In this document: piece after piece, positions 1 to 64,000 of the stretch
How the letters are laid out: every line of letters begins with the position of its first letter
Position numbering within the stretch: position 1 is the first letter of the stretch
From: Thermoanaerobaculia bacterium
GTDB taxonomy: Bacteria > Acidobacteriota > Thermoanaerobaculia > Multivoradales > JAIOJS01
Assembly: GCA_963806095.1 (NCBI GenBank)
Contig: CAWDWV010000005.1
Location: 64,283-128,282 of the forward strand
DNA: 64,000 bases
Direction of reading: 5' to 3'
Notes under the pieces: model-generated
What the model saw: only the letters and a program-made list of their open reading frames with translations
Databases searched by the model: none
Told to the model about the DNA's origin: nothing
Position numbers and translations under genes: made by a program

Positions 1-85
1 TCGTCCTGCGCGGTGCTCTCGACAACTCATGTGCAGTGGCTCCTTTCGGCGCTCAAAGACGCAATCGCCTCACCTGTGCGTTCTG

Positions 86-1165
86 TCATGTCTGCTCACT
101 TCCGAGCGTGCTGCGCTTTTCCCAGGCGCGCACCTTCACGCCGCGCCTCGTCGAACAGCCGCTCGTAGTTGCCCTAGCCGCAGCTTCTCGCTCGCCTCCG
201 GGGTGAGGCGTCGCGAAGAGCGGCGCGTACAGGTCGTAGACCCCAGGTACTTCGCCTGCTCGGTCGGCGCCACCTCGTCGGTGCCGAACAGGAAGCGGTC
301 CGGATAGCGGTTGATCAGCGCGCGCGGCGCGGGCGATCGACTCCGGCGCCGGCGACGATGTACTTCGCCGTCTCGTCCCAGGAGATGTCGATGGAGACGT
401 GCGCCAGTCGCGGGGTCGGCGAGGAGCTTCTCGAGCAGCGCCACCTGGTCCGCGAGCGGCCGCACGATGCGGCCGACGCCGCAGTGGGCCCAGATGATCG
501 TGGTCGTTCGGATGGCGCCGGAACAGCGTCGCGCCAGCTGCCGCGCGTCGTACGGCTCCTGGTCCGGCTTCGGGAACGGCATGTCGATGTCGTTGTGGAG
601 GATCACGACCAGCCCGACCTCGCCGGCGAAGTCGAGGATGCGGTCGAGCGCCGGGTCGGTGAGGCTGGCGACGTCGCCGGCGATCTTCGAGGAGACGAAC
701 TCCTTGTGGATGGTGAACTCGCCGATGCCGGAGAAGACGCCGGGGAAGGTCTGCAGCACGCGCCGGATGTGGTCGGCGGCGTACATGTCGGCCGGGTTGA
801 AGCCGGTGATCATCGGGTCGAAGCGCGCCTGCTCCTCCTTGGCGCAGCGAGCGGTAGGCCATCGCGATGTAGGCGTCGGTGAACGAGTAGTAGTAGAGCG
901 GCGAGTCGGTCTGCAGGTAGTAGGTGGGCGCGAAGTCGCCGGTGTTGCGATGCGACCAGGTCTGCTGCAGCGGGATGCCGAACAGCGCGACGCGCCCGAC
1001 CTTGTCGCCCATGATCTCCAGGAAGTCGCGGATGTCGGTGCCTTCCTGGACGTAGTTGGTGAGGTGGAAGTGCGAGTCGTTCACCACGTAGGCGGGCGGG
1101 CCCGGCGCGGCACCTGCCGCGAGGAGCGCGGCCGCGAGGAGCAACGGAACGTCGTGCCTGCGCAT
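86..1165 (-). pseudogene. Secreted metal-dependent amidohydrolase (TIM-barrel, amidohydrolase_2-like) with multiple reading-frame breaks
   Basis: ORF 86..1165 has a convincing N-terminus (signal-like LLLAAALLAAGAA, metal motif VVNDSHFHLTNY, ...SPLYYYSFTDAYIAMAYRS) and then becomes Arg/Pro junk. The protein-like continuation (AKEEQARFDPMITGFNPADMY..VVILHNDIDMPFPKP..TTIIWAHCGVGRIVRP..LINRYPDRFLFGTDEVAP) lies in the frame of ORF 136..813. My own translation of the third frame gives RLAHVSIDISWDETAKYIV (~355-410) and NYERLFDEARR (~140-170). SPAPESIARAAR and the final GVKVRAWEK are back in the first frame. Frame changes fall near ~845, ~415, ~350, ~320 and ~170. Confidence 0.6.
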
Positions 1166-1181
1166 CAGAAGAGATCGCGCA

Positions 1182-2822
1182 TCAGAAGAAGATCGACAGC
1201 GCCGTCGCGCCGGTGAAGCCGTCCTGACCGGCCGTGTAGTAACCGAAGGCGCTGCTCACCGGAGAGCGGTTCACTTCCATGAGCTGGACGTTGATGCGGT
1301 AGTTGCGGTTCTCGTCGAAGTAGTAGTTGCCGCCGAGGATGTACTCGGAGCTGTCGCGGAAGCCGGCGTCCTCGTCGCCGTAGACCTGCGAGGTGGCGGC
1401 GTAGACCTCGAGCTTCTTGGGGATCGGATAGAAGGAGGACTGCACGTAGAAGCCGGTGTCCTCCACCTCGCGCACCGGCAGCGGGCCGTCGGCGACAAAG
1501 GCGTCCAGGCGGCGGATGAAGTACTCCGCTTGCAGGAAGAACCCGCGGTACTTCATCCCCGCGTCGAGCGCGACGATCGCGAAGTCGGCGGTGTCGATGG
1601 TCACCCCGGGAGCCAGCGCGCCGGTCTCGAACAGGTTGACGCTGTCCGCCAGGCGCAGCGTCGTGTTCTCCGGGTTGGCTTCCGTCGAGGCGCGGAAGGC
1701 CTGCTCCGGGCTGAAGGTCGCCGACATGCCGAAGCGGGTCGCCACCTCCTCGTGGAGCTCGAAGTCGCCGTAGGCGCCGCGCGGGCCGAACTCCTTCGTC
1801 GTCGGCATCCACCACACCGAGCCGCCGCGGGTGAACTTGCGGTCGAGCTCGACGGCCGTGCTGCCGAGGGCGCTGTTGCTGTTGGTGACCGCCGCCTCGT
1901 ACCAGAAGCCCGGCACCGGCTCGCCGATGGCGTACACGCCGGTGCCGAAGTAGGGGCGGAAGAACTCGTCCGCCATGACGCGGTCGTTGCCCAGCCAGTA
2001 GGGGTGCGAGCCCAGCATCGAGCGCGACCCCGGGTTGCCGAGCACGCCGCCGTAGAGGCTGAACTTCTTGCTGAACTGGTAGCCGAGGTTGGCGAAGATC
2101 GCCTTCTGGTCGGTGGCGTTGACCGTCCAGATCGTCGTGGTGTAGGTGAGCTTCGGGTTGCCCACCCAACCCTTCAGCCAGACCAGGATGCGCTGCGAGA
2201 AGATGTCGTTGCGCGGATCGACGGCGCGCTCCCTGCCGAGATGGTCCTCGAAGACCTGGTCCTCGTCGTTCTGGTTGAGGTAGCGCAGCAGCGCGTACAT
2301 GCTGATCGCGAGCTCGCCGTGCTTGCCGCGCGCGAGCAGGAAGCCGGTGCCCGGGTCGTAGCTGCCCCAGGTCTCGATGCGCGGGGTCGGCACTTCGGAT
2401 TCGTCGGGCGCCGCCTCCGCCGTGTAGGTCGCGGCCTCGCCGGCCTCCGCTTCGGGGCCGGGCACCGCGGCTTCTTCGATGACCGGCGCCGGGCTGCCGA
2501 CGCCGAACTCCGCGGCGCACCCCTCCGTCACCCAGACGCCCCGAGAGTCGTAGCCCCAGCTGCGGCCGAGCAGGCAGGCGCCCGTTCCCGTCGACCGCAG
2601 CAGGACGACTCCGCTGTCCGTGTAGGCCGGGCAGTGCTGGCGCTCAGCGGAGACCGAAGCGCACGAGACCGTTACGATCGAAGGGCCGGCCGTGCCTGCA
2701 GGCAGGGGCTGCGCGAAGGCCGGCTCCGCGCCGAGCGTCCCCGCCAACGCGAGCGCCATCGCGATCCGTTGCGAGGTGCACCTCTCTCTGCGGCGAGCGC
2801 TCACTCCACGCGATGCGCGCAT
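1182..2822 (-). CDS. Outer-membrane beta-barrel protein with N-terminal DUF3011-like Cys-rich domain
   Basis: 546-aa ORF. The signal-like N-terminus has an Arg-rich n-region followed by IAMALALAGTLGAEPAFA. The DUF3011-type pattern is VSCASVSAERQHC...GACLLGRSWGYDSRGVWVTEGCAAEF. An acidic linker is followed by ~400 aa of alternating-hydrophobic, Gly/Tyr/Asn-rich sequence ending ...GATALSIFF (aromatic C-terminus typical of OM barrels). An alternative start is ATG 2759. Confidence 0.75.
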   Translation of the reverse strand: MRASRGVSARRRERCTSQRIAMALALAGTLGAEPAFAQPLPAGTAGPSIVTVSCASVSAERQHCPAYTDSGVVLLRSTGTGACLLGRSWGYDSRGVWVTEGCAAEFGVGSPAPVIEEAAVPGPEAEAGEAATYTAEAAPDESEVPTPRIETWGSYDPGTGFLLARGKHGELAISMYALLRYLNQNDEDQVFEDHLGRERAVDPRNDIFSQRILVWLKGWVGNPKLTYTTTIWTVNATDQKAIFANLGYQFSKKFSLYGGVLGNPGSRSMLGSHPYWLGNDRVMADEFFRPYFGTGVYAIGEPVPGFWYEAAVTNSNSALGSTAVELDRKFTRGGSVWWMPTTKEFGPRGAYGDFELHEEVATRFGMSATFSPEQAFRASTEANPENTTLRLADSVNLFETGALAPGVTIDTADFAIVALDAGMKYRGFFLQAEYFIRRLDAFVADGPLPVREVEDTGFYVQSSFYPIPKKLEVYAATSQVYGDEDAGFRDSSEYILGGNYYFDENRNYRINVQLMEVNRSPVSSAFGYYTAGQDGFTGATALSIFF

Positions 2823-2858
2823 GGGCGGCAGTATTCGGGGCCGGCGGCGACGGCGTAA

Positions 2859-2949
2859 TTGGACCTTGGTCCCAACGAGCCACGCCCACGGCCGGCTCGC
2901 GCCGGAGCGGCCAGTCAGCCCGTAAGCAGAAGGTCCAATTCCCGCCGCC
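2859..2949. promoter_or_regulatory. Recurrent palindromic motif, copy A: TTGGACCTTGGTCCCAA (2859..2875) plus GAAGGTCCAATTCCCGCCGCC (2929..2949)
   Basis: Lies in the divergent intergenic region between the OM-barrel gene (-) and the BON gene (+). ATTGGACCTT and AAGGTCCAAT are exact reverse complements. The right-hand 21-mer is near-identical to 8205..8225. Confidence 0.4.
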
Positions 2950-2992
2950 CCGAGCCCGGCCTAGCGTCGCTCTTTAACGAAGGAGGTCTGTC

Positions 2993-3562
2993 ATGAGACC
3001 GAGCCGACTGTTCGCCCTCGCCCTTGCGCTGGTCATCGTCGCGTACGCAGGCGCCATGGCTGCCCCGGCCGCCGGCCTGGCTGCCGACACCGAGCGCGAC
3101 CCGGTGCTCGCCAAGGAGCTGGAGGTTCAAGATCTGCTGCTCGAGAAGGCCGGGAAGGCGGCCCTCGGCGTCAAGGTGAGGGTCGACGGGAGCACGGCGA
3201 TCCTCACCGGTGAGGTGCCGAACCGGGCCGCCCAAGAGCTCATCGAGGAGGTCGCCCTCAGCGTCCCCGGGATCAAGAAGGTCGACAACCGCGTGAAGCT
3301 GTCCGCCGCCGGCGAGGCCGCGCTCGAAGGCACCAAGGCGGAGCGCGAGTTCGACGACGCCCGGCTCGAGACCAAGGTCAAGCGCGCGCTCGAAGACGAG
3401 ATCGGCAAGCGCGCCCGGGACGTCGAGGTCGAGGCGGTCGACGGCGTGGTCAGCCTGCGCGGCAAGCTGTCCGACGCGGCCCGCAAGCAGATCGCCCTCG
3501 ACGCCGTGGGACACGTCAAGGGCGTCAAGAAGGTCGTCGACCTGATCACCGTCGGTCCCTGA
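2993..3562 (+). CDS. Periplasmic BON-domain protein (OsmY-like, two BON domains)
   Basis: RBS GAAGGAGG lies 7 nt upstream of the ATG. Signal peptide LFALALALVIVAYAGAMA. There are two BON-like repeats (VRVDGSTAILTGEVPNRAAQELIEEVALSVPGIKKVDNRV and VEAVDGVVSLRGKLSDAARKQIALDAVGHVKGVKKVVDLI). Confidence 0.85.
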   Translation: MRPSRLFALALALVIVAYAGAMAAPAAGLAADTERDPVLAKELEVQDLLLEKAGKAALGVKVRVDGSTAILTGEVPNRAAQELIEEVALSVPGIKKVDNRVKLSAAGEAALEGTKAEREFDDARLETKVKRALEDEIGKRARDVEVEAVDGVVSLRGKLSDAARKQIALDAVGHVKGVKKVVDLITVGP

Positions 3563-3563
3563 C

Positions 3564-3580
3564 CGGCGGGCCGCCCGCCG
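3564..3580 (+). terminator. GC hairpin immediately after the BON gene stop (possible terminator, no U-tract)
   Basis: CGGCGGG-ccg-CCCGCCG is a 7-bp perfect stem with a 3-nt loop, starting 2 nt after TGA 3560..3562. No T-run follows, so its function is uncertain. Confidence 0.3.
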
Positions 3581-3693
3581 AGCAGCCCATCACCGCCCAG
3601 GCGCGGCTCGAGCGCCTGGAGCGGCCGTGTGATGCGCCGCGGAGCCGCTTGCTGCCGACGACGGCGTGGGGCGCGGCGTTGCCGCGTTCGCTG

Positions 3694-3996
3694 TCAATCG
3701 GCGGTAAACCGGCGGCGGCAGATCCAGGAACAGGACTGCCCGGGGAAATGGCAGGTGGCGCATCGGGGCAGGCGTCTGTTTCGCGGCCGGCCGCCGCGCC
3801 CGTCCTGGTAGTCGGCGACCACCGCGTCGAAGCGCCTGCGCATCGCCGACTGCTGCAACGTCTCTCCCGCGGCGGTCAGCTTGTCGCGGCAGGCGACGCA
3901 GACCGCGGCATGGGTCAGGAGTGCCTCGAGCTCGTTGACCGGCAGAGATCCCGCCAGATAATCCGCAACGCGCGCCGCGACGTCTTGGCAGTCCAC
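3694..3996 (-). CDS. Small zf-HC2 (anti-sigma-factor-like) protein, tentative
   Basis: The internal GTG at 3996 gives VDCQDVAARVADYLAGSLPVNELEALLTHAAVCVACRDKL..., the H-x3-C-x2-C putative zinc-finger pattern of anti-sigma factors. The C-terminal third is low-quality sequence and there is no adjacent ECF sigma gene. Confidence 0.3.
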   Translation of the reverse strand: MDCQDVAARVADYLAGSLPVNELEALLTHAAVCVACRDKLTAAGETLQQSAMRRRFDAVVADYQDGRGGRPRNRRLPRCATCHFPGQSCSWICRRRFTAD

Positions 3997-4048
3997 GATG
4001 GATCCCCGCAAGCCTCCAGGGCGCCGCGGCCGGCCGAGGGATCTGGAG

Positions 4049-4909
4049 CTACCTCGGGAAGAGCAGCGTGACCTTGAACCGCAGCCCCCACTCCGGCCCG
4101 TTGGGTGGCGCGTCGACATAGTAGCGGCCGCCGAGCTCGAACTGGACCGGCATCTTGCCCACCTTGACCAGCTGCGCCACCGTCAGGTTGACCGGTGCCG
4201 TCCACTGGCTGGTCTCCCAGTCGTGGGTCGCCTCGAGTTTCGACAAGTAGGTCGTCTGCCTCGGAGTGGTATAGCCCAGGAAGGGCTGCAGGAAGGTGGC
4301 GTTCACGTCGGCCCGAGCGTCGTCGCCGGCGAAGGACCAGATGTGGTTCGCGAGGGCGCCGTAGGTCCAGCCTTTCTCCTGCCTGAGCACGACGGCGGTC
4401 GGCCCGGCGCCCCACTTCTCGGCCCCCAGCAGGTCGTCCGTCGCCACCGGCAGCAGGAACACCGGGCCGGCGCCCCAGATCCAGCCGGCCGCGGTGGGTG
4501 CCTGCGGTGAAAAGAAGAGGCTCTGCACGACGTCGCCCAGGCCCGTCTGGTCGTCGTCCGGGAGCACGATCACCTCGTCCTGGTAGAGCACCGGCAGGAT
4601 CGTCCTCGAGATCACGTTCCAGGTCTCGTTGAGCGTGATCGGGACCACCGGCTGGATGTTGAGCTTGTACTGGAAGCCGTCGTCGCCGGCACCGGCGCCC
4701 CAGTCGGCGTTGCTCTCGAACGGCAGGCTGATCAACGCCGCGATGGGGTTCTGCAGCTGCTTGGCCAGCTCGGCGGCCTTGGCCTGCTCGTCCGTGGCGG
4801 CGGCGCCTTCCTGGGCGATGGCCGGGCTCGAGCCCGACGCGAGCGCGGCCCCCAGGCCGAGGGCGATGGTGCGCCACAAGCGCGCCCGCAACGACACTAG
4901 AAGGTCCAC
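4049..4909 (-). CDS. Outer-membrane beta-barrel protein (MetA-pathway/transporter-like OM family)
   Basis: Signal peptide (RTIALGLGAALASGSSPAIAQE), the conserved LQNPIAALISLPFESNADWG-type N-terminal motif, and alternating beta-strand sequence ending GLRFKVTLLFPR. The 5' end overlaps the stop of the upstream porin gene by 13 nt. Confidence 0.75.
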   Translation of the reverse strand: MDLLVSLRARLWRTIALGLGAALASGSSPAIAQEGAAATDEQAKAAELAKQLQNPIAALISLPFESNADWGAGAGDDGFQYKLNIQPVVPITLNETWNVISRTILPVLYQDEVIVLPDDDQTGLGDVVQSLFFSPQAPTAAGWIWGAGPVFLLPVATDDLLGAEKWGAGPTAVVLRQEKGWTYGALANHIWSFAGDDARADVNATFLQPFLGYTTPRQTTYLSKLEATHDWETSQWTAPVNLTVAQLVKVGKMPVQFELGGRYYVDAPPNGPEWGLRFKVTLLFPR

Positions 4910-6168
4910 GCGAACTGCGTATGGAAACCGAATCCATCGTTGGGTAGGTTGGTTGGCTCCTTGTATTCGGTCTTACGATAGGTGGCCTCGACCGCGACGC
5001 GCAAATGCTTTCTCACATCCCAGAGCAGATTGCTGTAGACCGTGCTGTTGTAGGTCCGCCCGAAGAGGGTATTGGGGATGGCCGTCATGTCGTCGTCTTC
5101 GGGATCGTCGATCCCGATACCGGCGTGACTGTGCAAGGATGGCGTCCAGTAGACGAATCCCTCGACAAAGCCGCCGGTGGCGCCGATCGGCTCCCAGGTC
5201 ACCGCATCGAGCGATTGGAGGATGGCGCCGTTGTAGTTGCCGAGCGCCTGCCCGGTGTACACCTCACCCTTGAATCCGAAGCGGCCTGCCAGGTTCACTC
5301 GAAAGTCGACGGCCGCCCCCCACACGTCAGAAACAACCCGTCTCGGCGGTTCGAAGGGAGCGGCGGTCCTGCGCAGCTGGCCTACCAGGCCTGAGACACC
5401 GATCTCCACGGGACGCTGCGTCAACAGGCCGATGGGCGCCGCCTTTCCCAAACCAAGACTGATGCGTCCTTCCAAGTTCGGCTTGCCGTTGTCCTCGTCC
5501 AGGATGATGTCCGGAGTGACGAAGGTATTGAGCGGCTGGCTCAATGCCCCCTGCAGGGTCAACTGGGAGTCGCTGCCGACGTCCACGAAACGCTCGACCC
5601 GGAGCTGGCCGCGTATGCAGTTGCCGGGGCTGCCCGAGCCACCCAGGTAGGAAAAGGGCAGAACTGTCGGCAAGCCCGGGGCGAAGATGTCGAATTGCAG
5701 ACCCGCGGCGAACCTCCAACGTTCGTTGAAGAGCTCGCCGTACGATTGCTGCAGCAGAAACCCATAGGTGTCGGCCACGACGCTGGGGTCGAAGAACACC
5801 GCCGAGATCCTCCCCCCGGACTGGAAGCTCCCGATATCGGGACCGCTGAAGAGCACGCCCAGCATCGACTGCCGGGCGTTGATATCCAAGGTCTCCTGCG
5901 AAAATCCACCCTCGAACTCCGGCACCAGGAAAAACGGAACACCTGGCGCCTGGGGACGCGACTCGTTGTAAATGACGTCCAGCTTGACCGTCCCGAAAAG
6001 GGTGATCTTGAAGTCTCCCTTGGCCCAACTCTGAGGGGCCGCAGCAGCCTCGACGGTTTCTGTCGCAGCCGGCGAGGTTGTAGGAGCGGGCGACTGGCCG
6101 CGCGTCGGCGCCGCCGAGATCGCGAGGACGCAGACCGACCAGATGGACACCCCGAGGAGCGCACGCAT
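4897..6168 (-). CDS. Outer-membrane porin-like beta-barrel
   Basis: Signal peptide MRALLGVSIWSVCVLAISAAPTRGQ, Gly/Asp/aromatic-rich strand-loop pattern, and C-terminal ...GFGFHTQFAWTF (terminal Phe). Confidence 0.75.
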   Translation of the reverse strand: MRALLGVSIWSVCVLAISAAPTRGQSPAPTTSPAATETVEAAAAPQSWAKGDFKITLFGTVKLDVIYNESRPQAPGVPFFLVPEFEGGFSQETLDINARQSMLGVLFSGPDIGSFQSGGRISAVFFDPSVVADTYGFLLQQSYGELFNERWRFAAGLQFDIFAPGLPTVLPFSYLGGSGSPGNCIRGQLRVERFVDVGSDSQLTLQGALSQPLNTFVTPDIILDEDNGKPNLEGRISLGLGKAAPIGLLTQRPVEIGVSGLVGQLRRTAAPFEPPRRVVSDVWGAAVDFRVNLAGRFGFKGEVYTGQALGNYNGAILQSLDAVTWEPIGATGGFVEGFVYWTPSLHSHAGIGIDDPEDDDMTAIPNTLFGRTYNSTVYSNLLWDVRKHLRVAVEATYRKTEYKEPTNLPNDGFGFHTQFAWTF

Positions 6169-6172
6169 GTGC

Positions 6173-7639
6173 TCAATCCACGAAGGGCATGGCTGTAAAG
6201 CGGGCGCTCCTTTTCGCTGTCCAGCCGCTCCTTCCGTGGCTGGGCCCAGTAATCCCAGCGCGCGCTCGGCGTGAACACGCCGGTAACCGCCGCGTCGATG
6301 AGGGCCGGCGGGTTACCGAAGATCCAGGCCATGCCGAAGCCGCCTCCAAGCTTCACGTACTTGAAGCTGTCCGTGGCGACGGTGATGCCCTGCGGGTAGT
6401 GCCGGACCGGGTTCATCGCCATGCAGGTCTGGTGGTAGATCTTGCCACCGGCCTCCTCGATGATCTTGGCGTCTCCGTATTGGTGAGCCATGTGGTAGGA
6501 GGGTGTGTCCGTCTGCACCCACAGCATCACCCCCTCCTTCACCTTCCTGCCCTTCAGCAGGCGGGCGACCTCGCGGACCTCTTCGAAGGTCGCGTGCGGA
6601 CAACCGAAGATGACGATGTCCACCGGTTTCGCCCTTTCCGGGCCGGGCGCCGGCGCGATGTTGTTGATGTGGCGGTACATCTCGACGATGTCGTCCATGG
6701 TGACCGTGAACCGCTCGGGGTTCTTCGGCATGTTGCCCTTGAAGGCGGCCTCCAGCGTCGGGGACTCCGGCGTATAGCCCATCAGGTGCAGAATCGGGTC
6801 GTTCATGCCGGGGGAGCAGCAGGAGATGAGCTGCTTGGTCGCCGTCGGGCCCATCTTCTTGGGCAGGTTGAGCACGGCCATGATCCGGTTCTCCGCCTTT
6901 TCGGCGATGCAGGCGCCCAGGGCCGCCCAGTCCGCGGCGCCCACCATGTTGTCCCGGGTCTCGTCATCCAGCTCGACGATGCATTTGGCCGCCCGATTCT
7001 CGTCGAGGTGGCTGCCGTACTTGGGCAGGCAGCCGGTGTAGGCGGCGTAGACCGAGTTGATGGGGGATTCCCGATTGGTGCGGGCGCCCAGGATGGTGTT
7101 GATGTAGGCCGCGGCGCTGGATTCGGAGCAGGCGCAGTACTCTCCCATCTTGGGGATGCGCGTGTTGCCCATGAGGTTGGCACGAGAGCCAGGGGAGCCA
7201 GCCATGCTCCAGCAGCTTGTCGTAGCCCGCCTTGAGGCCTGTGACCATTTCGTCGTCGACCTTGAAGCTGCCCTTGCCCGGAAGCTCGAAGTTCCAGGGG
7301 TAGCCCTTCTCTTCGACCTTGTCGAACTGCACCAGGTACGGATCGTTTCCGCACTCGGTGCCCGTTTCGTCCGCGACATGGGCGTCCTTCATCGCGAAGA
7401 TCGGATCGTAGAGCGGGCTGTGTCCCAGGTCGTATTGCTCGAGTTTCTTCTTCGTCTCGGGATTCTGGCGATCCTTCGAGTAGATGGGACAGCAGTTGAG
7501 GACAAAGACGAGCGTCCACCATCTCCTTGGCCTCGACCGCTTCGCCGAAGTCCACCAGCTTCTCCATGCAGAACTTCTTGGCTTCGCCAAGCTTGCCGTC
7601 GAGCATCTCTTGCTGGTGTTGCGTGAGTTTCATTGCCAT
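6173..7639 (-). pseudogene. acnX: Aconitase X large (catalytic) subunit, DUF521 family, interrupted by frameshifts
   Basis: RBS AAGGAG before ATG 7639. The protein-like sequence runs through three frames. The first is MAMKLTQHQQEMLDGKLGEAKKFCMEKLVDFGEAVEAKEMVD (ORF 6803..7639). The second is LVFVLNCCPIYSKDRQNPE...GLKAGYDKLLEHG (ORF 6964..7590). The third is GSPGSRANLMGNTRIPKMGEYCACSESSAAAYINTILGARTNRE...DIVIFGCPHATFEEV...FGMAWIFGNPPALIDAAVTG (ORF 5559..7379). Switches occur at ~7513 and ~7200. The last frame has no stop until 5559; the TGA at 6173..6175 is in another frame, so the 3' end is uncertain. Confidence 0.65.
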
Positions 7640-7685
7640 GGTGATCTCCTTCGATGGCTTGCGTTTCCAATGTCGTTGGAACGGA

Positions 7686-8123
7686 CTACCCCTTGCGCGT
7701 GATCGTGACCGTGGCCTTCTGGCCTACCTTCGGCGCGTCGATTTCCACCCAGTCGCCGGTCTTGATGGTCGTGATCGGGTCCTGGTCCAGGCCGTCGATG
7801 GCGGGGATTCCACCGGCAATGGCTCCGCTGATGTCGATGTCGTGGACTTTCTGGCAGATGATGGCTGCAGGGCCGTGATGTGACTGCGTGCACTTGTAGT
7901 ACAGGCTGATGGCGCCGGTGGTGGAGCCCATCACCGTGGGATAGACCACGACCTTGCCGATCACGCTCTTGCCCTGGATGTCGGCGTCGGGCACGATGAC
8001 GATGCCGTCCTCGTTGCCGACGTAGTTGAACGCCCACCCCATCCGTTGGCGGTTCACCAGCGCTTCGCCGGCGGCCTTTCCTTTCGACCGGGCGATGCCG
8101 GTCAACACGATCTTTTGTTCCAT
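7686..8123 (-). CDS. acnX: Aconitase X small (swivel) subunit, DUF126 family
   Basis: 145 aa. RBS GAAGGAGGAG upstream. GKAAGEALV...GKVVVYPTVMGSTTGAISLYY...GPAAIICQKVHDIDISGAI matches the AcnX swivel-domain pattern. It lies directly upstream of the large-subunit gene. Confidence 0.8.
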   Translation of the reverse strand: MEQKIVLTGIARSKGKAAGEALVNRQRMGWAFNYVGNEDGIVIVPDADIQGKSVIGKVVVYPTVMGSTTGAISLYYKCTQSHHGPAAIICQKVHDIDISGAIAGGIPAIDGLDQDPITTIKTGDWVEIDAPKVGQKATVTITRKG

Positions 8124-8173
8124 GACATGCTCCTCCTTCGATCGACCCTACGTGCGGTCGGGATGGGGGGCTA

Positions 8174-8226
8174 TTGGACCTTTGGCCAAGCCATCGGATG
8201 GGACGAAGGTCCAATTCCTCGCCGCC
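8174..8226. promoter_or_regulatory. Recurrent palindromic motif, copy B: TTGGACCTTTGGCCAA (8174..8189) plus GAAGGTCCAATTCCTCGCCGCC (8205..8226)
   Basis: Lies in the divergent region between acnX (-) and the EAL gene (+). It shows the same left palindrome and right 21-mer as copy A, with a 22-nt instead of a 62-nt spacer between the ATTGGACCTT / AAGGTCCAAT arms. Confidence 0.4.
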
Positions 8227-8459
8227 GCGCTCACCGGTAGCTTGCGCGTACACGGTCTCGTCGGCGGAGTCGCGGCACGCGTCTCGCACGTCCGACAATG
8301 GAACCAAGAGTGCAGAGGCGCCACACGCCACCATCTCGGGAGCAGGCGGGCGGCGCTCTTCACCGGGTCGAAAGCCACCTGCCAGGCCCCCTCCCAACCG
8401 TCGAGACGGGGGACCGGCGCCGCCGGCGAGACCGCGCTCGACGCCACCGCTGACCACCC

Positions 8460-9206
8460 ATGGCGATAGCCGACGACGTCCGCACTGCCTTGGATCGCGG
8501 CGACCTGTTCGTCGAGTACCTGCCGACGGTGACCCTCGCCGACGACGCCTGCGTCGGCGCCGAGGCGCTGGTGCGCTGGCGGCGCGGCAACGTCGTCGTC
8601 ACGGCAGGCGACTTCATCCCGCAGATCGAGAACACGCCGCTGTCCGGAAAGATCACCTACTGGGTCATGGAGCGGGTGGCCGAGGAGCTGGGGAGCTGGC
8701 TCGACGCCAACCGCCAGGCATGGGTGAGCATCAACGTGCCGCCGGAGATCCTCGGCCGCGGCGGCCTCGAGTACGTCGCCATCCGCTCCGGGCTCCACGA
8801 TCGCGTCGCGCAGATCGTGCTCGAGGTCACCGAACGCGGCGTCCCGGACCGGCTGGGGCTCGACGCCCTCAACATGATGACCGAGCGCGGCGTGCGCGTG
8901 GCGCTCGACGACACCACGCTCTCGGGCACCAACCTGGCGCTGCTGGTCCGCGCCAAGCTCGACATGATCAAGCTCGACACCAAGGTGACCGCCCAGCTCG
9001 CGCCCGACCTGCCGCCGCCGGACTGGCTGGCGGGGCTGCAGGCGCTGGTCCGCCGCTCCTCGCTGCAGGTCGTCGCCGAGGGGGTCGAGACCGACTACCA
9101 GGCGAAGTGGTTGCGCGCGGCGGGGGTGCAGATGGCGCAGGGCTACCTCTTCTCCCGGCCGCTGCCGGCGCGGGGTTTCCAGAGGCTCTACGCCAACGGT
9201 CGCTGA
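8460..9206 (+). CDS. Stand-alone EAL-domain protein (c-di-GMP phosphodiesterase)
   Basis: GAEALVRW (EAL), VSINVPPE, LEVTERG, ALDDTTLSG, MIKLD, AEGVET and QGYLFSRP are all present in canonical order. There is no N-terminal sensor domain. Confidence 0.85.
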   Translation: MAIADDVRTALDRGDLFVEYLPTVTLADDACVGAEALVRWRRGNVVVTAGDFIPQIENTPLSGKITYWVMERVAEELGSWLDANRQAWVSINVPPEILGRGGLEYVAIRSGLHDRVAQIVLEVTERGVPDRLGLDALNMMTERGVRVALDDTTLSGTNLALLVRAKLDMIKLDTKVTAQLAPDLPPPDWLAGLQALVRRSSLQVVAEGVETDYQAKWLRAAGVQMAQGYLFSRPLPARGFQRLYANGR

Positions 9207-9273
9207 GAGAGAGCGGCTCCAGCAGGTACCATGGGCGCACGGTTCCGACACGCCGGGCCGAGCGAGGTGGAGA

Positions 9274-10326
9274 GTGGCCAAGCAGGGCAGCCGTGTGGTT
9301 TCCGTGGTCGACGACGACGCGTCGCTGCGGCGATCGCTTGCCCGCCTGCTCGGCTCGGCGGGCTGGGAGGTGGAGACGTTCGCCTCCGCCGAGGCGTTCC
9401 TCGCCGGCTCGCAGCGAGGCCGCGTCGGCTGCGTCCTGCTCGACCTGCACATGCCGGGCATGGGCGGCCTCGACCTGCTGCGCCGCCTGACCGCGACCGG
9501 TTGGGACCGGCGAGTGATCATCGTGACGGCGCACGGCGGCGACGGGCCCCGGCGGCGCTGCCTGCAGGCCGGCGCCGCGGCATTCCTCGAGAAGCCGGTT
9601 TCCAGCACGGCGCTCCTCGCCGCGGTGAGCTCGGCGATGTCCGCGCCCGGCGGCGAGCCGGTCGATGCGGCCGTCGATTCCAGCCTGCGGCACATCGAGC
9701 TCGCCGGCGGCACCCTCGGCATCCACCGTCACGTCTGCGCCTTCTTCAACGGCGCGGAGGAGGAGGACCGGCTCCTGCGTTCCTTCATCAAGGACGGCAT
9801 CGATGCCGGCGAGAAGGGGTTCCACATCGTCGACCCGGGGCGGCGCGACGACTACCTGACGCGGCTCCGCGAGGCGGGCGTCGACGTCGAGCGCACGTTG
9901 GCTACGGGTCAGCTCGAGGTGGTGCCGTGGCAGGAGGCTTACCTGCGCGGCGATCGCTTCGAGATGGACGCCATGCTCGAGCTGATCGAGGGGATCCTGG
10001 CGGAGGGCGCCGCCGAAGGCTACTCGCTCACCCGCCTCGTCGCACACATGGAATGGGCCTTGCTCGACAACCCGGGTGTCGACGACCTGCTCGAATACGA
10101 GGCCCGGCTCCACTACGTCCTCCCCAAGTACCACGATCCGGTGATCTGCACCTACGACCTGTCGCAATTCAACGCCAGCGTCGCCATCGACGTCATGCGC
10201 ACCCACCCGATGGTGATCGTCGGTGGCGTCCTGCAGGAGAACCCGTTCTTCGTGCCACCCGACCAGCTCCTGCTCGAGATCCGCGAGCGGCGCTCGGCTC
10301 GCAAGGCAGCCCACATCCCGGACTGA
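9274..10326 (+). CDS. Response regulator: receiver domain fused to a MEDS domain
   Basis: Receiver motifs are VVDDDAS, VLLDLHMPGMGG and FLEKP. The C-terminal ~190 aa (HVCAFFNGAEEEDRLLRSFIKDGIDAGEKGFHIV...RLVAHMEWAL...PVICTYDL) matches the MEDS (DcmR-like) pattern. Confidence 0.85.
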   Translation: MAKQGSRVVSVVDDDASLRRSLARLLGSAGWEVETFASAEAFLAGSQRGRVGCVLLDLHMPGMGGLDLLRRLTATGWDRRVIIVTAHGGDGPRRRCLQAGAAAFLEKPVSSTALLAAVSSAMSAPGGEPVDAAVDSSLRHIELAGGTLGIHRHVCAFFNGAEEEDRLLRSFIKDGIDAGEKGFHIVDPGRRDDYLTRLREAGVDVERTLATGQLEVVPWQEAYLRGDRFEMDAMLELIEGILAEGAAEGYSLTRLVAHMEWALLDNPGVDDLLEYEARLHYVLPKYHDPVICTYDLSQFNASVAIDVMRTHPMVIVGGVLQENPFFVPPDQLLLEIRERRSARKAAHIPD

Positions 10327-10336
10327 TGGTGAGCTG

Positions 10337-11986
10337 ATGGCCACCGATCCCGGCGAGGTTCGCCGCCTGCGAACGGCGCTGCGGGACCTGGTCGCCCTGT
10401 CGACCATCCCGGCGGCGTGGGCCGGCCGGGAACCGGCGACGATCGCCCTCGGCCTCGCCGAGGCGCTGGTGGGCTGGCTGCGGCTCGACTTCGCCTTCGT
10501 GCGCCTCCACGATCCCGGCGGCGGCGCCGCCAGCTCGGGTACCCGCGGGGATGCCTGGAAGGAGTTCCCCGACTGGCTGCAGCGTCACGACGCCGCCGGC
10601 CGCCCGACACGGAAGGAGATCGTCCCCGACGTCGGCGGCGGCGCGGAGCGCTACCCCGGCCTCGTCATCCCGATCGGCGCCAACGGCGGCGCCGGGCTGG
10701 TTGCCGTCGCCTGCACGCGTCCGGGCTTCCCCAGCGAGACCGACCACCTCCTCCTCTCGGTGGCGGCGAACCAAGCGGCGACCGCGTTCGAGAGCGCGCG
10801 CCTCGCCGACGAGCGCCGCGGCGCCGTGGAACGGCTCCGCAAGACGCGCGCCGAGCTGGAGACGAAGGTGGCGGACCGGGCGTCCGAGCTGCACCGGACC
10901 AGCAGCGAGCTGCGAACGATCCTCGACGCCTCGCCCCTGGGGCTGGTGCTCCTGCGGCCGGACCTCGCCGTGCAGCGCTGCAACGCTGCCTTCGAACGGC
11001 TGTTCGGCTGGACCGCCGACGAGGTCGTCGGCCGCCTGTTTCCGGTCGACGAGAGGATCGAGGAGCGGTGGGCGCCGCTGGCGGTGCGGCTGGAGGGCGG
11101 CAAGGCGTTCTCCGGCCTCGAGGTCCGCCTGCGGCGCAAGGACGGCTCGGAGCTCGATGCCGCCCTGGCGTCCGCGCCGCTGTGGGACGAGGAAGGCCAA
11201 CCTGCCGGGCTGGTCGCCACCATCGAGGACATCGGCGACCGCAAGCGCGGCGAGGAGTCGCTGCGCCAGGCGCGAGCGGAGCTGGCGCACGTCACCCGCC
11301 TGACCAGCCTGGGAGAGCTCGCGGCCTCGATCGCCCACGAGATCCAGCAACCGCTCGCCGCCATCGTCGCCGACGCCACGGCGTCGCTCAACCTGCTGGC
11401 CCGGGCCGGCCCGGAGGTGCCGGAGATCGGCCTGGTGCGCGAGGCGGTCGCCGACATCGTCACCGAGGGGCATCGCGCCGCCGAGATCGTCCAGCGGATC
11501 CGGCAGCTGGCGACGAAAAACGATCCGCAGAAGGCGCCGCTCGACGTCAACGACGTCATCCAGGCCGTGGCGAGGCTGGTGCGGAGCGAGCTGCTCCGCC
11601 GGGCGCCGCTGCGCCTCAGGCTGGCCGAGAGGCTGCCGCCCGTCCTCGGCGACCGCGTGCAGCTCCAGCAGGTCATCCTCAACCTGCTGATGAACGGCGT
11701 CGAGGCGATGGAGGCGGTCGACGACCGCCCGCGCCAGGTGGAGGTCCGCTCGCAGCTCGTCGCCGGCGACCGCGTCCGGGTGGCGGTCCGCGACACCGGC
11801 ACCGGCCTCGATCCCGCACACGTCGACCGGCTGTTCGACCCCTTCTTCACCACCAAGCCGGGCGGCATGGGGATGGGCCTGTCGATCAGCCGCTCGATCG
11901 TCGAGGCGCACGGCGGCCGGCTGTGGGCGACGGCCAACGCCGAGCACGGCGCCACCTTCCAGTTCGAGCTGCCGGCGCTGCGGTGA
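10337..11986 (+). CDS. Sensor histidine kinase (GAF-like + PAS + HisKA + HATPase_c)
   Basis: The ATG at 10337 lies 8 nt after the regulator stop. PAS-like segment LRTILDASPLGLVLLRPD...FGWTADEVVG. H-box SIAHEIQQPLAAI, N-box LNLLMNGVEAM, G1 DTGTGLD, G2 GGMGMGLSISRSIVEAHGG. Confidence 0.85.
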   Translation: MATDPGEVRRLRTALRDLVALSTIPAAWAGREPATIALGLAEALVGWLRLDFAFVRLHDPGGGAASSGTRGDAWKEFPDWLQRHDAAGRPTRKEIVPDVGGGAERYPGLVIPIGANGGAGLVAVACTRPGFPSETDHLLLSVAANQAATAFESARLADERRGAVERLRKTRAELETKVADRASELHRTSSELRTILDASPLGLVLLRPDLAVQRCNAAFERLFGWTADEVVGRLFPVDERIEERWAPLAVRLEGGKAFSGLEVRLRRKDGSELDAALASAPLWDEEGQPAGLVATIEDIGDRKRGEESLRQARAELAHVTRLTSLGELAASIAHEIQQPLAAIVADATASLNLLARAGPEVPEIGLVREAVADIVTEGHRAAEIVQRIRQLATKNDPQKAPLDVNDVIQAVARLVRSELLRRAPLRLRLAERLPPVLGDRVQLQQVILNLLMNGVEAMEAVDDRPRQVEVRSQLVAGDRVRVAVRDTGTGLDPAHVDRLFDPFFTTKPGGMGMGLSISRSIVEAHGGRLWATANAEHGATFQFELPALR

Positions 11987-11997
11987 CCCAGTCCGGT

Positions 11998-12016
11998 GGT
12001 GACCAAAGTCCAATAG
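11998..12016. promoter_or_regulatory. Recurrent motif, copy C (reverse orientation, one base shorter): GGTGACCAAAGTCCAATAG
   Basis: The reverse complement CTATTGGACTTTGGTCACC aligns with CTATTGGACCTTTGGCCAAG at 8171..8190. It sits 60 nt upstream of the DUF4136 lipoprotein start. Confidence 0.3.
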
Positions 12017-12076
12017 CGGACTCCCCAATCTCGTTCCTAGACTGCCGGGGCGAGAACACACAAGGGGAACACACAG

Positions 12077-12646
12077 ATGCGAAACCTGCGGACACTCAGT
12101 CTGGCAGCGGGCGCGGGTCTCATGGTGGCGTGCGCGGGTCTCCTGGGCGCGTGCGCGACCACCGACACGCGGTACGACTACGACCGCCGCGTCGACCTCT
12201 CGAAGATCCAGACCTATCGCTGGGTCGTGCTCGAGGGGGCGGAGCGGCCGAATCAGCTCACGGACCAGGCCATCCGGGAAGCGATCGACAACACGCTCGC
12301 GCGCAAGGGCCTCAGGCGCGCCGCCGGCGAGAGCGACCCGGTCGACGCGCTGGTCGCCTACCAGGTCTCGCTCTCGCAGGAGCAGCAGATCACCAGCTAC
12401 GGCGGCGGCTACGGCTACGGCGGTTATGGGTGGGGCGGCGGCGGCATGGAGACCGCGACCACCTCGACCATCCACATCGGGACCCTGGTGTTCGACTTCT
12501 ACGACCCGGCGAGCAAGAACCTCCTGTGGAGGGGGCAGGCGAGCAAGACGCTCAACCCGAGCAAGGACCCCGACAAGAACCGCGAGCGGCTGCAGTTGGC
12601 GGTCGACAAGCTCCTCGAGACCTTTCCGCCACCGCCGAAGACGTAG
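12077..12646 (+). CDS. DUF4136-like lipoprotein
   Basis: Lipobox LLGAC. It has a Gly/Tyr-rich loop (SYGGGYGYGGYGWGGGG) and GTLVFDFYDPASKNLLWRGQASKTL, typical of DUF4136. Confidence 0.75.
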   Translation: MRNLRTLSLAAGAGLMVACAGLLGACATTDTRYDYDRRVDLSKIQTYRWVVLEGAERPNQLTDQAIREAIDNTLARKGLRRAAGESDPVDALVAYQVSLSQEQQITSYGGGYGYGGYGWGGGGMETATTSTIHIGTLVFDFYDPASKNLLWRGQASKTLNPSKDPDKNRERLQLAVDKLLETFPPPPKT

Positions 12647-12664
12647 CCGCAAAGGAGCGAAGCG

Positions 12665-13246
12665 ATGTCTCGCCTCGGGATTCGCGCGGCGGCGTTGCTC
12701 GCCGCGGCGTCGGCCCTCGCCGCGTGCTCCACCCTCACCAGCATCACCGAGTCGTGGAAGGCGCCCGGCACGGCCTCGCTGGACTTCCAGAAAGTCGTGG
12801 TGCTCGCCCTGGTCCGCGACGAGTCGGCGCGGCGGGTGGCGGAGGACGCCCTGCAGTCCAAGCTCGTCGGCGTGCCGACGGTGCAGAGCTACAAGGTGCT
12901 CTCGCCGGAGGAGTATCGCAACAAGGAACGCGCGAAGCAGCGGCTGCGCGACGACGGGTTCGACGGCGTCGTCGCCATGCGCGTGCTCTCCGCCGAGCAG
13001 CACGCTACCGGGGCGCCGGGAGGGTATTCCAGCTTCTGGGGCTACTACGACGCCTTCTACCCGCCGATGGACCTGCGACTCGACACCGTGGTGCGGGTCG
13101 AGATCAACGTCTATTCGCTGACCGAGGACAAGCTGCTTTGGGCCGGGCGCAGCGAGACGCTCGACCCGCAGAACATCACTCAGCTCATCAGCGAGATCGT
13201 CGACGCCGCCGGCAGGGAGCTGCGCAAGCAGGGCCTGATCTCGTAG
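12665..13246 (+). CDS. Lipoprotein, DUF4136-related
   Basis: RBS AAGGAG. Lipobox ALAAC. VRVEINVYSLTEDKLLWAGRSETL parallels the preceding paralogue. Confidence 0.7.
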   Translation: MSRLGIRAAALLAAASALAACSTLTSITESWKAPGTASLDFQKVVVLALVRDESARRVAEDALQSKLVGVPTVQSYKVLSPEEYRNKERAKQRLRDDGFDGVVAMRVLSAEQHATGAPGGYSSFWGYYDAFYPPMDLRLDTVVRVEINVYSLTEDKLLWAGRSETLDPQNITQLISEIVDAAGRELRKQGLIS

Positions 13247-13259
13247 CAGGGTGCCGATC

Positions 13260-15446
13260 ATGAAAAGGCGCGCGGCGATCGCGGCGTGCGCGGGGTGGTT
13301 CCTGCTGCCGTTGCCGGCATGGCCGCAAGACGAAGTCGCGCCGGCGCCGCCGACGCGGCCGCGCATCGGCCTCGCCCTCGCCGGCGGCGGCGCCAGGGGC
13401 GCCGCCCACGTCGGCGTGCTCGAGATGCTGGAGGAGCTCCACGTGCCGGTGGACTACGTCGCCGGCACCAGCATGGGCGCCATCATCGGCGGCCTGTACG
13501 CCGGCGGGCTGTCCGCGGACGAGCTGCGCGAGGCCCTGCTGGCGATCGACTGGGCGGACGCCCTCTCCGACTCGCCGCGGCGCCAGGACCTCTCCTTCCG
13601 CCGCAAGGAGGACGACCGGCGATACCTCTTCGACCTCGAGGGCGGCATTCGCGGCAGCCGGCTGCGCTTCCCCTCCGGCCTGCGCTCCGGCCAGAAGCTC
13701 GGCTTCCTGCTGCAGCACCTCACCCTGGGCGCGGCGTCGACCGACGACTTCGACCGCCTGCCCATCCCCTTCCGCGCCGTGGCGACGGACATCCACACCG
13801 GTGACCCCGTCGTCCTCGGCCACGGCTCGCTGGCGACGGCGCTGCGCGCCAGCATGGCGATCCCCGGCGTCTTCACCGCCGTCGAGCTCGACGGGCGGAC
13901 GCTGGTCGACGGCGGCATCAGCAACAACCTGCCGGTGGACGTCGTCCGCGCCATGGGGGCCGACGTCGTCATCGCCGTCGACCTCCGGCTGCCGCCTCCC
14001 GAGGAGATCGCCAGCTACCTCCAGATCACCGGCCAGCTCACCCAGCTGCTGACGCAGAAGAACATGGAGGCTCGCCTCGCGCAAGCCGACGTCGTCATCC
14101 ACCCCGACGTGGACGGCTACACGACGATGGGCTTCGACAAGGTCGCCGAGCTGTGCGACCTCGGACGCCGCCAGGCCGAGCTCCAGGCCGACGAGCTGCG
14201 GCGCCTCGCCATCCCCGCCGAGGAGCACGCGCGGCTGCGCGCCGCGCAGCGCCGCGCCGCGCCACCGCCGCCGGTGATCCGCGCTATTCGCTTCGCCGGC
14301 AACGAGCGCGTCGACGAACGGGTGGTGCGCCCGCTGGTGCGGGTGGAGCTCGGCGAGCCGCTCGACTTCGCCGACCTCGAGAGCAGCCTGCTCGGCATCT
14401 ACGGGCTGGGCTACTTCCAGCAGGTCTCCTTCGCGCTCGCCGGCGAGGGGAGCGAACGTGAGCTGGTGATCGAGATGATGGAAAAGCCGTGGGGGCCGCA
14501 CTACCTGCGCGCCGGCATCGCCAGCAGCTCGGAGGCGACGGCGACCGAGGCGAGCTTCAACTTCCTCCTCAACCTGACCTCGGCGCCGCTCGACCGGCAC
14601 GGCGCCGAGCTGCGCAACGACTTGGTGCTGGGCTCCGAGCTCTCGCTCGTCAGCGAGCTGTACAAGCCGCTGAGCTTCGGCCGCAACTGGTTCGTCGCGC
14701 CGCGCGGCGGCGTGCGCTACCACGACGTGCCGTTCTTCGAGGACGGCCGGGAGATCGTCACCCTCGGCGTCCGCAACTTCGCGGCGGCGGTGGACCTCGG
14801 CTACCAGTTCGGCCAGTACGCCGAGGCCCGGCTCGGCGTACGTTCGGAGTGGGTGGACGCCAAGGTCAAGCGCGGCCAGGGCGAGCTCGCCGACGACAGC
14901 GTGCAGGCGGCAGGGTGGGAGACGCGATGGACGCTCGACCGGCTCGACGACGGCGGCATCCCGACCGTCGGTGCCTACGCGCAGCTCAGCGCCTTCCACG
15001 CCACGGACGCGCTGGGCTCGGACGAGGAGTACACGCAGGTGGCCCTCGACGTCGCCGACTGGCAGAGCGTCGGCCGCGGCGTCCTCTTCGGCTCGCTCTC
15101 GGGCGGCCTCAGCCCCGGCTCGGACCTGCCGATCTACGCCCAGTTCGACCTCGGCGGCCTGCTGTCGCTCTCCGGCTTCGCCGACCGCGAGCTGCTGGGG
15201 CAGGAGTACGGAGTGGCGCGCGCCGGCTACTACCATCGGCTCAACAAGCGGTCGCTCTACGCCGGCGGCTGGCTGGAGGCGGGCAACGTGTGGCCGAGCG
15301 GCGACGACGTCGGCACCAGCGACCTGATCACCGCCTTCACCGCCGCCCTGCTCCTCGACTCCAAGCTCGGGCCGGTGATCCTCGCCTACGGCCGCGCCGA
15401 GGGCGGCGACGACAAGCTCTACCTCTCGATCGGCCGCAGCCCGTGA
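13260..15446 (+). CDS. Patatin-like phospholipase fused to POTRA + Omp85 beta-barrel (PlpD-like, type Vd secretion architecture)
   Basis: Signal peptide MKRRAAIAACAGWFLLPLPAWPQ. Patatin motifs are GLALAGGGARGAAHVG, GTSMGA (GxSxG) and VDGGISNNLP (DGG). POTRA-like segment IRAIRFAGNERVDERVVRPLVRVELGEPLDFADLESSLLGIYGLGYF. A ~330-aa barrel region follows. An in-frame GTG at 13251 is an alternative start. Confidence 0.85.
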   Translation: MKRRAAIAACAGWFLLPLPAWPQDEVAPAPPTRPRIGLALAGGGARGAAHVGVLEMLEELHVPVDYVAGTSMGAIIGGLYAGGLSADELREALLAIDWADALSDSPRRQDLSFRRKEDDRRYLFDLEGGIRGSRLRFPSGLRSGQKLGFLLQHLTLGAASTDDFDRLPIPFRAVATDIHTGDPVVLGHGSLATALRASMAIPGVFTAVELDGRTLVDGGISNNLPVDVVRAMGADVVIAVDLRLPPPEEIASYLQITGQLTQLLTQKNMEARLAQADVVIHPDVDGYTTMGFDKVAELCDLGRRQAELQADELRRLAIPAEEHARLRAAQRRAAPPPPVIRAIRFAGNERVDERVVRPLVRVELGEPLDFADLESSLLGIYGLGYFQQVSFALAGEGSERELVIEMMEKPWGPHYLRAGIASSSEATATEASFNFLLNLTSAPLDRHGAELRNDLVLGSELSLVSELYKPLSFGRNWFVAPRGGVRYHDVPFFEDGREIVTLGVRNFAAAVDLGYQFGQYAEARLGVRSEWVDAKVKRGQGELADDSVQAAGWETRWTLDRLDDGGIPTVGAYAQLSAFHATDALGSDEEYTQVALDVADWQSVGRGVLFGSLSGGLSPGSDLPIYAQFDLGGLLSLSGFADRELLGQEYGVARAGYYHRLNKRSLYAGGWLEAGNVWPSGDDVGTSDLITAFTAALLLDSKLGPVILAYGRAEGGDDKLYLSIGRSP

Positions 15447-15496
15447 GGCGCTGAAACGGAGAGCACGCCGGGAACCGGCCCGATCTCGGCCGGCGG

Positions 15497-16849
15497 TCAC
15501 CGCCTGGGCCGCGTGCGGCCGCGCGCTGCCTCCACCCAGACCTGCACCTCGGCGCGGCGCGGCACGTCGGCGCCGGTGCGGTCAGCGAGCTGGCCCAAGC
15601 GCGCCGCCAGCGCCGCGGCGTCCTGGCGGCCCAGGGTGGCGACGTCGAGGACTCCCACCGCGGCGAGCTGCGCGGCGGCGCGCGAGCCCATGCCTTTGTG
15701 GATCGCCAGCGCGGCCTGTCGCGCGGCGGGCACCAGCATCTCAGGGCGCAGGCGCGCGGCGGCGGCGACGGCCGAGACGCCGCGGCGGGCGACGGCGCGC
15801 TCGAGCCGCTCGGGCGTCTCGATGCCGGCGCGCTCGAGTGCAGCCGTGCCGTCGGCACCAAGCCCGGCGAGCTCGTCGAGCAGCGGACGACGAGAGCGCA
15901 CGGTGTCGGCGAGGACGTGGCGGAACACCTGGACGCAGAAGATCGCGGCCACCAGCGAGGCGATCGCGAGCAGCGGCTTGCGCAGCGTCCGGCGCGGCTG
16001 CAGCAGCGACCAGGTGGCGAAGGCACCGACCGCCAGCGGCGGGAACCCGAGGAAGCCCAGCAACGGCATCTCGAAGAGCTTGAGCCGGTCGAAGAAGGGG
16101 ACCGTATAGATCCACTTGCAGCGGGCCCAGAAGTTGAGCAGCTCCCACACCACTCCGGCGAGCAGGCCGCCGGCGAGCAGGCGCAGCAGCCGCTGCGGCC
16201 GGCCCTGCGAGAGGTCGCGCAGCAGCGACTCGCCGCCGCGGCGCCAGTTGGCGAGCTCGGGCAGCCAGAGCGTGGCGCCCCAAACCAGCGGAAACGCCCA
16301 GCGCGGCCAGACCAGCGGCGCCACCAGCGACGCGACGCCGAGCGCCGCCACGGTCAGCTCCGTTCCGCGCCCGACGCGCAGCGGCCGCCAGCGCCGGCGC
16401 TCGAAGAGCCCGGCCGCCGCCACCAGCTCGGCGTGGAGCAGGCACGCCGGCAGCACGGTGGCGAACGCGAGCACCGACACCAGAAGCTGCAGCCGATCGT
16501 TGCGCAGCGTGAAGACGTAGTACCAGTTTTGAAGCCGCAGGTCGTAGGCCTCGTAGAGATACCAGAACGGCACCGAGGCGATCAGCATCGCCGGCAGCCG
16601 CCGCCCCTGCGCCGCGATCCACGACCGCCCCGCGAGCGCGAACACCCCGGCGTCGAGCGCCAGCAGCCAGGCGTACCAGGCGAAGACGTACCAGACCGCG
16701 TTCCACCCCGGCACGTCGGCGACGAGGGTCCACAGCCCGAGGGCGAGCAACGGCACCGCGCCGAGCGACCACCACGGGCGAGCCGTAAGACGAGCTCCAG
16801 GCCGAGCCGTCGGTCGAGTCCCCCTCGCGTCGCGGACCGGGTCCACCAC
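15497..16849 (-). CDS. Polytopic membrane protein with C-terminal helix-hairpin-helix (DUF4332-like) repeats
   Basis: 450-aa ORF with ~8 hydrophobic segments (e.g. WYVFAWYAWLLALDAGVFAL, LLVSVLAFATVLPACLL). The C-terminal soluble part has two LAGLGADGTAALERAGIETPERL / MGSRAAAQLAAVGVLDVATL-type HhH motifs. Function is unknown. Confidence 0.6.
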   Translation of the reverse strand: MVDPVRDARGTRPTARPGARLTARPWWSLGAVPLLALGLWTLVADVPGWNAVWYVFAWYAWLLALDAGVFALAGRSWIAAQGRRLPAMLIASVPFWYLYEAYDLRLQNWYYVFTLRNDRLQLLVSVLAFATVLPACLLHAELVAAAGLFERRRWRPLRVGRGTELTVAALGVASLVAPLVWPRWAFPLVWGATLWLPELANWRRGGESLLRDLSQGRPQRLLRLLAGGLLAGVVWELLNFWARCKWIYTVPFFDRLKLFEMPLLGFLGFPPLAVGAFATWSLLQPRRTLRKPLLAIASLVAAIFCVQVFRHVLADTVRSRRPLLDELAGLGADGTAALERAGIETPERLERAVARRGVSAVAAAARLRPEMLVPAARQAALAIHKGMGSRAAAQLAAVGVLDVATLGRQDAAALAARLGQLADRTGADVPRRAEVQVWVEAARGRTRPRR

Positions 16850-16917
16850 GCGACGGATCTTAGGGTCGAGAGCGCCTCGCGGCCGCCCTTCTCCTTCGGA
16901 CCGTTAGGGTTATCTGC

Positions 16918-16926
16918 TGGTAAACT
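16918..16926 (+). promoter_or_regulatory. Extended -10-like box TGGTAAACT upstream of the kinase gene
   Basis: This is the only AT-rich hexamer in the 139-nt intergenic region, 62 nt before ATG 16989. I could not fit a convincing -35 element. Confidence 0.3.
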
Positions 16927-16988
16927 GACCGCCGCCGTCGCCGCCCCTCCCCGCCTGACCCCATCGAGCTCCAAGCGGCGCGTTTCCA

Positions 16989-18815
16989 ATGATGCCGGCG
17001 TCCACTCTCATCGGTCGCTACGAGGTCATCCGTGAGCTCGGCCGCGGCGCCATGGGCACCGTGTTCCTGGCGCGCGACACCGCGCTCGGCCGGCTGGTGG
17101 CGCTGAAGACCTTCCGCGCCACCTTCGAAGAGGGCGGCGACCCCGAAAACTCGGGGATCCACCGCCGCCGCTCGCTGCGCGAGGCCCAACGCGCCGGCAC
17201 CTTGTCGCACCCCAGCGTCATCACCATCTACGACGTCGTGGAGACCTCGCCCGACGAGGACAGCTTCTACATCGTCATGGAGTACGTCGAGGGGCAGGGG
17301 CTCGACGCCCGCATGCGCGAGCGCGGCCCGATGAAGCTCGCCGAGGTGGCGCCGCTGGTGACGCAGATCGCCTCCGCCCTCGACCACCTGCACGAGCGCG
17401 GCATCGTCCACCGCGACGTCAAGCCGGGCAACGTGCTGGTCTCCGGCGACGGCCGCGTCAAGATCACCGACTTCGGCATCGCCCGCAGCGAGGACCCCAG
17501 CGCGACGCTCGACACCGACATCTACGGCACGCCGTACTACATGGCGCCCGAGCAGGTCCAGGGGCGGCCGCTCGATGCGCGCACCGACGTCTTCGCGCTC
17601 GGCGTCGTCGTCTACGAGATGCTCACCGGCACGCGGCCGTTCCCCGGCGCGACGGTCGCCGAGGTGGCGCACCGCATCGTCTACGGCGTGCCGTCCGAGC
17701 CCGAGGTCGACGGCAAGCCGCTCTCCGCCGCCGTGCGCGAGGTGCTGCACCAGGCGCTCGCCAAGGACCCCGGCGATCGCTTCCCCACCGCCGGGGCGCT
17801 GGCGACCGCGGTGCACGACCTCGCCGAGGCCACCGGCAACCTCGACCTCGACGCCACCACCGCCTTCCCGCGCAAGCGCTGGCTCGACGCCGTGCCGCGG
17901 CGCGGGCCGCTGCCGCGGACGCCGATGGTGATCGGCGCGGTGGCGGCGGTGGTGGTGCTGCTGCTGTTGAGCGGCTTCGTCTACCTGCGCTCGCAGGAGC
18001 CGCCGCCGGCCGCGGGCGGCGACGAGCTGCAGGCGCGCCGGATCGGCTACGTCAAGTTCGTCAGCGAGGGCAAGCGGCTGCTGGCCGAGAACGATCCGCA
18101 GAGCGCCATGCTGATGTTCCAGGCCGCCGAGGGGATGGCCATCGACCCCAGCGGCGTCCAGCGGCTGCGCGCACAGGCGGAGCGGCAGGCCGAGGAGCAG
18201 GGCGCCCACCTGCGGCTGCTCGACGCCCGCGCCGACCTGTCGAGCGGCGACTACGAAGGGGTCGTGGCCACCGCGCGCGAGATGATGGAGACGCGAGCCG
18301 GGCGCGAGAAGGCGGCTGGCGTGCTCGCCGAGGTGGAGGAAGCGCTGGAACGCGGCCAACGGGCGGCTCGCGCGGGGCCGGCCGCAGCGCCGCGACGTCA
18401 GACCGCCGACACGGCCGCCGCCGGCCCCGCTCCCGCCGCCGGTGTTGCGGGCGCCGAGGCCCAACCGGCGCCTACCTCCACCGCCATCGACTTCGGCGTG
18501 CTGCGCGTCGAGCTGACCAGCGATTCGCCGCAGGGCGTCTTCACCATGTGGGTCGACGGCCGCGAGGTGGCGCGCCACCAGTTCGACTTCTCCGAGCCCA
18601 CCGGCTTCTTCCGCAAACGGCGGCCGGCGGTGCCGGGGAGCTGGGCGAGGGACCTCTCGCTCTGGCAGGGCAGCCACCCCGTGCGGGTGCTGCTGGCACG
18701 CCCCGGTCAGCCGGGCGCCGTGTTGCAGCTCGACGCCCCCATCCAGCCGGGCACCCTGCACACGCTCGCCATCTCGCTGCCCGCCACCGGCGCGCCCGTC
18801 TTCGAGCTACGCTGA
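16989..18815 (+). CDS. Membrane-anchored Ser/Thr protein kinase (Hanks type)
   Basis: GRGAMGTVFLA (G-loop), VALK, HRDVKPGNVLV, DFGIA and the APE-like YMAPEQ. One TM helix (VIGAVAAVVVLLLLSGFVYL). A ~270-aa extracytoplasmic C-terminal region. Confidence 0.85.
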   Translation: MMPASTLIGRYEVIRELGRGAMGTVFLARDTALGRLVALKTFRATFEEGGDPENSGIHRRRSLREAQRAGTLSHPSVITIYDVVETSPDEDSFYIVMEYVEGQGLDARMRERGPMKLAEVAPLVTQIASALDHLHERGIVHRDVKPGNVLVSGDGRVKITDFGIARSEDPSATLDTDIYGTPYYMAPEQVQGRPLDARTDVFALGVVVYEMLTGTRPFPGATVAEVAHRIVYGVPSEPEVDGKPLSAAVREVLHQALAKDPGDRFPTAGALATAVHDLAEATGNLDLDATTAFPRKRWLDAVPRRGPLPRTPMVIGAVAAVVVLLLLSGFVYLRSQEPPPAAGGDELQARRIGYVKFVSEGKRLLAENDPQSAMLMFQAAEGMAIDPSGVQRLRAQAERQAEEQGAHLRLLDARADLSSGDYEGVVATAREMMETRAGREKAAGVLAEVEEALERGQRAARAGPAAAPRRQTADTAAAGPAPAAGVAGAEAQPAPTSTAIDFGVLRVELTSDSPQGVFTMWVDGREVARHQFDFSEPTGFFRKRRPAVPGSWARDLSLWQGSHPVRVLLARPGQPGAVLQLDAPIQPGTLHTLAISLPATGAPVFELR

Positions 18816-18825
18816 GGGCCCTGCG

Positions 18826-20040
18826 ATGAGCGCGCCGCTGCCCGCCGCCACTCTGGAGCCTCGCCCCGGCACCGTCGCCGAGCCGATGCCCGCGATCTCC
18901 GTCGTCATCCCCTGCCTCGACGAGGCGGAGTCCATCGCCGAGTGCGTCGCCAAGGCGCGCCGCGGCATCGCCGCGAGCGGCCTGCCGGGAGAGGTGCTGG
19001 TGGTCGACAACGGCTCCACCGACGGCACGCCCGAGCTCGCCGAGGCGGCCGGCGCCAGGGTCGTTCACGAGTCGCGGCGCGGCTACGGCTCGGCTTATCT
19101 GCGCGGCTTCCGCGAAGCGCGCGGGCGCTACCTGGTGATGGGCGACGGCGACGGCAGCTACGACTTCGAGGACGTGCCGCGTTTCGTGGCGCCGCTGCAC
19201 GCGGGCGACGCCGACCTGGTGATGGGGACGCGGCTCAAGGGCACCATCCTCCCCGGCGCCATGTCGTGGTCGCACCGCTGGATCGGCAACCCCATCCTCT
19301 CCGGCATGCTGCGGCTCTTCTACCGCACCCGCGTCTCCGACTCGCACTGCGGCATGCGCTCGTTCACCCGCGAGGCGCTCGATCGCATGGCGCTGCGCAC
19401 CACCGGCATGGAGCTCGCCTCCGAGATCGTCGTCGCGGCGCTACGCTCGCGGCTGCGCCTGGACGAGATCCCCATCACCTACCACCCACGCGGCGGCGTC
19501 TCCAAGCTCAACGGGCTGCGCGACGCCTGGCGCCACGTGCGCTTCATGCTGCTGTTCTCGCCCTCGCACCTGTTCCTGGTGCCGGGGATCGCGCTCTGCG
19601 CGGTAGGCGCGCTGCTGGTGGCGCTGCTCGCCGGCGGGCCGCGGCAGCTGTTCGGCCGGGTGTGGGACTACCACGCGCTGCTCTTCGGCTGCCTCGCCGT
19701 CATCCTCGGCTACAACCTGGTGCTCTTCGACGTCTTCGCCAAGAGCTTCTCGATGGCGGCGGGACTGGCGCGGCCGCGGCAGTGGCTGGCGCGGCTGCTC
19801 GGCGCCTTCACCCTCGAGCGCGGGGTGGTGCTCGGCGGCCTCGCCTTCGCGGCGGGTGCGGCGCTGGAAGCGAAGATCTTCGTCGACTGGGTGCGCTCGG
19901 GGTACGGGCCGCTGATGGCGGTGCGCGGCATCGTCCTCGGCATGACGCTGATGGTGCTCGGCAGCCAGACGGCGTTCGCCTCCTTCCTGCTCGGCCTCAC
20001 CCAGCTGTCGCGGCAGGACCGCGCCGCGGATGGCGGCTGA
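18826..20040 (+). CDS. GT2 glycosyltransferase with C-terminal TM domain (polyprenyl-phosphate sugar synthase-like, DPM1/GtrB/ArnC type)
   Basis: ISVVIPCLDEAESI, VVDNGSTDGT and GDGDGSYD (DxD region), followed by four hydrophobic helices at the C-terminus. It lies 10 nt after the kinase stop. Confidence 0.85.
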   Translation: MSAPLPAATLEPRPGTVAEPMPAISVVIPCLDEAESIAECVAKARRGIAASGLPGEVLVVDNGSTDGTPELAEAAGARVVHESRRGYGSAYLRGFREARGRYLVMGDGDGSYDFEDVPRFVAPLHAGDADLVMGTRLKGTILPGAMSWSHRWIGNPILSGMLRLFYRTRVSDSHCGMRSFTREALDRMALRTTGMELASEIVVAALRSRLRLDEIPITYHPRGGVSKLNGLRDAWRHVRFMLLFSPSHLFLVPGIALCAVGALLVALLAGGPRQLFGRVWDYHALLFGCLAVILGYNLVLFDVFAKSFSMAAGLARPRQWLARLLGAFTLERGVVLGGLAFAAGAALEAKIFVDWVRSGYGPLMAVRGIVLGMTLMVLGSQTAFASFLLGLTQLSRQDRAADGG

Positions 20041-21814
20041 GCCGGCGGCCGAGACGGCCCAAGGCGCGCAGGCATTGGGACGCGACGGCGACGTCGCCGC
20101 GGCGCCGGCAGCGCGCCTGGCGGCGCTCGTCGTGCCGTCGCTCGTGCTCGCCGCCGGGGTGCTGCTGCTGGCGCTGTTCGAGCGGCCGCAGCTACCGCGA
20201 TACCGGCAGCAGGCCTTCCGGCTGCTGTTCGCGCGCGACGAGCCGGCGGGTGCGGCGCTGCTGCTCGCGCTGCTGGCGATCGCGGTGGCGGCGGCGATGC
20301 TGGCGGCGAGGCCGCTGCGACGCTGGGCGGAGCTGGTGCCGCGGCGGTTGGCCGAACGGCGAGCCCTCGTCGCGCTCGCGCTCACGGCGGCGCTGCTCCT
20401 CGCCGCCGGTGCGGTGACCGTTTACCAGGCGCGCCCGCTGGCGATGGACGAGCACGCGCACTGGTTCCAGGCGCGCGCCTTCGCCGCCGGCGAGCTCACC
20501 GGGCGCCTGCCGCCCGACCTGCTGCCACGGCTGGTGCCGCCGCGCCTGCTCTTCCCGTTCTTCGCCACCGATGCGGCAACCGGCACCGTCGCGTCGCGCT
20601 ACTGGCCGGGGTTCGCGCTGCTGCTGGTGCCGTTTACCTGGCTGCGGGCGCCCTGGCTGCTCGACCCGCTGCTCGGCGGCGCGGCGCTGCTGCTGCTCGC
20701 CACACTGGCGCGACGGTGGACGGGCGAAGCGGCGGCGGCGGGCTGGGCGGTGCTGCTCGCTCTCGCCTCGCCGGCGTTCACCGTCAACGCGCTGTCGTTC
20801 TACCCGCTCACCGCGCACCTCGCCCTCAACCTGGCGTGGATGGCGCTGCTGGTGGAAGGACGCGCCGAGAGTGGCGATCCGCGGGCGACGGCGACGAAGT
20901 CGACGTTGACGCTCACCGCGCAGCCGCGACGGCTGCTCGCCGCCGGCGCCGTCGGCGCGCTGGCGCTGGTGCTCCACAACCCGGTGCCGCACGCGGTGTT
21001 CGCCGTTCCCTGGCTCGCGGCGCTGCTGCGCCGCCGCGGCCGCCGCGCCGTCGCCTTCCTCGCGCTCGGCTACCTGCCGCTCGTCCTGCTGCTCGGCGTC
21101 GGCTGGCTGCCCTTCCGCGGTCCGCTCGCGAGCGGGGCCGCGGCGGGCGACGGCCTGGCGCCGCGTGTCCTCGACTTCCTCGCCCACGTCTTCACCCTTC
21201 CCGCGCCGCCGCTGCTCTACGCGCGCCTGCTCGCGCTCGGCGAGCTCGTCACCTGGGCGGCGCCGTTCCTGCCCGTGCTCGCCGTGCTCGGCTGGCGCGC
21301 CGCCCGCCGCGGCTCGCCGCTGCGCCTGCTCGCCGGCTCGGCGCTGGCGACGCTGCTGCTCTACTGCTTCATCCCCTTCGACCAGGGGCACGGCTGGGGC
21401 TACCGCTACTTCCACGCCGCCTGGTCGGCGCTGCCGCTGCTCGGCGCCGCGGCGCTGGTCGACCCGCGCGCCGCACGCTGGCGCGGCCCGGTGCTCGCCG
21501 CCGCGCTGCTCGCCATCCCCGCCGCCAGCGCCTTGCGCGCCCAACAAGTGCGCTCGTTCATCGTCGAGCAGCGCGCGCAGCTGCCGCCGCTGCCGCCGGC
21601 GTCACCAGGCGAGCGGCGCCTGTGCTTCGTCTCGCTCCAGGGCGGCGCCTACCGCGTCGACCTGCTGCAGAACGACCCTTTCCTGCGCGACCCGGTGACC
21701 TACCTCAGCAGCCACGGCTTCGAGCAGGACGCGGCGCTGGTCGCCCGCCGCTTCCCGGCGGCGACCCTCGCGTCGCGCGACTCCAACGGCAGCGTCTGGC
21801 TGCTGCCTAACTGA
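20030..21814 (+). CDS. GT-C-fold membrane glycosyltransferase-like protein (ArnT/PMT_2-like)
   Basis: The start overlaps the GT2 stop by 11 nt. It has >10 predicted TM helices and a first-loop acidic motif, LAMDEHAHWFQARAF (the DE motif typical of GT-C enzymes). The family call is an inference. Confidence 0.65.
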   Translation: MAAEPAAETAQGAQALGRDGDVAAAPAARLAALVVPSLVLAAGVLLLALFERPQLPRYRQQAFRLLFARDEPAGAALLLALLAIAVAAAMLAARPLRRWAELVPRRLAERRALVALALTAALLLAAGAVTVYQARPLAMDEHAHWFQARAFAAGELTGRLPPDLLPRLVPPRLLFPFFATDAATGTVASRYWPGFALLLVPFTWLRAPWLLDPLLGGAALLLLATLARRWTGEAAAAGWAVLLALASPAFTVNALSFYPLTAHLALNLAWMALLVEGRAESGDPRATATKSTLTLTAQPRRLLAAGAVGALALVLHNPVPHAVFAVPWLAALLRRRGRRAVAFLALGYLPLVLLLGVGWLPFRGPLASGAAAGDGLAPRVLDFLAHVFTLPAPPLLYARLLALGELVTWAAPFLPVLAVLGWRAARRGSPLRLLAGSALATLLLYCFIPFDQGHGWGYRYFHAAWSALPLLGAAALVDPRAARWRGPVLAAALLAIPAASALRAQQVRSFIVEQRAQLPPLPPASPGERRLCFVSLQGGAYRVDLLQNDPFLRDPVTYLSSHGFEQDAALVARRFPAATLASRDSNGSVWLLPN

Positions 21815-24800
21815 TGGGCTTGCGCAGCAGCACGCGGCCCATCATGCACTCGCCCAGCTCGCGGTAGCTCTCCCACTGCTCGTCGGTGAGGAACTGGTCG
21901 GCCGTCGGGTCGTTGGGGAAGGCCGGGTTGACCTCGGCGTAGCAGCGCACCTCGAGCGGCACGCCCGGCGGCACCGCGGCCTTGAGCAGCAGCAGCCAGC
22001 TCGGCCGCCGCCGCGTGCCCGAGGTGTAGGTGACGCGCGCTAGCGCCGCCGCGTACGGCCCGTTGCGCCGGATCTCCTGCCAGGGGCCGATGGCCTCGGG
22101 GTCGAGCCAGTCGCGCACCAGCGGCGGCACCACGATGCCGTGGTCCTCGAAGGCGTCCCACCCAGTCTTGCCCGCGGCGCGGCCGGGGGCCGGGTCGAGC
22201 CAGCGGCAGTGGGCGCCGAAGTCGGTCTCCGCCAAGCGGATCAGCGTCGAGAGGTCCTGGAACTGATACTTGGCGTCCTGCAGCGCGTCGATGGCGATCA
22301 TGAACGGCAGCCGGCGGCGGATCAGCTCGTACAGGCCGGTGCCTTCGAAGTGGCCGCCGTCGGAGAGGTACCAGAAGCGCTGCGACGGGCCGCCGTAGTA
22401 GGCCCGCCACTCGTCGAGCAGCATGCGCTGGGTGCGGAAGATGATGCTCGGCGCCTGGATCAGCCGCCGCCAGATGCCGGGCGGGTAGCGCCCCGGCCGC
22501 TGGCCGGCGCGGATGTGGGTGTCCCACCAGTAGCCGAGCCGCACGTTGAGCAGCCCCATCAGCAGCGACAGCGACAGCTTGGTGTTGCGCCCCGAGCCGG
22601 TGCTGAAGGCGGCGCCGGAGGTGGCGATCCACTGCGAGAGGCGCAGCGGCTCGACCTCGGCGGTGTCGAAGCCGCGCTTCTTGAGGACGTGGAAGGCGTT
22701 GGGGTCGTTGTTGGGGACGACCGCCTCGACGACGCTCTCGCCGGAAGCCACGCTCGCCGCCGAGCGGTCCCACAGCGCGGTGAAGCGGCGGCCGACGCTG
22801 ATCCCCTCCGGCCCGAGGGCCATCTGCAGCCCCTTGTCGCTCTTGAGGTGGCGGCCGGAGGCGGCGTCCGCCGTCTCGTTGACGCAGACGCCGACCAGGT
22901 GCAGCGGGCCGCCCTTGAGCTCGGGGTGGTAGGCCTCGAACTCGATGTCGTCGTCGGCGTCGGGCACCGACACTTCGGTGGGCGTCCCCTTGCCGTGCGG
23001 GTAGATGCGCTGCGGGTTGCTGGCGCCGAGGAAGGTGCGGGCGAGGCGGGCCGCGTAGGCCGACTGCAGCGACGAGAGGTTGAGGAAGCCGACGTCGCGG
23101 CCGAGCACCACCGAGACGGCGAAGGCGAGCCCGATGAGCCACCACCCGACGGTGGTGCTGGAGTCGAAGCTCCAGTGCACCAGCACGTCGAGGGCGAAGA
23201 GCAGGAAGCCGAGCACGCCGAGGGCGATGGCGAGGAGGAGCAGGTTCGAGATGCCGCCGCTGGGCGCCGCCGCTCCCGCCGGGGTCTTCGGCTTGGTGAG
23301 CTTGGTGACGGTGTCGCGGAAGAACGGCAGGACCCCCATCAGAGCGCCCGCCAGGCTGACGATCATCGGCCGCATCGTGTCGTCGGCGGTGGCGCGCGCC
23401 AGGGTGTCGAGGACCACCCACAACGTCGTGGCGACGAACACCAGCACGGCGCCGCCGGCGAGGTAGGTGAGCCGGGCGCGCAGGATGACCCCCTGCGTGC
23501 GGGGGTCGGTGCCCGGCTTCATGTCGAGGCCCGCCAGCAGCTCCCACACCCAGGCGAGCAGCAGGATGACGAGGCCGACGGCGCCGAGCAGCCGCAGGCC
23601 GGGGATCCCCAACGCCACCACGGCGCCGGCGAGCAGCACCACCCAGAGCAGCAGCGCGAACACCGCGTACGGGGGCCCGCCCTTCTTGCGCGGCGCCAGC
23701 CAGTAGGCGTAGAAGATCGGCAGCGCGAAGGCGAGGGCGACCGCCACCGGCAGCCACCACCAGGGCGACAGCTGCAGGCCGAGGACGGTGACCGGGTTGC
23801 CGGGGATTCCCGGCAGCCCGCCGAGCGGCGCGGCGAGCAGGCGCAGCAGGCCGAAGATGAAGACGAAGAAGGTGGCGATGACGAGCTGCACCGCCAGCAG
23901 GTTGCGCCAGATGGTGCCGAGGTTGGTCTTGAGGTCGGACAGCCCCTCGCCGGCAAGGTAGTTGACGTGCGTGCGCAGCCACTCGATCTCGGCCGAGTTG
24001 GAGTTGCGCAGCACGCGCTCGACGTAGGCCGGCTTGTCGGCGACGTCGGGAGCGACGCGGGTGAAGAGCCGGCCGAGGAAGCTGCCGATGTAGCCGCCGC
24101 CCGAGACGCTGGACATGAAGTCGACGGCGCGCAGGCGCCCCTTGGCGGCGAGCGCCTGCAGCGCGCCCAGGCAGTAGGTGGCGCTACGGATGCCGCCGCC
24201 GGAGAGCGCCAGCCCCACGGCGTCCTTGGGCAGCCGCCGCGGGTAGGGCGCCGGGCCGGGCGTGCCGGCCATGCCGGTGGCGGCGCCGTAGCCGCTGACC
24301 GAGCCCTCGGCGGTGGCAACACTCGAGCCCGGCGCGGCCGCGGTGGCGGCGCCTGTCGGATAGCCGCTCCTCCGCTGCTTGTCCTCCCAGCCGCCGCTGA
24401 TCAGCGCCGCCTGCCGGCGCTGCTGCACGGCGTGGGCTTCCTTCGCTTCCAGCCGGTCCGGGTATGTCGCGGAGTCGGCGATGATCGTCTCCGCCGCCTT
24501 CTCCGCCGCCATGAAGATGGGGGTGACGATGAAGTAGCCCGGGATCTCCGGGAAGATGGAGGCGTCGACGATGCGCAGGCCTTCGACGCCGTGCACGCGG
24601 AAGCGGCTGTCGAGCACGGCGCCGCGGTCCTTGAGCTCCGCCGCCGGGAACGGCCGCCAGGGATCGGACCCCATGCGGCAGGTGCCGTTGGCGTGGTGCC
24701 CCCAGGCCGAGTGGTGGATCCACTTGGCGACCTGCGAGTTGGTGACGTCCTTGCCCGGCTGCACCTCGCGGTCCATGAGCGGGATCGACGCGTTGATCTT

Positions 24801-26708
24801 GCGCACCAGCTCGACGGCGGCCTCGACCGCCGCGAGGTCCTTCTGCGCACCCGGCGTGTAGGCGCCGGTCAACGGGTCGCGGGCGAAGGAGTCGGTGTCG
24901 ATGTCGAGCTGCGCGAACGGCGAGGCGGAGCGCAGCTTCACCGTGCCGCTGTTGTGGGTGTAGGCCTTGAGGATCACCCAGGTCCAGATGTTGCGGTGGT
25001 CGATGGGCTCGCCGGGCGGCACCTGCTCGGGGTAGAGCAGCTGCGACGACCAGCCCCAGTAGTAGCCGCGGAAGGCCGCCGGGACGCCGAAGACGAAGAG
25101 GTCGGCCTCCGGCCCGTCGTGGTGGCCCGAGCGCGCCAGGAAGGCGATGGCGCCGCCGTTGGTGGCGTAGAGGCCGCCGCCGTCCTCGAGCCACTGCGTC
25201 AGGGCCGGGTCGGGCTGCTCACCCGGCTTGGGCGGCACCAGGGTGTCGCCGTCGAGGGTCTTGAACGGCTTCTTGGTCTGGCTGACGACGCCGACCTCGT
25301 AGCGGTCCTGCAGGTTCTTGCCGACGCCGGCGAGGTCGATGCCGTCCGCGACCTTCTTGCCGTCACGGTCGCGCAGGCCGTCGATGCCGTGCTTGGCGAG
25401 CTCGGCCTGGTCGCCGATGCCGGAGAGCATCAGCAGCTGCGGCGAGTTGTAGGTGCCGCCGGAGAGGATCACCTCGCTGCGCGCGAAGAGCTGCCGGCGT
25501 GGCGCGTCGTTGGACGCCGCTTCGGACTTGGAGAGCGGGCTCGGCTGGTAGAGGTGCTTGCCCTCGGCCACCTCGACGCCGATGGCGCGCGGCACCGCGG
25601 GCCGCCGCTTCTCGCCGGCGGCCGTGCCGTCGTCTTCGTCCTCGACCCCGGCCTCGAAGATCACCCGCGTCGCCAGCGCGCAGGTGACGATGGTGAGGCG
25701 GTCGGGGTAGTCGGTGGCGTTCTTGAGCAGCCACTCGCGCAGCCCGACGCGGCGCGTGCCGTCGGTGCCGATGGGGATGAGCTTGAGGTTGACGTCCGGC
25801 GCCGCCGGCCAGTCGCGGCGGTAGTTGGGGTCGAGGAAGCGCACCACGGAGAGCGTCACGATCGACTTGAGGAAGGCCTTGAAGCCCCCACCCTTGACCA
25901 GCAGCCACAAGACGGCGCGGGCCAGGAGGCTGATGAAGACCCAGTCGCTCTTGGCGATGGTGACGATCAGCAGCGGCGAGATGAAGCTCGTCTTCTGCCA
26001 GCCGGCTGTCCCGTGGCCGCCGTTGTCGAGCTGCTCGCTGGGGTTGAGGAAGGCGACGAGGGCGCGCCACCACGCCGCGATCTTGCCCAGCGCCTTGCGG
26101 AAGGCCGATTTGTAGGCCGAGTAGTAGAGCACCTGCTCGATCACCGCGAAGTAGCCCTGCATCGCCGACGGCTGCCAGCTGGCATCGCCGGTGAGCTCGG
26201 CGACGCGCTGCCAGTCGAGGTCGTTGGGCTTGGCGATGATCATCGCGTGGTGGTTCGTGCAGCCGCCGATGCCCGAAGCGCGCGGGTAGAAGATGCCGCC
26301 TTTGCCGCCGGTGGGCCAGTTGGGGTCCGGATTCGCCGACGGATCGTGCTCCGGGTTGTACTTGGGGTCCTTCTTCTGCTCCTCAGTGTCGGCGAAGTGC
26401 CGCACCGAGAAGCTCCAGCTCATCGGGTCGTCCTCGGAGGCGGCGCCGTAGTAGACGGGCACCTCGTAGACCTGGCGCAGCTTGGCCGCCGACTCCGCCG
26501 GCGCGTCGACGGTGCCGCACGGCCGGGCCTCGGTGGCGACGTCGGCGCCGGCCTCGAGCACCAGCACGCGCTTGCCGGATCGTGCGAGCCGCGCCGCCAG
26601 CACGCCGCCGCCGGCCCCCGAGCCGACGACGATGTAGTCGAACGGCGTCGTCTCGGGGTCCGCCGCCAGGGTGAGCAGGTCGGTGGTCGAGGCGTTCGCG
26701 GCGGCCAT
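21807..26708 (-). CDS. 1,633-aa fusion: GMC-family FAD oxidoreductase (N-terminal ~760 aa) + patatin-like lipase split by a polytopic membrane block
   Basis: ATG 26708 lies 2 nt after the upstream stop. The GMC part has DYIVVGSGAGGGVLAARLARSGKRVLVLEAG, YPRASGIGGCTNHHAMI, VILSGGTYNSPQLLMLSGIG and AWGHHANGTCRMG...LRIVDASIFPEIPG. The patatin part has GLALSGGGIRSA (Gly832 on), nucleophile elbow SVSGGGY (Ser869 = nt 24102..24104) and LSDGGHFEGTGLYE (Asp1450 = nt 22359..22361). About 8-10 hydrophobic helices lie between nt ~23090 and ~23920. No in-frame stop separates the two halves. The upstream 2.7 kb of track ORF 21807..29420 is off-frame read-through. Confidence 0.8.
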   Translation of the reverse strand: MAAANASTTDLLTLAADPETTPFDYIVVGSGAGGGVLAARLARSGKRVLVLEAGADVATEARPCGTVDAPAESAAKLRQVYEVPVYYGAASEDDPMSWSFSVRHFADTEEQKKDPKYNPEHDPSANPDPNWPTGGKGGIFYPRASGIGGCTNHHAMIIAKPNDLDWQRVAELTGDASWQPSAMQGYFAVIEQVLYYSAYKSAFRKALGKIAAWWRALVAFLNPSEQLDNGGHGTAGWQKTSFISPLLIVTIAKSDWVFISLLARAVLWLLVKGGGFKAFLKSIVTLSVVRFLDPNYRRDWPAAPDVNLKLIPIGTDGTRRVGLREWLLKNATDYPDRLTIVTCALATRVIFEAGVEDEDDGTAAGEKRRPAVPRAIGVEVAEGKHLYQPSPLSKSEAASNDAPRRQLFARSEVILSGGTYNSPQLLMLSGIGDQAELAKHGIDGLRDRDGKKVADGIDLAGVGKNLQDRYEVGVVSQTKKPFKTLDGDTLVPPKPGEQPDPALTQWLEDGGGLYATNGGAIAFLARSGHHDGPEADLFVFGVPAAFRGYYWGWSSQLLYPEQVPPGEPIDHRNIWTWVILKAYTHNSGTVKLRSASPFAQLDIDTDSFARDPLTGAYTPGAQKDLAAVEAAVELVRKINASIPLMDREVQPGKDVTNSQVAKWIHHSAWGHHANGTCRMGSDPWRPFPAAELKDRGAVLDSRFRVHGVEGLRIVDASIFPEIPGYFIVTPIFMAAEKAAETIIADSATYPDRLEAKEAHAVQQRRQAALISGGWEDKQRRSGYPTGAATAAAPGSSVATAEGSVSGYGAATGMAGTPGPAPYPRRLPKDAVGLALSGGGIRSATYCLGALQALAAKGRLRAVDFMSSVSGGGYIGSFLGRLFTRVAPDVADKPAYVERVLRNSNSAEIEWLRTHVNYLAGEGLSDLKTNLGTIWRNLLAVQLVIATFFVFIFGLLRLLAAPLGGLPGIPGNPVTVLGLQLSPWWWLPVAVALAFALPIFYAYWLAPRKKGGPPYAVFALLLWVVLLAGAVVALGIPGLRLLGAVGLVILLLAWVWELLAGLDMKPGTDPRTQGVILRARLTYLAGGAVLVFVATTLWVVLDTLARATADDTMRPMIVSLAGALMGVLPFFRDTVTKLTKPKTPAGAAAPSGGISNLLLLAIALGVLGFLLFALDVLVHWSFDSSTTVGWWLIGLAFAVSVVLGRDVGFLNLSSLQSAYAARLARTFLGASNPQRIYPHGKGTPTEVSVPDADDDIEFEAYHPELKGGPLHLVGVCVNETADAASGRHLKSDKGLQMALGPEGISVGRRFTALWDRSAASVASGESVVEAVVPNNDPNAFHVLKKRGFDTAEVEPLRLSQWIATSGAAFSTGSGRNTKLSLSLLMGLLNVRLGYWWDTHIRAGQRPGRYPPGIWRRLIQAPSIIFRTQRMLLDEWRAYYGGPSQRFWYLSDGGHFEGTGLYELIRRRLPFMIAIDALQDAKYQFQDLSTLIRLAETDFGAHCRWLDPAPGRAAGKTGWDAFEDHGIVVPPLVRDWLDPEAIGPWQEIRRNGPYAAALARVTYTSGTRRRPSWLLLLKAAVPPGVPLEVRCYAEVNPAFPNDPTADQFLTDEQWESYRELGECMMGRVLLRKPIS

Positions 26709-26710
26709 CG

Positions 26711-29700
26711 CTAGAGCGTCCTCAGGAACGCCTTGAGCTGCAGCTTCTCCTGGTCGCTGAGCCCCTCGGCGAACCAGTGCCCGCGGTCGAGCACGTAGTC
26801 GGGACACTTGCTCGCCTTGAGCATCGGCAGCGCCGCTTCCGCCTCGAACGCCTGCAGCGCCTTGGCGCCCTGGAAGTCGTGCTTGTGGATCGTCAGCAGG
26901 CCGCGGGCGAGGCCGGAGACGGCGCCGACGAGGTCGCCGACCGGCGCCTCGGGGTTGATGCTCCACAGCAGGTTGACCGTCATCCCCTCGGGGAAGGGCG
27001 CCAGCAGGGCGGCGGTGTTGATGCCGACGAGCTTGCCGCCGACGAAGAGGTGGAGCACGACGCCGACGACGAGCACGAGCACGGCGAGCACGTAGAGGAA
27101 CGACCTCCACGTCCACGGCGCCTTCTTGCTCAGCCACAGCCAGATGCCGAGCGCGACGAGGAGCAGCGCGATGGGCAGCAGCCAGAGCGTCCAGTAGATG
27201 GTGTAGACGCGGGTGACGACGAGGACGATGGCGATGAGCAGCGCCAGCAGCAGGTAGACGAAGCCGGCGGCGCGTGGACCGGCGAAGATGGCCAGCAGCA
27301 CCAGCCCCACGGCGAGGAGGATCCACAGCCAGAAGGTGAGGAAGCCGGTCCAGAACGAGCCCAGGATCCCCACCAGGATGGGCTTGATGAAGCCGGGGGC
27401 GAAGATGAGGCTGGTGTTGGCGGTGGCGCGGTAGATGAAGCCGGGGTCCCTGCCGGCGAGGTCGGGGCGCCGGTAGCGCAGGTCGCCGTCGCCGTGGCGC
27501 GGCGAGGCGACCCGCCGCTTCGACTTCCACAGCAGCTTGTCGATGGAGTCGTCGTAGGAGGCCAGGCGGCCGGCCACGGACGGGTCGTTGTTGAACAGGC
27601 CCAGCGTGTTGCCGTGCAGCAGCGGCGAAGTCGCCCAGATGCTGACCAGCGACGCCGGCCGGTAGTAGCCGGGGCCGCCCGCGGGCGGGTAGTAGAGGTC
27701 GTTGTTGCCCCACGAGTCGACGGGCTTGTTCGACCAGGGGTTGTAGAAGTGCACCGCCCCGACGGCAGGCAGCTCCTTGTAGGTGTCGGACGAGAAGTTG
27801 TCCCACACCTGGCCCTTCATGGCGTTGGTGCCCACCGAACGGGCGGAGTTGGTGCCCACCAGGGTGATGGGGATGCGGATGTCGGTGGACATGTAGTTGT
27901 TGGCCAGGAAGTCCTCGCCGCCGGGGTTGCTGGCGGCGAAGGCCTCGATGCGGCGGCGGTAGTCGGCGAAGGCCGGGCCCTTGCGGAACGCCTCCCAGTC
28001 GGCGTAGGTCTGCGGCAGCGTGTACATCGCCGGGGCGCCGGGGGCGGGCGGTCCCTTCGCCGCCCACTTGGCGTCGAAGCTCAGGGCGAACCCTTGCGGC
28101 TGCTTGCTGGAGTGGCAGATGGCGCAGTTCTGCAGGAAGACCTTGCGCCCTTCGGCGGCGAGCGGCGCCTCGCGGGCGATGACCTCGGCGCCTCCCGGCG
28201 CGTAGGCGAGCTTCATCGAGGTGGTGATCGGCACCTGCTGCGCCGCGCTGTCGTGGCTGAAGAACGCGTAGAGGTAGGGGATGCGGTACTCGTCGCCGGT
28301 GTTCCAGAACACCGACCAGTCGATCATGTCCTGCACGTTGAACGGCCGTTGCGGCTTGAAGCCGATGATGGCGTTGTGGGCGCGGAACCACTCTTCGGGG
28401 TAGGTGCCGATGTTGGCGTAGACGCGCGAGAGGGCGCCGAAGACGCCGACGCTGTCGGCGCCGTCGAGCAGCACGCGCGGCGTGATCCGCGGGTTGCTCT
28501 TCTGCGTCTGGCCCGGGACGGTGGGGACCACGGGGATGCGCCGGTTCCAGTCGCTCTGCTGCTCGGGCGGGTTGAGGTTGGCGCGGTGCAGCCGCGCCGG
28601 CACCTCCCAGATGTTGGTGATGGTGTTCGAGTTGTTGATCTGGTCGGTCGACACCAGCGAGGTGTCGATGGTGCCCGGCTGCTGGCTGTTGAGGAACTGG
28701 AAGAGGGCGTTGTTCTCGTGGGTGAGGTTGGCGAAGGCCTTGCTCGCCCGCCAGTACTGGTTGCCGATGGTGCTCGACAGGTTGGCCCACTCCGGCCGCT
28801 CGGGGTCGGCAGGAGGGTTCTGCGCGTGGAAGGCGATGTGGCAGAAACCGCACGACATGCTGACGCGGAACGGGCGGATGAGGTCGGGATCGGAGGCGAG
28901 GCGCACGTCCTGGTAGTAGGCGTCGCCGTTGAGCATCACCTGGCCCTGCCAGTAGCGGCGGGCGGTGGCGGCGTCCTTGGTGTTGCCGAAGAAGTCGGGG
29001 TTGGGCATCAGCCGCAGGCCGAGGATGCCGCTGGGGTAGCCGTAGACGGTGTAGTCGAGCCCGTCCTTGGGCAGCCGCGCCAGCACCGACTCGTAGAGCT
29101 TGGGGTCGCCGGGGGTGAAGAGCGGCTTCGGCGGGTGGTGGGGATCGGGCGGCGGGCCCTGCTGGAGCTGGCCCGTCTTGGGGTCGATGTCGGTGGGCGG
29201 CTGCTTGAGGATGATCTTGTCGCCGTCGGCGACGTCGATGTACAGACCGAGGATGCGGTTGTCCGGGTTGGTCTGCGGTCTCATGCCCGGCTGGTTGATC
29301 AGCCCGGCGGTCCTGAAGCGGCTGTAGCGCTGGCGCGAGTCGAGGAGGATGAGGAAGTCGGTGAGGCCGTAGCCTTCCTCCTGGAGCCAGCCCCAGAAGG
29401 CCTCGTTGCCCTCGCCCCACAGGATCCAGGTGTTCTGGCCGCGGATGCCGTTGCGGCCGCAGCCGAAGCAGTCGGGTTTCCCGTCGTCGATCTGGCCGGC
29501 GGAATTCGCCCAGTTGAACGGCCCCAGCGTGCCGTCCGCGCCGACCACTTGGTCGACCTCGCTGAAGACGTTGCGCGTCTCGGCGGGGAAGCAGTACTTG
29601 GTGCGCGGGGTCCTCGGCGTGCCGCGCAAGGTGTACGCGGTGGGCGGATTGGTCCCCGGTTTCGCCAGCGCCTCGTCCGGCGGCGCGCCGGGGTCCTGCT

Positions 29701-29875
29701 CGTTCCAGCCGTCACGCACGTCCGGCACGTGGCTCGCCGCCGGGTAGGGGTTTTCCTCGGCCTTGGCGTCCGCGCAGCCCAGCGCCACCAGGCACAGGGC
29801 GACGCACCCCAGCAGTCCGAGGATGGCTCGATTGCGGCGGGTCGACAGCAGTCCACTCCGGCTCGGCTCTCTCAT
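26711..29875 (-). CDS. Secreted di-haem c-type cytochrome (CCP/MauG/RoxA-superfamily-like) with an inserted block of ~4 TM helices
   Basis: ATG 29875 is preceded by GAGGGA. Signal/lipobox-like AILGLLGCVALCLVALGCADAK. Two CxxCH motifs are present: SMSCGFCHIAF (nt 28838..28852) and NCAICHSSK (nt 28112..28126). A hydrophobic block spans nt 27035..27397. The C-terminal tail DRGHWFAEGLSDQEKLQLKAFLRTL resembles the conserved C-terminus of di-haem peroxidase-type cytochromes. Confidence 0.75.
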   Translation of the reverse strand: MREPSRSGLLSTRRNRAILGLLGCVALCLVALGCADAKAEENPYPAASHVPDVRDGWNEQDPGAPPDEALAKPGTNPPTAYTLRGTPRTPRTKYCFPAETRNVFSEVDQVVGADGTLGPFNWANSAGQIDDGKPDCFGCGRNGIRGQNTWILWGEGNEAFWGWLQEEGYGLTDFLILLDSRQRYSRFRTAGLINQPGMRPQTNPDNRILGLYIDVADGDKIILKQPPTDIDPKTGQLQQGPPPDPHHPPKPLFTPGDPKLYESVLARLPKDGLDYTVYGYPSGILGLRLMPNPDFFGNTKDAATARRYWQGQVMLNGDAYYQDVRLASDPDLIRPFRVSMSCGFCHIAFHAQNPPADPERPEWANLSSTIGNQYWRASKAFANLTHENNALFQFLNSQQPGTIDTSLVSTDQINNSNTITNIWEVPARLHRANLNPPEQQSDWNRRIPVVPTVPGQTQKSNPRITPRVLLDGADSVGVFGALSRVYANIGTYPEEWFRAHNAIIGFKPQRPFNVQDMIDWSVFWNTGDEYRIPYLYAFFSHDSAAQQVPITTSMKLAYAPGGAEVIAREAPLAAEGRKVFLQNCAICHSSKQPQGFALSFDAKWAAKGPPAPGAPAMYTLPQTYADWEAFRKGPAFADYRRRIEAFAASNPGGEDFLANNYMSTDIRIPITLVGTNSARSVGTNAMKGQVWDNFSSDTYKELPAVGAVHFYNPWSNKPVDSWGNNDLYYPPAGGPGYYRPASLVSIWATSPLLHGNTLGLFNNDPSVAGRLASYDDSIDKLLWKSKRRVASPRHGDGDLRYRRPDLAGRDPGFIYRATANTSLIFAPGFIKPILVGILGSFWTGFLTFWLWILLAVGLVLLAIFAGPRAAGFVYLLLALLIAIVLVVTRVYTIYWTLWLLPIALLLVALGIWLWLSKKAPWTWRSFLYVLAVLVLVVGVVLHLFVGGKLVGINTAALLAPFPEGMTVNLLWSINPEAPVGDLVGAVSGLARGLLTIHKHDFQGAKALQAFEAEAALPMLKASKCPDYVLDRGHWFAEGLSDQEKLQLKAFLRTL

Positions 29876-29984
29876 CGGTATCCCTCGCAAGGTACGCAAG
29901 CGGTCACGGCCCACCCGCGGCAAGAGGTGCCTTCGCCGGGTCGCACGAACCGGCGGCGGGTGGGCCAACTGGAGAGGCTGTCTC

Positions 29985-30012
29985 ATTAGACGGACGCGGA
30001 ACTGCGAATTCC
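29985..30012 (-). promoter_or_regulatory. ECF-sigma-type promoter candidate GGAATT-N16-TCTAAT upstream of the cytochrome gene
   Basis: The minus strand reads GGAATTcgcagttccgcgtccgTCTAAT (-35 = 30007..30012, -10 = 29985..29990). It starts 13 nt after the GT2 stop and ~110 nt before ATG 29875. It resembles RpoE/AlgU-class GGAACTT-N16-TCTGA/TCCAA promoters. Confidence 0.3.
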
Positions 30013-30024
30013 CCCGGCTCAGAG

Positions 30025-31152
30025 TCACCGCAGCAGTCCGCCGAGGAAGGGCTCGCCCAGATCGCGGAACCACCGCGCCACCTCCTCGGGCGGCGCCAGC
30101 CGGCGGGACTGGACGCGCCGCCGCTTGCGCCACATGAGAGGGGCGCCACGAAGCGCGTCGCGCCAGCCGCGCAGCATCACCGCCGCGAGGCGCGAAGCAG
30201 GGATGCGCGCGCCGAACTTGCTCGCCGGCCCCCGGCCCGCGAGCAGCCCGATGAGCAGCACCAACGGCCGCAACGTTGTGAGGATCAGAGCGCGCACAGC
30301 GTACCAGCGTGGATAGTTCTTGACTACGTTCCAGATCGTGTTGCGACTGGTGTAGTAGCCGAGCAGCTCGGAGTACTGGCCGGCGGTGCCGCCGCGCTGG
30401 TGCCAGACGACGGCGGCCGGCGCCTGCACGCAGCTCCAGCCGCGCAGGCGCGCCCGCCAGCCGAGGTCGAGCTCCTCGCAGTAGAGGCGGAAGTCCTCGT
30501 CGAACCACTCGCCGTCGGGGGCGACGTCCTCGAGCAGCTCGCGGCGGTAGAAGGCCGCGGCGCCGTAGGGGCAGAAGGTCTCCCGGGACTCGGCGGCGGC
30601 GTCGGCCGGGAGCCCGGCGTCCTCGAGCTTGCCTAAGCCGTCGACGGTGATGCGCTGCCCTGTTCCGTCGAGGACCTGGCCGTCGAGGACCTGTCCATCG
30701 AGAATCGTGGCGCCGGCGCCGAGGACGACGCGCGCCGCCACCATGCCGACGCGGGGCGGCTCGGCGACGTCATCGGGCTCGGCGTCGGCGGCTGCGGACT
30801 GCAGTAGGACCCGCTCCGCCGCGGCGGCGAGCGCAGCGAGCGCGCCCGGCGCCACTCGCGTGTCGTTGTTGAGCACCAGCACGCCCTCGGCGCCAAGCGC
30901 GAGCGCCCGCCGGATGCCGACGTTGTAGGCGTGCGAGAAGCCGGTGTTGTGCGGCAGCGCCAGCACTTCGGCGGCGGCGAAAGCCATCGGCGGTTGGCAG
31001 AGGGCCTCCCGCGCCGCTTCCACCGAGCCGTCCGTCGAGCCGTTGTCGACCACCACCACCAGCGGCTCCTCGCCGCCGTCGCGGAGGCTCTGCAGGCACT
31101 CGCGCAGCAGCTCCCGGCGGTCGTAGTTGGCGACCACCACGGCGACCCTCAT
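30025..31152 (-). CDS. GT2 glycosyltransferase (soluble, rhamnosyl/galactosyl-transferase-like)
   Basis: MRVAVVVANYDRRELL, VVVDNGSTDGS, HNTGFSHAYNVG, FDEDFRLYCEELDLGWR. Contains the tandem 15-bp duplication at 30665..30694 (QVLDGQVLDG). Confidence 0.8.
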   Translation of the reverse strand: MRVAVVVANYDRRELLRECLQSLRDGGEEPLVVVVDNGSTDGSVEAAREALCQPPMAFAAAEVLALPHNTGFSHAYNVGIRRALALGAEGVLVLNNDTRVAPGALAALAAAAERVLLQSAAADAEPDDVAEPPRVGMVAARVVLGAGATILDGQVLDGQVLDGTGQRITVDGLGKLEDAGLPADAAAESRETFCPYGAAAFYRRELLEDVAPDGEWFDEDFRLYCEELDLGWRARLRGWSCVQAPAAVVWHQRGGTAGQYSELLGYYTSRNTIWNVVKNYPRWYAVRALILTTLRPLVLLIGLLAGRGPASKFGARIPASRLAAVMLRGWRDALRGAPLMWRKRRRVQSRRLAPPEEVARWFRDLGEPFLGGLLR

Positions 31153-31721
31153 GCGGTCGGGGCCCGGCTGCCGCGGCCGCGCGCCGGCGACGGCGGCGCC
31201 GGCTCGAGCTCGAAGTACACCTCGTTGGCGGGCAGCATCCAGCAGAGGAACCGCTCGTAGAGCAGCGGCACGCGGTTGATCGCCCAGGTGAGCAGCCGGC
31301 CGTTGACGCGACGCCGCGTGTTGTTGATCCAGTAGAAGCAGATGCGGCGTTCGACGATGCGGAAGCGCACCGGCGTGTAGAAGTTGAAGTCGCCCTCGTC
31401 GGCGAGGTAGTCGAAGCTGTGGTAGCCGAAGAAGCGGCGGTGCGTGGGGTCGGTGTAGGAGCCGAAGAACGACAGGTGGGGCACGAAGAGGCGCAGGCGG
31501 CCGCCGGGGGCGCAGACGCGGTGCAACTCCCCCATCAACGGCAGGAAGCGGTCGACGTGCTCGAGCACGTGCGAGGAGTAGACCTCGGCGAAGGCGCCGT
31601 CGCGGAAGGGCAGCGGCGACTCGAGGTCGAGCACGACGTCGACGCCGGAGAGCGGCACGCGGTCGGCGTTGACGTAGCCGGCCCGCACGTCGCGGCCGCA
31701 GCCGAGGTTGATGCGGCGCAT
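31149..31721 (-). CDS. Class I SAM-dependent methyltransferase (Methyltransf_11/23-like)
   Basis: MRRINLGCGRDVRAGYVNAD (motif I), LPFRDGAFAEVYSSHVLEH, APGGRLRLFVP. The stop overlaps the GT2 start (ATGA). Confidence 0.75.
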   Translation of the reverse strand: MRRINLGCGRDVRAGYVNADRVPLSGVDVVLDLESPLPFRDGAFAEVYSSHVLEHVDRFLPLMGELHRVCAPGGRLRLFVPHLSFFGSYTDPTHRRFFGYHSFDYLADEGDFNFYTPVRFRIVERRICFYWINNTRRRVNGRLLTWAINRVPLLYERFLCWMLPANEVYFELEPAPPSPARGRGSRAPTA

Positions 31722-31830
31722 CGAGATGGCGCGATGATATGACGCGCTGCGAGGCCCATCCCTGTCGTCGAGCTCCCCACCCGCGACGGACCACGCCGGC
31801 CGGCGGCGCCTGCGCGCACTGCTGCCGTGG

Positions 31831-32721
31831 GTGCTCGGCATCGCCATCCTCGTCTGGCTGCTGCTGCGGGTGCCGCTCGGCGCCGTCGCGGCGGCGCTCG
31901 CCGGCGGGCGGTGGGGCGCGCTCACGGTCTACGTGGCGTTCGAGCTCGCCGTCCTCCTGCTCGTCGATGCCTGGGCGACGGTGGTGACGTTGCGCCAATG
32001 CGGCGGCTCGCCCCCCTTCCGCGACGTGCTCGCCATGCGCGGCGCCACCTACCTGCTCAACCTCGTCCACTTCGGCGCCGGCCAGGGGGCTTTCGGCTGG
32101 TACCTCGCGCGCGCCGGACGCGGGGCCTGGGGGGCGGGCGGCGCGCTGCTGCTGATGCTCGCTACGCAGGGGCTGGCCCTGGTGCTGGTGGTGGCCGGCG
32201 GGCTGTTGCTCGCGCCGCCGTGGCTCATGCGGCCGGCGCTGCCGCTCGCGGTGGCGGCGCTGGCGGGGATCGTCGCCTATCTCGTCGTGGTCGCCATCAG
32301 CCCGGCCTGGGCGCAGCGCATCGCGCTGCTGCGGCCGCTGCTCGTCGCCGGCCTGCGCGGCCACCTCGTCGCCGGCGCGGCGCGGGTGCCGCACATGGCG
32401 CTGCTCGTGCTTCTCAGCTGGGGCCTTTATCGCGTCTGGGGGATGCCGGTGCCGCTGCGCTTCGGGCTCGCCGTGTGGCCCATCCTGCTGCTGGTGAGCG
32501 CGCTGCCGATCACCCCGTCGGGGCTGGGCACCGTGCAAGCGATGCAGGTGTCGTTCTTCGCCGAGTGGGCGCCGGGAGCGGACCTCGCCAGCCGGCAGGC
32601 CGCGGTGCTCGCCTTGACGCTCGCCGCCTACGCGCTGGCTCTGCTGCTGCAGGCCGCCATCGGCGCCTTCGCGCTACGCGCGCTGCGCCGGAAGCTCGGC
32701 GCGCCGCTCGTCGGCTTGTAA
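31831..32721 (+). CDS. Flippase-like membrane protein (MprF/LPG-synthase TM-domain family, TIGR00374-like)
   Basis: 296 aa, ~8 TM helices. Family-typical motifs are LLNLVHFGAGQGAFGWYLAR and SALPITPSGLGTVQAM. It is divergent from the methyltransferase gene. The start is a GTG; the true start is uncertain. Confidence 0.65.
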   Translation: MLGIAILVWLLLRVPLGAVAAALAGGRWGALTVYVAFELAVLLLVDAWATVVTLRQCGGSPPFRDVLAMRGATYLLNLVHFGAGQGAFGWYLARAGRGAWGAGGALLLMLATQGLALVLVVAGGLLLAPPWLMRPALPLAVAALAGIVAYLVVVAISPAWAQRIALLRPLLVAGLRGHLVAGAARVPHMALLVLLSWGLYRVWGMPVPLRFGLAVWPILLLVSALPITPSGLGTVQAMQVSFFAEWAPGADLASRQAAVLALTLAAYALALLLQAAIGAFALRALRRKLGAPLVGL

Positions 32722-32785
32722 CCCGCCAGCGGGGCGGCTCGTACGTACGGTGCAACCGTTCCTACATCGCTGTCGAGGAGGTCCC

Positions 32786-34543
32786 ATGCGCCACGTGCGA
32801 TTGCCGATCGCTGCGGTCCTTTTCTCCGCCGCCGCGAGCGCTGCGGCGCCGGCGACCTCCCCGCCCGTAGCGGTCGACCCGCGCGAGGCGCTCGTGGCGC
32901 CCGGCGACGGCATCGCCCACTACCGGCGCGCCGAGCAGGCCCGGGCGCTGATCGAGGCGGAGACGTGGTCCGCAGCGGAGCCCATCCTGCTCACGCTCAC
33001 CCGCGACTACCCGCTGCTCGGCACCACCTGGGGGCAGCTGGCGCTCGCTCAGCGCAAGCAGGGCAAGCACGCCGAGGCCATTCGCTCCTACCAGCGCGTG
33101 CTCGAGATCCAGGGTCCCGGGCTGCCGTTCAACGCCCGCTATTGGATCGCCGCCAGCCACGCCGCGCTCGGCCATAGCCGGGAGGCGCTCGACACCCTGC
33201 AGCAGCTGGTCGACGACGACGCCTGGCTGGAGCGTCCGGGGCTGGCCGAGGAGCCCGCCCTCGCCAGCCTCGCCAAGGAGCCCCGCTTCCTCGCCCTCGC
33301 CGGCAAGGAGGACGTCTCCCGCCTCGATCGCGTCGCCGGCTGGCGGCGCGACCTCGACGTCTTCGTGGACGAGCTGCGTCGCAACAACCCGCCAGGTTTC
33401 CCCATCCCCGAGGAGCTCCTCCGCCGGCAGCGCGAGCTGGCCGGCGCCATCCCCGATCTGACCGACCTCCAGGTGGCCATGGAGCTCGGGCGGATGATGC
33501 ACGCCCTCGGACGAGGCCACACCGGGTTCTGGCTCGGAATGCCGGGCCGCCTGGAGTTTCGCCCGTTGCCGGTGCGTTTCTACGTCTTTCCCGAGGGGCT
33601 CTACGTCATCGCGGCACGCCCCGGCTACGAGAAGCTGGTGGGCGCACGGGTGCTGAGGTTCGGCGACACGCCGGCGGAGGAGGCGCTGGCGCGGGTGGCC
33701 ACCATCCAGAGCAGCGAGAGCGTCACGCAGCTCCTCTGGCTGTCGCCGTTCTTCCTCGCCATCCCCGACGTCCTGGAGGGCCTGGGCATCGCCAGCCACG
33801 ATCGGGGCACGCAGCTCACCCTCGCCATGCCGGACGGCAGCACGGTGGTCGAGACCCTGCCGCCGGTCGACCCCGAGCGGCCGAGCAACAAGCTGGTGGC
33901 GCCGCCCAGGGTGCCGGCGCCGCTCTTCCTGCAGCGCGTCGGCGAGGCGCACTGGCTGCAGCCGCTGCCCGAGCGCGACGCGGTCTACGTGCAGGTCAAC
34001 AACGTGATCGCGGACGAGGACGAGACGATGGCTCAGCTCGGCCTGCGCCTGCGCAAGGTGCTCGCCGAGACGGCGGCGAAGAGCGTCGTCCTCGACCTCC
34101 GCCACAACAACGGCGGCAACACCTTCACCTACCAGGAGCTGCTGCGCACGCTGACCGCCTTCAGCACCGTCGAAGGGCGCGCGACCTACGTGCTCATCGG
34201 GCGCAACGTCTACTCCGCGGCGGCCAACCTGTCGACCGACCTCGAGCGCATGGTGCGGCCGGTGTTCGTCGGCGAGCCCACCAGCCAGACCGGCAACCAG
34301 TGGGGCGATGAGAGCCAGTTCGTGCTCCCCTGGAGCGGCCTCGCCGGCGCCTTCTCGGGTCGCCGTTGGCAACTCAGCCATCCCTGGGACCGCCGCCGCT
34401 CGATCGTCCCGCAGGTGCCGGTGCAGCTCACCGCGAAGGCCTACTTCGCGGGCGAGGACCCGGCGCTCGCGGCGGTGCTCCGGCTCATCGACGAGGCGAA
34501 ACCGGCCGCGGCCGCGACGCCGGCGACCGACGGGACGCACTGA
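32786..34543 (+). CDS. Secreted TPR + S41-like (tail-specific/C-terminal processing) peptidase family protein
   Basis: RBS GAGGAGG lies 5 nt upstream of ATG 32786. Signal peptide MRHVRLPIAAVLFSAAASAAAP. TPR-like N-terminal region. S41-type segments are VVLDLRHNNGGN and YVLIGRNVYSAAANL. Confidence 0.7.
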   Translation: MRHVRLPIAAVLFSAAASAAAPATSPPVAVDPREALVAPGDGIAHYRRAEQARALIEAETWSAAEPILLTLTRDYPLLGTTWGQLALAQRKQGKHAEAIRSYQRVLEIQGPGLPFNARYWIAASHAALGHSREALDTLQQLVDDDAWLERPGLAEEPALASLAKEPRFLALAGKEDVSRLDRVAGWRRDLDVFVDELRRNNPPGFPIPEELLRRQRELAGAIPDLTDLQVAMELGRMMHALGRGHTGFWLGMPGRLEFRPLPVRFYVFPEGLYVIAARPGYEKLVGARVLRFGDTPAEEALARVATIQSSESVTQLLWLSPFFLAIPDVLEGLGIASHDRGTQLTLAMPDGSTVVETLPPVDPERPSNKLVAPPRVPAPLFLQRVGEAHWLQPLPERDAVYVQVNNVIADEDETMAQLGLRLRKVLAETAAKSVVLDLRHNNGGNTFTYQELLRTLTAFSTVEGRATYVLIGRNVYSAAANLSTDLERMVRPVFVGEPTSQTGNQWGDESQFVLPWSGLAGAFSGRRWQLSHPWDRRRSIVPQVPVQLTAKAYFAGEDPALAAVLRLIDEAKPAAAATPATDGTH

Positions 34544-34556
34544 GACGAGCGGGGCG

Positions 34557-37076
34557 CTACTCCGTCCTGAAGGCCACCTGCGGCGCGATCGAGGTGGCGC
34601 GCCGCGCGGGAGCGAGCAGCGCGAGCAGCGCAGCCAGCGCGAAAACGGCGCCGACCGCCGCGTAGGCGAGCGGATCGGTCGGCGGCGTGGCGAAGAGGAA
34701 GCGCGCCACCAGGCGGCTGAACGCCAGCGCGCCGGCGAGCCCGAGCGCGATCCCGACGCCGACGAGCACGAACCCTTCACCGAGCACCAGCCGCAGCACG
34801 GAGCCGCGCGAGGCGCCGAGCGCCATGCGCACGCCGAGCTCGCGGGTACGCTGGGTGACCGAGTTGCCGACGACGCCGGCGATGCCCGAGAGCGTCACCA
34901 GGAGCGCCACCGCGGCGAAGGCGCCGAGCAGCGCTGCCGTGAGCTGCGGCGTCGCCAGCTGGCCGCGGCGCAGCTCAGCCACCGTCTGCAGCTCCTCCAC
35001 CGGGCTCTTCGGGTCGACGGCGTGCACGGCGCTGGTGATGGCGGGCGCGATCTCGTGCGGATCGCCGGCGCTGCGCGCCAGGACGCGGCCGGCGAAGCCG
35101 CCCGTCTGGCGGTAGCTCAGGTAGACCTGCGGCGCGACCTCTTGCGTCGGTTCGTAGAGCTGGAAGTCGCCGACGATGCCGACGACGGTGATCCGCGGGT
35201 CCTGGCCCGGCGGCGGCTGGCCGCCTTCGAACTGGAAGCGCGCGCCCAGCGGCTCGCGCCCGTCGCGGCCGGCGAGCAGCCTGGCCAGCGACTGGTTGAC
35301 GACCGCGACGCTCGGCGTGCCGGCGTCGTCGGCGAGCCGGAAGTCGCGGCCGGCGAGGAGCGGGATGCCGAGCGTCGCGAAATAGCCGTCGCTCGCCACG
35401 TTGGGGTCGACCTGCAGCGTCGTGCCGCCCTCGCCCTTGCCGTCGTCGAGGCGGATCGTCGCCACGCCGGGCTGGGTGCTGGAGAGCGGCACGGCGCTGG
35501 TCAGCGCCGCCGAGACGACGCCCGGCGCGCCGCGCAGGCGGTCGAGGATCTCGGCGTTGATGCGCAGCGCGTCGGTGGTGTTGACGGTGGTGAAGTTGCC
35601 GAAGATGGCGGCGCTCATCACCCGCGTTCCGTCGTAGCCGAGGTCGACCGTGGAGAGGCGGTGGAAGCTGCGCAGCAGCAAGGCCGCGCCCACCAGCAGC
35701 ACGAACGACACCGCCACCTGCGCCACGACGAGGGCGCCGCGCAGCCGCTGGCGCGAGCCGCCGCCGCCCTGGGCCGTCCCCTCGCGCAGCGCGAGCATGA
35801 GGTTGCGCCGCGCCACGAGCGCCGGCGCGGCGCCGAAGACCAGACCGGTGAGCACCGACACCGCCAGCGTGAAGGCGAGCACGCGGCCGTCGATCGCGAC
35901 CTCCCCGGTGCGCGGCGTGAAGCGGGCGACGAAGCCGACCAGCATCTCCTGCGACAGCCAGGCGAGCGCGATCCCCAGCACGCCGCCGGCGAGCGCTACC
36001 AGCACGCTTTCGGTGAGCAGCTGGGCCAGCAGACGGCGGCGCCCGGCGCCCATCGCGCTGCGCAGCGCCAGCTCGCGGCCGCGGCGCGCGGCGCGCGCGA
36101 TCGACAGGTTGGCGACGTTGGCGCAGGCGATGAGCAGGACGAGGACGGTGGTGCCGGCGAGCGCCAGCAGCAGCGGCCGGGCGCCGCTCACCAGCGTCTC
36201 CTGGAGCGGCTCGACGCGGCCGACGAGGTCGGCTGCCTGGCGGTAGTCCTCGGCGTGCTCCTCGACGAAGCCCGACGAGACGGCGGCCACCTGCGCCGAC
36301 GCCTGCTGGGGCGTGACGCCGGGCGCCAGCCGGCCGAAGACGGTGAGCGCCGCGAAGGTGCGGAACCCCGCGCCCAGCGTCTGCCCGGCTTGGTCCCGGA
36401 AGGGGCAGGCCGAGCTCGGCATGTAGACGTCGTTCCTGCGCGGATACTGCGGGAAGTCGGGCAGCACGCCGACGATGGTGTGCGGGCGGTCGTTCATCTC
36501 GACTACCTTGCCGACGACCTTCGGGTCGCCGGCGAACTTCGCGCGCCAGTACTCGTTGGCGAGGATGAGCACCGCCTCGGCCCCGTGCCGCTCGTCGGCG
36601 GCGACGAAGCCGCGGCCGTGGACCGGCCGGATGCCGAGCGCGTCGAAGAAGTTGGCGGAGACGACGCCGGTGTCGACGCGGTCGGGCTCGCCGTGGTCGA
36701 GCAGGGTGAACGACATGCCGTGGTACTCGACCAGCCCGCGCAGCGCGGCGAGGCGCGCGCGGTAGGCGTCGAGCTCGGGGATGGCGACGCCGGCGTTGGT
36801 GAGCTGCGCCGCCGGCGCCGACTGGCGCACGAGCATGAGCTGCCCGCCGTCGCGGAACGGCAGCGGCGCCAGCAGCACGCCGTGGATGACGGAGAAGGCG
36901 GCGGTGTTGGCGCCGATGCCGAGCGCCAGCACGCCGACCGCGGCGATCGTGTAGCCGCCGGAGCGGCGCAGCGTGCGCAGGCCGAAGCGGACGTCCTGGA
37001 GCAGTGCCTCCCAACGCGGAGCGCGGCGCCCTCGGGCCGGTCGGGTGGGGCGATCGTTGGCATTCATGGCGGCCAC
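34557..37076 (-). CDS. ADOP-family duplicated MacB/FtsX-type ABC transporter permease
   Basis: 839 aa. The N-terminus [49 protein letters not shown]... is characteristic of the family. There are two MacB-periplasmic + FtsX modules (second: ALRGALVVAQVAVSFVLLVGAALL). No adjacent ATPase gene. Confidence 0.85.
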   Translation of the reverse strand: MAAMNANDRPTRPARGRRAPRWEALLQDVRFGLRTLRRSGGYTIAAVGVLALGIGANTAAFSVIHGVLLAPLPFRDGGQLMLVRQSAPAAQLTNAGVAIPELDAYRARLAALRGLVEYHGMSFTLLDHGEPDRVDTGVVSANFFDALGIRPVHGRGFVAADERHGAEAVLILANEYWRAKFAGDPKVVGKVVEMNDRPHTIVGVLPDFPQYPRRNDVYMPSSACPFRDQAGQTLGAGFRTFAALTVFGRLAPGVTPQQASAQVAAVSSGFVEEHAEDYRQAADLVGRVEPLQETLVSGARPLLLALAGTTVLVLLIACANVANLSIARAARRGRELALRSAMGAGRRRLLAQLLTESVLVALAGGVLGIALAWLSQEMLVGFVARFTPRTGEVAIDGRVLAFTLAVSVLTGLVFGAAPALVARRNLMLALREGTAQGGGGSRQRLRGALVVAQVAVSFVLLVGAALLLRSFHRLSTVDLGYDGTRVMSAAIFGNFTTVNTTDALRINAEILDRLRGAPGVVSAALTSAVPLSSTQPGVATIRLDDGKGEGGTTLQVDPNVASDGYFATLGIPLLAGRDFRLADDAGTPSVAVVNQSLARLLAGRDGREPLGARFQFEGGQPPPGQDPRITVVGIVGDFQLYEPTQEVAPQVYLSYRQTGGFAGRVLARSAGDPHEIAPAITSAVHAVDPKSPVEELQTVAELRRGQLATPQLTAALLGAFAAVALLVTLSGIAGVVGNSVTQRTRELGVRMALGASRGSVLRLVLGEGFVLVGVGIALGLAGALAFSRLVARFLFATPPTDPLAYAAVGAVFALAALLALLAPARRATSIAPQVAFRTE

Positions 37077-37182
37077 GCTACGGCTCGGGAACGTGTGCGT
37101 CTAGAACGCGCCGAACAGGCGTGGAACGGAGCGCATCGGCGTCGAACGCAACAACCGCCCGCGGCGGTCGTACCAACCGTCG

Positions 37183-38019
37183 ATGGCAAGCCCAGCGCGG
37201 GCCGGCGCCGCGGCCTCCAATCTGGAGGCCGGGCAGTTCTACGGCCGCGTGGCGAGCCGCCGCAGCGCGTCGGGGCTGGTGCTTTCCGAAGTCCGGCACC
37301 GCGAGCGGCGCACGCTTCCCTCGCACGACCACCAAGCTCCCGGGTTCTACCTGCTCGTCGCCGGCGAGTACCGCGAGTGGGTGGGCGGCCGGGCGCTCGA
37401 CCACCGCCCCGGCGCGGTGGCCTTCCACCCCGCCGCCTTCCGCCACCGCGACGCCATCGGGGCGGCGGGCTGCCACTTCTTCATCGCCGAGCTCAGCGGC
37501 GCGCTGCTGGCGCGCGTCGAGCCGCTGCTGCCGCAAGCGCCGCGGCTCGACTCGGGCGGCCTCGTCGCGGCGCTCGCGGCGCGGCTGCGCGACGAGCTCC
37601 CGGCCGACGACCCGGCGGCCGAGCTGGTGCGCGAGGGGATCGTCTGCGAGCTGGTCGCCGCGCTCAGCCGCTCGTGGCACGGCGACGGCGCGCCGGCGTG
37701 GCTGCTGCGGACCGACGAGGCGCTGCGAGCGAGCCTCGACCGCCGCTGGTCGCTCGACGAGCTCGCCGCCGCGGCCGGCGTGCACCCGGCGCGGCTCGCG
37801 CGCGGCTTCCGGCGGGTCTACGGCGAGAGCGTCGGCGAGCGCTTGCGGCGGCTGCGGCTCGAAGCGGCGCGCGCCGCCGTCGCCGCGCCCGGCAGCGACC
37901 TGGCGGAGGTGGCGCACGCCTGCGGCTTCGCGGACCAGAGCCACATGACGCGCGCCTTTCGCCGCACGTTCGGCGTCACGCCAGGCGCGCTGCGGTCGCG
38001 GCGCGGGTCCTGCGCGTAG
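37183..38019 (+). CDS. AraC-family transcriptional regulator
   Basis: C-terminal HTH pair: SLDELAAAAGVHPARLARGFRRVYGESVGERLRRLRLEAA...LAEVAHACGFADQSHMTRAFRRTFGVTPG. Confidence 0.8.
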   Translation: MASPARAGAAASNLEAGQFYGRVASRRSASGLVLSEVRHRERRTLPSHDHQAPGFYLLVAGEYREWVGGRALDHRPGAVAFHPAAFRHRDAIGAAGCHFFIAELSGALLARVEPLLPQAPRLDSGGLVAALAARLRDELPADDPAAELVREGIVCELVAALSRSWHGDGAPAWLLRTDEALRASLDRRWSLDELAAAAGVHPARLARGFRRVYGESVGERLRRLRLEAARAAVAAPGSDLAEVAHACGFADQSHMTRAFRRTFGVTPGALRSRRGSCA

Positions 38020-38120
38020 CTGCCGCGCCTGGCGTTCCACCACGTCGCGCCGGTTCAAGACGGGCGCGGCTGCGCACGTCAGGCTGCGAGCGGCCGCCAC
38101 CGCAGGCCGAGGAGGACTCC

Positions 38121-38843
38121 ATGACCCGCGCAGCATTTGCCGCCGGCCTCGCCCTGACCGCGCTCGCCGCGTGCGCCGATGAGGCGCCGGCCACGAGAGC
38201 AGCTTCGGCCGCAACGCCGGAGACGCCCACCGTTGCGGCCGCGGCCCCCCTGCGGCCGCCGGCCCTCAGGCCGATCCGCGTCGCCTTCGCCATCAGCGAG
38301 AGCTCGAACGTCATCGACATGGCGGGCCCGTGGGAGGTGTTCCAGGACGCCGCGGTGCCCGGCATCCGCGCCGGCTTCACCCTCTACACCGTCGCCGCGA
38401 CGCGCTCGCCGGTGCGCCTCACCGGCGGCTTGCAGGTCGTCCCCGACCACACCTTCGCCGACGCGCCGCAGCCCGACGTGGTGGTGGTGCCGGCGATTCG
38501 CGGCACGCCGGAGCTGCACGCCTGGCTGCGCGAGGTGGCGCCGCGCGTCGACGTGCTGATGTCGGTCTGCACGGGGGCCTTCCAGCTCGCCGCGGCCGGC
38601 CTGCTCGACGGGCTGCCGGCGACGACGCACCACGACTTCTGGGACGACTTCGCCAGCCGCTATCCGCGCGTCGAGCTGCGCCGCGGCGAGCGCTACGTCG
38701 AGGCGAGCCCGCGGCTCGCCACCGCCGGCGGCCTCACCTCGGGCATCGACCTGGCGTTGCGCGTCGTCGAGCGCTACTTCGGGCGGCAGGCGGCGAAGGA
38801 CACCGCCGCGTACATGGAGTACCGCAGTCCCTACCTCCAGTGA
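38121..38843 (+). CDS. DJ-1/PfpI (class I glutamine-amidotransferase-like) family lipoprotein
   Basis: RBS GAGGAGG before ATG 38121. Lipobox LTALAAC. VLMSVCTGAFQLAAAGLLDG (nucleophile-elbow Cys). ATTHH, GGLTSGIDLAL. It is the tail of the spurious 1,511-aa track ORF 34308..38843. Confidence 0.8.
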   Translation: MTRAAFAAGLALTALAACADEAPATRAASAATPETPTVAAAAPLRPPALRPIRVAFAISESSNVIDMAGPWEVFQDAAVPGIRAGFTLYTVAATRSPVRLTGGLQVVPDHTFADAPQPDVVVVPAIRGTPELHAWLREVAPRVDVLMSVCTGAFQLAAAGLLDGLPATTHHDFWDDFASRYPRVELRRGERYVEASPRLATAGGLTSGIDLALRVVERYFGRQAAKDTAAYMEYRSPYLQ

Positions 38844-38874
38844 CGCTAGACTCCGCCCTCACCTGCAGGAGGGC

Positions 38875-39255
38875 GTGATGAAGCCGCGGAAGATCCTCGT
38901 CGTGGACGACTCGAAGATGATGCGCAGGATGTACGAAGTCATGCTGCGCCAGTACCCACTGGTCTATGCGGGCGACGGCCCGGAGGCGTTCGAGCGCTTG
39001 CGAGAACACTGGGACATCGAGCTCGTAGTGCTCGACATCAACATGCCGAGCATGAATTCGCTGGAGTTCTTGCAGGCGGTGCGCCGGGACATGCCCGAGC
39101 CTCCCGCGATCGTCGTGGTCACCACCGAGGGGCGGGAAGAAGACACGTCCCGCGCCCTGGAGGCGGGGGCCGCGGCGTACATCAGGAAACCGTTCCAGAA
39201 CGAGGAGATCCTCTACGTGATCGCACATCTCGAGGAGAAGCCTCGCCGGGAGTGA
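38875..39255 (+). CDS. Single-domain CheY-like response regulator
   Basis: ILVVDDSKMMRR, VVLDINMPSMNS, AYIRKPF. Confidence 0.85.
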   Translation: MMKPRKILVVDDSKMMRRMYEVMLRQYPLVYAGDGPEAFERLREHWDIELVVLDINMPSMNSLEFLQAVRRDMPEPPAIVVVTTEGREEDTSRALEAGAAAYIRKPFQNEEILYVIAHLEEKPRRE

Positions 39256-39261
39256 GCGCGC

Positions 39262-40872
39262 TCACTTCTCCTCGTGGTACTCCTCCTCGGTGTTGACCTC
39301 CCACAGGTTCGCCTTGTCGGCGCGGCCGGCGACGATGTTGTCCACCGCCGTCATGGCGGCGAGGATGGAGTGGTCCTGGTTGTTGTAGCGGTGCATGCCG
39401 TTGCGCCCGACGAGGAAGAGGTTGTCGAAGCGGTCGAGCCAGCCGCGCAGCTCGTCGAAGCGGTCGTAGGTGCCGAAGTACGCGGGGTAGGTCTTCGGCA
39501 TGCGCAGCACGGTGCCGTCGCGCACCGCGGCGGGGTCGGCGATGCGGATGCGGGCAAGCTCGGTCTTGGCGAGCTCGATCAGCTCGTCGTCCGAGCGTGA
39601 CCACAGCTCGTCGCCCTCGTTGCAGAAGTACTCGAGGCCGACCCACACCTTGCCCGGGTCGGCCACCATCCACGGGCTCCAGTTGTTGAAGATCTGCAGC
39701 CGCCCCACCAGCACGTCGGGCTCCTGGATGTAGATCCAGTTGTCGCGCACCGGGCTGCCGTCGGGCTCGGTGAGCAGCAGGCGGTCGAGCAGCAGGCCGA
39801 CGGTGACGAAGTCGCGGTAGAGCAATCCTTTGGCGATGGCGGCGACGTCGGCCGGCGGCGGCGCGTCGAGGGCGCGCACCAGCTCGCGGATGGGCATCGT
39901 CGAGAAGAACCAGTCGGCGGCGAAGCGCTCGGTCAAGCCGGTGGCGAGATTGCGCGCCTGCACGGCGACGACGTGCTCGCCGGCGGTCTCGATGCCTTCG
40001 ACTCGCCAGCCGGTGAGCACCTGGCCGCCCTTGCTGCGCACCGCGGCCGCCACCTCGTCCCACATCTGGCCGGGGCCGAGCTTGGGGTAGAGGAACTGCT
40101 CGATGAGCGAGGTCTCCGTCCTCTTCTGCCCTATGTCTGTCCGGATGTCCCCGCGCTTGCCCCCGCCGGTGACACCGCGCAGCGCGGTCTTCGCGAAGTG
40201 GGAGAGCGCCTTGGCGATCGACAGCCCCTTGACGCGTTGCGCGCCCCACGCCGCGCTGATCTCGCGGCAGGGCGTGCCCCACACCTTCTCGGTGTAGTCC
40301 TTGAAGAAGGTGAGGTAGAGCTCGCGGCCGAAGCGGTTGACGAAGAACTGCTCGAGGTTCTCCTCGGGTTTGATGGGGAAGGCCGCCGCGCGCAGGTAGG
40401 AGAAGCCGATGCGGGCGCTGCGGAAGAGGCCGAGCTTGCGCAGGGTGTCGGGCGAGAGCTGGATCGGGTAGTCGAAGAGCTTGCGGCGGTGGTAGATCCG
40501 CGACTTGCGCGGCCGCAGCAGCATGACGCGGTCCTCGCGCTCGGGATCGGGGCCGGCACCGTCCCCATCGACCGTGCGCCAGCGATTCTGGTAGGCGATC
40601 TGTATCTGTCCCGGATGGCGCGCCTGGCCTTCTGGCAGCGCCTGCAGCGGCAGGAAGCGCAGCCACCACTCCATCACCCGGTCGCTCTTGGAGAAGAAGC
40701 GGTGGCCGCCGATGTCGATGCGGTTGCCGCGGTACTCGACCGTGCGCGCGATGCCGCCCATCAGCTCGCTCGCCTCGAGCACGACCGGCGCGATCGAGGT
40801 GCGCTCGAGAAGCTCGTGCGCGGCGGCGAGGCCGGCGGGGCCGGCGCCGACGATGACGGCGGTCTGCGGCAT
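39262..40872 (-). CDS. FAD-dependent oxidoreductase (amine-oxidase / UDP-galactopyranose-mutase-like fold)
   Basis: ATG 40872. [22 protein letters not shown] (GxGxxG), [24 protein letters not shown], and the C-terminal [18 protein letters not shown]. The substrate is not inferable. Confidence 0.8.
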
Positions 40873-40948
40873 GGCGGGGCGCAAGGGTAGCCACGTGCGT
40901 GCGGGGGCGCAAGCTGCGGCTACGATTCGCCGCACGGTGTCCCTCAGG

Positions 40949-43156
40949 ATGTCCCTCAGGATGTCAGCGCCGCGCCTCGCGCCGTGGGTGCTCGACGCGC
41001 TGCTGCTCGCCGTGCTGGCGGCCTTCTTCGCCCTTCTCGAGTGGCGACGGCCCTTCTACTTCCTGCAGGACGACAACCGCACCGGCGCCCTCGGGCTGCT
41101 CGTCCACTTCGCGCGCTCGCTGGCCGGCGGCGAGCTGGCGCTCTACGACTTCCACCAGTTCCTCGGCGAGCCGTCGTTCGCCGTCGGCTCGGTGCCGTTC
41201 CTCTATCCGCCGGTCTACGTTGCCGTCTGGATGAGCCGCGCGCTCTTCGGCCACCCCGACGCGGCGATCGACCTGCTCGTCGCCGCACACTTCGCCTGCG
41301 GCCTGCTGGGGATGAGCCGGCTGCTGCGCGGCCTCGGCCTGTCGACGGCCGTCGTCGCTTTCGGCGCCCTGGCCTGGCCGCTTTCCAGCAACGCCGTCTA
41401 CACCGCGTCGTCGTGGTGGCACGTCGCGCTGGTGATCGCCTTCTTCCCTTGGATCATCCACCTCGCCTGCCGGCTGGTGCGGCGGCCGAGCGCCGGCGGC
41501 GTCGCCGCGCTGGTGGTGCTGCACGCGCTGCTGCTCTACGGCGGGCACGTGCAGCTGTTCGTCTACGCGCTCTGCTTCGAGGCGCTGGCGGCCGCGCTCG
41601 CGCTGACGGCGACGACGGTCGCCGGCGTGCGGCCCTTGGTGGCCTCGGTGGGGCCCTACCTGGTCGCCTTATACCTGACCGCTGCGGCGAGCCTGCCGGT
41701 GATCGAGCCGCTGCGGCACCACGTGGCGCAGTCGAGCGACCGCGGCGGCCGCATCGGCTACGGCTACTTCCACGCCGGCGGCTTCGACCTGCTGTCGTGG
41801 CTGCAGGGGCTCGTCGACCCCTTCCGTGCCGACCCCGTCTACTACCAGCTGCTCGTCGGCTCGTGGGATCGCGTCTTCCCCTACCTCTCGTTCGTCGGCT
41901 GGCTAGCAGTGCCGCTGCTCGCCGCGGCGCCGCTGCTGCTGCGCCGCGGCGCGGCCGCGACGCTGCCGGTGCGGGCGTTCGCGCTGCCGCTGCTCGTCGC
42001 CTTCCTGTGGACGACCGGGTCGCTCGATCGCGCGCTCTACCTGGTGCCGGTGCTCAACCGCTTCCGCTGGCACTTCCGCGTCAACGTCTTCCTCGTCTTC
42101 TTCGTCGTCGTGGTAGCGGCGATGGCGTTCGCCGCCGCCGAGGCGATCGCGCGCCGTCGTCTCGGCGGCGTGCGGACCGCGGTCCTCGTGGCGCTGGCGC
42201 TGCTGCTCCAGCTCGGGAGCCTCGCCGCGCTCTACGGCTTCTACCCGCAGCGCAGCTTCAACCACCGCCGCCACGAGCAGCCGGTGCCGCTGCGGGAGCC
42301 GCTCGCGTCGCGGCTCGCGAATGGGCGCATCGTCTCGCTCGGCTGGCACGCGCGCGACCCCTACTCGTCGGCGCAGGTGGGCTTCAACTACGCCTCGTAC
42401 TGGGGGCTTTTCCAGTACGCCGGCTACGCCAACCTGATGTCCAACCTGCACGCGCGGCACGTCACCGGCCTGGTGGCCGACGACGGCAGACGGCTGCGCT
42501 TCGACGCCGTCTACAAGCCGGAGGAGGTCCCGTTCGAGCGGTTCGAGCGCTGGGCGGTGGCGTGGTACCTGCTCGGACGCAACGCCGAGGATCCCGGGGA
42601 GACGGCGCGCTACGAGGAGCTGCTCACGCGCCGCGGGTTGCACCGTGTCGCCGGGGACTCGCGGCGGATCGTCTTTCACGATCCGCGCGCGGAGCCGCTG
42701 GTTTATCTGGTGGCGGCGGACGGACGGCGCGACGGCCGGACGCGGATGGCGGGCGCGGAGCCCGCCCTACAACGCTGGCCAGCCGACGCCCTCGCACAGG
42801 GGAATGGAGAGCAGGGCGCCCTTGATGGCGGTGGGCGTGAAGCCCTGCAGCCTCGGATCGGCGGCCGTTCGCTGACGGTGAGCTTCCCGCCGTCAAACCA
42901 GTCGCGGGCGCTCGTCGCCTGCTTCCTCGCCGTGCCGGGCTTCACCGCCGCGACGCTCGACGGCCGCTCGCTGACGCTGCGCTCCGACGAGGGACGAATG
43001 ACGGTCGACGTGCCTGCCGGCGCGACCGGCGTGCGCTTCGTCTACCACGAGCCCGAGCTGCTGCGCGGCCTGCTTCACGCCGCGGCGCTGATGTCGGTGC
43101 CGCTGCTGGCATGGGGCGCCGCCGTGGGCAGGAAGCGGCTTCGTCGCCAGCGATGA
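40949..43156 (+). CDS. Large polytopic membrane protein, GT-C/YfhO-like (tentative)
   Basis: ~735 aa with >10 TM helices. First loop [12 protein letters not shown] ~260-aa C-terminal non-membrane region ends in a final TM helix. Two in-frame ATGs (40949, 40961) are created by a 12-bp tandem duplication. Confidence 0.6.
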
Positions 43157-44964
43157 GCGCCGCGTTCACCGTCGCGCTCCTCGTCGCGGCTGCGCTGCTT
43201 GCCTCGCTGCGACCAGCGCTCGTCGACCGCTGGCGGCGCGCCTTCGATCGCTTCCTGCGCCGACCGATCGGTCTCGGCCGCTGGACGGCCGCCCTCGCCG
43301 TCGCCGCCTTCGCCGGCCAGGCCGCGGTGGGTGCCGTCGCCGGGCTGCCCGCGCCGCAACTGCACGACGAGCTCAGCTACCTCCTCGCCGCCGACACCTT
43401 CGCGCACGGGCGGCTCGCCAATCCGACGCACCCGCTGTGGCGGCATTTCGAGACCTTCCACGTGCTCGTGCAGCCGAGCTACGCCTCCAAGTACCCTCCG
43501 GCGCAGGGGCTGGTGCTGGCGCTGGGCGAGCGGCTCGGCCACCCTGTGCTCGGCGTCTGGCTCTCCGGCGCGTTGCTCTGCGCCGCCGTGGCGTGGATGC
43601 TGGCGGCGTGGCTGCGGCCGCCGTGGGCGCGGCTCGGCGCCCTGCTTGCCGCCGGCACCCTGGTGGTCGCGAGCCCGTGGAGCGACGGCTACTCGCGCGG
43701 CTTCGTCGCCGCGGCGGGAGGAGCGCTGCTCTTCGGCGCCGCGGCGCGGTTGCGGGCGCCGTCCAGCCGCCGCTGCACGACCTCGGCCGCCTTGCCACGG
43801 AGCGCGGCATCCGTCTCGCCCGCATTAGAAGCGACATCGTCGCGTGCAGCTCCCGGGGCCCGACCCGCGCCGCGCCCGACCGCGCATGCCGGCATCGCCC
43901 TCGCCGCCGGTCTGCTCGTGCTCGCCGCGAGCCGGCCCTGGGAAGGGATCGTCGCCGCCGCGGTGGCGCTCGCACCCGTCGCCTGGGACGCGTTGCGCAG
44001 CGCGGAGCAGCGCCGGTCGCTGCTGCGGCGCGCCGTTCCCACGTTCGCGATCGCGCTCGCCGCCGGCGCCGGCTGGCTCGGCTGGTACCAGTGGCGGGTG
44101 ACCGGCAGCCCGTGGACGATGCCCTATCGGCTGTATGACCAACACTACGCCGGCGTGCCGGTGTTCCTGTGGCAGTCGCCGCGCCCGGTGCCCACCTCGC
44201 CGCATCCGGTGATCGCCCGCTTCTTCCGCGACTTCGAGGGCGGCGAGTGGCGGCGCCAGCACACGCTGCGCGGCTGGCTGGCGGCGGCCGCCGAGAAGAG
44301 CGGGCGCCTGGTGAGCTTCTACTTCGGCGGCGCGCTGGTGGTGGCGCTCGCGGGGTTGCCGTGGGCGCTGCGGCGGGCCGGGCCGCGCTGGGCCGCGGCA
44401 GGGTTGCTGGCGCTGCTCGCGAGCCAGCTCGTCATCCTCCCCAGCCGCGTCCACTACGTGGCGCCCAGCGCCTGCCTGGCGATTTACCTCATCGTCGAGG
44501 CTTGGCGTCAGTTGCGCCTGTGGCGGCGTACGCATCGCCTGTCGCGATGGCGCGGGCTCGGAGCGCGGCTCGCATCGACCATACCGCTGGTCGTGCTGCT
44601 CGTCTTGCCGCTGCGCGCCTGGGAGCTGCGCGACGACCCGTCCGAGTGGTACCAGCAGCGCGCCGCGCTGCAACGACGGCTGCGGGCGATGGCGGGGCCG
44701 CAGCTGGTGATCGTCCGCTACGGGCCGGCGCACGACCCGCTCGCCGAGTGGGTGTACGACGACGCCGACCTGCTGAGTACGCCGGTGCTGTGGGCGCGCG
44801 GGATGACCGCGGCCGAGGACTGCGCGCTGCTCGCCTTCGAGCGCCGCCGCACGGCCTGGCTGCTCGAGGTGGTCGAGGACGCCTCGGCGCCGCGGCTCTC
44901 GCGCTATCCGCGCAGCGCTTGTACCGGTGGCGCCGCGGGCTCCGCTGCAGCGGCGCCGCGCTGA
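43153..44964 (+). CDS. GT-C-fold membrane glycosyltransferase-like protein
   Basis: The ATG overlaps the previous stop (ATGA). The first periplasmic loop PQLHDELSYLLAADTFAHGRL carries the DE motif. Multiple TM helices. It has a low-complexity loop at ~43740..43880. Confidence 0.6.
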   Translation: MSAAFTVALLVAAALLASLRPALVDRWRRAFDRFLRRPIGLGRWTAALAVAAFAGQAAVGAVAGLPAPQLHDELSYLLAADTFAHGRLANPTHPLWRHFETFHVLVQPSYASKYPPAQGLVLALGERLGHPVLGVWLSGALLCAAVAWMLAAWLRPPWARLGALLAAGTLVVASPWSDGYSRGFVAAAGGALLFGAAARLRAPSSRRCTTSAALPRSAASVSPALEATSSRAAPGARPAPRPTAHAGIALAAGLLVLAASRPWEGIVAAAVALAPVAWDALRSAEQRRSLLRRAVPTFAIALAAGAGWLGWYQWRVTGSPWTMPYRLYDQHYAGVPVFLWQSPRPVPTSPHPVIARFFRDFEGGEWRRQHTLRGWLAAAAEKSGRLVSFYFGGALVVALAGLPWALRRAGPRWAAAGLLALLASQLVILPSRVHYVAPSACLAIYLIVEAWRQLRLWRRTHRLSRWRGLGARLASTIPLVVLLVLPLRAWELRDDPSEWYQQRAALQRRLRAMAGPQLVIVRYGPAHDPLAEWVYDDADLLSTPVLWARGMTAAEDCALLAFERRRTAWLLEVVEDASAPRLSRYPRSACTGGAAGSAAAAPR

Positions 44965-45623
44965 TCCTCGTCGCGGATCGCCTCAACACCGCTCGCCGCA
45001 CCGAACACCACTCGCCGCCCTTCGACGCGCCACGGCTCGCCGATCAACCGCCGCAGCGCCTCGGGGTAGGCACGGTGCTCCTCGACGAGGATACGGGCCG
45101 CCAGCGCCGCCTCGTCGTCGCCGTCGAGCACCGGCACCGCGCGCTGCACGACGATGGGGCCGCTGTCGACCCCCTCGTCGACGAAGTGCACCGTGCAGCC
45201 CGACACCTTGACGCCGTGCTCGAGCGCCTGGCGCTGCGGGTGCAGGCCCGGGAAGGCGGGCAGCAGGCTCGGGTGGATGTTGAGGACGCGCTGCGGAAGC
45301 GCGCGCAGGAAGGCCGGCGAGAGCAGCCGCATGAAGCCGGCGAGGCAGACCCACTCGACGCCGTGGGCGGCGAGCACGGCGAGGATCGCCTCCTCGTGCG
45401 CCGCCCGATCGGCGAAGTCGCGTCGCGGCAGTCGCGCCGTGGCCAGGCCGAGCTCGCCGGCACGCACGATCCCCGGCGCCTCGGGCACGTCGCTCACCAC
45501 CACGGCGACCCGCGCCGGCAGCTCGCCGCGCTCGGCGGCGGCGTGCAGGGCGAGGAAGTTGCTGCCCCGGCCGGAGAGCAGGATGCCGAGTCGGGTCAGG
45601 GCGCCGGCCGCCGAGTCGCTCAC
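44904..45623 (-). CDS. purN: Phosphoribosylglycinamide formyltransferase
   Basis: The GTG start overlaps the purM stop (GTGA). LGILLSGRGSNF, VCLAGFMRLL, NIHPSLLPAFPG, SGCTVHFVDEGVDSGPII-type motifs. The 3' end overlaps the convergent membrane-protein gene by 61 nt. Confidence 0.85.
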   Translation of the reverse strand: MSDSAAGALTRLGILLSGRGSNFLALHAAAERGELPARVAVVVSDVPEAPGIVRAGELGLATARLPRRDFADRAAHEEAILAVLAAHGVEWVCLAGFMRLLSPAFLRALPQRVLNIHPSLLPAFPGLHPQRQALEHGVKVSGCTVHFVDEGVDSGPIVVQRAVPVLDGDDEAALAARILVEEHRAYPEALRRLIGEPWRVEGRRVVFGAASGVEAIRDEDQRGAAAAEPAAPPVQALRG

Positions 45624-46747
45624 TCTTCGACGTACTCCACGCCCGCCTCCCCCGCCACCACCTCGCCGAGCTCGAACCCTGGGCAGCCCGCGCGCTCGAG
45701 GTGCGCCAGCGCCTCGCCGCGCGCTTCCGGCGCCACCACCAGCACCATGCCGACGCCGAGGTTGAACACCCGCCGCATCTCGTCGGCGCCGACGCCGCCC
45801 GCCTCGGCGATGAGCCGGAAGAGCGGCGGCACCGTCCAGCCGGCGAGCCGGATGCGCGCGCGGCACCCGGCCGGCAAGCTCCGCGGCACGTTGTCGGTGA
45901 GGCCGCCGCCGGTGACGTGCGCCATCGCGTGCAGGCCGGGATGGTCGAGCAACCGCGCTACCGGCGCGAGGTACGAGCGGTGAGGCGCCAGCAGCGCGGC
46001 GCGCACGGTGGGCATCGCCCCCGTCTCGCGGGAGGGGCTTGGCAGCACGTCGTCGATCCCCAGGCGGAGGCCGTCGAAGATCACCCGCCGCGCCAGCGAG
46101 TAGCCGTTGGTGTGCAGGCCCGCCGACGGCAGCCCGATCAGCACGTCGCCGGCGCGCACGCGCGACGGGCCCAGCAGCCGTTCGCGCTCGACGACGCCGA
46201 CGATGAACCCCACCAGCTCGTAGTCGCCGGGCTGGTAGAAGCCGGGCATCTCGGCGGTCTCGCCGCCGAGCAACGCGCAGCCGTTGTCGCGGCAGCCGGC
46301 GGCGACGCCGGCAACGAGCGCCACCACCTGCTCCGGCTCGAGCACGCCGGCGCCGACGTAGTCGAGGAAGAACAGCGGCCGCGCCCCCTGCACCAGGACG
46401 TCGTTGACGCAGTGGTTGACGAGGTCGGCGCCGACGGTCGAGAAGTCGCCGGCGAGCTTGGCGACCATGAGCTTGGTGCCGACGCCGTCGGCGGAGGCCA
46501 CCAGCACCGGCTCGCGGAGGTCGCGCGAGAGCGCGAAGAGGCCGCCGAAGCCGCCGAGCTCGGAGAGCACGCCGGGCACCACCGTCGAGCGCACCAGCTC
46601 CTTGACCGTCGCCAGCGCCCGGTCCTGCGCGTCGATGTCGACGCCGGCACGGCGATAGGAATCGCCTGGCGTCGTCTGCCGCCCCTCACTCCCCTGCCCC
46701 TCTCTCCCCTCGCCGGGGAGAAAGGGGTCCAGAACCTGGCGTTGCAT
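45620..46747 (-). CDS. purM: Phosphoribosylformylglycinamidine cyclo-ligase (AIR synthetase)
   Basis: SYRRAGVDIDAQD, GGFGGLF, SADGVGTKL, DLVNHCVNDVLVQGARPLFFLDY, GGETAEMPG, GLHTNGYSL. Confidence 0.9.
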   Translation of the reverse strand: MQRQVLDPFLPGEGREGQGSEGRQTTPGDSYRRAGVDIDAQDRALATVKELVRSTVVPGVLSELGGFGGLFALSRDLREPVLVASADGVGTKLMVAKLAGDFSTVGADLVNHCVNDVLVQGARPLFFLDYVGAGVLEPEQVVALVAGVAAGCRDNGCALLGGETAEMPGFYQPGDYELVGFIVGVVERERLLGPSRVRAGDVLIGLPSAGLHTNGYSLARRVIFDGLRLGIDDVLPSPSRETGAMPTVRAALLAPHRSYLAPVARLLDHPGLHAMAHVTGGGLTDNVPRSLPAGCRARIRLAGWTVPPLFRLIAEAGGVGADEMRRVFNLGVGMVLVVAPEARGEALAHLERAGCPGFELGEVVAGEAGVEYVEE

Positions 46748-46755
46748 CGCTGCCT

Positions 46756-48168
46756 TTACTCGCCGCCCTCGGCGCGGATGGGGAACAGCAGCCGCTGCCG
46801 CTCGTCCTCGCCGGCCATCGCCACCCGGTACTCGCCCGTCCAGCAGGCCGTGCAGTAGCTGTCGGCCGGCCCCGACACCGAGCGCAGCATCCCCTCGAGC
46901 GACAGGTAGGCGAGGCTGTCCGCCTCGACGAAGCGACGGATCTCCTCAACCGGCCGGACGGCGGCGATGAGCTCCTCGCGCGTCGGCGTGTCGATGCCGT
47001 AGCGGCAGGGCCACGCCGTCGGCGGCGAGGAGATGCGCAGGTGCACCTCGGCGGCGCCGGCGTCCTTGAGCATGCGCACGATCTTCTTCGAGGTGGTGCC
47101 GCGCACGATGGAGTCGTCGAGCAGCACGACGCGCTTGCCGGCGATCACCTCGCGCACCGGGTTGAGCTTGACCTTGACGCCGAAGTGGCGGATCGAGCTC
47201 TTGGGCTCGATGAAGGTGCGGCCGACGTAGTGGTTGCGGATGAGCCCGAACTCGAACGGCAGCCCCGACTCGCGGGCGTAGCCCAAGGCGGCGAAGACGC
47301 CGCTGTCGGGCACCGGGCAGACGAGGTCGGCGTCGGCGGGCGCCTCGCGGGCGAGCTGGGCGCCCAGCCGCCGGCGCACTTCCGACACCGCGTCGCCGAA
47401 CACCGTGCTGTCGGGCCGCGCGAAGTAGACGTGCTCGAAGATGCAGCGGCTGGGCTCGGGCACCTGCGAGAGGTGGAAGCTCTGCAGCCGGCCGCGGTGG
47501 GCGACCACCACCTCGCCGGGCTCGAGCTCGCGCACCGTCGTGGCGCCGATCAGGTCGAAGGCGCAGCCTTCGGAGGCGAAGCAGGGGCTGCTGGCGGCGC
47601 CATCCACGCCCGGCGCGTCGCCGAGCAGCAGCGGCCGGAACCCCCACGGGTCGCGCGCCGCGATGACGCCGTCCTTGCAGATGAGCAGCAGCGAGTAGGC
47701 GCCGCGCACCTGCTCCAACGCGAGCAGCAACGCCTCGACGACGCTTTGCCGCGGCTGCCGCGCCATCAGGTGGAGGATCACCTCGGTGTCGGAGGTGGTC
47801 TGGAAGATGGCGCCGTCACGCTCGAGCCGCTGGCGCACCTCGACGGCGTTGACCAGGTTACCGTTGTGCACCACGCCGAGCGGGCCCATCGAGGTGTTGA
47901 CGACGATCGGCTGCGCGTTGGCGAGCACCGAGGAGCCGGCCGTCGAGTAGCGCGTGTGGCCGATGGCGTCGCCGCCGCGCAGGCGCTTGAGCACCGGCTC
48001 GGCGAAGATGTCGGCCACCTCCCCCATGCCGCGCTCGACGTGCATGCGGTCGCCGTCCCAGGAGACGATGCCGGCGCTCTCCTGCCCGCGGTGCTGCAGG
48101 GCGTAGAGGCCGAGGTAGACGAAGTTCGCCGCGTCCTCGCGGGCGTCGATGCCGAAGATGCCGCACAT
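46756..48168 (-). CDS. purF: Amidophosphoribosyltransferase
   Basis: ATG 48168 gives MCGIFGI (N-terminal nucleophile Cys). [25 protein letters not shown], and DDSIVRGTT (PRPP loop). The upstream 200 codons of track ORF 46756..48768 are read-through. Confidence 0.9.
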
Positions 48169-48249
48169 GGTGGTGGGAGGCCTCAGTTTCTCATGCCGGC
48201 CCCAGCGGGTGAAGCGCGGCGCTGATCGACCCAGTTGTAGCATCCGCCG

Positions 48250-49013
48250 GTGACAGCTGAGGGGTCGCGAGCGCGCGGCGCGGCAGACTTGCCCCGTGGA
48301 TGGGCGGCGGTTCGGGCCAGGGCCGAGGCCCTCCGTGAGATGCGGCGCCAGCACGGACTCCGCTTCACGCTGGTCCTGGCGGCGCGATGGCTCACGCTGC
48401 CCTGGTTCCGGCGGCTGCATCGCCAACCGTTCCGCTTCGACGGCGGCGAGTACGAGTACCTCGTGCACCGCTACCGCTTCACCTGGGCCAACGAGCGAGC
48501 GGTGGAGATCCCGATCGCGCTTCGCCTGCTGGCCGAGCATCGGCCCGAAGAGGTGCTCGAGGTGGGCAACGTGCTGTCCCATTACGTCGAGACCCGCCAC
48601 CGCGTCGTCGACAAGTACGACAGCGACCCGCGCGTCGAGAAGCTCGACGTCCTGGAGATCCCTCGAGCTCCCCGCTACCCGCTGGTGCTCAGCGTGTCCA
48701 CCCTCGAGCACGTCGGCTGGGACGAGAGCCCTCAGGACCCGGACAAGTTCCTGCTCGCCGTAGAGCACCTCGAGGCCTGCCTCGCGCCGGGCGGCCGGCT
48801 GGTGTTCACCGTGCCGCTCGGCTACAACGCCTGGGCCGATCGGCTACTGGCCGAGGGCCGCGTCAGGCTCACCCGGCTCGCTTGCCTGGAGCGCGTGGGC
48901 GACCTGGAGTGGCGGCAGGTCGATTGGGAAGGGAGGACCCGCACGCTGTACGGCTCACCATACCCCTTCGCCAACACGATCGCGGTGTGCGTCTACGAGG
49001 CGCCGACGCCCGC

Positions 49014-49017
<4 letters not shown>
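48250..49017 (+). CDS. Hypothetical protein, methyltransferase-fold-like, encoded antisense inside the pur cluster
   Basis: The 255-aa ORF has non-shadow composition ([72 protein letters not shown]). It has the VLEVG / STLEHV / PGG spacing of class I methyltransferases but no clear GxGxG. The start is a GTG. Confidence 0.55.
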
Positions 49018-51223
<2,206 letters not shown>

Positions 51224-51224
<1 letters not shown>

Positions 51225-51973
51225 CACCGCGCCGCGCCGGCGCGACGCCGGCCGCTGCCGACGGCCGCCTCCGCCAGCGAACGAAACAGCTCGGCGCCGT
51301 CCTCGTTGCCGGCCAGCGCCTCGGCGCAGCGCTCGGGGTGGGGCATCAGCGCCATGACGTTGCCGGCGCGGTTGGCGATGCCGGCGATCGCGCGCTGGGA
51401 ACCGTTCGGGTTCGAATCGGAAGCGGCGTCCTGCCCGGCGTCGGCGGCGTCGACCTTGCCCTCCGGCGAGCAGTAGCGGAAGACCACCTGGCCGTTCTTC
51501 TCCAGCGCGTCGAGCTTGTCGGCGCCGTCGAAGTAGAGGCCGTCGCCGTGGGCGATCGGCATGCGCAGCACCTGGCCGCGACGCAGGCGGTTGGTGAACG
51601 GAAGGTCGTCGCGCTCCACCCGCAGGTGGACGTCGCGGGAGAGGAAGCGCAAGCCGGCGTTGCGCAGCAGGGCGCCCGGCAACAGGCCGCTCTCGCAGAG
51701 GATCTGGAAGCCGTTGCAGATGCCGAGCACGAGGCCGCCGGCGTCGGCGTGGCGCTTGACCGCCGCCATGATCGGCGACTGCGCCGCCATGGCGCCGGCG
51801 CGCAGGTAGTCGCCGTAGGAGAAGCCGCCGGGGAGCACCACCACGTCGCTCCCCTGCAGGTGGGTGTCGTCGTGCCAGAGGAAGTTCGCGTCCTCGCCCA
51901 GCACGTGCTTCCAGACGTGGTAGACGTCGTGGTCGCAGTTGCTGCCGGGGAAGACGACCACCCCGCACCTCAT
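51224..51973 (-). CDS. purQ: Phosphoribosylformylglycinamidine synthase subunit I (glutaminase)
   Basis: [32 protein letters not shown] (nucleophile Cys), MPHPER. The stop overlaps the purL start by 1 nt. Confidence 0.9.
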
Positions 51974-52998
51974 CGGCGGGAGCCTTTCGCCGGCTTCTTC
52001 GCCGGCGGCTTCGCCTTCGAGGCGGGCTTGCCCTTCGACGTGGTCTTGCCCTTCGGCGCGGGCTTGGCCTTCGCGGCCGGCTTCGGCTTCGTCGCCAGCT
52101 TGGGCTTCGCTGCCGGCTTTGCCTTGGGCTTAGGCTTGGCCTTCGCCTTCGAGGAAGGCTTGGCCTTGGCCGCCGCCTTCGGCTTCGGCGCCGGCTTCGC
52201 CTTGGGAGCGGGCTTCGGCTTGGTCGCGGGCTTCGGCTTGGCCGCGGGCTTCGGCTTGGCCGCGGGCTTCGCCTCGGCGGCCGGTTTCGCCTTCGCCGCC
52301 GCCGGCTTCGCCTTCACGGCCGGCTTGGGCGTGGCGGCGGGCTGCGGCTTGGCCGCCGGTTGGGTCTTGGCCTGGGCGGCAGCGGGTTTGGTGGCAGCGG
52401 GCTTGGTGGCAGCGGGCTTGGCGGCCGCCGGGCGCGAGGCCGGCGACACGGCCGCGGCAGCCTTGGCAGGGGGAGCGGGTCCCGTGGCGGGCCGCGGGCT
52501 GGTCGGCTGGGCCGACGCCGGCGGGACAGCCGCCGTGGGCGCCTGTCGAACCGCGGCGCCGGGGACTGCCCTGGCGGCGGCGCCGGCAGAGGCGACCACC
52601 GGCGGCGCCGCGGCGGACCGCGGTCCCGTGGGCTCTCCCACCGCCGCGGCGGCGGCCGCGACGTCCCGGCGGGCGGGCTCACCCTCGGCCGGTGCCGGCG
52701 CGGGAGCGGCCGTCCAGCCGCTGCCCCCCTTGCCGCCTCCCTTTCCGCCTTTTGCGGCGGCGCCCGGCACCTCTACCTCCCAGCTCTCGACGATCGGGTT
52801 GGCCAGCAGCTTCTGGCACATCGCCTCGACCTGGCGCCGCCCCTCGTCGCCCTTGGCGGCGAGCTCGATCTCGAAGCTCTTGCCCGCCCGCACGTCGGAG
52901 ACGACCTGGAACCCCAGTCGTGTCAACGCTTGCTGGATCGCCCGCCCTTGGGGGTCGAGGACCTCGCGACGGGGGTAGACCAGCACTCTTGCCTTCAC
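51970..52998 (-). CDS. purS: PurS (FGAM synthase small subunit) with ~260-aa Ala/Lys/Pro-rich C-terminal extension
   Basis: GTG start 52998. The first ~78 aa, [48 protein letters not shown]...[20 protein letters not shown], are canonical PurS. The ORF continues without a stop through GGKGGGKGG, an Ala/Pro-rich stretch and [31 protein letters not shown]-type repeats. The stop overlaps the purQ start (ATGA). Confidence 0.8.
51973..52430 (-). repeat. Degenerate tandem coding repeats (GCC/AAG/CCG codons) encoding the KPA-rich tail
   Basis: The plus strand shows reiterated ggcttcggcttggccgcgggcttcggcttggccgcgggcttcgcc-type units. All three plus-strand shadow frames are also open here. Confidence 0.6.
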
Positions 52999-53027
52999 GG
53001 GGTGGACTCCGGAGCCATGGAGAGTCG

Positions 53028-53065
53028 ATAAAACGCCGGGAAGGCCGGGACACGGGCCCGCGGCG
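53028..53065 (-). promoter_or_regulatory. Terminator-like hairpin plus U-run in the purS leader (possible attenuator)
   Basis: The minus-strand RNA reads CGCCGCGGG-cccgugucccggccuu-CCCGGCG-UUUUAU, 30 nt upstream of the purS GTG. A TATATT box (53083..53088, minus strand) sits ~20 nt further upstream. Confidence 0.3.
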
Positions 53066-53091
53066 CCAATGATTTGCGGGAGAATATACCT

Positions 53092-53943
53092 TCAGCCGCC
53101 GACCGTCAGCCAGGGGGTGGGCTCGAACTGCCCCGAGATCGTCAGCTCCGCCTTCGTCCGCAGGCGGGCCAGCTCCTCCCCCACCACCGCCGCCGCCAGG
53201 GCCGGCAGGTTGTTGGCCTGGGAGAGGTGGTAGAGCACGACGTGCCGGAGCCCCTCGTGGGCGAGCTCGGACAGCCCGTCGGCCGCGTCGGCGTTGGAGA
53301 GGTGGCCGTGCCGCCCCGCCACCCGCTGCTTGAGCGGCCAGGGGTAGGGGCCGTTGCGCAGCATTTCGAGGTCGTGGTTGGCCTCCAGCAACAGAGCGTG
53401 GACGCCGGCGAGGCGCGCCCAGGCGAGCCGGCTCCGGCAGCCGAGGTCGGCGACCAGCCCCACCCGGCCGCCGCCGCCGGGGTCCTCCACCACCACTCCC
53501 ACCGGCTCGCGGGCGTCGTGGGGCACGGCGAACAGCTCGACGACGAAGCCGGCCGCCTCGAAGGGGACGCCCGACCGGCAGGGGCGCACCAGCGACGCCA
53601 CCTCCGGCCGCAGGGTCATGCCGCTGACGGTGCCGGCGGTGGCGTAGATCGGCACCCGCCGCTTGCGGCAGAAGCGCTCGACGCCGCGCACGTGGTCGAG
53701 GTGCTCGTGGGTGAGGACGACGCCGTGCAGGTCCTCGGGCTCGAGGCCGACCTTGGCCAGCCGGCGCTTGATCTCGCGCCCCGAGAAGCCGGCGTCGACG
53801 AGCAGCCGGCGGCCGCCGGCCTCGATCACCACCGCGTTGCCCTGGCTGCCCGAGCCCAGCACGACGAGGCGTAGGGGCCGCCGGGGCACCACCGGCTCGC
53901 GAACGGGGCCGTCGAGCTCGGGGAAGAGCGAGGCTTGCTTCAC
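53092..53943 (-). CDS. MBL-fold metallo-hydrolase (YycJ/PhnP-like)
   Basis: LVVLGSGSQGNAVVIEAGGRRLLVDAGFS, VVLTHEHLDHVRG (HxHxDH), HDAREPVG, GHLSN. Confidence 0.8.
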   Translation of the reverse strand: MKQASLFPELDGPVREPVVPRRPLRLVVLGSGSQGNAVVIEAGGRRLLVDAGFSGREIKRRLAKVGLEPEDLHGVVLTHEHLDHVRGVERFCRKRRVPIYATAGTVSGMTLRPEVASLVRPCRSGVPFEAAGFVVELFAVPHDAREPVGVVVEDPGGGGRVGLVADLGCRSRLAWARLAGVHALLLEANHDLEMLRNGPYPWPLKQRVAGRHGHLSNADAADGLSELAHEGLRHVVLYHLSQANNLPALAAAVVGEELARLRTKAELTISGQFEPTPWLTVGG

Positions 53944-53973
53944 TTGCCCCTCAATCTATCCCGCGCCGCGCGG

Positions 53974-54735
53974 TCAAAACTCGTAGGTTCTCCCCTGCTC
54001 GAGGAAGGCGATGTCGGGGTTGCCCAGCGCCTTGACCTCGGCGCAGATCCGGCCGATGCAGGGCGGCTTCAGGTGGTGGAGCAGGATGGGCACCTTGCGC
54101 TCGAGCTTCTGCAGCTCGCGCGCGAGCGTCTGCGGCGTCAGGTGGAGCGAGACGTCGGCGATCTCCTGCAGCGCGTTGTCGAAGGAGACCTCGATGCACA
54201 GCGCCTTCAAGTCCGGGGTCTGGTTGGCCACCTCCCAGAAGCGCGTCGTCGGCCCGGTGTCGCTCGACCACAGCACGGCGCTGCGCCCCTGGCGCAGCAG
54301 GAAGCCGTGGGTGGGCACCAGGTGGTCGACGGGGATGGGGGTGAAGCTGATGCCGTCGAGCTCGAGCGGCACCTCGTCGGCGAGCTCCTCGAACTGCACC
54401 GCCGGCAGCAGGTGGTTGGGCAGCCGCGTGAAGTCGGGCCAGGTGGCGTTGTTGAAGAGGTACTTGCGGATGGCGTAGATGGTGGCCGGCGAGCTGTGGA
54501 TGCGGATGGCGCCGTTGCTCTTGCCGTAGACGTTCTCGATGAAGAAGGGGAGCGAGTTGGTGTGGTCCATGTGCGAGTGCGACAGCACGATGGAGTGCAC
54601 CTTGACCTGCTCGTCCACCGCCAGCGCCTGCGCCAGCGAGCCGGCGTCGAGCGCCACCCGGTCGTTGATCAACAGGCTGGTCATGCGGCAGTCGATACTC
54701 TCGCCGCCGAAGCCGCCGAGGACCTGTATCTTCAT
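53974..54735 (-). CDS. Class II 3',5'-cyclic-nucleotide phosphodiesterase (MBL-fold, CpdP-like)
   Basis: MKIQVLGGFGGES...TSLLINDRVALDAGS, IVLSHSHMDH (class II signature HxHxDH), PVDHLVPTHGFLL, LWSSDTG, LLHHLKP. Confidence 0.8.
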   Translation of the reverse strand: MKIQVLGGFGGESIDCRMTSLLINDRVALDAGSLAQALAVDEQVKVHSIVLSHSHMDHTNSLPFFIENVYGKSNGAIRIHSSPATIYAIRKYLFNNATWPDFTRLPNHLLPAVQFEELADEVPLELDGISFTPIPVDHLVPTHGFLLRQGRSAVLWSSDTGPTTRFWEVANQTPDLKALCIEVSFDNALQEIADVSLHLTPQTLARELQKLERKVPILLHHLKPPCIGRICAEVKALGNPDIAFLEQGRTYEF

Positions 54736-54749
54736 GGGACTAGAGGATC

Positions 54750-55901
54750 TTACGCCTGTGGAACGAGCGCCGACAAGGACGCGAGCAGCCGCTCCCCCTG
54801 CTCCAGCGTGAAGGCGTCGCGGGCATAGAGGCGGCCAAAGGCGCCCGCCACCTGCGGGCAGAACTGGCTGCCGGCGAGGCGCGCGATCTCCTCCGCCGCG
54901 GCGACCGGCGTGAGCGCCTTGCGGTAGGGCCGGTCGGTGGTCATGGCGTCGAAGGTGTCGGCGACGCCGATGATGCGCGGGATCAGCGGCAGCTGGGCAT
55001 CGACGAGGCCGTCGGGGTAGCCGCGGCCGTCGAGCCGCTCGTGGTGGCTGCGGATGCCCGGCACCAGGTGGCGCAGGCTGCGGATGCGCCCCACCATCTC
55101 GGCGCCGTCGAGGGTGTGGCGCGCCATCACCGCCACCTCGTCGGCGTCCAGGCGCGCCGGCTTGCGCAGGATCTGGTCGGGCACCGCGATCTTGCCGATG
55201 TCGTGCAGGATGGCGGCGAGGCGCAGCTCCTCGAGCTGCTCCGGCGGCAGGCCGAGCTCCTGGCCGAGCAGCACCGAGTAGGTGACCACCCGCCGCACGT
55301 GGCCGCCGGTGTAGGGGTCGCGGCGCTCGATCGCTTCCGAGAGCGCCGTCACCATCTCGACGAAGCTGCGCTTCTGCTCGGCGTAGAGCCGGGCGTTGGC
55401 TACCGCCGCGGCGAGGATGCCGGCGAACAGCTGCATGCGGCGCAGGTCGTCGGCGGTGAAGCCCTCGACGCCGGCGCGGTTGAGCAGCTGCAGCACGCCG
55501 ATCACCGAGCCGCGGGCGATGAGCGGCACGGTGAGGATGTTGCGGGTGGTGAAGTGGGGGTCGCGGTCGCCGCTCCAGCGCGGGTCCTGCACCACCTCGT
55601 TGACGATCTCGGCCTCTCCGGAAAGGGCGACGCTGCCGACGATGCCGCGCCCCAGCGGCACGCGCAGCGACTGGATCTCGCCGGCGGCGCGGCCGCGCAC
55701 GACGCGGAAGAACAGCTCCTTCTTCTCGTCGTCGAGCTCCCAGATCGAGCTCGACTCGGCGTGGCAGAGCTCCTCGGCCTTCGAGAGCGCCAGCGACAGC
55801 ACGCGCGAGAGGTCGAGCGTGCTCGCCAGCTCGACGCCGATCTCGAGCAGGACCTCGAGCTCGCTCAGCCGCCGCTGCGGATCGGTGGAAAGGTCGCTCA
55901 T
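54750..55901 (-). CDS. GAF + HD-GYP domain protein (cyclic-dinucleotide phosphodiesterase)
   Basis: GAF segment: ESSSIWELDDEKKELFFRVVRG...GIVGSVALSGEAEIVNEV. HD-GYP segment: LHDIGKIAVPDQIL and HHERLDGRGYPDGL. Confidence 0.85.
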   Translation of the reverse strand: MSDLSTDPQRRLSELEVLLEIGVELASTLDLSRVLSLALSKAEELCHAESSSIWELDDEKKELFFRVVRGRAAGEIQSLRVPLGRGIVGSVALSGEAEIVNEVVQDPRWSGDRDPHFTTRNILTVPLIARGSVIGVLQLLNRAGVEGFTADDLRRMQLFAGILAAAVANARLYAEQKRSFVEMVTALSEAIERRDPYTGGHVRRVVTYSVLLGQELGLPPEQLEELRLAAILHDIGKIAVPDQILRKPARLDADEVAVMARHTLDGAEMVGRIRSLRHLVPGIRSHHERLDGRGYPDGLVDAQLPLIPRIIGVADTFDAMTTDRPYRKALTPVAAAEEIARLAGSQFCPQVAGAFGRLYARDAFTLEQGERLLASLSALVPQA

Positions 55902-55978
55902 CGAGATCGCCGGCGGCGACCGGGTGCCGCCGCCGGCGATTGTACGGCTGCTCGGCCCGGCGCCGTGTCAGGCCGCGG

Positions 55979-58915
55979 TCAGAAGCGGCTGCCGATCCAG
56001 AACGTGGTCTCGAAGCCCTCGGTGAAGGTCTCGTGGAAGTCCCAGCGCTTGGCGAAGTCCCAGTTCATCTCGAGGCCGAGCAGTTGGGCGGACAAGCCCC
56101 AGCCGTACGAGGACACCGGTCCGCGCACCCGGTTCTGGAGGTCGTCGCGCGACAGCCGGCCTTCGTCGTCGTCCCAGAACTTGAAGCTCTCGTCGGCGTA
56201 GTTGAACCAGGCGGCGCCGAGGTCGAGGAAGATGCGGCCGCGGATCCCCTGGACGACCATGAAGGGGAACACCAGGGCGTCGAGGAGCGGGAAGCGCAGC
56301 TCGAGGTTGCTGTAGAAGGCGCGGTCGCCGACGAGCTCGCGGAAGTCGAAGCCGCGCACGGTGTCGAGGCCGCCGAAGTAGAAGACGTTGGGGCTCACCC
56401 CCCAGCTGGCGGCGCCGAAGAGCCGGAAGGCGAGCTCCACCCGGCGGGTGACCGGCACGTACTGGCGGAAGTCGAGTACCGCCGAGGCGCTGATCGCACC
56501 GGAGCCGGTGTTGATGGTGCCCTGCTGATCGTCGCCGCCGACGTCGGGTGCGTAGGTGCCCTCGAGGAAGTAGCGGCGGCCGGACACCGGCCCCCATTGC
56601 GCCTGCACCGTGGTGTCGCCGACGAAGCCGAGCCCGACCTCGGGATAGGTGTCGGTGCGCGGCTCGATGAACGGGATGATCTCGTTGGTTTGCGGGTCGA
56701 CGATGAAGTTCTGGAAGTCGTACTCGCGCCGCAGGTAGCCGAGCGACGCCTCGACGCGGTGGTAGAAGTCGAGGGGGTAGATGACGAAGCCGCGGGCGCC
56801 GGTCTGGCGGTAGGCCGAGCGCCGCTGCAGCCGCCCCTCCTCGGTGATGCCGACGAAGAAGGTGCGGGTGTCGAAGAGGTCGACGCCCCACTGCAGCCGC
56901 CGCGCCAGGTTGAGGTAGATGACGTTGAAGTCGGTGAAGCTCGCCACCGAGTTGAGCAGGACGAACAGCCGCTTGTCGCCCAGGTAGTCGGAGAAGGTGA
57001 GCCGCGTCTGCGACACCACCAGCTGGTCCGAGGTGACGCCGACGCCGACGTCGCCGTCCTCGAGGAACAGCTTGAAGCCGCGGTAGCGCTCCTTGTTCTC
57101 GTCGTTGATGGTGACCTGGATGTCGGGCTCGTAGCGCTGCAGCGTCGCATCCGGCGTCGGCGGCAGCGCGGCGATGTCGGGGATCGTCTCCACCAGCGCC
57201 GGCTGCTGGTCGAGGTCGCCGCGGTAGAGGTCGAAGCCGCCCTTCCAGACGCCGACGTAGACCAGGGCGCTGGTGTCGTCGACGCGCTCCACCACCTGCG
57301 GCATGAAGCAGCCGGTGACGGCGTTGGTGTGCTGCCGCACCTCGCCGTTGGTGAGGTCGACGGCGTAGACGTTCTCGAAGCCGTTGCGGTCGGAGGTGAA
57401 GAACAGCGTCTTGCCGTCCTTGGTGAAGGCGGGGTCGACGTCGCTGTACTCGCCGCGGGTGAGCTGGCGCTGGCTGCCGGGGCTGGCGAGCTCGAGACGA
57501 AACAGCTTCTGGAAGGCCCCCACCTCGGAGCTGTAGACGATGCTCTGGCCGTCGGGCGAGAACACCGGACCGCCGTCGAAGCGCGGGTCGTTGGTGAGGT
57601 TGGTGACCGTGCCGCTCTCCATGTCGAGGGTGAAGATGTCGAAGTAGCCGCCACGGTTGCCGGCGAAGGCGACGGTGCGCCCGTCGGGGCTCCACTTCGG
57701 CGCGAAAGGCTGCTGCACGTCGACGTCGATGACGCGGTCGACGCCGCCGTGGATGACGTCGACGAGCACCAGGCTGCGCCCCTTCTCGCGCTTGGCGAAG
57801 ACCGCCAGCCAGTTGCCGTCGGGCGAGAAGGCGAGGTCGGAGCCGCTGCGCCGGCGGTCGCTGATGTACTGCCCGGAGAGGTGCTGGTACTGCGTCGACC
57901 AGCCCTTGGTGAGGTTGCGCAGCGGTTGGCGCTCGCGGGTGTCGAAGAGCACCACGTCGACGTCGCCCGCGGGGGTGCCGAGCGCCGCCACCAGGTCGCC
58001 CGACGGCGACACCGCCGGCGCGAAGTACTCGGCGTCGCGCCCCTGCTGCTCGAAGAAGCGGCGGCCGAAGTAGCTCGGCTCGCCGGTCTTCACCAGCTCG
58101 GGGAGGTACTTCTCGCGCAGCCAGCGCCGGAAGTCGGCGTCGAAGTCCTCGGGCTCGATGCGGAAGGCGCGCCGCAGCGCGCGGTCGATGTTGCCGCCCA
58201 GCGTGCTGCGGTACTCGAAGAGGAAGTCGAGCACCCCCTGCGCCCCCCAGCGCGACTCCATGAAGTCGAAGACGGCGTGGCCGAAGCGGTAGGCGAGGAA
58301 GCCGCCGGAGGTGGCCTTGGTGATCTCCGGCACCAGGTCGTTGACCACCAGGTCGCGCAGGAACATCTTGTCGGAGGTCGACTCGTCCTGCGCGTAGTAG
58401 CTCGCCATGCCCTCGACCAGCCAGGTGGGCGGCTGGCTGGTGAGGCTGCGGCTCACCTTGCCGCCGAACAGCAAGTGGTACTGGAAGATGTGGGTGAGCT
58501 CGTGGAGGATCAGCTCGTGCAGCTCGGCGTCGGGGAGGTCCACCGGCAGCACCATGCGGAAGCGCACGTCGGTGGCGAAGGCGCCCACCGCCTCGGGGAT
58601 GAAGCCGAGCTGGATGTTGTTCTGCTCGAACTCGGCGTGCGTCTTGTAGAAGATCAGCGGCGTCGAGCTCTCGATCTGGTAGTCCAGCCGCCGCGACAGC
58701 TCGTCGTAGGCGCTCTCGGCGAAGGACACCACGCGCTGCAGCAGCGCCTCCTCCTCCGGGTAGTAGTACACGTCGAAGTGCGGCGAGTGGTAGATCTGCC
58801 ACTGGAAGCTCTGGTACTGGATCTTGTTCTTGCCGAACTGCGCCGCGGCGGGCGCCGGCAGCAGCACGGCGAGCAGCAGCAGCGCGACGGCGTAGTGGCG
58901 AGGACGGTGGCTCAT
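55979..58915 (-). CDS. Zincin-like (HExxH) + PD40/TolB-type beta-propeller + Omp85 (surface-antigen D15) barrel outer-membrane protein
   Basis: Signal peptide MSHRPRHYAVALLLLAVLLPAPAAAQ. LHELILHELTHIFQ (HExxH). Repeated FSPDG / WSPDG / FTSDRNG PD40 motifs. The C-terminal barrel ends ETTFWIGSRF. Two further in-frame ATGs (58930, 58945) lie in a 15-bp tandem repeat; the track ORF uses 58945. Confidence 0.8.
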   Translation of the reverse strand: MSHRPRHYAVALLLLAVLLPAPAAAQFGKNKIQYQSFQWQIYHSPHFDVYYYPEEEALLQRVVSFAESAYDELSRRLDYQIESSTPLIFYKTHAEFEQNNIQLGFIPEAVGAFATDVRFRMVLPVDLPDAELHELILHELTHIFQYHLLFGGKVSRSLTSQPPTWLVEGMASYYAQDESTSDKMFLRDLVVNDLVPEITKATSGGFLAYRFGHAVFDFMESRWGAQGVLDFLFEYRSTLGGNIDRALRRAFRIEPEDFDADFRRWLREKYLPELVKTGEPSYFGRRFFEQQGRDAEYFAPAVSPSGDLVAALGTPAGDVDVVLFDTRERQPLRNLTKGWSTQYQHLSGQYISDRRRSGSDLAFSPDGNWLAVFAKREKGRSLVLVDVIHGGVDRVIDVDVQQPFAPKWSPDGRTVAFAGNRGGYFDIFTLDMESGTVTNLTNDPRFDGGPVFSPDGQSIVYSSEVGAFQKLFRLELASPGSQRQLTRGEYSDVDPAFTKDGKTLFFTSDRNGFENVYAVDLTNGEVRQHTNAVTGCFMPQVVERVDDTSALVYVGVWKGGFDLYRGDLDQQPALVETIPDIAALPPTPDATLQRYEPDIQVTINDENKERYRGFKLFLEDGDVGVGVTSDQLVVSQTRLTFSDYLGDKRLFVLLNSVASFTDFNVIYLNLARRLQWGVDLFDTRTFFVGITEEGRLQRRSAYRQTGARGFVIYPLDFYHRVEASLGYLRREYDFQNFIVDPQTNEIIPFIEPRTDTYPEVGLGFVGDTTVQAQWGPVSGRRYFLEGTYAPDVGGDDQQGTINTGSGAISASAVLDFRQYVPVTRRVELAFRLFGAASWGVSPNVFYFGGLDTVRGFDFRELVGDRAFYSNLELRFPLLDALVFPFMVVQGIRGRIFLDLGAAWFNYADESFKFWDDDEGRLSRDDLQNRVRGPVSSYGWGLSAQLLGLEMNWDFAKRWDFHETFTEGFETTFWIGSRF

Positions 58916-58921
58916 GGCTCT

Positions 58922-58951
58922 CCCGTGCATGGTTTTCCCGTGCATGGTTTT
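58922..58951. repeat. Perfect 15-bp tandem duplication (cccgtgcatggtttt x2) at the 5' end of the Omp85-PD40 gene
   Basis: Read directly from the sequence. Each unit carries an ATG on the minus strand (MHGKT/MHGRA). Confidence 0.7.
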
Positions 58952-58970
58952 CCCTTGGCGACGTGCCGGC

Positions 58971-59693
58971 TCAAGGCGTGTAGAGGACGCGCGTGGCCTC
59001 GACTTCCTTCTGGGCGAAGATGCCGACGATGCGGTCCTCGAGGGCGAAGAGGTTCTGGAACATCCCTTCGATGGGGTCGGCGCCGGCGCCCTCGAGGGTC
59101 TTGAAGTCCTTGAAGTTGTCGCTGTAGAGCAGCTCGCCGGTCTTGCCGTCGTAGACCTGCATCAGGATGTCGAACTCGAAGCCGGTCTCCTCGACCAGTA
59201 CCTGCCGGTAGTAGGTGCGGCCGTCGTACTGCGAGGTGTACTCCTCCAGCCGGTAGCCGCTCTTGTCCTGGATGTCGAAGTCGAGGCTGCCGGCGAGCAG
59301 CAGGTCGGCGCCGGTACGCTCGCCGAGGGCGCGCCAGAAGTCGCGGTCGTGCGACAGCGCCTCGAAGTCGTCCGTCGGGTAGTCGACGCTCTCCACCTCT
59401 TCGACGTCGAGCCCGCTGTCGCGCTTGAGCACCTTGAGCAGGTAGCGCTGGAAGTCGCCCTTGACGTCGAGCTCCTTGCCGCGGAAGGTGCGCTCGCCCT
59501 CCTGCCGTACCACCTGGAAGGGCGCCACCACCAGCTTGTCGCGGCCGGTCAGGTCGAGCGCGGCGCGCACGGGGAGCTTGAGCTTGACCTGCGTGGTGCC
59601 GGCGAGGGCGGTGCCGGCGGTGAGCGGGAGGAGCAACGCGAAGGCGGCGACGGTGAACCGGCGGGGCTCACGCGTCCGGTGGGACTCAAACAT
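58971..59693 (-). CDS. Secreted hypothetical protein (240 aa)
   Basis: Signal peptide FTVAAFALLLPLTAGTALAG. Balanced composition (e.g. DFDIQDKSGYRLEEYTSQYDGRTYYRQVLVEETGFEFDILMQVYDGKTGELLYSDNF). The start overlaps the upstream stop by 8 nt. Confidence 0.6.
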   Translation of the reverse strand: MFESHRTREPRRFTVAAFALLLPLTAGTALAGTTQVKLKLPVRAALDLTGRDKLVVAPFQVVRQEGERTFRGKELDVKGDFQRYLLKVLKRDSGLDVEEVESVDYPTDDFEALSHDRDFWRALGERTGADLLLAGSLDFDIQDKSGYRLEEYTSQYDGRTYYRQVLVEETGFEFDILMQVYDGKTGELLYSDNFKDFKTLEGAGADPIEGMFQNLFALEDRIVGIFAQKEVEATRVLYTP

Positions 59694-60342
59694 GGGCGGC
59701 GACTCCCGTCAGGAGTGGGAAGGACGGGGCGGTGGGAGCAGTGGTGGCAAAGCTCGCGTCGGAGGTCTGGTTCGGCGGCGTCGGCGCCGGCTCGGGGACC
59801 AGCGGCGGGATGTCCGGGGGGCCGGTGTCCGGGCCGGCGCCCGGCGGCTCGGCGCCGCCGATCGGCAACCGCGGCGGCTGGAGCGGCGTCGGCTCGGACG
59901 GCGCCGGCGTCCCGGAGTCCGCGGCCGGCTCCGTGGCCGTCGCCGCGGGCTGCGTGGCATTCGGATTGGTCCCCTTCTCGTCGCCGCGGGCGCGGAAGGA
60001 CTCGTAGAAGCTCACGAAGCGGTCGTAGTTGGCCTTGAGCTCGTGGTCGCCCGGCGCCTGCGCCAGGCCCTGCTTGTAGTAGTCGAGCGCCTGGTCGAAC
60101 TTGCCCAGCGCCTCGCTCGCCACCGCCAGGTTGTTGAGCAGCCGCGGGCTGTTGCCGCCCTCCATCCGGTGGGCCTGCTCGAAGCGGAAGAACGCCTCGC
60201 TCCACAGGCCGATCTTGGCCATGTCGACGCCGAACTTCACCTGCGAGTCGGCGGTCTTCGGCGAGCCGTGCGCCGAGCCGCAGCCGAGCCACGGCAGGGC
60301 GAGGACAAAGGCCAGGGAGACGAGGCGCACCCGCGTCGGCAT
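59686..60342 (-). CDS. TPR-repeat lipoprotein with Pro-rich C-terminal tail
   Basis: ATG 60342. Lipobox-like LALPWLGCGS. TPR-like GLWSEAFFRFEQAHRMEGGNSPRLLNNLAVASEALGKFDQALDYYKQGL. The tail is Pro/Thr/Ala-rich. Confidence 0.7.
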   Translation of the reverse strand: MPTRVRLVSLAFVLALPWLGCGSAHGSPKTADSQVKFGVDMAKIGLWSEAFFRFEQAHRMEGGNSPRLLNNLAVASEALGKFDQALDYYKQGLAQAPGDHELKANYDRFVSFYESFRARGDEKGTNPNATQPAATATEPAADSGTPAPSEPTPLQPPRLPIGGAEPPGAGPDTGPPDIPPLVPEPAPTPPNQTSDASFATTAPTAPSFPLLTGVAAHV

Positions 60343-60578
60343 CGGCGACCCCCTTGGCGAACTGAACTTGACGAAACTGCGTGACGAACCAACGGAACCA
60401 TCCCGATGCACCGCCATCTGCAGGGAGCGCGGGCGGTCGGGAATGCTGGTGAGTATATCCACGCCCCGCGACAGTTCTTTCTGGGCGGTTCTTGGTTAGA
60501 GGGGTCGAATCGCCGCGCTCCCTCGCCGCGGCGCGTCGATCGTGAGCGACCGCGCCCTCGTTTTGCGTTTGACGCGGC

Positions 60579-61724
60579 ATGGCCCGCCGCCCCTCGCCGA
60601 CCGCTCCGGCGCTCGCCGACGCCCTCATCGCGCTGAATGCCGCGCCGATGGGGCGAGCGAGCGTCTGCCGCCTGGCCGTCGACGCCGAGGCGTGGGTCGG
60701 CGCGCCGGAAGCCGACGGGGCGCGGCTTGCCGCCGATCTCGGGATCCCGGCGGCGACGCTTGGCCGTGCCCGCGCCGCCGTGCAGGCCGCGACCGCGGTG
60801 GCCGCCGCCGAGCGCCAGGCCGCCGCCGCCCTCGGCGCCCGCATCCTCACCTGGCTCGACGACGACTACCCGGCGACGCTGCGGCACCTGCCGCTGCCGC
60901 CGCCGGTGCTCTACTGCCGTGGGACGCTGCCGGCCGCGCTGGCGAACGGCAGCGGCGCGGCGGTGGCCATCGTCGGCTCGCGGCACCCCTCCACCTACGG
61001 CCGCGAGGCGGCCTGGCTCTTCGGCCGCGACCTCGCCCGCGCCGGCGTCGTCGTCGTCTCGGGCTTCGCCCGCGGCGTCGACGCGGCGGCCCACCGCGGC
61101 GCGCTGGCGGGCGGCGGAGCCACCGTGGGCGTCATGGGCTGCGGCGTCGACGTCGCCTATCCGCGCGAGCACCACCCGCAACTGGCAGCCGAGCTGGCGG
61201 CGCAGGGAGCGCTGCTCTCCGAGCTCCCGCTGGGGGCGGCGCCGCTCAAGCTCCACTTCCCCATCCGCAACCGGCTGATCGCCGCGCTCACGCAGGCGAC
61301 GCTGGTGGTCGAGGCCGCCGTGCGCTCGGGCTCGCTGATCACCGCGCGCTACGCGCTCGAGCTCGGCCGCGAGGTGCTGGCGCTGCCGGGCCGCATCTTC
61401 GACGACAACGCCATGGGCACCAACGCGCTGCTCGCCGACGGCGCGCGGCCGGCGCTGCACCCGCGCGACGTGCTCGCGGCGCTGGCGATCGACGCACCCG
61501 AGCCGGCGCCGGGTGCGACGGAGGCGACGGATGCGCCGCCGCCGCTGCCGGGGCTCGGCGCACGGCTGTGGGAGGCGCTGCCGCCGGGCGCGACCTTCGG
61601 CGCCGACGAGCTCGCCTCGCGCTGCGCCGCCTCCATCGACGCCACCCTCGCCGAGCTGCTCGAGCTCGAGCTCGCGGGCTGGATCGCGCGGCTGCCGGGG
61701 CCAGTCTACTGCCGGCGCGGTTGA
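60579..61724 (+). CDS. dprA: DNA-processing protein DprA (Smf)
   Basis: PPVLYCRG, AIVGSRHPSTYG, VVVSGFARGVDAAAH, GVMGCGVDVAYPREH, FPIRNRLIAAL, VVEAAVRSGSLITA. Confidence 0.85.
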   Translation: MARRPSPTAPALADALIALNAAPMGRASVCRLAVDAEAWVGAPEADGARLAADLGIPAATLGRARAAVQAATAVAAAERQAAAALGARILTWLDDDYPATLRHLPLPPPVLYCRGTLPAALANGSGAAVAIVGSRHPSTYGREAAWLFGRDLARAGVVVVSGFARGVDAAAHRGALAGGGATVGVMGCGVDVAYPREHHPQLAAELAAQGALLSELPLGAAPLKLHFPIRNRLIAALTQATLVVEAAVRSGSLITARYALELGREVLALPGRIFDDNAMGTNALLADGARPALHPRDVLAALAIDAPEPAPGATEATDAPPPLPGLGARLWEALPPGATFGADELASRCAASIDATLAELLELELAGWIARLPGPVYCRRG

Positions 61725-61750
61725 ACCCGTGTGCTAGGTTGTGCGGCCGC

Positions 61751-64000
61751 ATGAAGCTCGTCATCGTCGAATCGCCTGCCAAGGCGCGCACCATCGAGAA
61801 GTTCCTCGGCAAGGACTACCGCGTCGAGGCGAGCTACGGCCACATCCGCGACCTGCCGAGCTCGGCGGCGGAGGTGCCGGCGGCGCAGCGCAAGCAGGGG
61901 TGGGCGAAGCTCGGCGTCGACACCGAGCACAATTTCGCACCGCTCTACGTGGTGCCCAAGGACAGCCAGAAACGCGTCGCCGAGCTGCGCAAGGTGGTGG
62001 GCAAGGCCGAGGAGCTGCTGCTCGCCACCGACGAAGACCGCGAAGGCGAGTCGATCAGCTGGCACCTGCTCGAGGTGCTGCAGAGCGCCTTGAAGCCGAA
62101 CGTGCCGGTGCACCGCATCGCCTTCCACGAGATCACCCGGCCTGCGATCCAGGCGGCGCTCGCCAACCCACGGCAGGTCGACGACAAGCTGGTGCGCGCG
62201 CAAGAGACGCGACGCATCCTCGACCGGCTCTACGGCTACTCGCTCTCGCCGGTGCTGTGGAAGAAGGTGCGCACCAAGCTCTCCGCCGGGCGCGTGCAGA
62301 GCGTGGCGCTGCGCCTCGTCGTCGAGCGCGAGGAAGAGCGGCAGCGCTTCCAGAGCACCGTGTACTGGGACGTCGTCGCGCAGCTCCACGCAAAAGGCAG
62401 CGGCTTCGCGGCGACGCTCACCGCGATCGCCGACCGCCGCCTCGCCAGCGGCCGCGACTTCGACCCCACGACCGGCGCGCTCGATCCTGACGCGCACGCC
62501 GTGGTGCTCGGCGAGGCGGAGGCGACACGCATCGCCGAGGCGGTGACGCGCCACTCGTGGCGGGTGAGCCGCATCGAAAAGAAGGAGGTGCGCCAGCGCC
62601 CGCTGCCGCCCTTCACCACCTCGACTCTGCAACAGGCGGCGAGCTCGCGCCTCCACATGTCGCCCAAGCAGACGATGTCGGTGGCACAGCGGCTCTACGA
62701 AGGCATCGATTTGGGCGGCGGCGAGCGTGAGGGTCTCATCACCTACATGCGTACCGACTCGGTGAACCTCGCCGAGAAGGCCCTGCACGACGCCGCCTCG
62801 CTGATCCGCGCACGTTGGGGCGCGAGCTACCACCGCGAGCACCGCTACAAGACCAAGAGCAAGGTGGCGCAGGAGGCGCACGAGGCGATCCGCCCCACCG
62901 AGATCGCGCGCACGCCGGACCAGGTCAAGGCGTTCCTCTCGCGCGAGGAGCTGGCGCTCTACACGCTGGTCTGGCAGCGCACGGTCGCCTCGCAGATGGC
63001 CGACGCGGTGCTCGATCGCACGACCGTCGATCTGACGGTCGACGTCGAGCAGACGCCGCACCTCTTCCGCGCCAGCGGCTCGATCCTCCGCTTCCCCGGC
63101 TACATGGAGGTCTGGGGCGGCGAGCGCGAGGACACGCTGCTGCCCGCGCTCGCCGAAGGCGAGGTGCTCGGCGCCGCCGCCGGCGCGGCGGGGCGCGTCG
63201 CGGGTGCCACGCCCGAGCGCCACGACACGCGTCCGCCCGGCCGCTACACCGAGGCGACGCTGATCAAGAAGCTCGAGGAGGAGGGGATCGGCCGCCCCTC
63301 GACCTACACCCCGACGCTCTCCACCATCCAGGACCGCGGCTACGTGCTCAAGAAGGGCGAGGCGCTCGTCCCCACCTACGTCGGCATGGCGGTGATCCAC
63401 CTGCTGCGCGAGCACTTCCCGCAGTACGTCGACGTCAAGTTCACGGCGCGCATGGAGGACACCCTCGACGACATCGCCCGCGGCGAGACCGACTGGATCG
63501 ACTTCCTGTCGCGCTTCTACTGGGGCGAGTCGGCCGCGGAGGCGGAGCACGACCCGCACAAGAAGGGGCTCGTGCAGCGCATCGACGAGGCGCTGCCGCA
63601 GATCGAGTACCCGGCGATCGAGGTCGGCCACGACCCCGAGACCGGCGAGCCGATCACCGTGCGCATCGGCCGCAGCTCGGTCTACGTCCAGCGCGGCGAA
63701 GGGAGCGAGGGTGACGAGAGCGGCAAGCGTGGCGACCGTGCCACGATCCCGGTGGACCTGCTCATCGACGAGCTGACGCCCGAGAAGGTGGCGGAGCTCC
63801 TCCACCACCGCACGCGCGGCGAGGAGCCGCTGGGCACGCATCCCGAGAGCGGCGACAACGTCTACGTGCGCATCGGCCCCTACGGCCCCTACGTGCAGCT
63901 CGGCGAGGGGACCGACGGCGAGAAGCCGAAGCGCATCAGCCTGCCGCCGGGCCTCAAGCCGCAGGACGTCGACCTGGCGCTGGCGCTGCGCCTCCTGTCC
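61751..64000 (+). CDS. topA: DNA topoisomerase I (5' part; runs off the window end)
   Basis: Not on the ORF track because it has no stop in the window. My translation from ATG 61751 gives MKLVIVESPAKARTIEKFLGKDYRVEASYGHIRDLP (Toprim), LLLATDEDREGESISWHL, LSAGRVQSVALRLVVEREEE and PLPPFTTSTLQQAAS (in frame at 62582). dprA-topA synteny is common. Confidence 0.9.
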   Translation, partial: MKLVIVESPAKARTIEKFLGKDYRVEASYGHIRDLPSSAAEVPAAQRKQGWAKLGVDTEHNFAPLYVVPKDSQKRVAELRKVVGKAEELLLATDEDREGESISWHLLEVLQSALKPNVPVHRIAFHEITRPAIQAALANPRQVDDKLVRAQETRRILDRLYGYSLSPVLWKKVRTKLSAGRVQSVALRLVVEREEERQRFQSTVYWDVVAQLHAKGSGFAATLTAIADRRLASGRDFDPTTGALDPDAHAVVLGEAEATRIAEAVTRHSWRVSRIEKKEVRQRPLPPFTTSTLQQAASSRLHMSPKQTMSVAQRLYEGIDLGGGEREGLITYMRTDSVNLAEKALHDAASLIRARWGASYHREHRYKTKSKVAQEAHEAIRPTEIARTPDQVKAFLSREELALYTLVWQRTVASQMADAVLDRTTVDLTVDVEQTPHLFRASGSILRFPGYMEVWGGEREDTLLPALAEGEVLGAAAGAAGRVAGATPERHDTRPPGRYTEATLIKKLEEEGIGRPSTYTPTLSTIQDRGYVLKKGEALVPTYVGMAVIHLLREHFPQYVDVKFTARMEDTLDDIARGETDWIDFLSRFYWGESAAEAEHDPHKKGLVQRIDEALPQIEYPAIEVGHDPETGEPITVRIGRSSVYVQRGEGSEGDESGKRGDRATIPVDLLIDELTPEKVAELLHHRTRGEEPLGTHPESGDNVYVRIGPYGPYVQLGEGTDGEKPKRISLPPGLKPQDVDLALALRLLS

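What the first reader, a model, noticed from the sequence alone, without database searches (positions are those of the whole stretch)
21807..29875. Translationally coupled pair: membrane-inserted di-haem cytochrome c plus a 1,633-aa GMC-flavoprotein::patatin-lipase fusion
Seen in the sequence: ORF A (26711..29875, 1,054 aa) has a signal/lipobox-like N-terminus, two CxxCH haem-c motifs (CGFCH nt 28838..28852; CAICH nt 28112..28126) and a polytopic hydrophobic block. Its TAG lies 2 nt from the ATG (26708) of ORF B (21807..26708). ORF B starts as a GMC-type FAD oxidoreductase with no signal peptide (DYIVVGSGAGGG...; ...AWGHHANGTCRMG...LRIVDASIFPEIPG). It then runs, without a stop, through an Ala/Gly/Pro linker into a patatin-like Ser-Asp lipase (GLALSGGGIRS, SVSGGGY, LSDGGHFEGTGLYE). 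Established knowledge: GMC enzymes oxidise alcohol groups (choline, sterols, sugars, fatty alcohols) via FAD. Patatins are acyl hydrolases. Some membrane-bound FAD dehydrogenases use cytochrome c subunits as electron acceptors. Inference: the pair forms an envelope-spanning lipid hydrolysis and oxidation machine, with a cytoplasmic-face lipase + flavoenzyme and a periplasmic-face di-haem enzyme, possibly remodelling or degrading a membrane lipid. I do not know of a described system with this composition. By-eye alignment of PEIPGYFIVTPIFMAAEK against the usual C-terminal GMC active-site segment suggests the second catalytic His/Asn is substituted; this is uncertain.
Basis: partly seen in the sequence, partly recalled or inferred. 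Interest (0 to 1): 0.85.

Follow-up and report, generated by a model that had tools for sequence, protein, structure and literature searches.

The report
Conserved membrane lipase-flavoenzyme plus dihaem enzyme operon
Two tightly packed genes encode a periplasm-facing, membrane-anchored two-haem enzyme related to rubber oxygenase and a cytoplasm-facing flavoenzyme fused to a membrane-embedded lipase; the same pairing recurs in soil and water bacteria of at least five phyla, has no published description that I could find, and probably processes a membrane lipid.

Summary
ORF A (26711..29875, minus strand, 1,054 aa) and ORF B (21807..26708, minus strand, 1,633 aa) are real genes. GC3 is 0.97 in both, and they are separated by TAG-cg-ATG. 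ORF B is a GMC flavoenzyme fused to a cPLA2/patatin-type Ser-Asp lipase. The lipase's "cap" is replaced by an eight-helix membrane bundle. ORF A has two invariant CxxCH motifs. It is a distant, membrane-anchored relative of the RoxA/CCP dihaem superfamily, with a four-helix membrane bundle inserted before a RoxA-like C-terminal His motif.

The order A, GMC, lipase is kept in 55 of 59 testable species genomes from Pseudomonadota, Verrucomicrobiota, Planctomycetota, Myxococcota and Acidobacteriota. The GMC-lipase fusion is present in 54 of 64 loci. The other 10 carry adjacent split genes.

The catalytic domains lie on opposite faces of the inner membrane, and no conserved transmembrane His could carry electrons between them. 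The cytochrome is therefore unlikely to be the flavoenzyme's electron acceptor. My best reading, which is inferred, is a lipid oxygenation/hydrolysis/oxidation module. I found no publication on it. The parts belong to known families; the combination and both membrane-inserted architectures are new. Interest 0.65.

The parts
26711..29875 (-). ORF A, 1,054 aa: membrane-anchored, periplasm-facing dihaem protein, a distant member of the RoxA/CCP superfamily
   Evidence: At least 1,964 homologues, 50-55% identical across phyla. AlphaFold pLDDT 80.9, pTM 0.85.
29759..29836 (-). N-terminal hydrophobic signal or anchor helix of ORF A (residues 14-39)
   Evidence: Hydropathy scan; helix 13-33 in the model. 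Cleavage and lipidation were not testable.
28838..28852 (-). Haem-binding motif 1, CGFCH (C342, C345, H346)
   Evidence: Invariant in 46 homologues.
28112..28126 (-). Haem-binding motif 2, CAICH (C584, C587, H588), at the start of the only stretch that HMMs recognise as CCP-like
   Evidence: Invariant. NF040606 matches residues 570-754 in 45 of 46 members, all below the curated cut-off.
27602..27670 (-). GYYRPASLVSIWATSPLLHGNTL, the CCP/RoxA signature motif (residues 736-758, invariant H754)
   Evidence: hhalign to RoxA 4b2n residues 500-521, E 1.9e-5.
27041..27397 (-). Amphipathic helix plus four TM helices (residues 827-945) inserted into the RoxA-type fold
   Evidence: The Arg/Lys-rich loops GPRAAG and SKKAPWTWR fit an out-in-out-in-out path.
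26714..26806 (-). C-terminal motif CPDYVLDRGHWFAEGLSDQEKLQLKAFLRTL with invariant H1033
   Evidence: Aligns end to end with the RoxA C-terminus, which contains His641 (hhalign E 7.8e-5). Invariants.
26706..26713 (-). Gene junction TAG-cg-ATG
   Evidence: Tight packing is universal: median 94 nt from the A stop to the FAD motif of B in 45 loci.
21807..26708 (-). ORF B, 1,633 aa: GMC flavoenzyme fused to a membrane-embedded cPLA2/patatin-like lipase
24459..26708 (-). GMC domain (residues 1 to about 750), with a roughly 200-aa insertion relative to typical GMC enzymes
   Evidence: Pfam. PDB best match is fatty acid photodecarboxylase, 1.9e-26.
26604..26639 (-). FAD-binding motif DYIVVGSGAGGG
   Evidence: Conserved in >=96% of 53 fused homologues.
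25884..25976 (-). Hydrophobic segment within the GMC insertion (residues 245-275), a possible membrane-contact loop
   Evidence: Hydropathy scan. P245 and D255 are >=96% conserved. Its role is inferred.
24669..24704 (-). WGHHANGTCRMG, carrying the canonical GMC catalytic His (H672)
   Evidence: W669, G670, H671 and H672 are invariant. Aligned to PDB GMC enzymes.
24531..24545 (-). IPGYF: Phe726 (with Tyr725 before it) at the position of the second catalytic His/Asn of classical GMC enzymes
   Evidence: F726 is invariant and Y725 is kept in 52 of 53 fused homologues. The same motif is in the R. johnstonii paralogue. The positional equivalence is my own hand alignment.
24219..24458 (-). Ala/Gly/Pro-rich linker (residues 751-830), no stop codon
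   Evidence: in frame in 54 genomes. Low pLDDT.
24186..24200 (-). GGGIR, the oxyanion-hole motif of the lipase
24096..24116 (-). MSSVSGG, the nucleophile elbow with Ser869
   Evidence: Aligns with the ExoU and cPLA2 nucleophile. S869 is >=96% conserved.
23004..23942 (-). Eight-helix TM bundle (residues 923-1235) inserted between the catalytic Ser and Asp, where cPLA2 carries its cap
   Evidence: D1101 is >=96% conserved; by the helix coordinates it lies within a TM helix.
22347..22367 (-). LSDGGHF, carrying the catalytic Asp1450
   Evidence: D-G-G is invariant.

Best explanation
ORF A and ORF B form a self-contained, vertically and horizontally conserved inner-membrane module that acts on a membrane lipid. 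It is not a dehydrogenase with its cytochrome.

ORF A is exported. It carries two c-type haems in a large periplasmic domain of the RoxA/CCP/MauG superfamily. Four TM helices, inserted just before the RoxA-like C-terminal helix, hold it at the membrane surface. The His of that helix (H1033) is expected to ligate the second haem.

ORF B stays in the cytoplasm. Its cPLA2/patatin-type lipase (GGGIR, Ser869, Asp1450) has an eight-helix TM bundle in place of the soluble cap, so the active site opens into the bilayer. The fused GMC flavoenzyme (FAD, His672, and a family-specific Tyr-Phe in place of the second catalytic His/Asn) can act directly on what the lipase releases or unmasks.

Proposed order, inferred. 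The dihaem enzyme uses O2 or a peroxide to oxygenate or cleave an unsaturated acyl or isoprenoid chain at the periplasmic leaflet, as RoxA does with polyisoprene and the related PA2077/PA2078 do with oleate. The modified lipid reaches the TM bundle of ORF B and its ester bond is hydrolysed. The flavoenzyme then oxidises the hydroxyl or aldehyde group exposed. The outcome is either removal of damaged lipid or production of an oxylipin-like product.

Shown here: gene reality, domain identities, catalytic motifs, topology logic, and conservation of the pairing and of the fusion. Inferred: haem loading, the substrate, the order of steps, and physical contact between A and B.
For: Pairing and co-inheritance:
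- 79 species genomes carry an ORF A homologue. 59 of them have at least 5.2 kb downstream; 57 of those encode both GMC and TM-lipase, and 55 do so directly downstream on the same strand.
- Identity to the window proteins co-varies across loci: r = 0.93 for A versus GMC and 0.86 for A versus lipase.
- The fusion/fission pattern is 54 fused and 10 adjacent, including locus L004.

ORF A as an enzyme of the RoxA/CCP type:
- Both CxxCH motifs are invariant.
- 45 of 46 members hit NF040606, 'di-heme cytochrome c peroxidase'.
- Shorter relatives hit RoxA, RoxB and RoxC.
- RoxA 4b2n motifs align to residues 736-758 and to the very C-terminus, 1031-1054.
- Precedent for lipid substrates in this superfamily comes from PMC4496055 (PA2077/PA2078) and PMC6797691 (RoxA).

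Lipase and flavoenzyme:
- Lipase.
- GMC. The best PDB match is a fatty-acid-binding GMC enzyme.

Topology:
- ORF A has a signal helix plus four TM helices, and a C-terminus that must return to the haem.
- ORF B has no signal peptide and eight TM helices.

A paralogous cluster on R. johnstonii 3841 pRL11 joins an A-like protein, the same IPGYF-type GMC and a TM-patatin with two bona fide RoxA-like proteins and an Old-Yellow-Enzyme-type flavin reductase. That is a lipid-oxidation flavoured gene set.
Against: - No experiment exists and no substrate is known.
- ORF A falls far below every curated family cut-off: 20.6 against 150 bits for NF040606, with no CCP_MauG Pfam hit.
- Its confident AlphaFold model finds no PDB relative at all, not even RoxA. 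The first roughly 560 residues, including the presumed catalytic haem, have no recognised relative, so oxygenase versus peroxidase cannot be decided.
- The catalytic sites lie on opposite membrane faces, so any substrate hand-over needs lipid flipping, which nothing here demonstrates.
- The substituted GMC active site might mean an unusual or even non-redox role.
- TM-lipases of this family also occur alone, for example in Opitutus terrae, so the lipase does not strictly need A.
- The window's neighbours (glycosyltransferases, kinase, MacB) give no functional hint.
Confidence: 0.55

Rival explanations
1. Oxidised-lipid repair. ORF A works as a membrane-bound peroxidase, driven by quinol or a cytochrome c, that reduces lipid hydroperoxides or H2O2 at the outer face. 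The lipase excises damaged acyl chains and the flavoenzyme oxidises the resulting hydroxy-fatty acid, possibly returning electrons to the quinone pool.
For: The only HMM-detectable similarity is to a family named di-heme cytochrome c peroxidase. The CCP signature motif is present. From my own knowledge, membrane-anchored quinol peroxidases of the CCP family exist, and PLA2-type enzymes excise oxidised acyl chains in eukaryotes. Carriers are Gram-negative soil and freshwater lineages, which I take to be largely aerobic (own knowledge).
Against: No CCP_MauG Pfam match. No conserved polar or quinol-site residues in the TM helices. No electron donor is encoded in the operon. RoxA, the relative with the clearest motif matches, has no peroxidase activity (PMC6797691).
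Confidence: 0.22
2. Respiratory-type dehydrogenase complex. The GMC flavoprotein oxidises an alcohol and hands electrons to the dihaem cytochrome c, as in membrane-bound fructose, gluconate or glucose dehydrogenases. This is the analogy the first reader invoked.
For: A flavoprotein gene and a haem c protein gene are adjacent and tightly packed. GMC dehydrogenases often use non-oxygen acceptors (own knowledge).
Against: ORF B has no Sec or Tat signal, so its FAD is cytoplasmic, while c-type haems are periplasmic. No His is conserved in any TM helix of A or B to bind a relay haem. ORF A is over 1,000 aa with enzyme-like invariant residues throughout, not a small carrier. The fused lipase has no place in this scheme.
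Confidence: 0.08
3. Conflict or defence effector. The TM-lipase is a membrane-destroying effector, as patatin-like phospholipases are in CBASS and other anti-phage systems, and its partners act as sensors or regulators.
For: Patatin-like lipases are common defence effectors (own knowledge). Some copies sit on rhizobial plasmids.
Against: No PADLOC model matches either protein beyond a trivial FAD-motif hit. There is no defence-island context in the window. ORF A keeps 50-55% identity across phyla, with hundreds of invariant residues, which is atypical for fast-evolving defence genes. No sensor or nucleotide-signalling domain is present.
Confidence: 0.05
4. Artefact. The fusion is a sequencing or assembly frameshift, or the adjacency is chance.
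For: The linker is low-complexity and G+C-rich, where indel errors are plausible. The window protein's linker is longer than in most homologues.
Against: The same in-frame fusion is found in 54 independent genomes, including complete genomes of cultured strains. The adjacency holds in 55 of 59 testable loci.
Confidence: 0.01

Closest known systems
Rubber oxygenases RoxA/RoxB (Steroidobacter cummioxidans 35Y; PDB 4b2n)
   Same: Two CxxCH haem sites. The WATAPY(F/L)HN motif after the second haem. A C-terminal ...GH-F...L(S/T)D.E+..L..(F/Y)(L/I)(K/R)TL motif ending the protein, which includes the His corresponding to RoxA His641. Periplasmic or extracytoplasmic location. RoxA acts on an unsaturated lipid-like polymer using O2 (PMC6797691).
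   Different: RoxA is a secreted soluble protein of about 70 kDa. ORF A is 1,054 aa with a four-TM insertion and about 560 N-terminal residues without a recognisable relative. NCBIfam RoxA/B/C hits are marginal or absent for ORF A itself. Foldseek finds no match to 4b2n.
FadCcp enzymes PA2077/PA2078 (oleate-diol synthase of Pseudomonas aeruginosa)
   Same: RoxA-related dihaem proteins that oxygenate and isomerise long-chain fatty acids (PMC4496055). They set the functional precedent for a lipid-directed dihaem enzyme.
   Different: They were not compared by sequence here because no sequence was available. To my knowledge they are not membrane-integral and have no GMC or lipase partner.
Bacterial dihaem cytochrome c peroxidases and MauG (Pfam CCP_MauG; NCBIfam NF040606)
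   Same: The second-haem domain, residues 570-755, matches NF040606 positions 293-446 in 45 of 46 family members.
   Different: Scores of 20-50 bits lie far below the 150-bit cut-off. There is no PF03150 hit. The N-terminal haem domain is not recognisable. ORF A is membrane-integral.
Cytosolic phospholipase A2 (GIVA, GIVD) and bacterial patatin-like lipases (ExoU, VipD, PlpD)
   Same: GGGxR oxyanion hole, Ser nucleophile and Asp-Gly-Gly dyad partner. cPLA2 delta and alpha are the best structural matches. A large insertion lies between Ser and Asp at the place of the cPLA2 cap.
   Different: The insertion is an eight-helix TM bundle. There is no C2 domain. The nucleophile elbow is S-x-S-G-G rather than G-x-S-x-G. 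The window protein is below Pfam Patatin detection. It is fused to a flavoenzyme.
GMC oxidoreductases (choline dehydrogenase BetA, aryl-alcohol oxidase, fatty acid photodecarboxylase)
   Same: FAD fold, both Pfam GMC domains, and the catalytic His in the HxxGTC motif.
   Different: A roughly 200-aa insertion with a hydrophobic segment. Tyr-Phe, conserved across the family, where classical members have His or Asn. A C-terminal fusion to a lipase. All NCBIfam equivalog cut-offs are missed by a wide margin.
Membrane-bound flavoprotein-cytochrome c dehydrogenases (fructose, gluconate or glucose dehydrogenase complexes)
   Same: A flavoprotein gene next to a haem c protein gene.
   Different: In those complexes all subunits are periplasmic and the cytochrome is a small multi-haem carrier (own knowledge). 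Here the two proteins face opposite sides and ORF A looks like an enzyme.
Paralogous cluster RL_RS32270-RL_RS32240 on plasmid pRL11 of Rhizobium johnstonii 3841 (uncharacterised)
   Same: An A-like dihaem protein (31% identity), a GMC with the same WGHHxxGTC and IPGYF motifs, and a TM-patatin, in the same order.
   Different: The genes are separate. The A-like protein has only an N-terminal anchor. The lipase has its TM domain at the N-terminus and shares only the catalytic motif region with ORF B. The cluster has extra genes: two RoxA-like proteins, a 4-TM protein and an OYE-type reductase.

Membership tests
GMC oxidoreductase | Pfam GMC_oxred_N and GMC_oxred_C above the gathering score | tested here: met
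   39.9 bits against 23, and 75.5 bits against 24.6.
GMC oxidoreductase | N-terminal GxGxxG FAD-binding fold | tested here: met
   DYIVVGSGAGGG, conserved in >=96% of 53 homologues.
GMC oxidoreductase | Catalytic His in the C-terminal HxxGTC motif | tested here: met
   H672 is invariant and aligns with the corresponding position of PDB GMC enzymes.
GMC oxidoreductase | Second active-site His or Asn, six residues before the xMxAEK helix | tested here: not met
   Phe726 (invariant), with Tyr725 before it (52 of 53). The equivalence rests on my hand alignment to glucose oxidase and choline oxidase sequences recalled from memory.
Choline dehydrogenase BetA (NCBIfam PRK02106 / TIGR01810) | Curated equivalog or subfamily score | tested here: not met
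   155 bits against 605, and 120 against 732.
Patatin / cPLA2-type lipase | Pfam Patatin (PF01734) match | tested here: inconclusive
   The window protein has no hit at E<=10. 35 of 47 full-length homologues hit at E<=0.01, best 7e-9.
Patatin / cPLA2-type lipase | GGGxR oxyanion hole, Ser nucleophile and Asp of the DGG/DGA dyad | tested here: met
   G837-R841 and S869 are >=96% conserved; D1450 is invariant. The nucleophile elbow is SVSGG, not the canonical GxSxG.
Patatin / cPLA2-type lipase | alpha/beta fold of the FabD/lysophospholipase-like type | tested here: met
   AlphaFold pLDDT 87.2. Foldseek top hits are cPLA2 delta (E 8e-4) and cPLA2 alpha (E 2.9e-3), probability 1.00, followed by PlpD, VipD, ExoU and patatin.
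c-type cytochrome | CxxCH motifs in an exported protein | tested here: met
   Two invariant CxxCH motifs and an N-terminal hydrophobic helix. Covalent haem attachment is not testable here.
Dihaem cytochrome c peroxidase / MauG | Pfam CCP_MauG, or NCBIfam NF040606 at the curated cut-off | tested here: not met
   No PF03150 hit. NF040606 scores 20.6 bits against 150, over the second haem domain only.
RoxA/RoxB rubber oxygenase | Equivalog-level similarity over the full length | tested here: not met
   Only marginal hits in a few family members. No PDB sequence or fold hit to 4b2n.
RoxA/RoxB rubber oxygenase | Signature motifs WATAPYFHNG and the C-terminal GH..F...TL with the distal His of haem 2 | tested here: met
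   hhalign E 1.9e-5 and 7.8e-5 at the expected positions. That His641 is a haem ligand is from my own memory of the RoxA structure paper.
RoxA/RoxB rubber oxygenase | Secreted soluble enzyme | tested here: not met
   Four TM helices at residues 840-945.
Flavoprotein-cytochrome c dehydrogenase complex | Flavoprotein and cytochrome on the same (periplasmic) side, with the flavoprotein exported | tested here: not met
   No signal or Tat motif in ORF B. Topology.
Known anti-phage defence systems (PADLOC) | Match to a defence protein model | tested here: not met
   Only a 13-bit FAD-motif hit.

The most novel reading that the evidence does not exclude
The pair is the founding example of an undescribed, phylum-spanning bacterial lipid-oxidation machine. 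A RoxA-type oxygenase is bolted to the outer face of the inner membrane, and a lipase-flavoenzyme sits on the inner face. The two are physically joined through their TM bundles, so that a specific membrane lipid is oxygenated, moved across the bilayer, de-esterified and oxidised in one assembly. The assembly either clears peroxidised lipid or makes bacterial oxylipin-type signals.
Probability: 0.3. Interest if true: 0.8.

Novelty: new variant of a known kind. Interest (0 to 1): 0.65.

Why it matters
Bacterial oxidation and turnover of their own or environmental lipids is poorly mapped. The only characterised RoxA relatives are secreted rubber oxygenases and the Pseudomonas oleate-diol synthases. 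This finding points to a large unexplored branch of that superfamily: 2,086 clusters at 50% identity. Many of the most similar members are wired to a lipase and a flavoenzyme in soil, rhizosphere and freshwater bacteria, including culturable Paraburkholderia, Rhizobium, Labrys, Roseateles and Verrucomicrobium.

It also shows two unusual architectures: a cPLA2-type lipase whose cap is a membrane domain, and a dihaem enzyme with a TM bundle inserted before its haem-ligating C-terminus. Because cultured carriers exist, the function is directly testable. If the module makes or removes oxidised lipids, it bears on membrane homeostasis under oxidative stress, on plant-microbe signalling, and possibly on enzymes for polymer or lipid oxidation.

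Tried and rejected
- Pfam and PDB sequence searches of the lipase half alone gave no Pfam hit and only marginal PDB hits. Family-level and structural evidence was needed.
- Foldseek of the confident ORF A model against the PDB found nothing, best E 1.2 on TM helices only. The A1 profile against PDB sequences gave only haem-motif matches to cbb3 CcoP. AlphaFold models no haem, and the haem-contact loops are low-confidence, including the CCP motif at 735-757. That may explain the miss.
- PADLOC gave no defence model.
- I suspected the 988-aa ORF at 55979..58945 was a paralogue of ORF A. Its translation is unrelated.
- I suspected that the recurrent 357-aa neighbour (L002:21545-22618) is catalase-like, from an RxxHxxG motif seen by eye. 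It has no PDB, Pfam or NCBIfam support, so I dropped the idea.
- I tested whether the separate 143-aa 4-TM protein of the R. johnstonii cluster is homologous to the TM bundle of ORF A. It is not (hhalign probability 5%).
- I tested whether the R. johnstonii TM-patatin is orthologous to the lipase of ORF B. Only the catalytic motif region aligns, so it is an analogous architecture.
- Literature searches returned nothing relevant. Terms tried: GMC + patatin + cytochrome c; DUF4331; patatin + GMC oxidoreductase; glucose-methanol-choline + patatin; RoxA/RoxB + patatin; guessed pRL11 locus-tag prefixes. One apparent hit (PMC12542777) mentions an unrelated patatin gene.
- The window neighbours give no functional clue.

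Full report
**1. What is in the sequence**

The window has about 72% G+C, so long ORFs appear in several frames.

- On the minus strand, ORF A (26711..29875) translates to 1,054 aa and ORF B (21807..26708) to 1,633 aa.
- G+C at third codon positions is 0.97 in both.
- Both have thousands of homologues, so they are real genes.
- The 1,524-aa ORF on the plus strand (22140..26714) lies antisense to ORF B; I take it to be its shadow ORF.
- The junction is CTC TAG cg ATG.
- A GAGGGA lies 5 nt before the ORF A start. A 92%-identical homologue of 1,056 aa supports that start.
- Downstream, a convergent plus-strand ORF ends at 21814. A and B therefore form a two-gene unit.
- The surrounding genes encode family-2 glycosyltransferases, a methyltransferase, an LPG_synthase_TM protein, a Ser/Thr kinase and a MacB-type permease. 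None recurs next to homologues elsewhere.
- The closest relatives of both proteins come from Thermoanaerobaculia (Acidobacteriota) metagenome bins: 70-88% identity for ORF A, 66-78% for ORF B.

**2. ORF B**

*GMC domain.* Residues 1 to about 750 are a GMC flavoenzyme.

- Both Pfam GMC domains score above the gathering threshold, and the FAD motif is present.
- The best solved relative is the fatty acid photodecarboxylase (1.9e-26), ahead of aryl-alcohol oxidase, pyranose dehydrogenase and choline oxidase.
- In 53 fused homologues the FAD motif is conserved in >=96% and WGHH, which carries the canonical catalytic His672, is invariant.
- In classical GMC enzymes, the position six residues before the xMxAEK helix holds the second catalytic His or Asn. 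By my hand alignment, that position here is Phe726 (invariant), preceded by Tyr725 (52 of 53).
- The domain also carries an insertion of about 200 aa with conserved residues and a hydrophobic stretch at 245-275.

*Lipase domain.* After an Ala/Gly/Pro linker comes the lipase.

- The window sequence itself is invisible to Pfam Patatin. It gives only marginal hits to ExoU and VipD.
- 35 of 47 full-length homologues do hit Patatin.
- The family profile hits cPLA2 delta and VipD.
- GGGxR and the nucleophile Ser (S869) are conserved in >=96% of homologues and the DGG Asp (D1450) is invariant.
- The AlphaFold model (pLDDT 87.2, pTM 0.88) finds cPLA2 delta and alpha as best PDB matches at probability 1.00.
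- Between Ser and Asp, where cPLA2 has its cap, the model shows eight long hydrophobic helices, residues 923-1235 of ORF B.
- With no signal peptide, about 920 soluble residues before the first TM helix, an even number of helices, and the Lys/Arg-rich loops (PRKKGG, KLTKPKTP) on the catalytic side, both soluble domains are cytoplasmic.

**3. ORF A**

- The N-terminus is a hydrophobic helix.
- Two CxxCH motifs (C342/C345/H346 and C584/C587/H588) are invariant in 46 homologues that are only 50-83% identical. So are about 190 other positions. That pattern is typical of an enzyme.
- Pfam sees only weak generic cytochrome c matches at the second motif.
- NCBIfam NF040606, 'di-heme cytochrome c peroxidase', matches residues 570-755 in 45 of 46 members. 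All scores are far below the curated cut-off, and the match never covers the first haem region.
- The superfamily comprises 2,086 clusters at 50% identity with E<=1e-3, and 528 with E<=1e-30. Many are 650-900-aa forms without the TM block. These shorter forms give weak hits to the C-terminal parts of the RoxA, RoxB and RoxC models.
- A bona fide RoxA-like neighbour protein from Rhizobium johnstonii produced an alignment to RoxA (PDB 4b2n) that exposed two RoxA motifs. Both align to the ORF A family profile at the expected places:
  - RoxA 500-521 (GYIAPPLYGAWATAPYFHNGSV) aligns to residues 736-758 (E 1.9e-5).
  - The last 24 residues of RoxA (GGHDFTQSLTDSERWALIEYIKTL) align to the last 24 residues of ORF A (RGHWFAEGLSDQEKLQLKAFLRTL, E 7.8e-5).
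- The His in that segment is RoxA His641. From memory of the RoxA structure paper, it is the distal ligand of the second haem. In ORF A the equivalent H1033 is invariant.
- The AlphaFold model (pLDDT 80.9, pTM 0.85) places four TM helices (840-864, 867-888, 895-918, 922-945) between these two motifs.
- An even number of helices, positive charges in the loops GPRAAG and SKKAPWTWR, and a C-terminus that has to return to a periplasmic haem all agree on an N-out/C-out topology.
- ORF A is thus a RoxA/CCP-superfamily dihaem protein with a membrane bundle inserted into the fold. A large N-terminal part, about 560 residues including the presumed catalytic haem, has no recognisable relative.
- Foldseek found no PDB match at all. 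The low-confidence loops coincide with expected haem contacts.

**4. Conservation of the pairing**

- A scan of one genome per species returned 79 loci with an ORF A homologue. They come from Alpha-, Beta- and Gammaproteobacteria, Verrucomicrobiota, Planctomycetota, Myxococcota and Acidobacteriota.
- 59 loci have at least 5.2 kb downstream. 57 of those encode both a GMC and a TM-lipase homologue, and 55 do so immediately downstream on the same strand.
- The GMC and lipase are one ORF in 54 loci. They are adjacent or overlapping separate genes in 10, mainly Planctomycetota, Opitutaceae and an Acidobacteriota bin.
- Identity to the window proteins is correlated between A and the two halves of B: r = 0.93 and 0.86.
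- The distance from the A stop to the FAD motif of B has a median of 94 nt, against 72 in the window. This leaves little or no intergenic space anywhere.
- Complete genomes of cultured strains show the same arrangement: Roseateles sp. SL47, Sinorhizobium meliloti and Mesorhizobium onobrychidis pOM4. There the genes are annotated 'hypothetical protein' and 'GMC oxidoreductase'.
- TM-lipases of the family also occur alone, for example in Opitutus terrae.
- Some lineages add a DUF4331-like 416-aa protein and a 357-aa protein of unknown family just downstream, in 16 and 15 loci. Neither is in the window.

**5. A paralogous system**

On pRL11 of R. johnstonii 3841, and on related rhizobial plasmids, one cluster encodes the following in one direction:

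- an OYE-type NADH:flavin oxidoreductase;
- a RoxA-like protein (PF21419, 2.9e-17);
- a 143-aa 4-TM protein;
- a second RoxA-like protein (3.6e-12);
- an A-like protein (31% identity, N-terminal anchor only, same C-terminal motif);
- a 597-aa GMC with the same WGHHxxGTC and IPGYF motifs;
- a 962-aa TM-patatin.

The lipase is only analogous to the lipase of ORF B, and the 4-TM protein is unrelated to the ORF A bundle. The recurring theme of membrane-anchored RoxA-type haem enzymes, an IPGYF-type GMC and a TM-lipase is nevertheless clear.

**6. Mechanism**

*Shown here:* the domain identities, the catalytic motifs, the opposite-face topology, and conserved co-inheritance.

*Electron transfer.* The FAD is cytoplasmic and the haems are periplasmic. 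No His is conserved in any TM helix. Direct electron transfer from flavin to haem is therefore unlikely, and the 'dehydrogenase plus cytochrome subunit' analogy fails.

*Known chemistry of the relatives.* RoxA cleaves polyisoprene double bonds with O2 and has no peroxidase activity (PMC6797691). The RoxA-related PA2077 and PA2078 oxygenate and isomerise oleate (PMC4496055). A lipase fused to an alcohol-oxidising flavoenzyme suggests that hydrolysis unmasks or releases the group that the flavoenzyme oxidises.

*Proposal (confidence 0.55 for the general statement, lower for the order of steps).* The module acts on a membrane lipid in three steps:

1. Oxygenation or peroxide chemistry at the periplasmic leaflet by ORF A.
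2. Ester hydrolysis within the TM-capped active site of ORF B.
3. FAD-dependent oxidation of the product.

*Rivals.* A peroxidase-based repair variant is the main rival (0.22). The cytochrome-acceptor model (0.08), a defence effector (0.05; no PADLOC hit) and an artefact (0.01) are unlikely.

**7. Novelty**

Full-text searches found no paper on this combination or on the neighbouring families. Database names are 'hypothetical protein', 'cytochrome c' and 'GMC oxidoreductase'.

The parts belong to known superfamilies. I therefore rate this as a new variant of known kinds, not as categorically new. The assembly, the TM-capped cPLA2-type lipase, the TM-inserted RoxA-type enzyme and the Tyr-Phe GMC active site are all undescribed as far as I could determine, and they are widespread. 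Subscription-only literature could not be searched.

Noticed in passing
window 22140..26714 (+): A 1,524-aa ORF runs antisense to ORF B. It failed my GC3/GC2 gene filter, and I take it to be a shadow ORF of the kind common at 72% G+C, not a gene.
   Followed up: partly
window 30025..32538 (-), 31149..31925 (-), 31831..32721 (+): Upstream of ORF A several ORFs overlap and conflict: an 837-aa ORF with a family-2 glycosyltransferase domain, a 258-aa methyltransferase-like ORF in another frame, and a plus-strand LPG_synthase_TM-like ORF below the Pfam cut-off. The true gene calls here are unresolved.
   Followed up: partly
window 55979..58945 (-): A 988-aa exported protein that by eye combines a TolB-like beta-propeller region with a C-terminal outer-membrane beta-barrel-like region. 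It is unrelated to ORF A despite its similar size.
   Followed up: no
window 53092..55901 (-): Two consecutive ORFs (283 aa and 253 aa) that by eye look like metallo-beta-lactamase-fold proteins, followed by a 383-aa ORF that by eye looks like a GAF/HD-GYP protein (translations). No HMM was run.
   Followed up: no
L002:19572-20822 and L002:21545-22618; also L037, L044, L046, L050, L051, L053, L058, L062, L065, L067, L068, L071, L083: Two further uncharacterised proteins recur directly downstream of the GMC::lipase gene in 16 and 15 genomes. One is a 416-aa DUF4331-like protein with a C-terminal TM segment. The other is a 357-aa protein with no family match. They may be extra components of the module in Verrucomicrobiota, Planctomycetota, Myxococcota and some rhizobia. 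Both are absent from the window.
   Followed up: partly
L001:17973-20877, L008, L009, L011, L017; L002:17636-19572, L084:16896-18896: In some Burkholderiales and Verrucomicrobiota a DUF4331 protein and a TPR protein follow the module. In rhizobia, HupE/UreJ and DUF4198 genes, which are annotated as metal transport, lie convergent to it. The meaning is unknown.
   Followed up: partly
L086:3137-15489 (R. johnstonii 3841 plasmid pRL11, RL_RS32270..RL_RS32240): A seven-gene cluster in a well-studied rhizobium: an OYE-type reductase, two RoxA-like dihaem proteins, a 4-TM protein, an A-like protein, an IPGYF-type GMC and a TM-patatin. All are annotated hypothetical or generic. It is a tractable model for the wider superfamily.
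   Followed up: partly
L003:10001-12664 (Opitutus terrae): A TM-capped patatin of the same family stands alone between housekeeping genes, with no GMC or dihaem partner. The lipase is therefore an autonomous unit that has been recruited into the module.
   Followed up: partly
L004:4378-14908: One metagenomic genome carries two ORF A relatives flanking split GMC and lipase genes: a 1,128-aa form with the TM bundle upstream, and a 714-aa form without it downstream.
   Followed up: partly

Follow-up and report, generated by a model that had tools for sequence, protein, structure and literature searches.

A GMC flavoprotein fused to a predicted membrane-split patatin/cPLA2-like lipase in a Thermoanaerobaculia bacterium

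The fusion gene and its coupled partner

The window analysed here is a stretch of 64,000 nucleotides from a Thermoanaerobaculia bacterium (Acidobacteriota). It carries a gene for a large fusion protein, in which a GMC flavoprotein is followed by a predicted lipase of the patatin/cPLA2 type. Reading from the N-terminus, the GMC domain gives way to a GGGIR loop (residues 837-841) and to Ser869 in SVSGG, after which come eight hydrophobic helices, a soluble region and finally Asp1450 in SDGGH (Table 1). The ATG of this gene, at 26708, lies 2 nt past the stop codon of the upstream gene and is preceded by a GAGGA box. The longest open reading frame, 21807..29420 (2537 aa), was rejected as an artefact of the high GC content; over its first 904 residues it reads as Arg/Pro-rich junk and overlaps the partner gene in another frame. 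Full-length homologues of the fusion protein (1530-1660 aa) are found in many phyla.

Table 1. Features of the fusion gene and the adjoining partner gene, numbered from the first letter of the window
Feature	Position	Strand	Basis or remark
Whole fusion gene, GMC flavoprotein and predicted membrane-split patatin/cPLA2-like lipase	21807..26708	-	Translation; 1633 aa, stop codon included
GMC oxidoreductase domain, residues 23-745, with GSGAGGG as its N-terminal FAD motif and His671/His672 in GHHANGTCRMG	24474..26642	-	Pfam
N-terminal lipase half, residues 826-925, with one strand before the GGGIR oxyanion loop (24186..24200) and another before the SVSGG nucleophile elbow	23934..24233	-	Pfam Patatin, hhalign
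Gly832 codon	24213..24215	-	Invariant in 61 homologues
Nucleophile Ser869 codon, in SVSGG	24102..24104	-	Invariant in 61 homologues
Predicted transmembrane block, 8 helices, residues 937-1206, inside the lipase domain	23091..23900	-	Hydropathy, AlphaFold2, positive-inside bias
Putative C-terminal lipase half, residues 1207-1633: strand FWYLS, then DGGH	21810..23090	-	AlphaFold2 strands and helices, pLDDT mostly 80-97
Catalytic Asp1450 codon, in SDGGH	22359..22361	-	Invariant; after a predicted beta strand
Partner gene, 1054-aa lipoprotein, translationally coupled	26711..29875	-	Translation
Two CXXCH haem motifs of the partner	28838..28852 and 28112..28126	-	Invariant
Four-helix membrane insertion of the partner	27041..27397	-	Translation

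Pfam recognizes the GMC domain, reporting GMC_oxred_N (5e-10), GMC_oxred_C (8e-21) and NAD_binding_8 (3e-6), i.e. the FAD fold together with the N- and C-terminal domains that characterize the family. It exceeds the usual length by about 200 residues. The usual second catalytic His/Asn position seems to be hydrophobic, judging by eye from one alignment, where PGYFIVTP has neither residue. The top PDB sequence match is the Chlorella fatty acid photodecarboxylase (6zh7/5ncc, E 1.7e-26), followed by aryl-alcohol oxidase and pyranose dehydrogenase. The photodecarboxylase shares the FAD fold and the GMC domains, and acts on free fatty acids. Its key active-site residues are Cys432 and Arg451 (Chlorella numbering). 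A phmmer alignment places Gly and Phe at these positions, and because neither residue is conserved we rejected membership of the photodecarboxylases.

In all fused loci whose upstream side can be read, the partner adjoins the fusion gene. Sinorhizobium and Paraburkholderia have orthologues of it, 47-54% identical, immediately before their fusion genes. AlphaFold2 models the partner with a pTM of 0.87, and a fold search of the PDB with this model returned no match. Pfam gave no CCP_MauG or RoxA-like match, and the NCBIfam CytoC_perox model matches at E 2e-4 and 20.6 bits, far below its cut-off of 150. A recognizable CCP/MauG fold was therefore set aside for this protein. Among the other neighbouring genes are lipid and glycan modifiers, namely a GT2 and a match resembling LPG_synthase_TM (32.5 bits, just below the Pfam cut-off of 33.4).

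A predicted lipase domain divided by eight helices

The original prediction described a patatin dyad of Ser869 and Asp1450, some 580 residues apart, with the oxyanion loop starting from Gly832. Its numbering and coordinates for these three residues are exact on the translation, the separation is 581 residues, and the soluble region that it placed between the helices and the Asp motif is present. In an alignment of 61 homologues Ser869, Asp1450, G832, G837, G839 and R841 are invariant, as are G870 and G871. The first six of these remain conserved with 27 stand-alone relatives in the alignment. Furthermore, in each of the 78 loci scored from other species the Ser and the Asp lie 530-898 residues apart and a hydrophobic block is present. 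The split dyad is thus not a product of chance, given both the invariant residues and this recurrence.

The oxyanion and Asp motifs are those of the patatin/cPLA2 group. GGGIR has the form G-G-G-x-[RK] and a predicted strand lies just ahead of it. The nucleophile motif is [ST]-[VIA]-S-G-G, with Ser or Thr for the first Gly of G-x-S-x-G in all 78 loci, and hhalign places S-V-S-G-G on the G-t-S-x-G of canonical patatins. SDGGH fits D-G-[GA] after a strand, which is FWYLS in the AlphaFold2 model.

How well do profiles see these two halves? A profile alignment had been proposed along with the prediction, and it bears out one half of the domain. The N-terminal half matches canonical patatins (hhalign prob 96-98%), and among PDB sequences ExoU and VipD match it weakly; the C-terminal half, on the other hand, matches in the DGG segment alone. 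When the C-terminal module is scanned by itself, Pfam Patatin (PF01734) scores 28.2 bits, barely above its cut-off of 27.7, and of the 191 profile positions no more than 1-66 are covered; the match is not reported in a scan of the full-length 1633-aa protein. Compared with 23 canonical patatins from related genomes, the C-terminal half aligns DGG on DGG, in register, at P 0.036 and an hhalign prob of 1.4%. Its 17-sequence profile found nothing among all PDB chains at E up to 10, and Pfam at the same E found nothing relevant for this half. Sequence profiles, then, see the N-terminal half alone as patatin, and the C-terminal half is putatively assigned by its DGG motif, the invariance of this motif and the AlphaFold2 model. 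It is 50-57% identical across phyla, and the soluble lipase halves (50-65% identity) are conserved as much as the GMC domain.

A structure prediction had also been suggested, as a check on whether the two halves form one fold. AlphaFold2 returns one confident body for residues 801-1633 (pLDDT 86, pTM 0.84), with strands ahead of the GGG loop, of Ser and of Asp. Foldseek ranks cPLA2 delta (5iz5) and cPLA2 alpha (1cjy) first in the PDB, with prob 1.00 and 0.99 and about 850 alignment columns, but weak E-values of 0.016-0.025 and TM-scores of about 0.3. PlpD, VipD, ExoU and patatin rank lower.

The seven hydrophobic strings quoted in the prediction are all present in the translated protein. It had estimated some 8-10 helices; the hydrophobic block is real, but the count is eight, whether by hydropathy of the protein, by hydropathy averaged over the 61 homologues or by DSSP on the AlphaFold2 model. 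The helices span residues 937-958, 984-1004, 1014-1035, 1040-1060, 1082-1103, 1113-1131, 1155-1178 and 1187-1206. An even count is needed to bring both halves to one side of the membrane, and eight is even. Lys and Arg number 13.1 on the inferred inner loops, which adjoin the catalytic halves, versus 3.0 on the outer loops, and inside exceeds outside in each of the 61 sequences. The GMC N-terminus of the fusion protein has no signal peptide and no twin-arginine motif. The even count, the charge bias and the lack of a signal peptide together place both catalytic halves, by predicted topology, on the cytoplasmic side of the membrane. A crude automatic counter, run on 78 loci, is noisy (eight helices in 35, mode 8, range 6-12), and the parity claim is limited to the 61 aligned sequences. 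Two outcomes would have told against the prediction, an odd helix count and a model whose halves do not share one fold, and neither was obtained.

The split domain is, by prediction from sequence and model, a real membrane-embedded variant of the known patatin/cPLA2 lipase fold. The prediction took 150-200 residues to be the canonical Ser-Asp distance. This holds for patatin, PlpD and ExoU, where about 140-215 residues separate the two and the domain is soluble or secreted, but not for cPLA2 alpha, the nearest structural relative, whose cap puts about 320 residues between Ser228 and Asp549. Because a large cap already sits between Ser and Asp in cPLA2 alpha, the helix block can be seen as a known insertion site taken to an extreme and embedded in the membrane. 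The prediction had put the insertion in the lid region, where it might gate the active site.

The predicted likeness to Group IV cPLA2 (alpha 1cjy; delta 5iz5/5izr/5ixc) extends to the GGGxR oxyanion loop with its conserved Arg, the Ser-Asp dyad, the large insertion between them, the long stretch after Asp and, as proposed here, interfacial action on membrane lipids. However, the insertion is a soluble cap in cPLA2 and a transmembrane bundle of eight helices here, and the nucleophile motif is G-L-S-G-S there and [ST]-x-S-G-G here. Those enzymes bind the membrane transiently, whereas this one would do so permanently, and it is bacterial and GMC-fused. Pfam PLA2_B matches the C-terminal module at E 0.35 over just 44 residues, and no Pfam scan found a C2 domain. 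The fusion lipase thus appears to resemble cPLA2 in fold and layout, and is not a member of Group IV cPLA2 proper.

Canonical patatins (potato patatin 1oxw/4pka; PlpD 5fqu/5fya; ExoU; VipD) share the N-terminal motifs and the DGG after a strand, but have no dyad 581 residues apart with membrane in between. The window itself illustrates this contrast, as a canonical PlpD-type protein at 13251..15443 matches the full Pfam Patatin profile (2e-33). Esterases of the PNPLA6/NTE type also act on the cytoplasmic face of membranes and have an N-terminal transmembrane anchor. Like them, the fusion lipase is predicted to be a cytoplasmic-face patatin esterase held by transmembrane helices, but in PNPLA6/NTE the helices lie outside the catalytic domain and here they lie inside it. 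PADLOC models, which include the CBASS patatins CapV and CapE, match neither the lipase module, nor the partner, nor one stand-alone relative, and membership of the anti-phage defence patatins was discarded for this reason.

Proposed function and alternatives

We consider it probable that the protein is an inner-membrane bifunctional lipid enzyme, in which a cytoplasmic split Ser-Asp acyl hydrolase and a GMC flavoprotein work with the di-haem partner. The C-terminal 800 residues would be an acyl hydrolase of the patatin/cPLA2 fold, whose alpha/beta core is predicted to be interrupted by the eight-helix bundle about 55 residues past the nucleophile helix. With an even count and a start on the inside, the two halves (GGGIR/Ser869 and Asp1450) would both end up at the cytoplasmic face and come together there as one membrane-seated domain. 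The active site may then take acyl esters of inner-leaflet lipids straight from the bilayer, and the fused flavoprotein would oxidize either what is released or what is left of the lipid. The coupled di-haem lipoprotein would work with the lipase-flavoprotein, its putative periplasmic domain tied to the membrane by the four inserted helices. The strict co-occurrence of the two proteins suggests that this four-helix bundle probably docks on the eight-helix bundle of the lipase.

Does the helix block do more than this? It could be a working lipid conduit, scramblase- or extractor-like or signal-transmitting, that feeds the lipase or couples it to the periplasm via the helices of the partner. Such a role would extend the main proposal, and several observations are consistent with it. 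The acidic D1101, which lies at the outer end of TM5, is conserved along with S981, P997 and W1003 in both the fused and the stand-alone subfamilies, and D1174 and an SPWWW segment are invariant within the fused group. The partner has acquired a four-helix insertion of its own, as a homologue without it exists in locus L069, and the fusion and partner genes are strictly linked. That said, conservation in the protein is lowest in the helix block (30-37% identity versus 50-65% for the soluble halves), Foldseek finds no significant match of the model to any transporter (prob 0.08 or less) and the stand-alone members have no conserved neighbour. A conduit is possible, though we lean against it. 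A still wider scheme seems more doubtful: the cytoplasmic cPLA2-like lipase-flavoprotein and the periplasmic di-haem protein, each with an inserted bundle (eight plus four helices), would form one trans-membrane machine that extracts and cleaves bilayer lipid and oxidizes the products on both faces. The split lipases would then be a large and unrecognized class of polytopic membrane phospholipases, serving as a platform for GMC, P450 and class-3 lipase domains. If true, the machine would give bacteria a membrane-integrated equivalent of the eukaryotic pathway that leads from phospholipase A2 through oxygenases to oxidized fatty-acid products.

The remaining alternatives concern the reaction, the activity and the orientation of the lipase. 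Enzymes of the patatin/cPLA2 fold (PNPLA, cPLA2) are known to have transacylase and lysophospholipase activities, and with the GT2 and the sub-threshold LPG_synthase_TM-like match nearby the Ser-Asp domain might remodel lipids as an acyltransferase or transacylase. Sequence does not separate transfer from hydrolysis, but both Arg841 and the motifs match hydrolytic enzymes of the cPLA2 type, and we think a transferase unlikely. It is far less plausible that the lipase halves have decayed to a relic or serve as a non-catalytic scaffold, with the protein simply a membrane-anchored GMC dehydrogenase. The database names of the homologues do point that way, since they read 'GMC oxidoreductase' or 'choline dehydrogenase-like flavoprotein' only, as does the marginal Pfam Patatin match; decay is hard to square, however, with catalytic Ser, Asp and oxyanion residues that are invariant across phyla, with lipase halves as conserved as the GMC domain, or with thousands of stand-alone relatives that have no GMC domain at all. 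An inverted topology, where periplasmic catalytic domains pass electrons from the flavoprotein directly to the di-haem protein, would suit a partner that is a haem c lipoprotein, as haem c is attached in the periplasm, and complexes of periplasmic FAD dehydrogenases with cytochrome c are known. The absence of a signal or Tat motif at the N-terminus, the concentration of Lys and Arg on the loops by the catalytic halves in all 61 sequences and the C-terminally fused P450 variants, likewise without export signals, make this orientation very improbable.

Patatin and cPLA2 lipases are textbook interfacial enzymes, soluble proteins that dock on membranes transiently. A catalytic domain interrupted by a polytopic bundle would make the lipase a permanent component of the bilayer. 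One characterized member would show how an alpha/beta hydrolase-like fold tolerates membrane insertion, and might uncover how bacteria turn over or oxidize membrane lipids by a route tied to a new haem protein.

Distribution and fusion partners

The split lipase module forms 13,753 clusters at 50% identity and occurs in at least 579 species, a family size that the prediction, which considered this gene by itself, did not mention. Its members go by the names 'GMC oxidoreductase' or 'hypothetical' only, and a single characterized member would annotate thousands of genes. No model in Pfam, NCBIfam or PADLOC covers the module, nor does NCBIfam have one for the stand-alone relatives, and a full-text literature search returned no study of a patatin split by the membrane or of one fused to a GMC domain. 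The membrane-split lipases are apparently an undescribed family.

The module occurs on its own, or as part of a fusion with a GMC, a P450 or a class-3 lipase domain. ORF clustering at 27 loci showed no conserved neighbour for the stand-alone lipases. The GMC-linked lipases form one clade (SH-aLRT 100), and an unfused pair of GMC and lipase genes (L055) lies at its base, where the branching is not resolved. The other fusion partners, P450 and class-3 lipase, are lipid enzymes too, which we count in favour of a lipid enzyme. The fused P450s have a distant likeness to the CYP51, CYP4 and BM3 classes (E about 1e-10), and with such a likeness an H2O2-using peroxygenase of the CYP152 type is unsupported for these variants. 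Split lipases were found in Pseudomonadota, Verrucomicrobiota, Acidobacteriota, Myxococcota, Gemmatimonadota and Planctomycetota, and the culturable carriers include Sinorhizobium, Rhizobium, Paraburkholderia and Pseudomonas.

Dyad spacing and membrane topology

The fusion gene lies in a window with a G+C content of about 72%. Its ATG, preceded by a GAGGA box, is 2 nt past the upstream gene's stop. The longest open reading frame that covers this site (21807..29420, 2537 aa) is an artefact, as its first 904 residues are an Arg/Pro-rich, out-of-frame translation. The original prediction described a catalytic dyad about 580 residues apart with membrane helices in between. This is what we find: its numbering of Gly832, Ser869 and Asp1450 is exact on the translation, the dyad residues are 581 residues apart, and eight hydrophobic helices separate them. 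These are seen in the hydropathy of the protein itself, in the mean hydropathy of 61 homologues, and as eight long helices in an AlphaFold2 model.

Coordinates of the split lipase, its partner and related loci
Feature	Nucleotides	Strand	Residues	Detail
Fusion gene	21807..26708	-	1633 aa	start ATG 26708, end 21807 (translation)
GMC flavoprotein	24474..26642	-	23-745	Pfam GMC_oxred_N, GMC_oxred_C, NAD_binding_8
Gly832	24213..24215	-	832	translation
GGGIR oxyanion loop		-	837-841	translation
Ser869 in SVSGG	24102..24104	-	869	translation
Eight hydrophobic helices	23091..23900	-		between Ser869 and Asp1450
Helices 1-4			937-958, 984-1004, 1014-1035, 1040-1060	
Helices 5-8			1082-1103, 1113-1131, 1155-1178, 1187-1206	
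Asp1450 in SDGGH	22359..22361	-	1450	translation
Partner gene	26711..29875	-	1054 aa	lipoprotein, lipobox LVALGC
Partner four-helix membrane block	27041..27397	-		long helices inserted ahead of conserved C-terminal tail
Class-3-lipase paralogue	G000:C2 about 3911169-3914960 (L116:170-3961)			Pfam Lipase_3 1.8e-19, GHSLG
Class-3-lipase paralogue motifs			406; 438; 1063	GGGIR at 406; TVSGG, Ser438; DGG, Asp1063
Separate GMC and split-lipase genes	L055:5409-7715 and 7798-10230			
RoxA-like cytochrome c genes	L069:3756-5675 and 5787-7274			

An odd number of helices would place Ser and Asp on opposite sides of the membrane, whereas eight is even. Lysines and arginines were counted in the loops of 61 aligned sequences, with the N-terminus placed inside; their mean is 13.1 for inside loops versus 3.0 for outside loops, and inside exceeds outside in every sequence. 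A search of the GMC N-terminus found neither a signal nor a twin-arginine motif. Taken together, these sequence features support a cytoplasmic placement for both lipase halves and the flavoprotein, which would lie at the membrane's inner surface. The earlier suggestion that helices inserted in the lid region would hold the active site at the bilayer surface, and could gate it, is borne out in part: in the same-side topology, through helix number and charge bias, and, as a prediction, in a single fold. Four residues of the membrane block, Asp1101 (nt 23406..23408) at the outer end of helix 5, Ser981, Pro997 and Trp1003, are conserved both in the fused subfamily and in the stand-alone one, i.e. 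split lipases without a GMC domain.

Patatin-like identity of the two halves

A Pfam scan of the full-length fusion protein gave no Patatin match. On the lipase module alone (residues 801-1633) Patatin scores 28.2 bits against a cut-off of 27.7, covering only profile positions 1-66 of 191; in a PDB sequence search this segment weakly resembles ExoU and VipD. Against a profile built from 23 canonical patatin domains of related genomes, the N-half (residues 826-925) matches with a probability of 96-98% (E 1e-9 to 3e-12). The sole alignment of the C-half (residues 1207-1633), LSDGGHF...IIAVD on vDGGv...i.a.., has the correct register and is not significant (P 0.036), and a C-half profile has zero matches among PDB chains. 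The C-half is thus unrecognised by sequence profiles, therefore its assignment comes from conservation, a structure model and a fold search.

Ser869, Asp1450, G832, G837, G839 and R841 do not vary among the 61 homologues, and remain conserved with 27 stand-alone relatives added. An AlphaFold2 model of residues 801-1633, made with 61 sequences (pLDDT 86, pTM 0.84), has a strand ahead of the GGG loop, of the Ser and (FWYLS) of the Asp. Both halves are predicted to form one lipase fold facing the cytoplasm, rather than two separate ones. The top PDB match of this model in the fold search is human cPLA2 delta (5iz5, probability 1.00, E 0.016, 857 columns); cPLA2 alpha (1cjy, probability 0.99) is also among the best, with PlpD, VipD, ExoU and potato patatin lower. 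The E-values are modest, as are the TM-scores (about 0.3), which is expected because the targets have nothing equivalent to the 280 residues of membrane helices. The split lipase is predicted to work like a cPLA2/patatin lipase, but falls outside the cPLA2 family proper, as it has neither a PLA2_B match nor a C2 domain. The cPLA2 cap likewise sits between Ser and Asp, and is the nearest analogue of the eight-helix block.

The window also offers an internal contrast: 6 kb away from the split lipase it encodes a patatin-POTRA-Omp85 protein of the canonical PlpD type (13251..15443, + strand), which matches the full Patatin profile (Pfam, 2e-33). In one Paraburkholderia locus a canonical 383-aa patatin gene (L002:12750-13901) directly follows the GMC-split-lipase gene.

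Distribution and fusion history

The split lipase is a real and very widespread architecture, for which our searches turned up neither a curated model nor a published study. With residues 801-1633 as query, an exhaustive HMMER search of 1.84 billion cluster representatives matched 13,753 proteins at E <= 1e-3, of which 2,663 also pass E <= 1e-30. Many of the matches, 850-950 aa in length, lack a GMC domain, their alignment beginning at the oxyanion loop and running on to the C-terminus. These stand-alone relatives are annotated at source as 'hypothetical protein', and Pfam gives at most a sub-threshold patatin start; NCBIfam and PADLOC models match neither them nor the split module. More than 2,000 full-length GMC fusions, annotated just 'GMC oxidoreductase', came up in a word-indexed search, among them proteins of Sinorhizobium meliloti, Rhizobium, Mesorhizobium and Paraburkholderia. 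Full-text literature searches yielded no account of a patatin split by a membrane block, nor of one fused to a GMC domain.

Scanning a single genome for each species confirmed at least 579 loci. Among 78 scored loci the Ser-Asp spacing is 530-898 residues, and all carry the nucleophile motif [ST]-[VIA]-S-G-G. Some members (P0020 and relatives; loci L005 and L037) have an additional P450 C-terminal to the lipase, for about 2,010 aa. This P450 resembles CYP51, CYP4 and BM3 only distantly (E about 1e-10). A distant paralogue in the window's own genome has the same split module fused to a class-3 lipase.

In a tree of lipase modules, all 52 GMC-linked sequences group in a single clade (SH-aLRT 100). 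At its base, where branching is unresolved, is a Chthoniobacteraceae locus (L055) that encodes the GMC flavoprotein and the split lipase in two neighbouring genes and has the di-haem gene upstream of them. By the gene-fusion argument, the clade and this locus imply that flavoprotein and lipase probably act together. The window's fusion protein and its relative from Thermoanaerobaculia (L003, 68% identity) fall within sequences from Pseudomonadota, which suggests that the two-gene module may have been horizontally transferred.

The di-haem partner and the flavoprotein

The partner lipoprotein has two invariant CXXCH motifs. Its orthologues in Sinorhizobium and Paraburkholderia (47-54% identity) are immediately upstream of the fusion gene, and wherever the upstream flank of a GMC-linked locus can be read, the partner is likewise there, one arrangement being divergent. 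Stand-alone split lipases lack it, and a comparison of their neighbours found none conserved. In Horticoccus a 733-aa partner homologue (L069:973-3174), beside RoxA-like cytochrome genes, is entirely without the helix block, which suggests that the partner's helices, too, were inserted into a protein that was soluble and periplasmic. Its AlphaFold2 model is confident (pTM 0.87) and has no fold match in the PDB; the sole support for a peroxidase-like ancestry is a sub-threshold NCBIfam di-haem peroxidase match. In two Opitutaceae loci (L069, L082) two RoxA-like cytochrome c genes lie between a soluble partner homologue and a stand-alone lipase.

The mechanism we propose goes beyond the motifs, conservation, helices, charge bias and gene linkage observed here: the lipase would remove acyl esters of inner-leaflet lipids directly out of the bilayer, the flavoprotein would act on a product, and the partner would dock via helix-helix contacts.

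The best PDB sequence match of the GMC domain is fatty acid photodecarboxylase (E 1.7e-26). We do not claim this chemistry, because Gly and Phe align with the photodecarboxylase's key Cys432 and Arg451. His671/His672 instead point to the alcohol oxidation common in GMC enzymes, but the position where a second catalytic residue is usual appears to be hydrophobic. The domain is about 200 residues over the usual length, and its residues 245-275 are a hydrophobic or amphipathic stretch.
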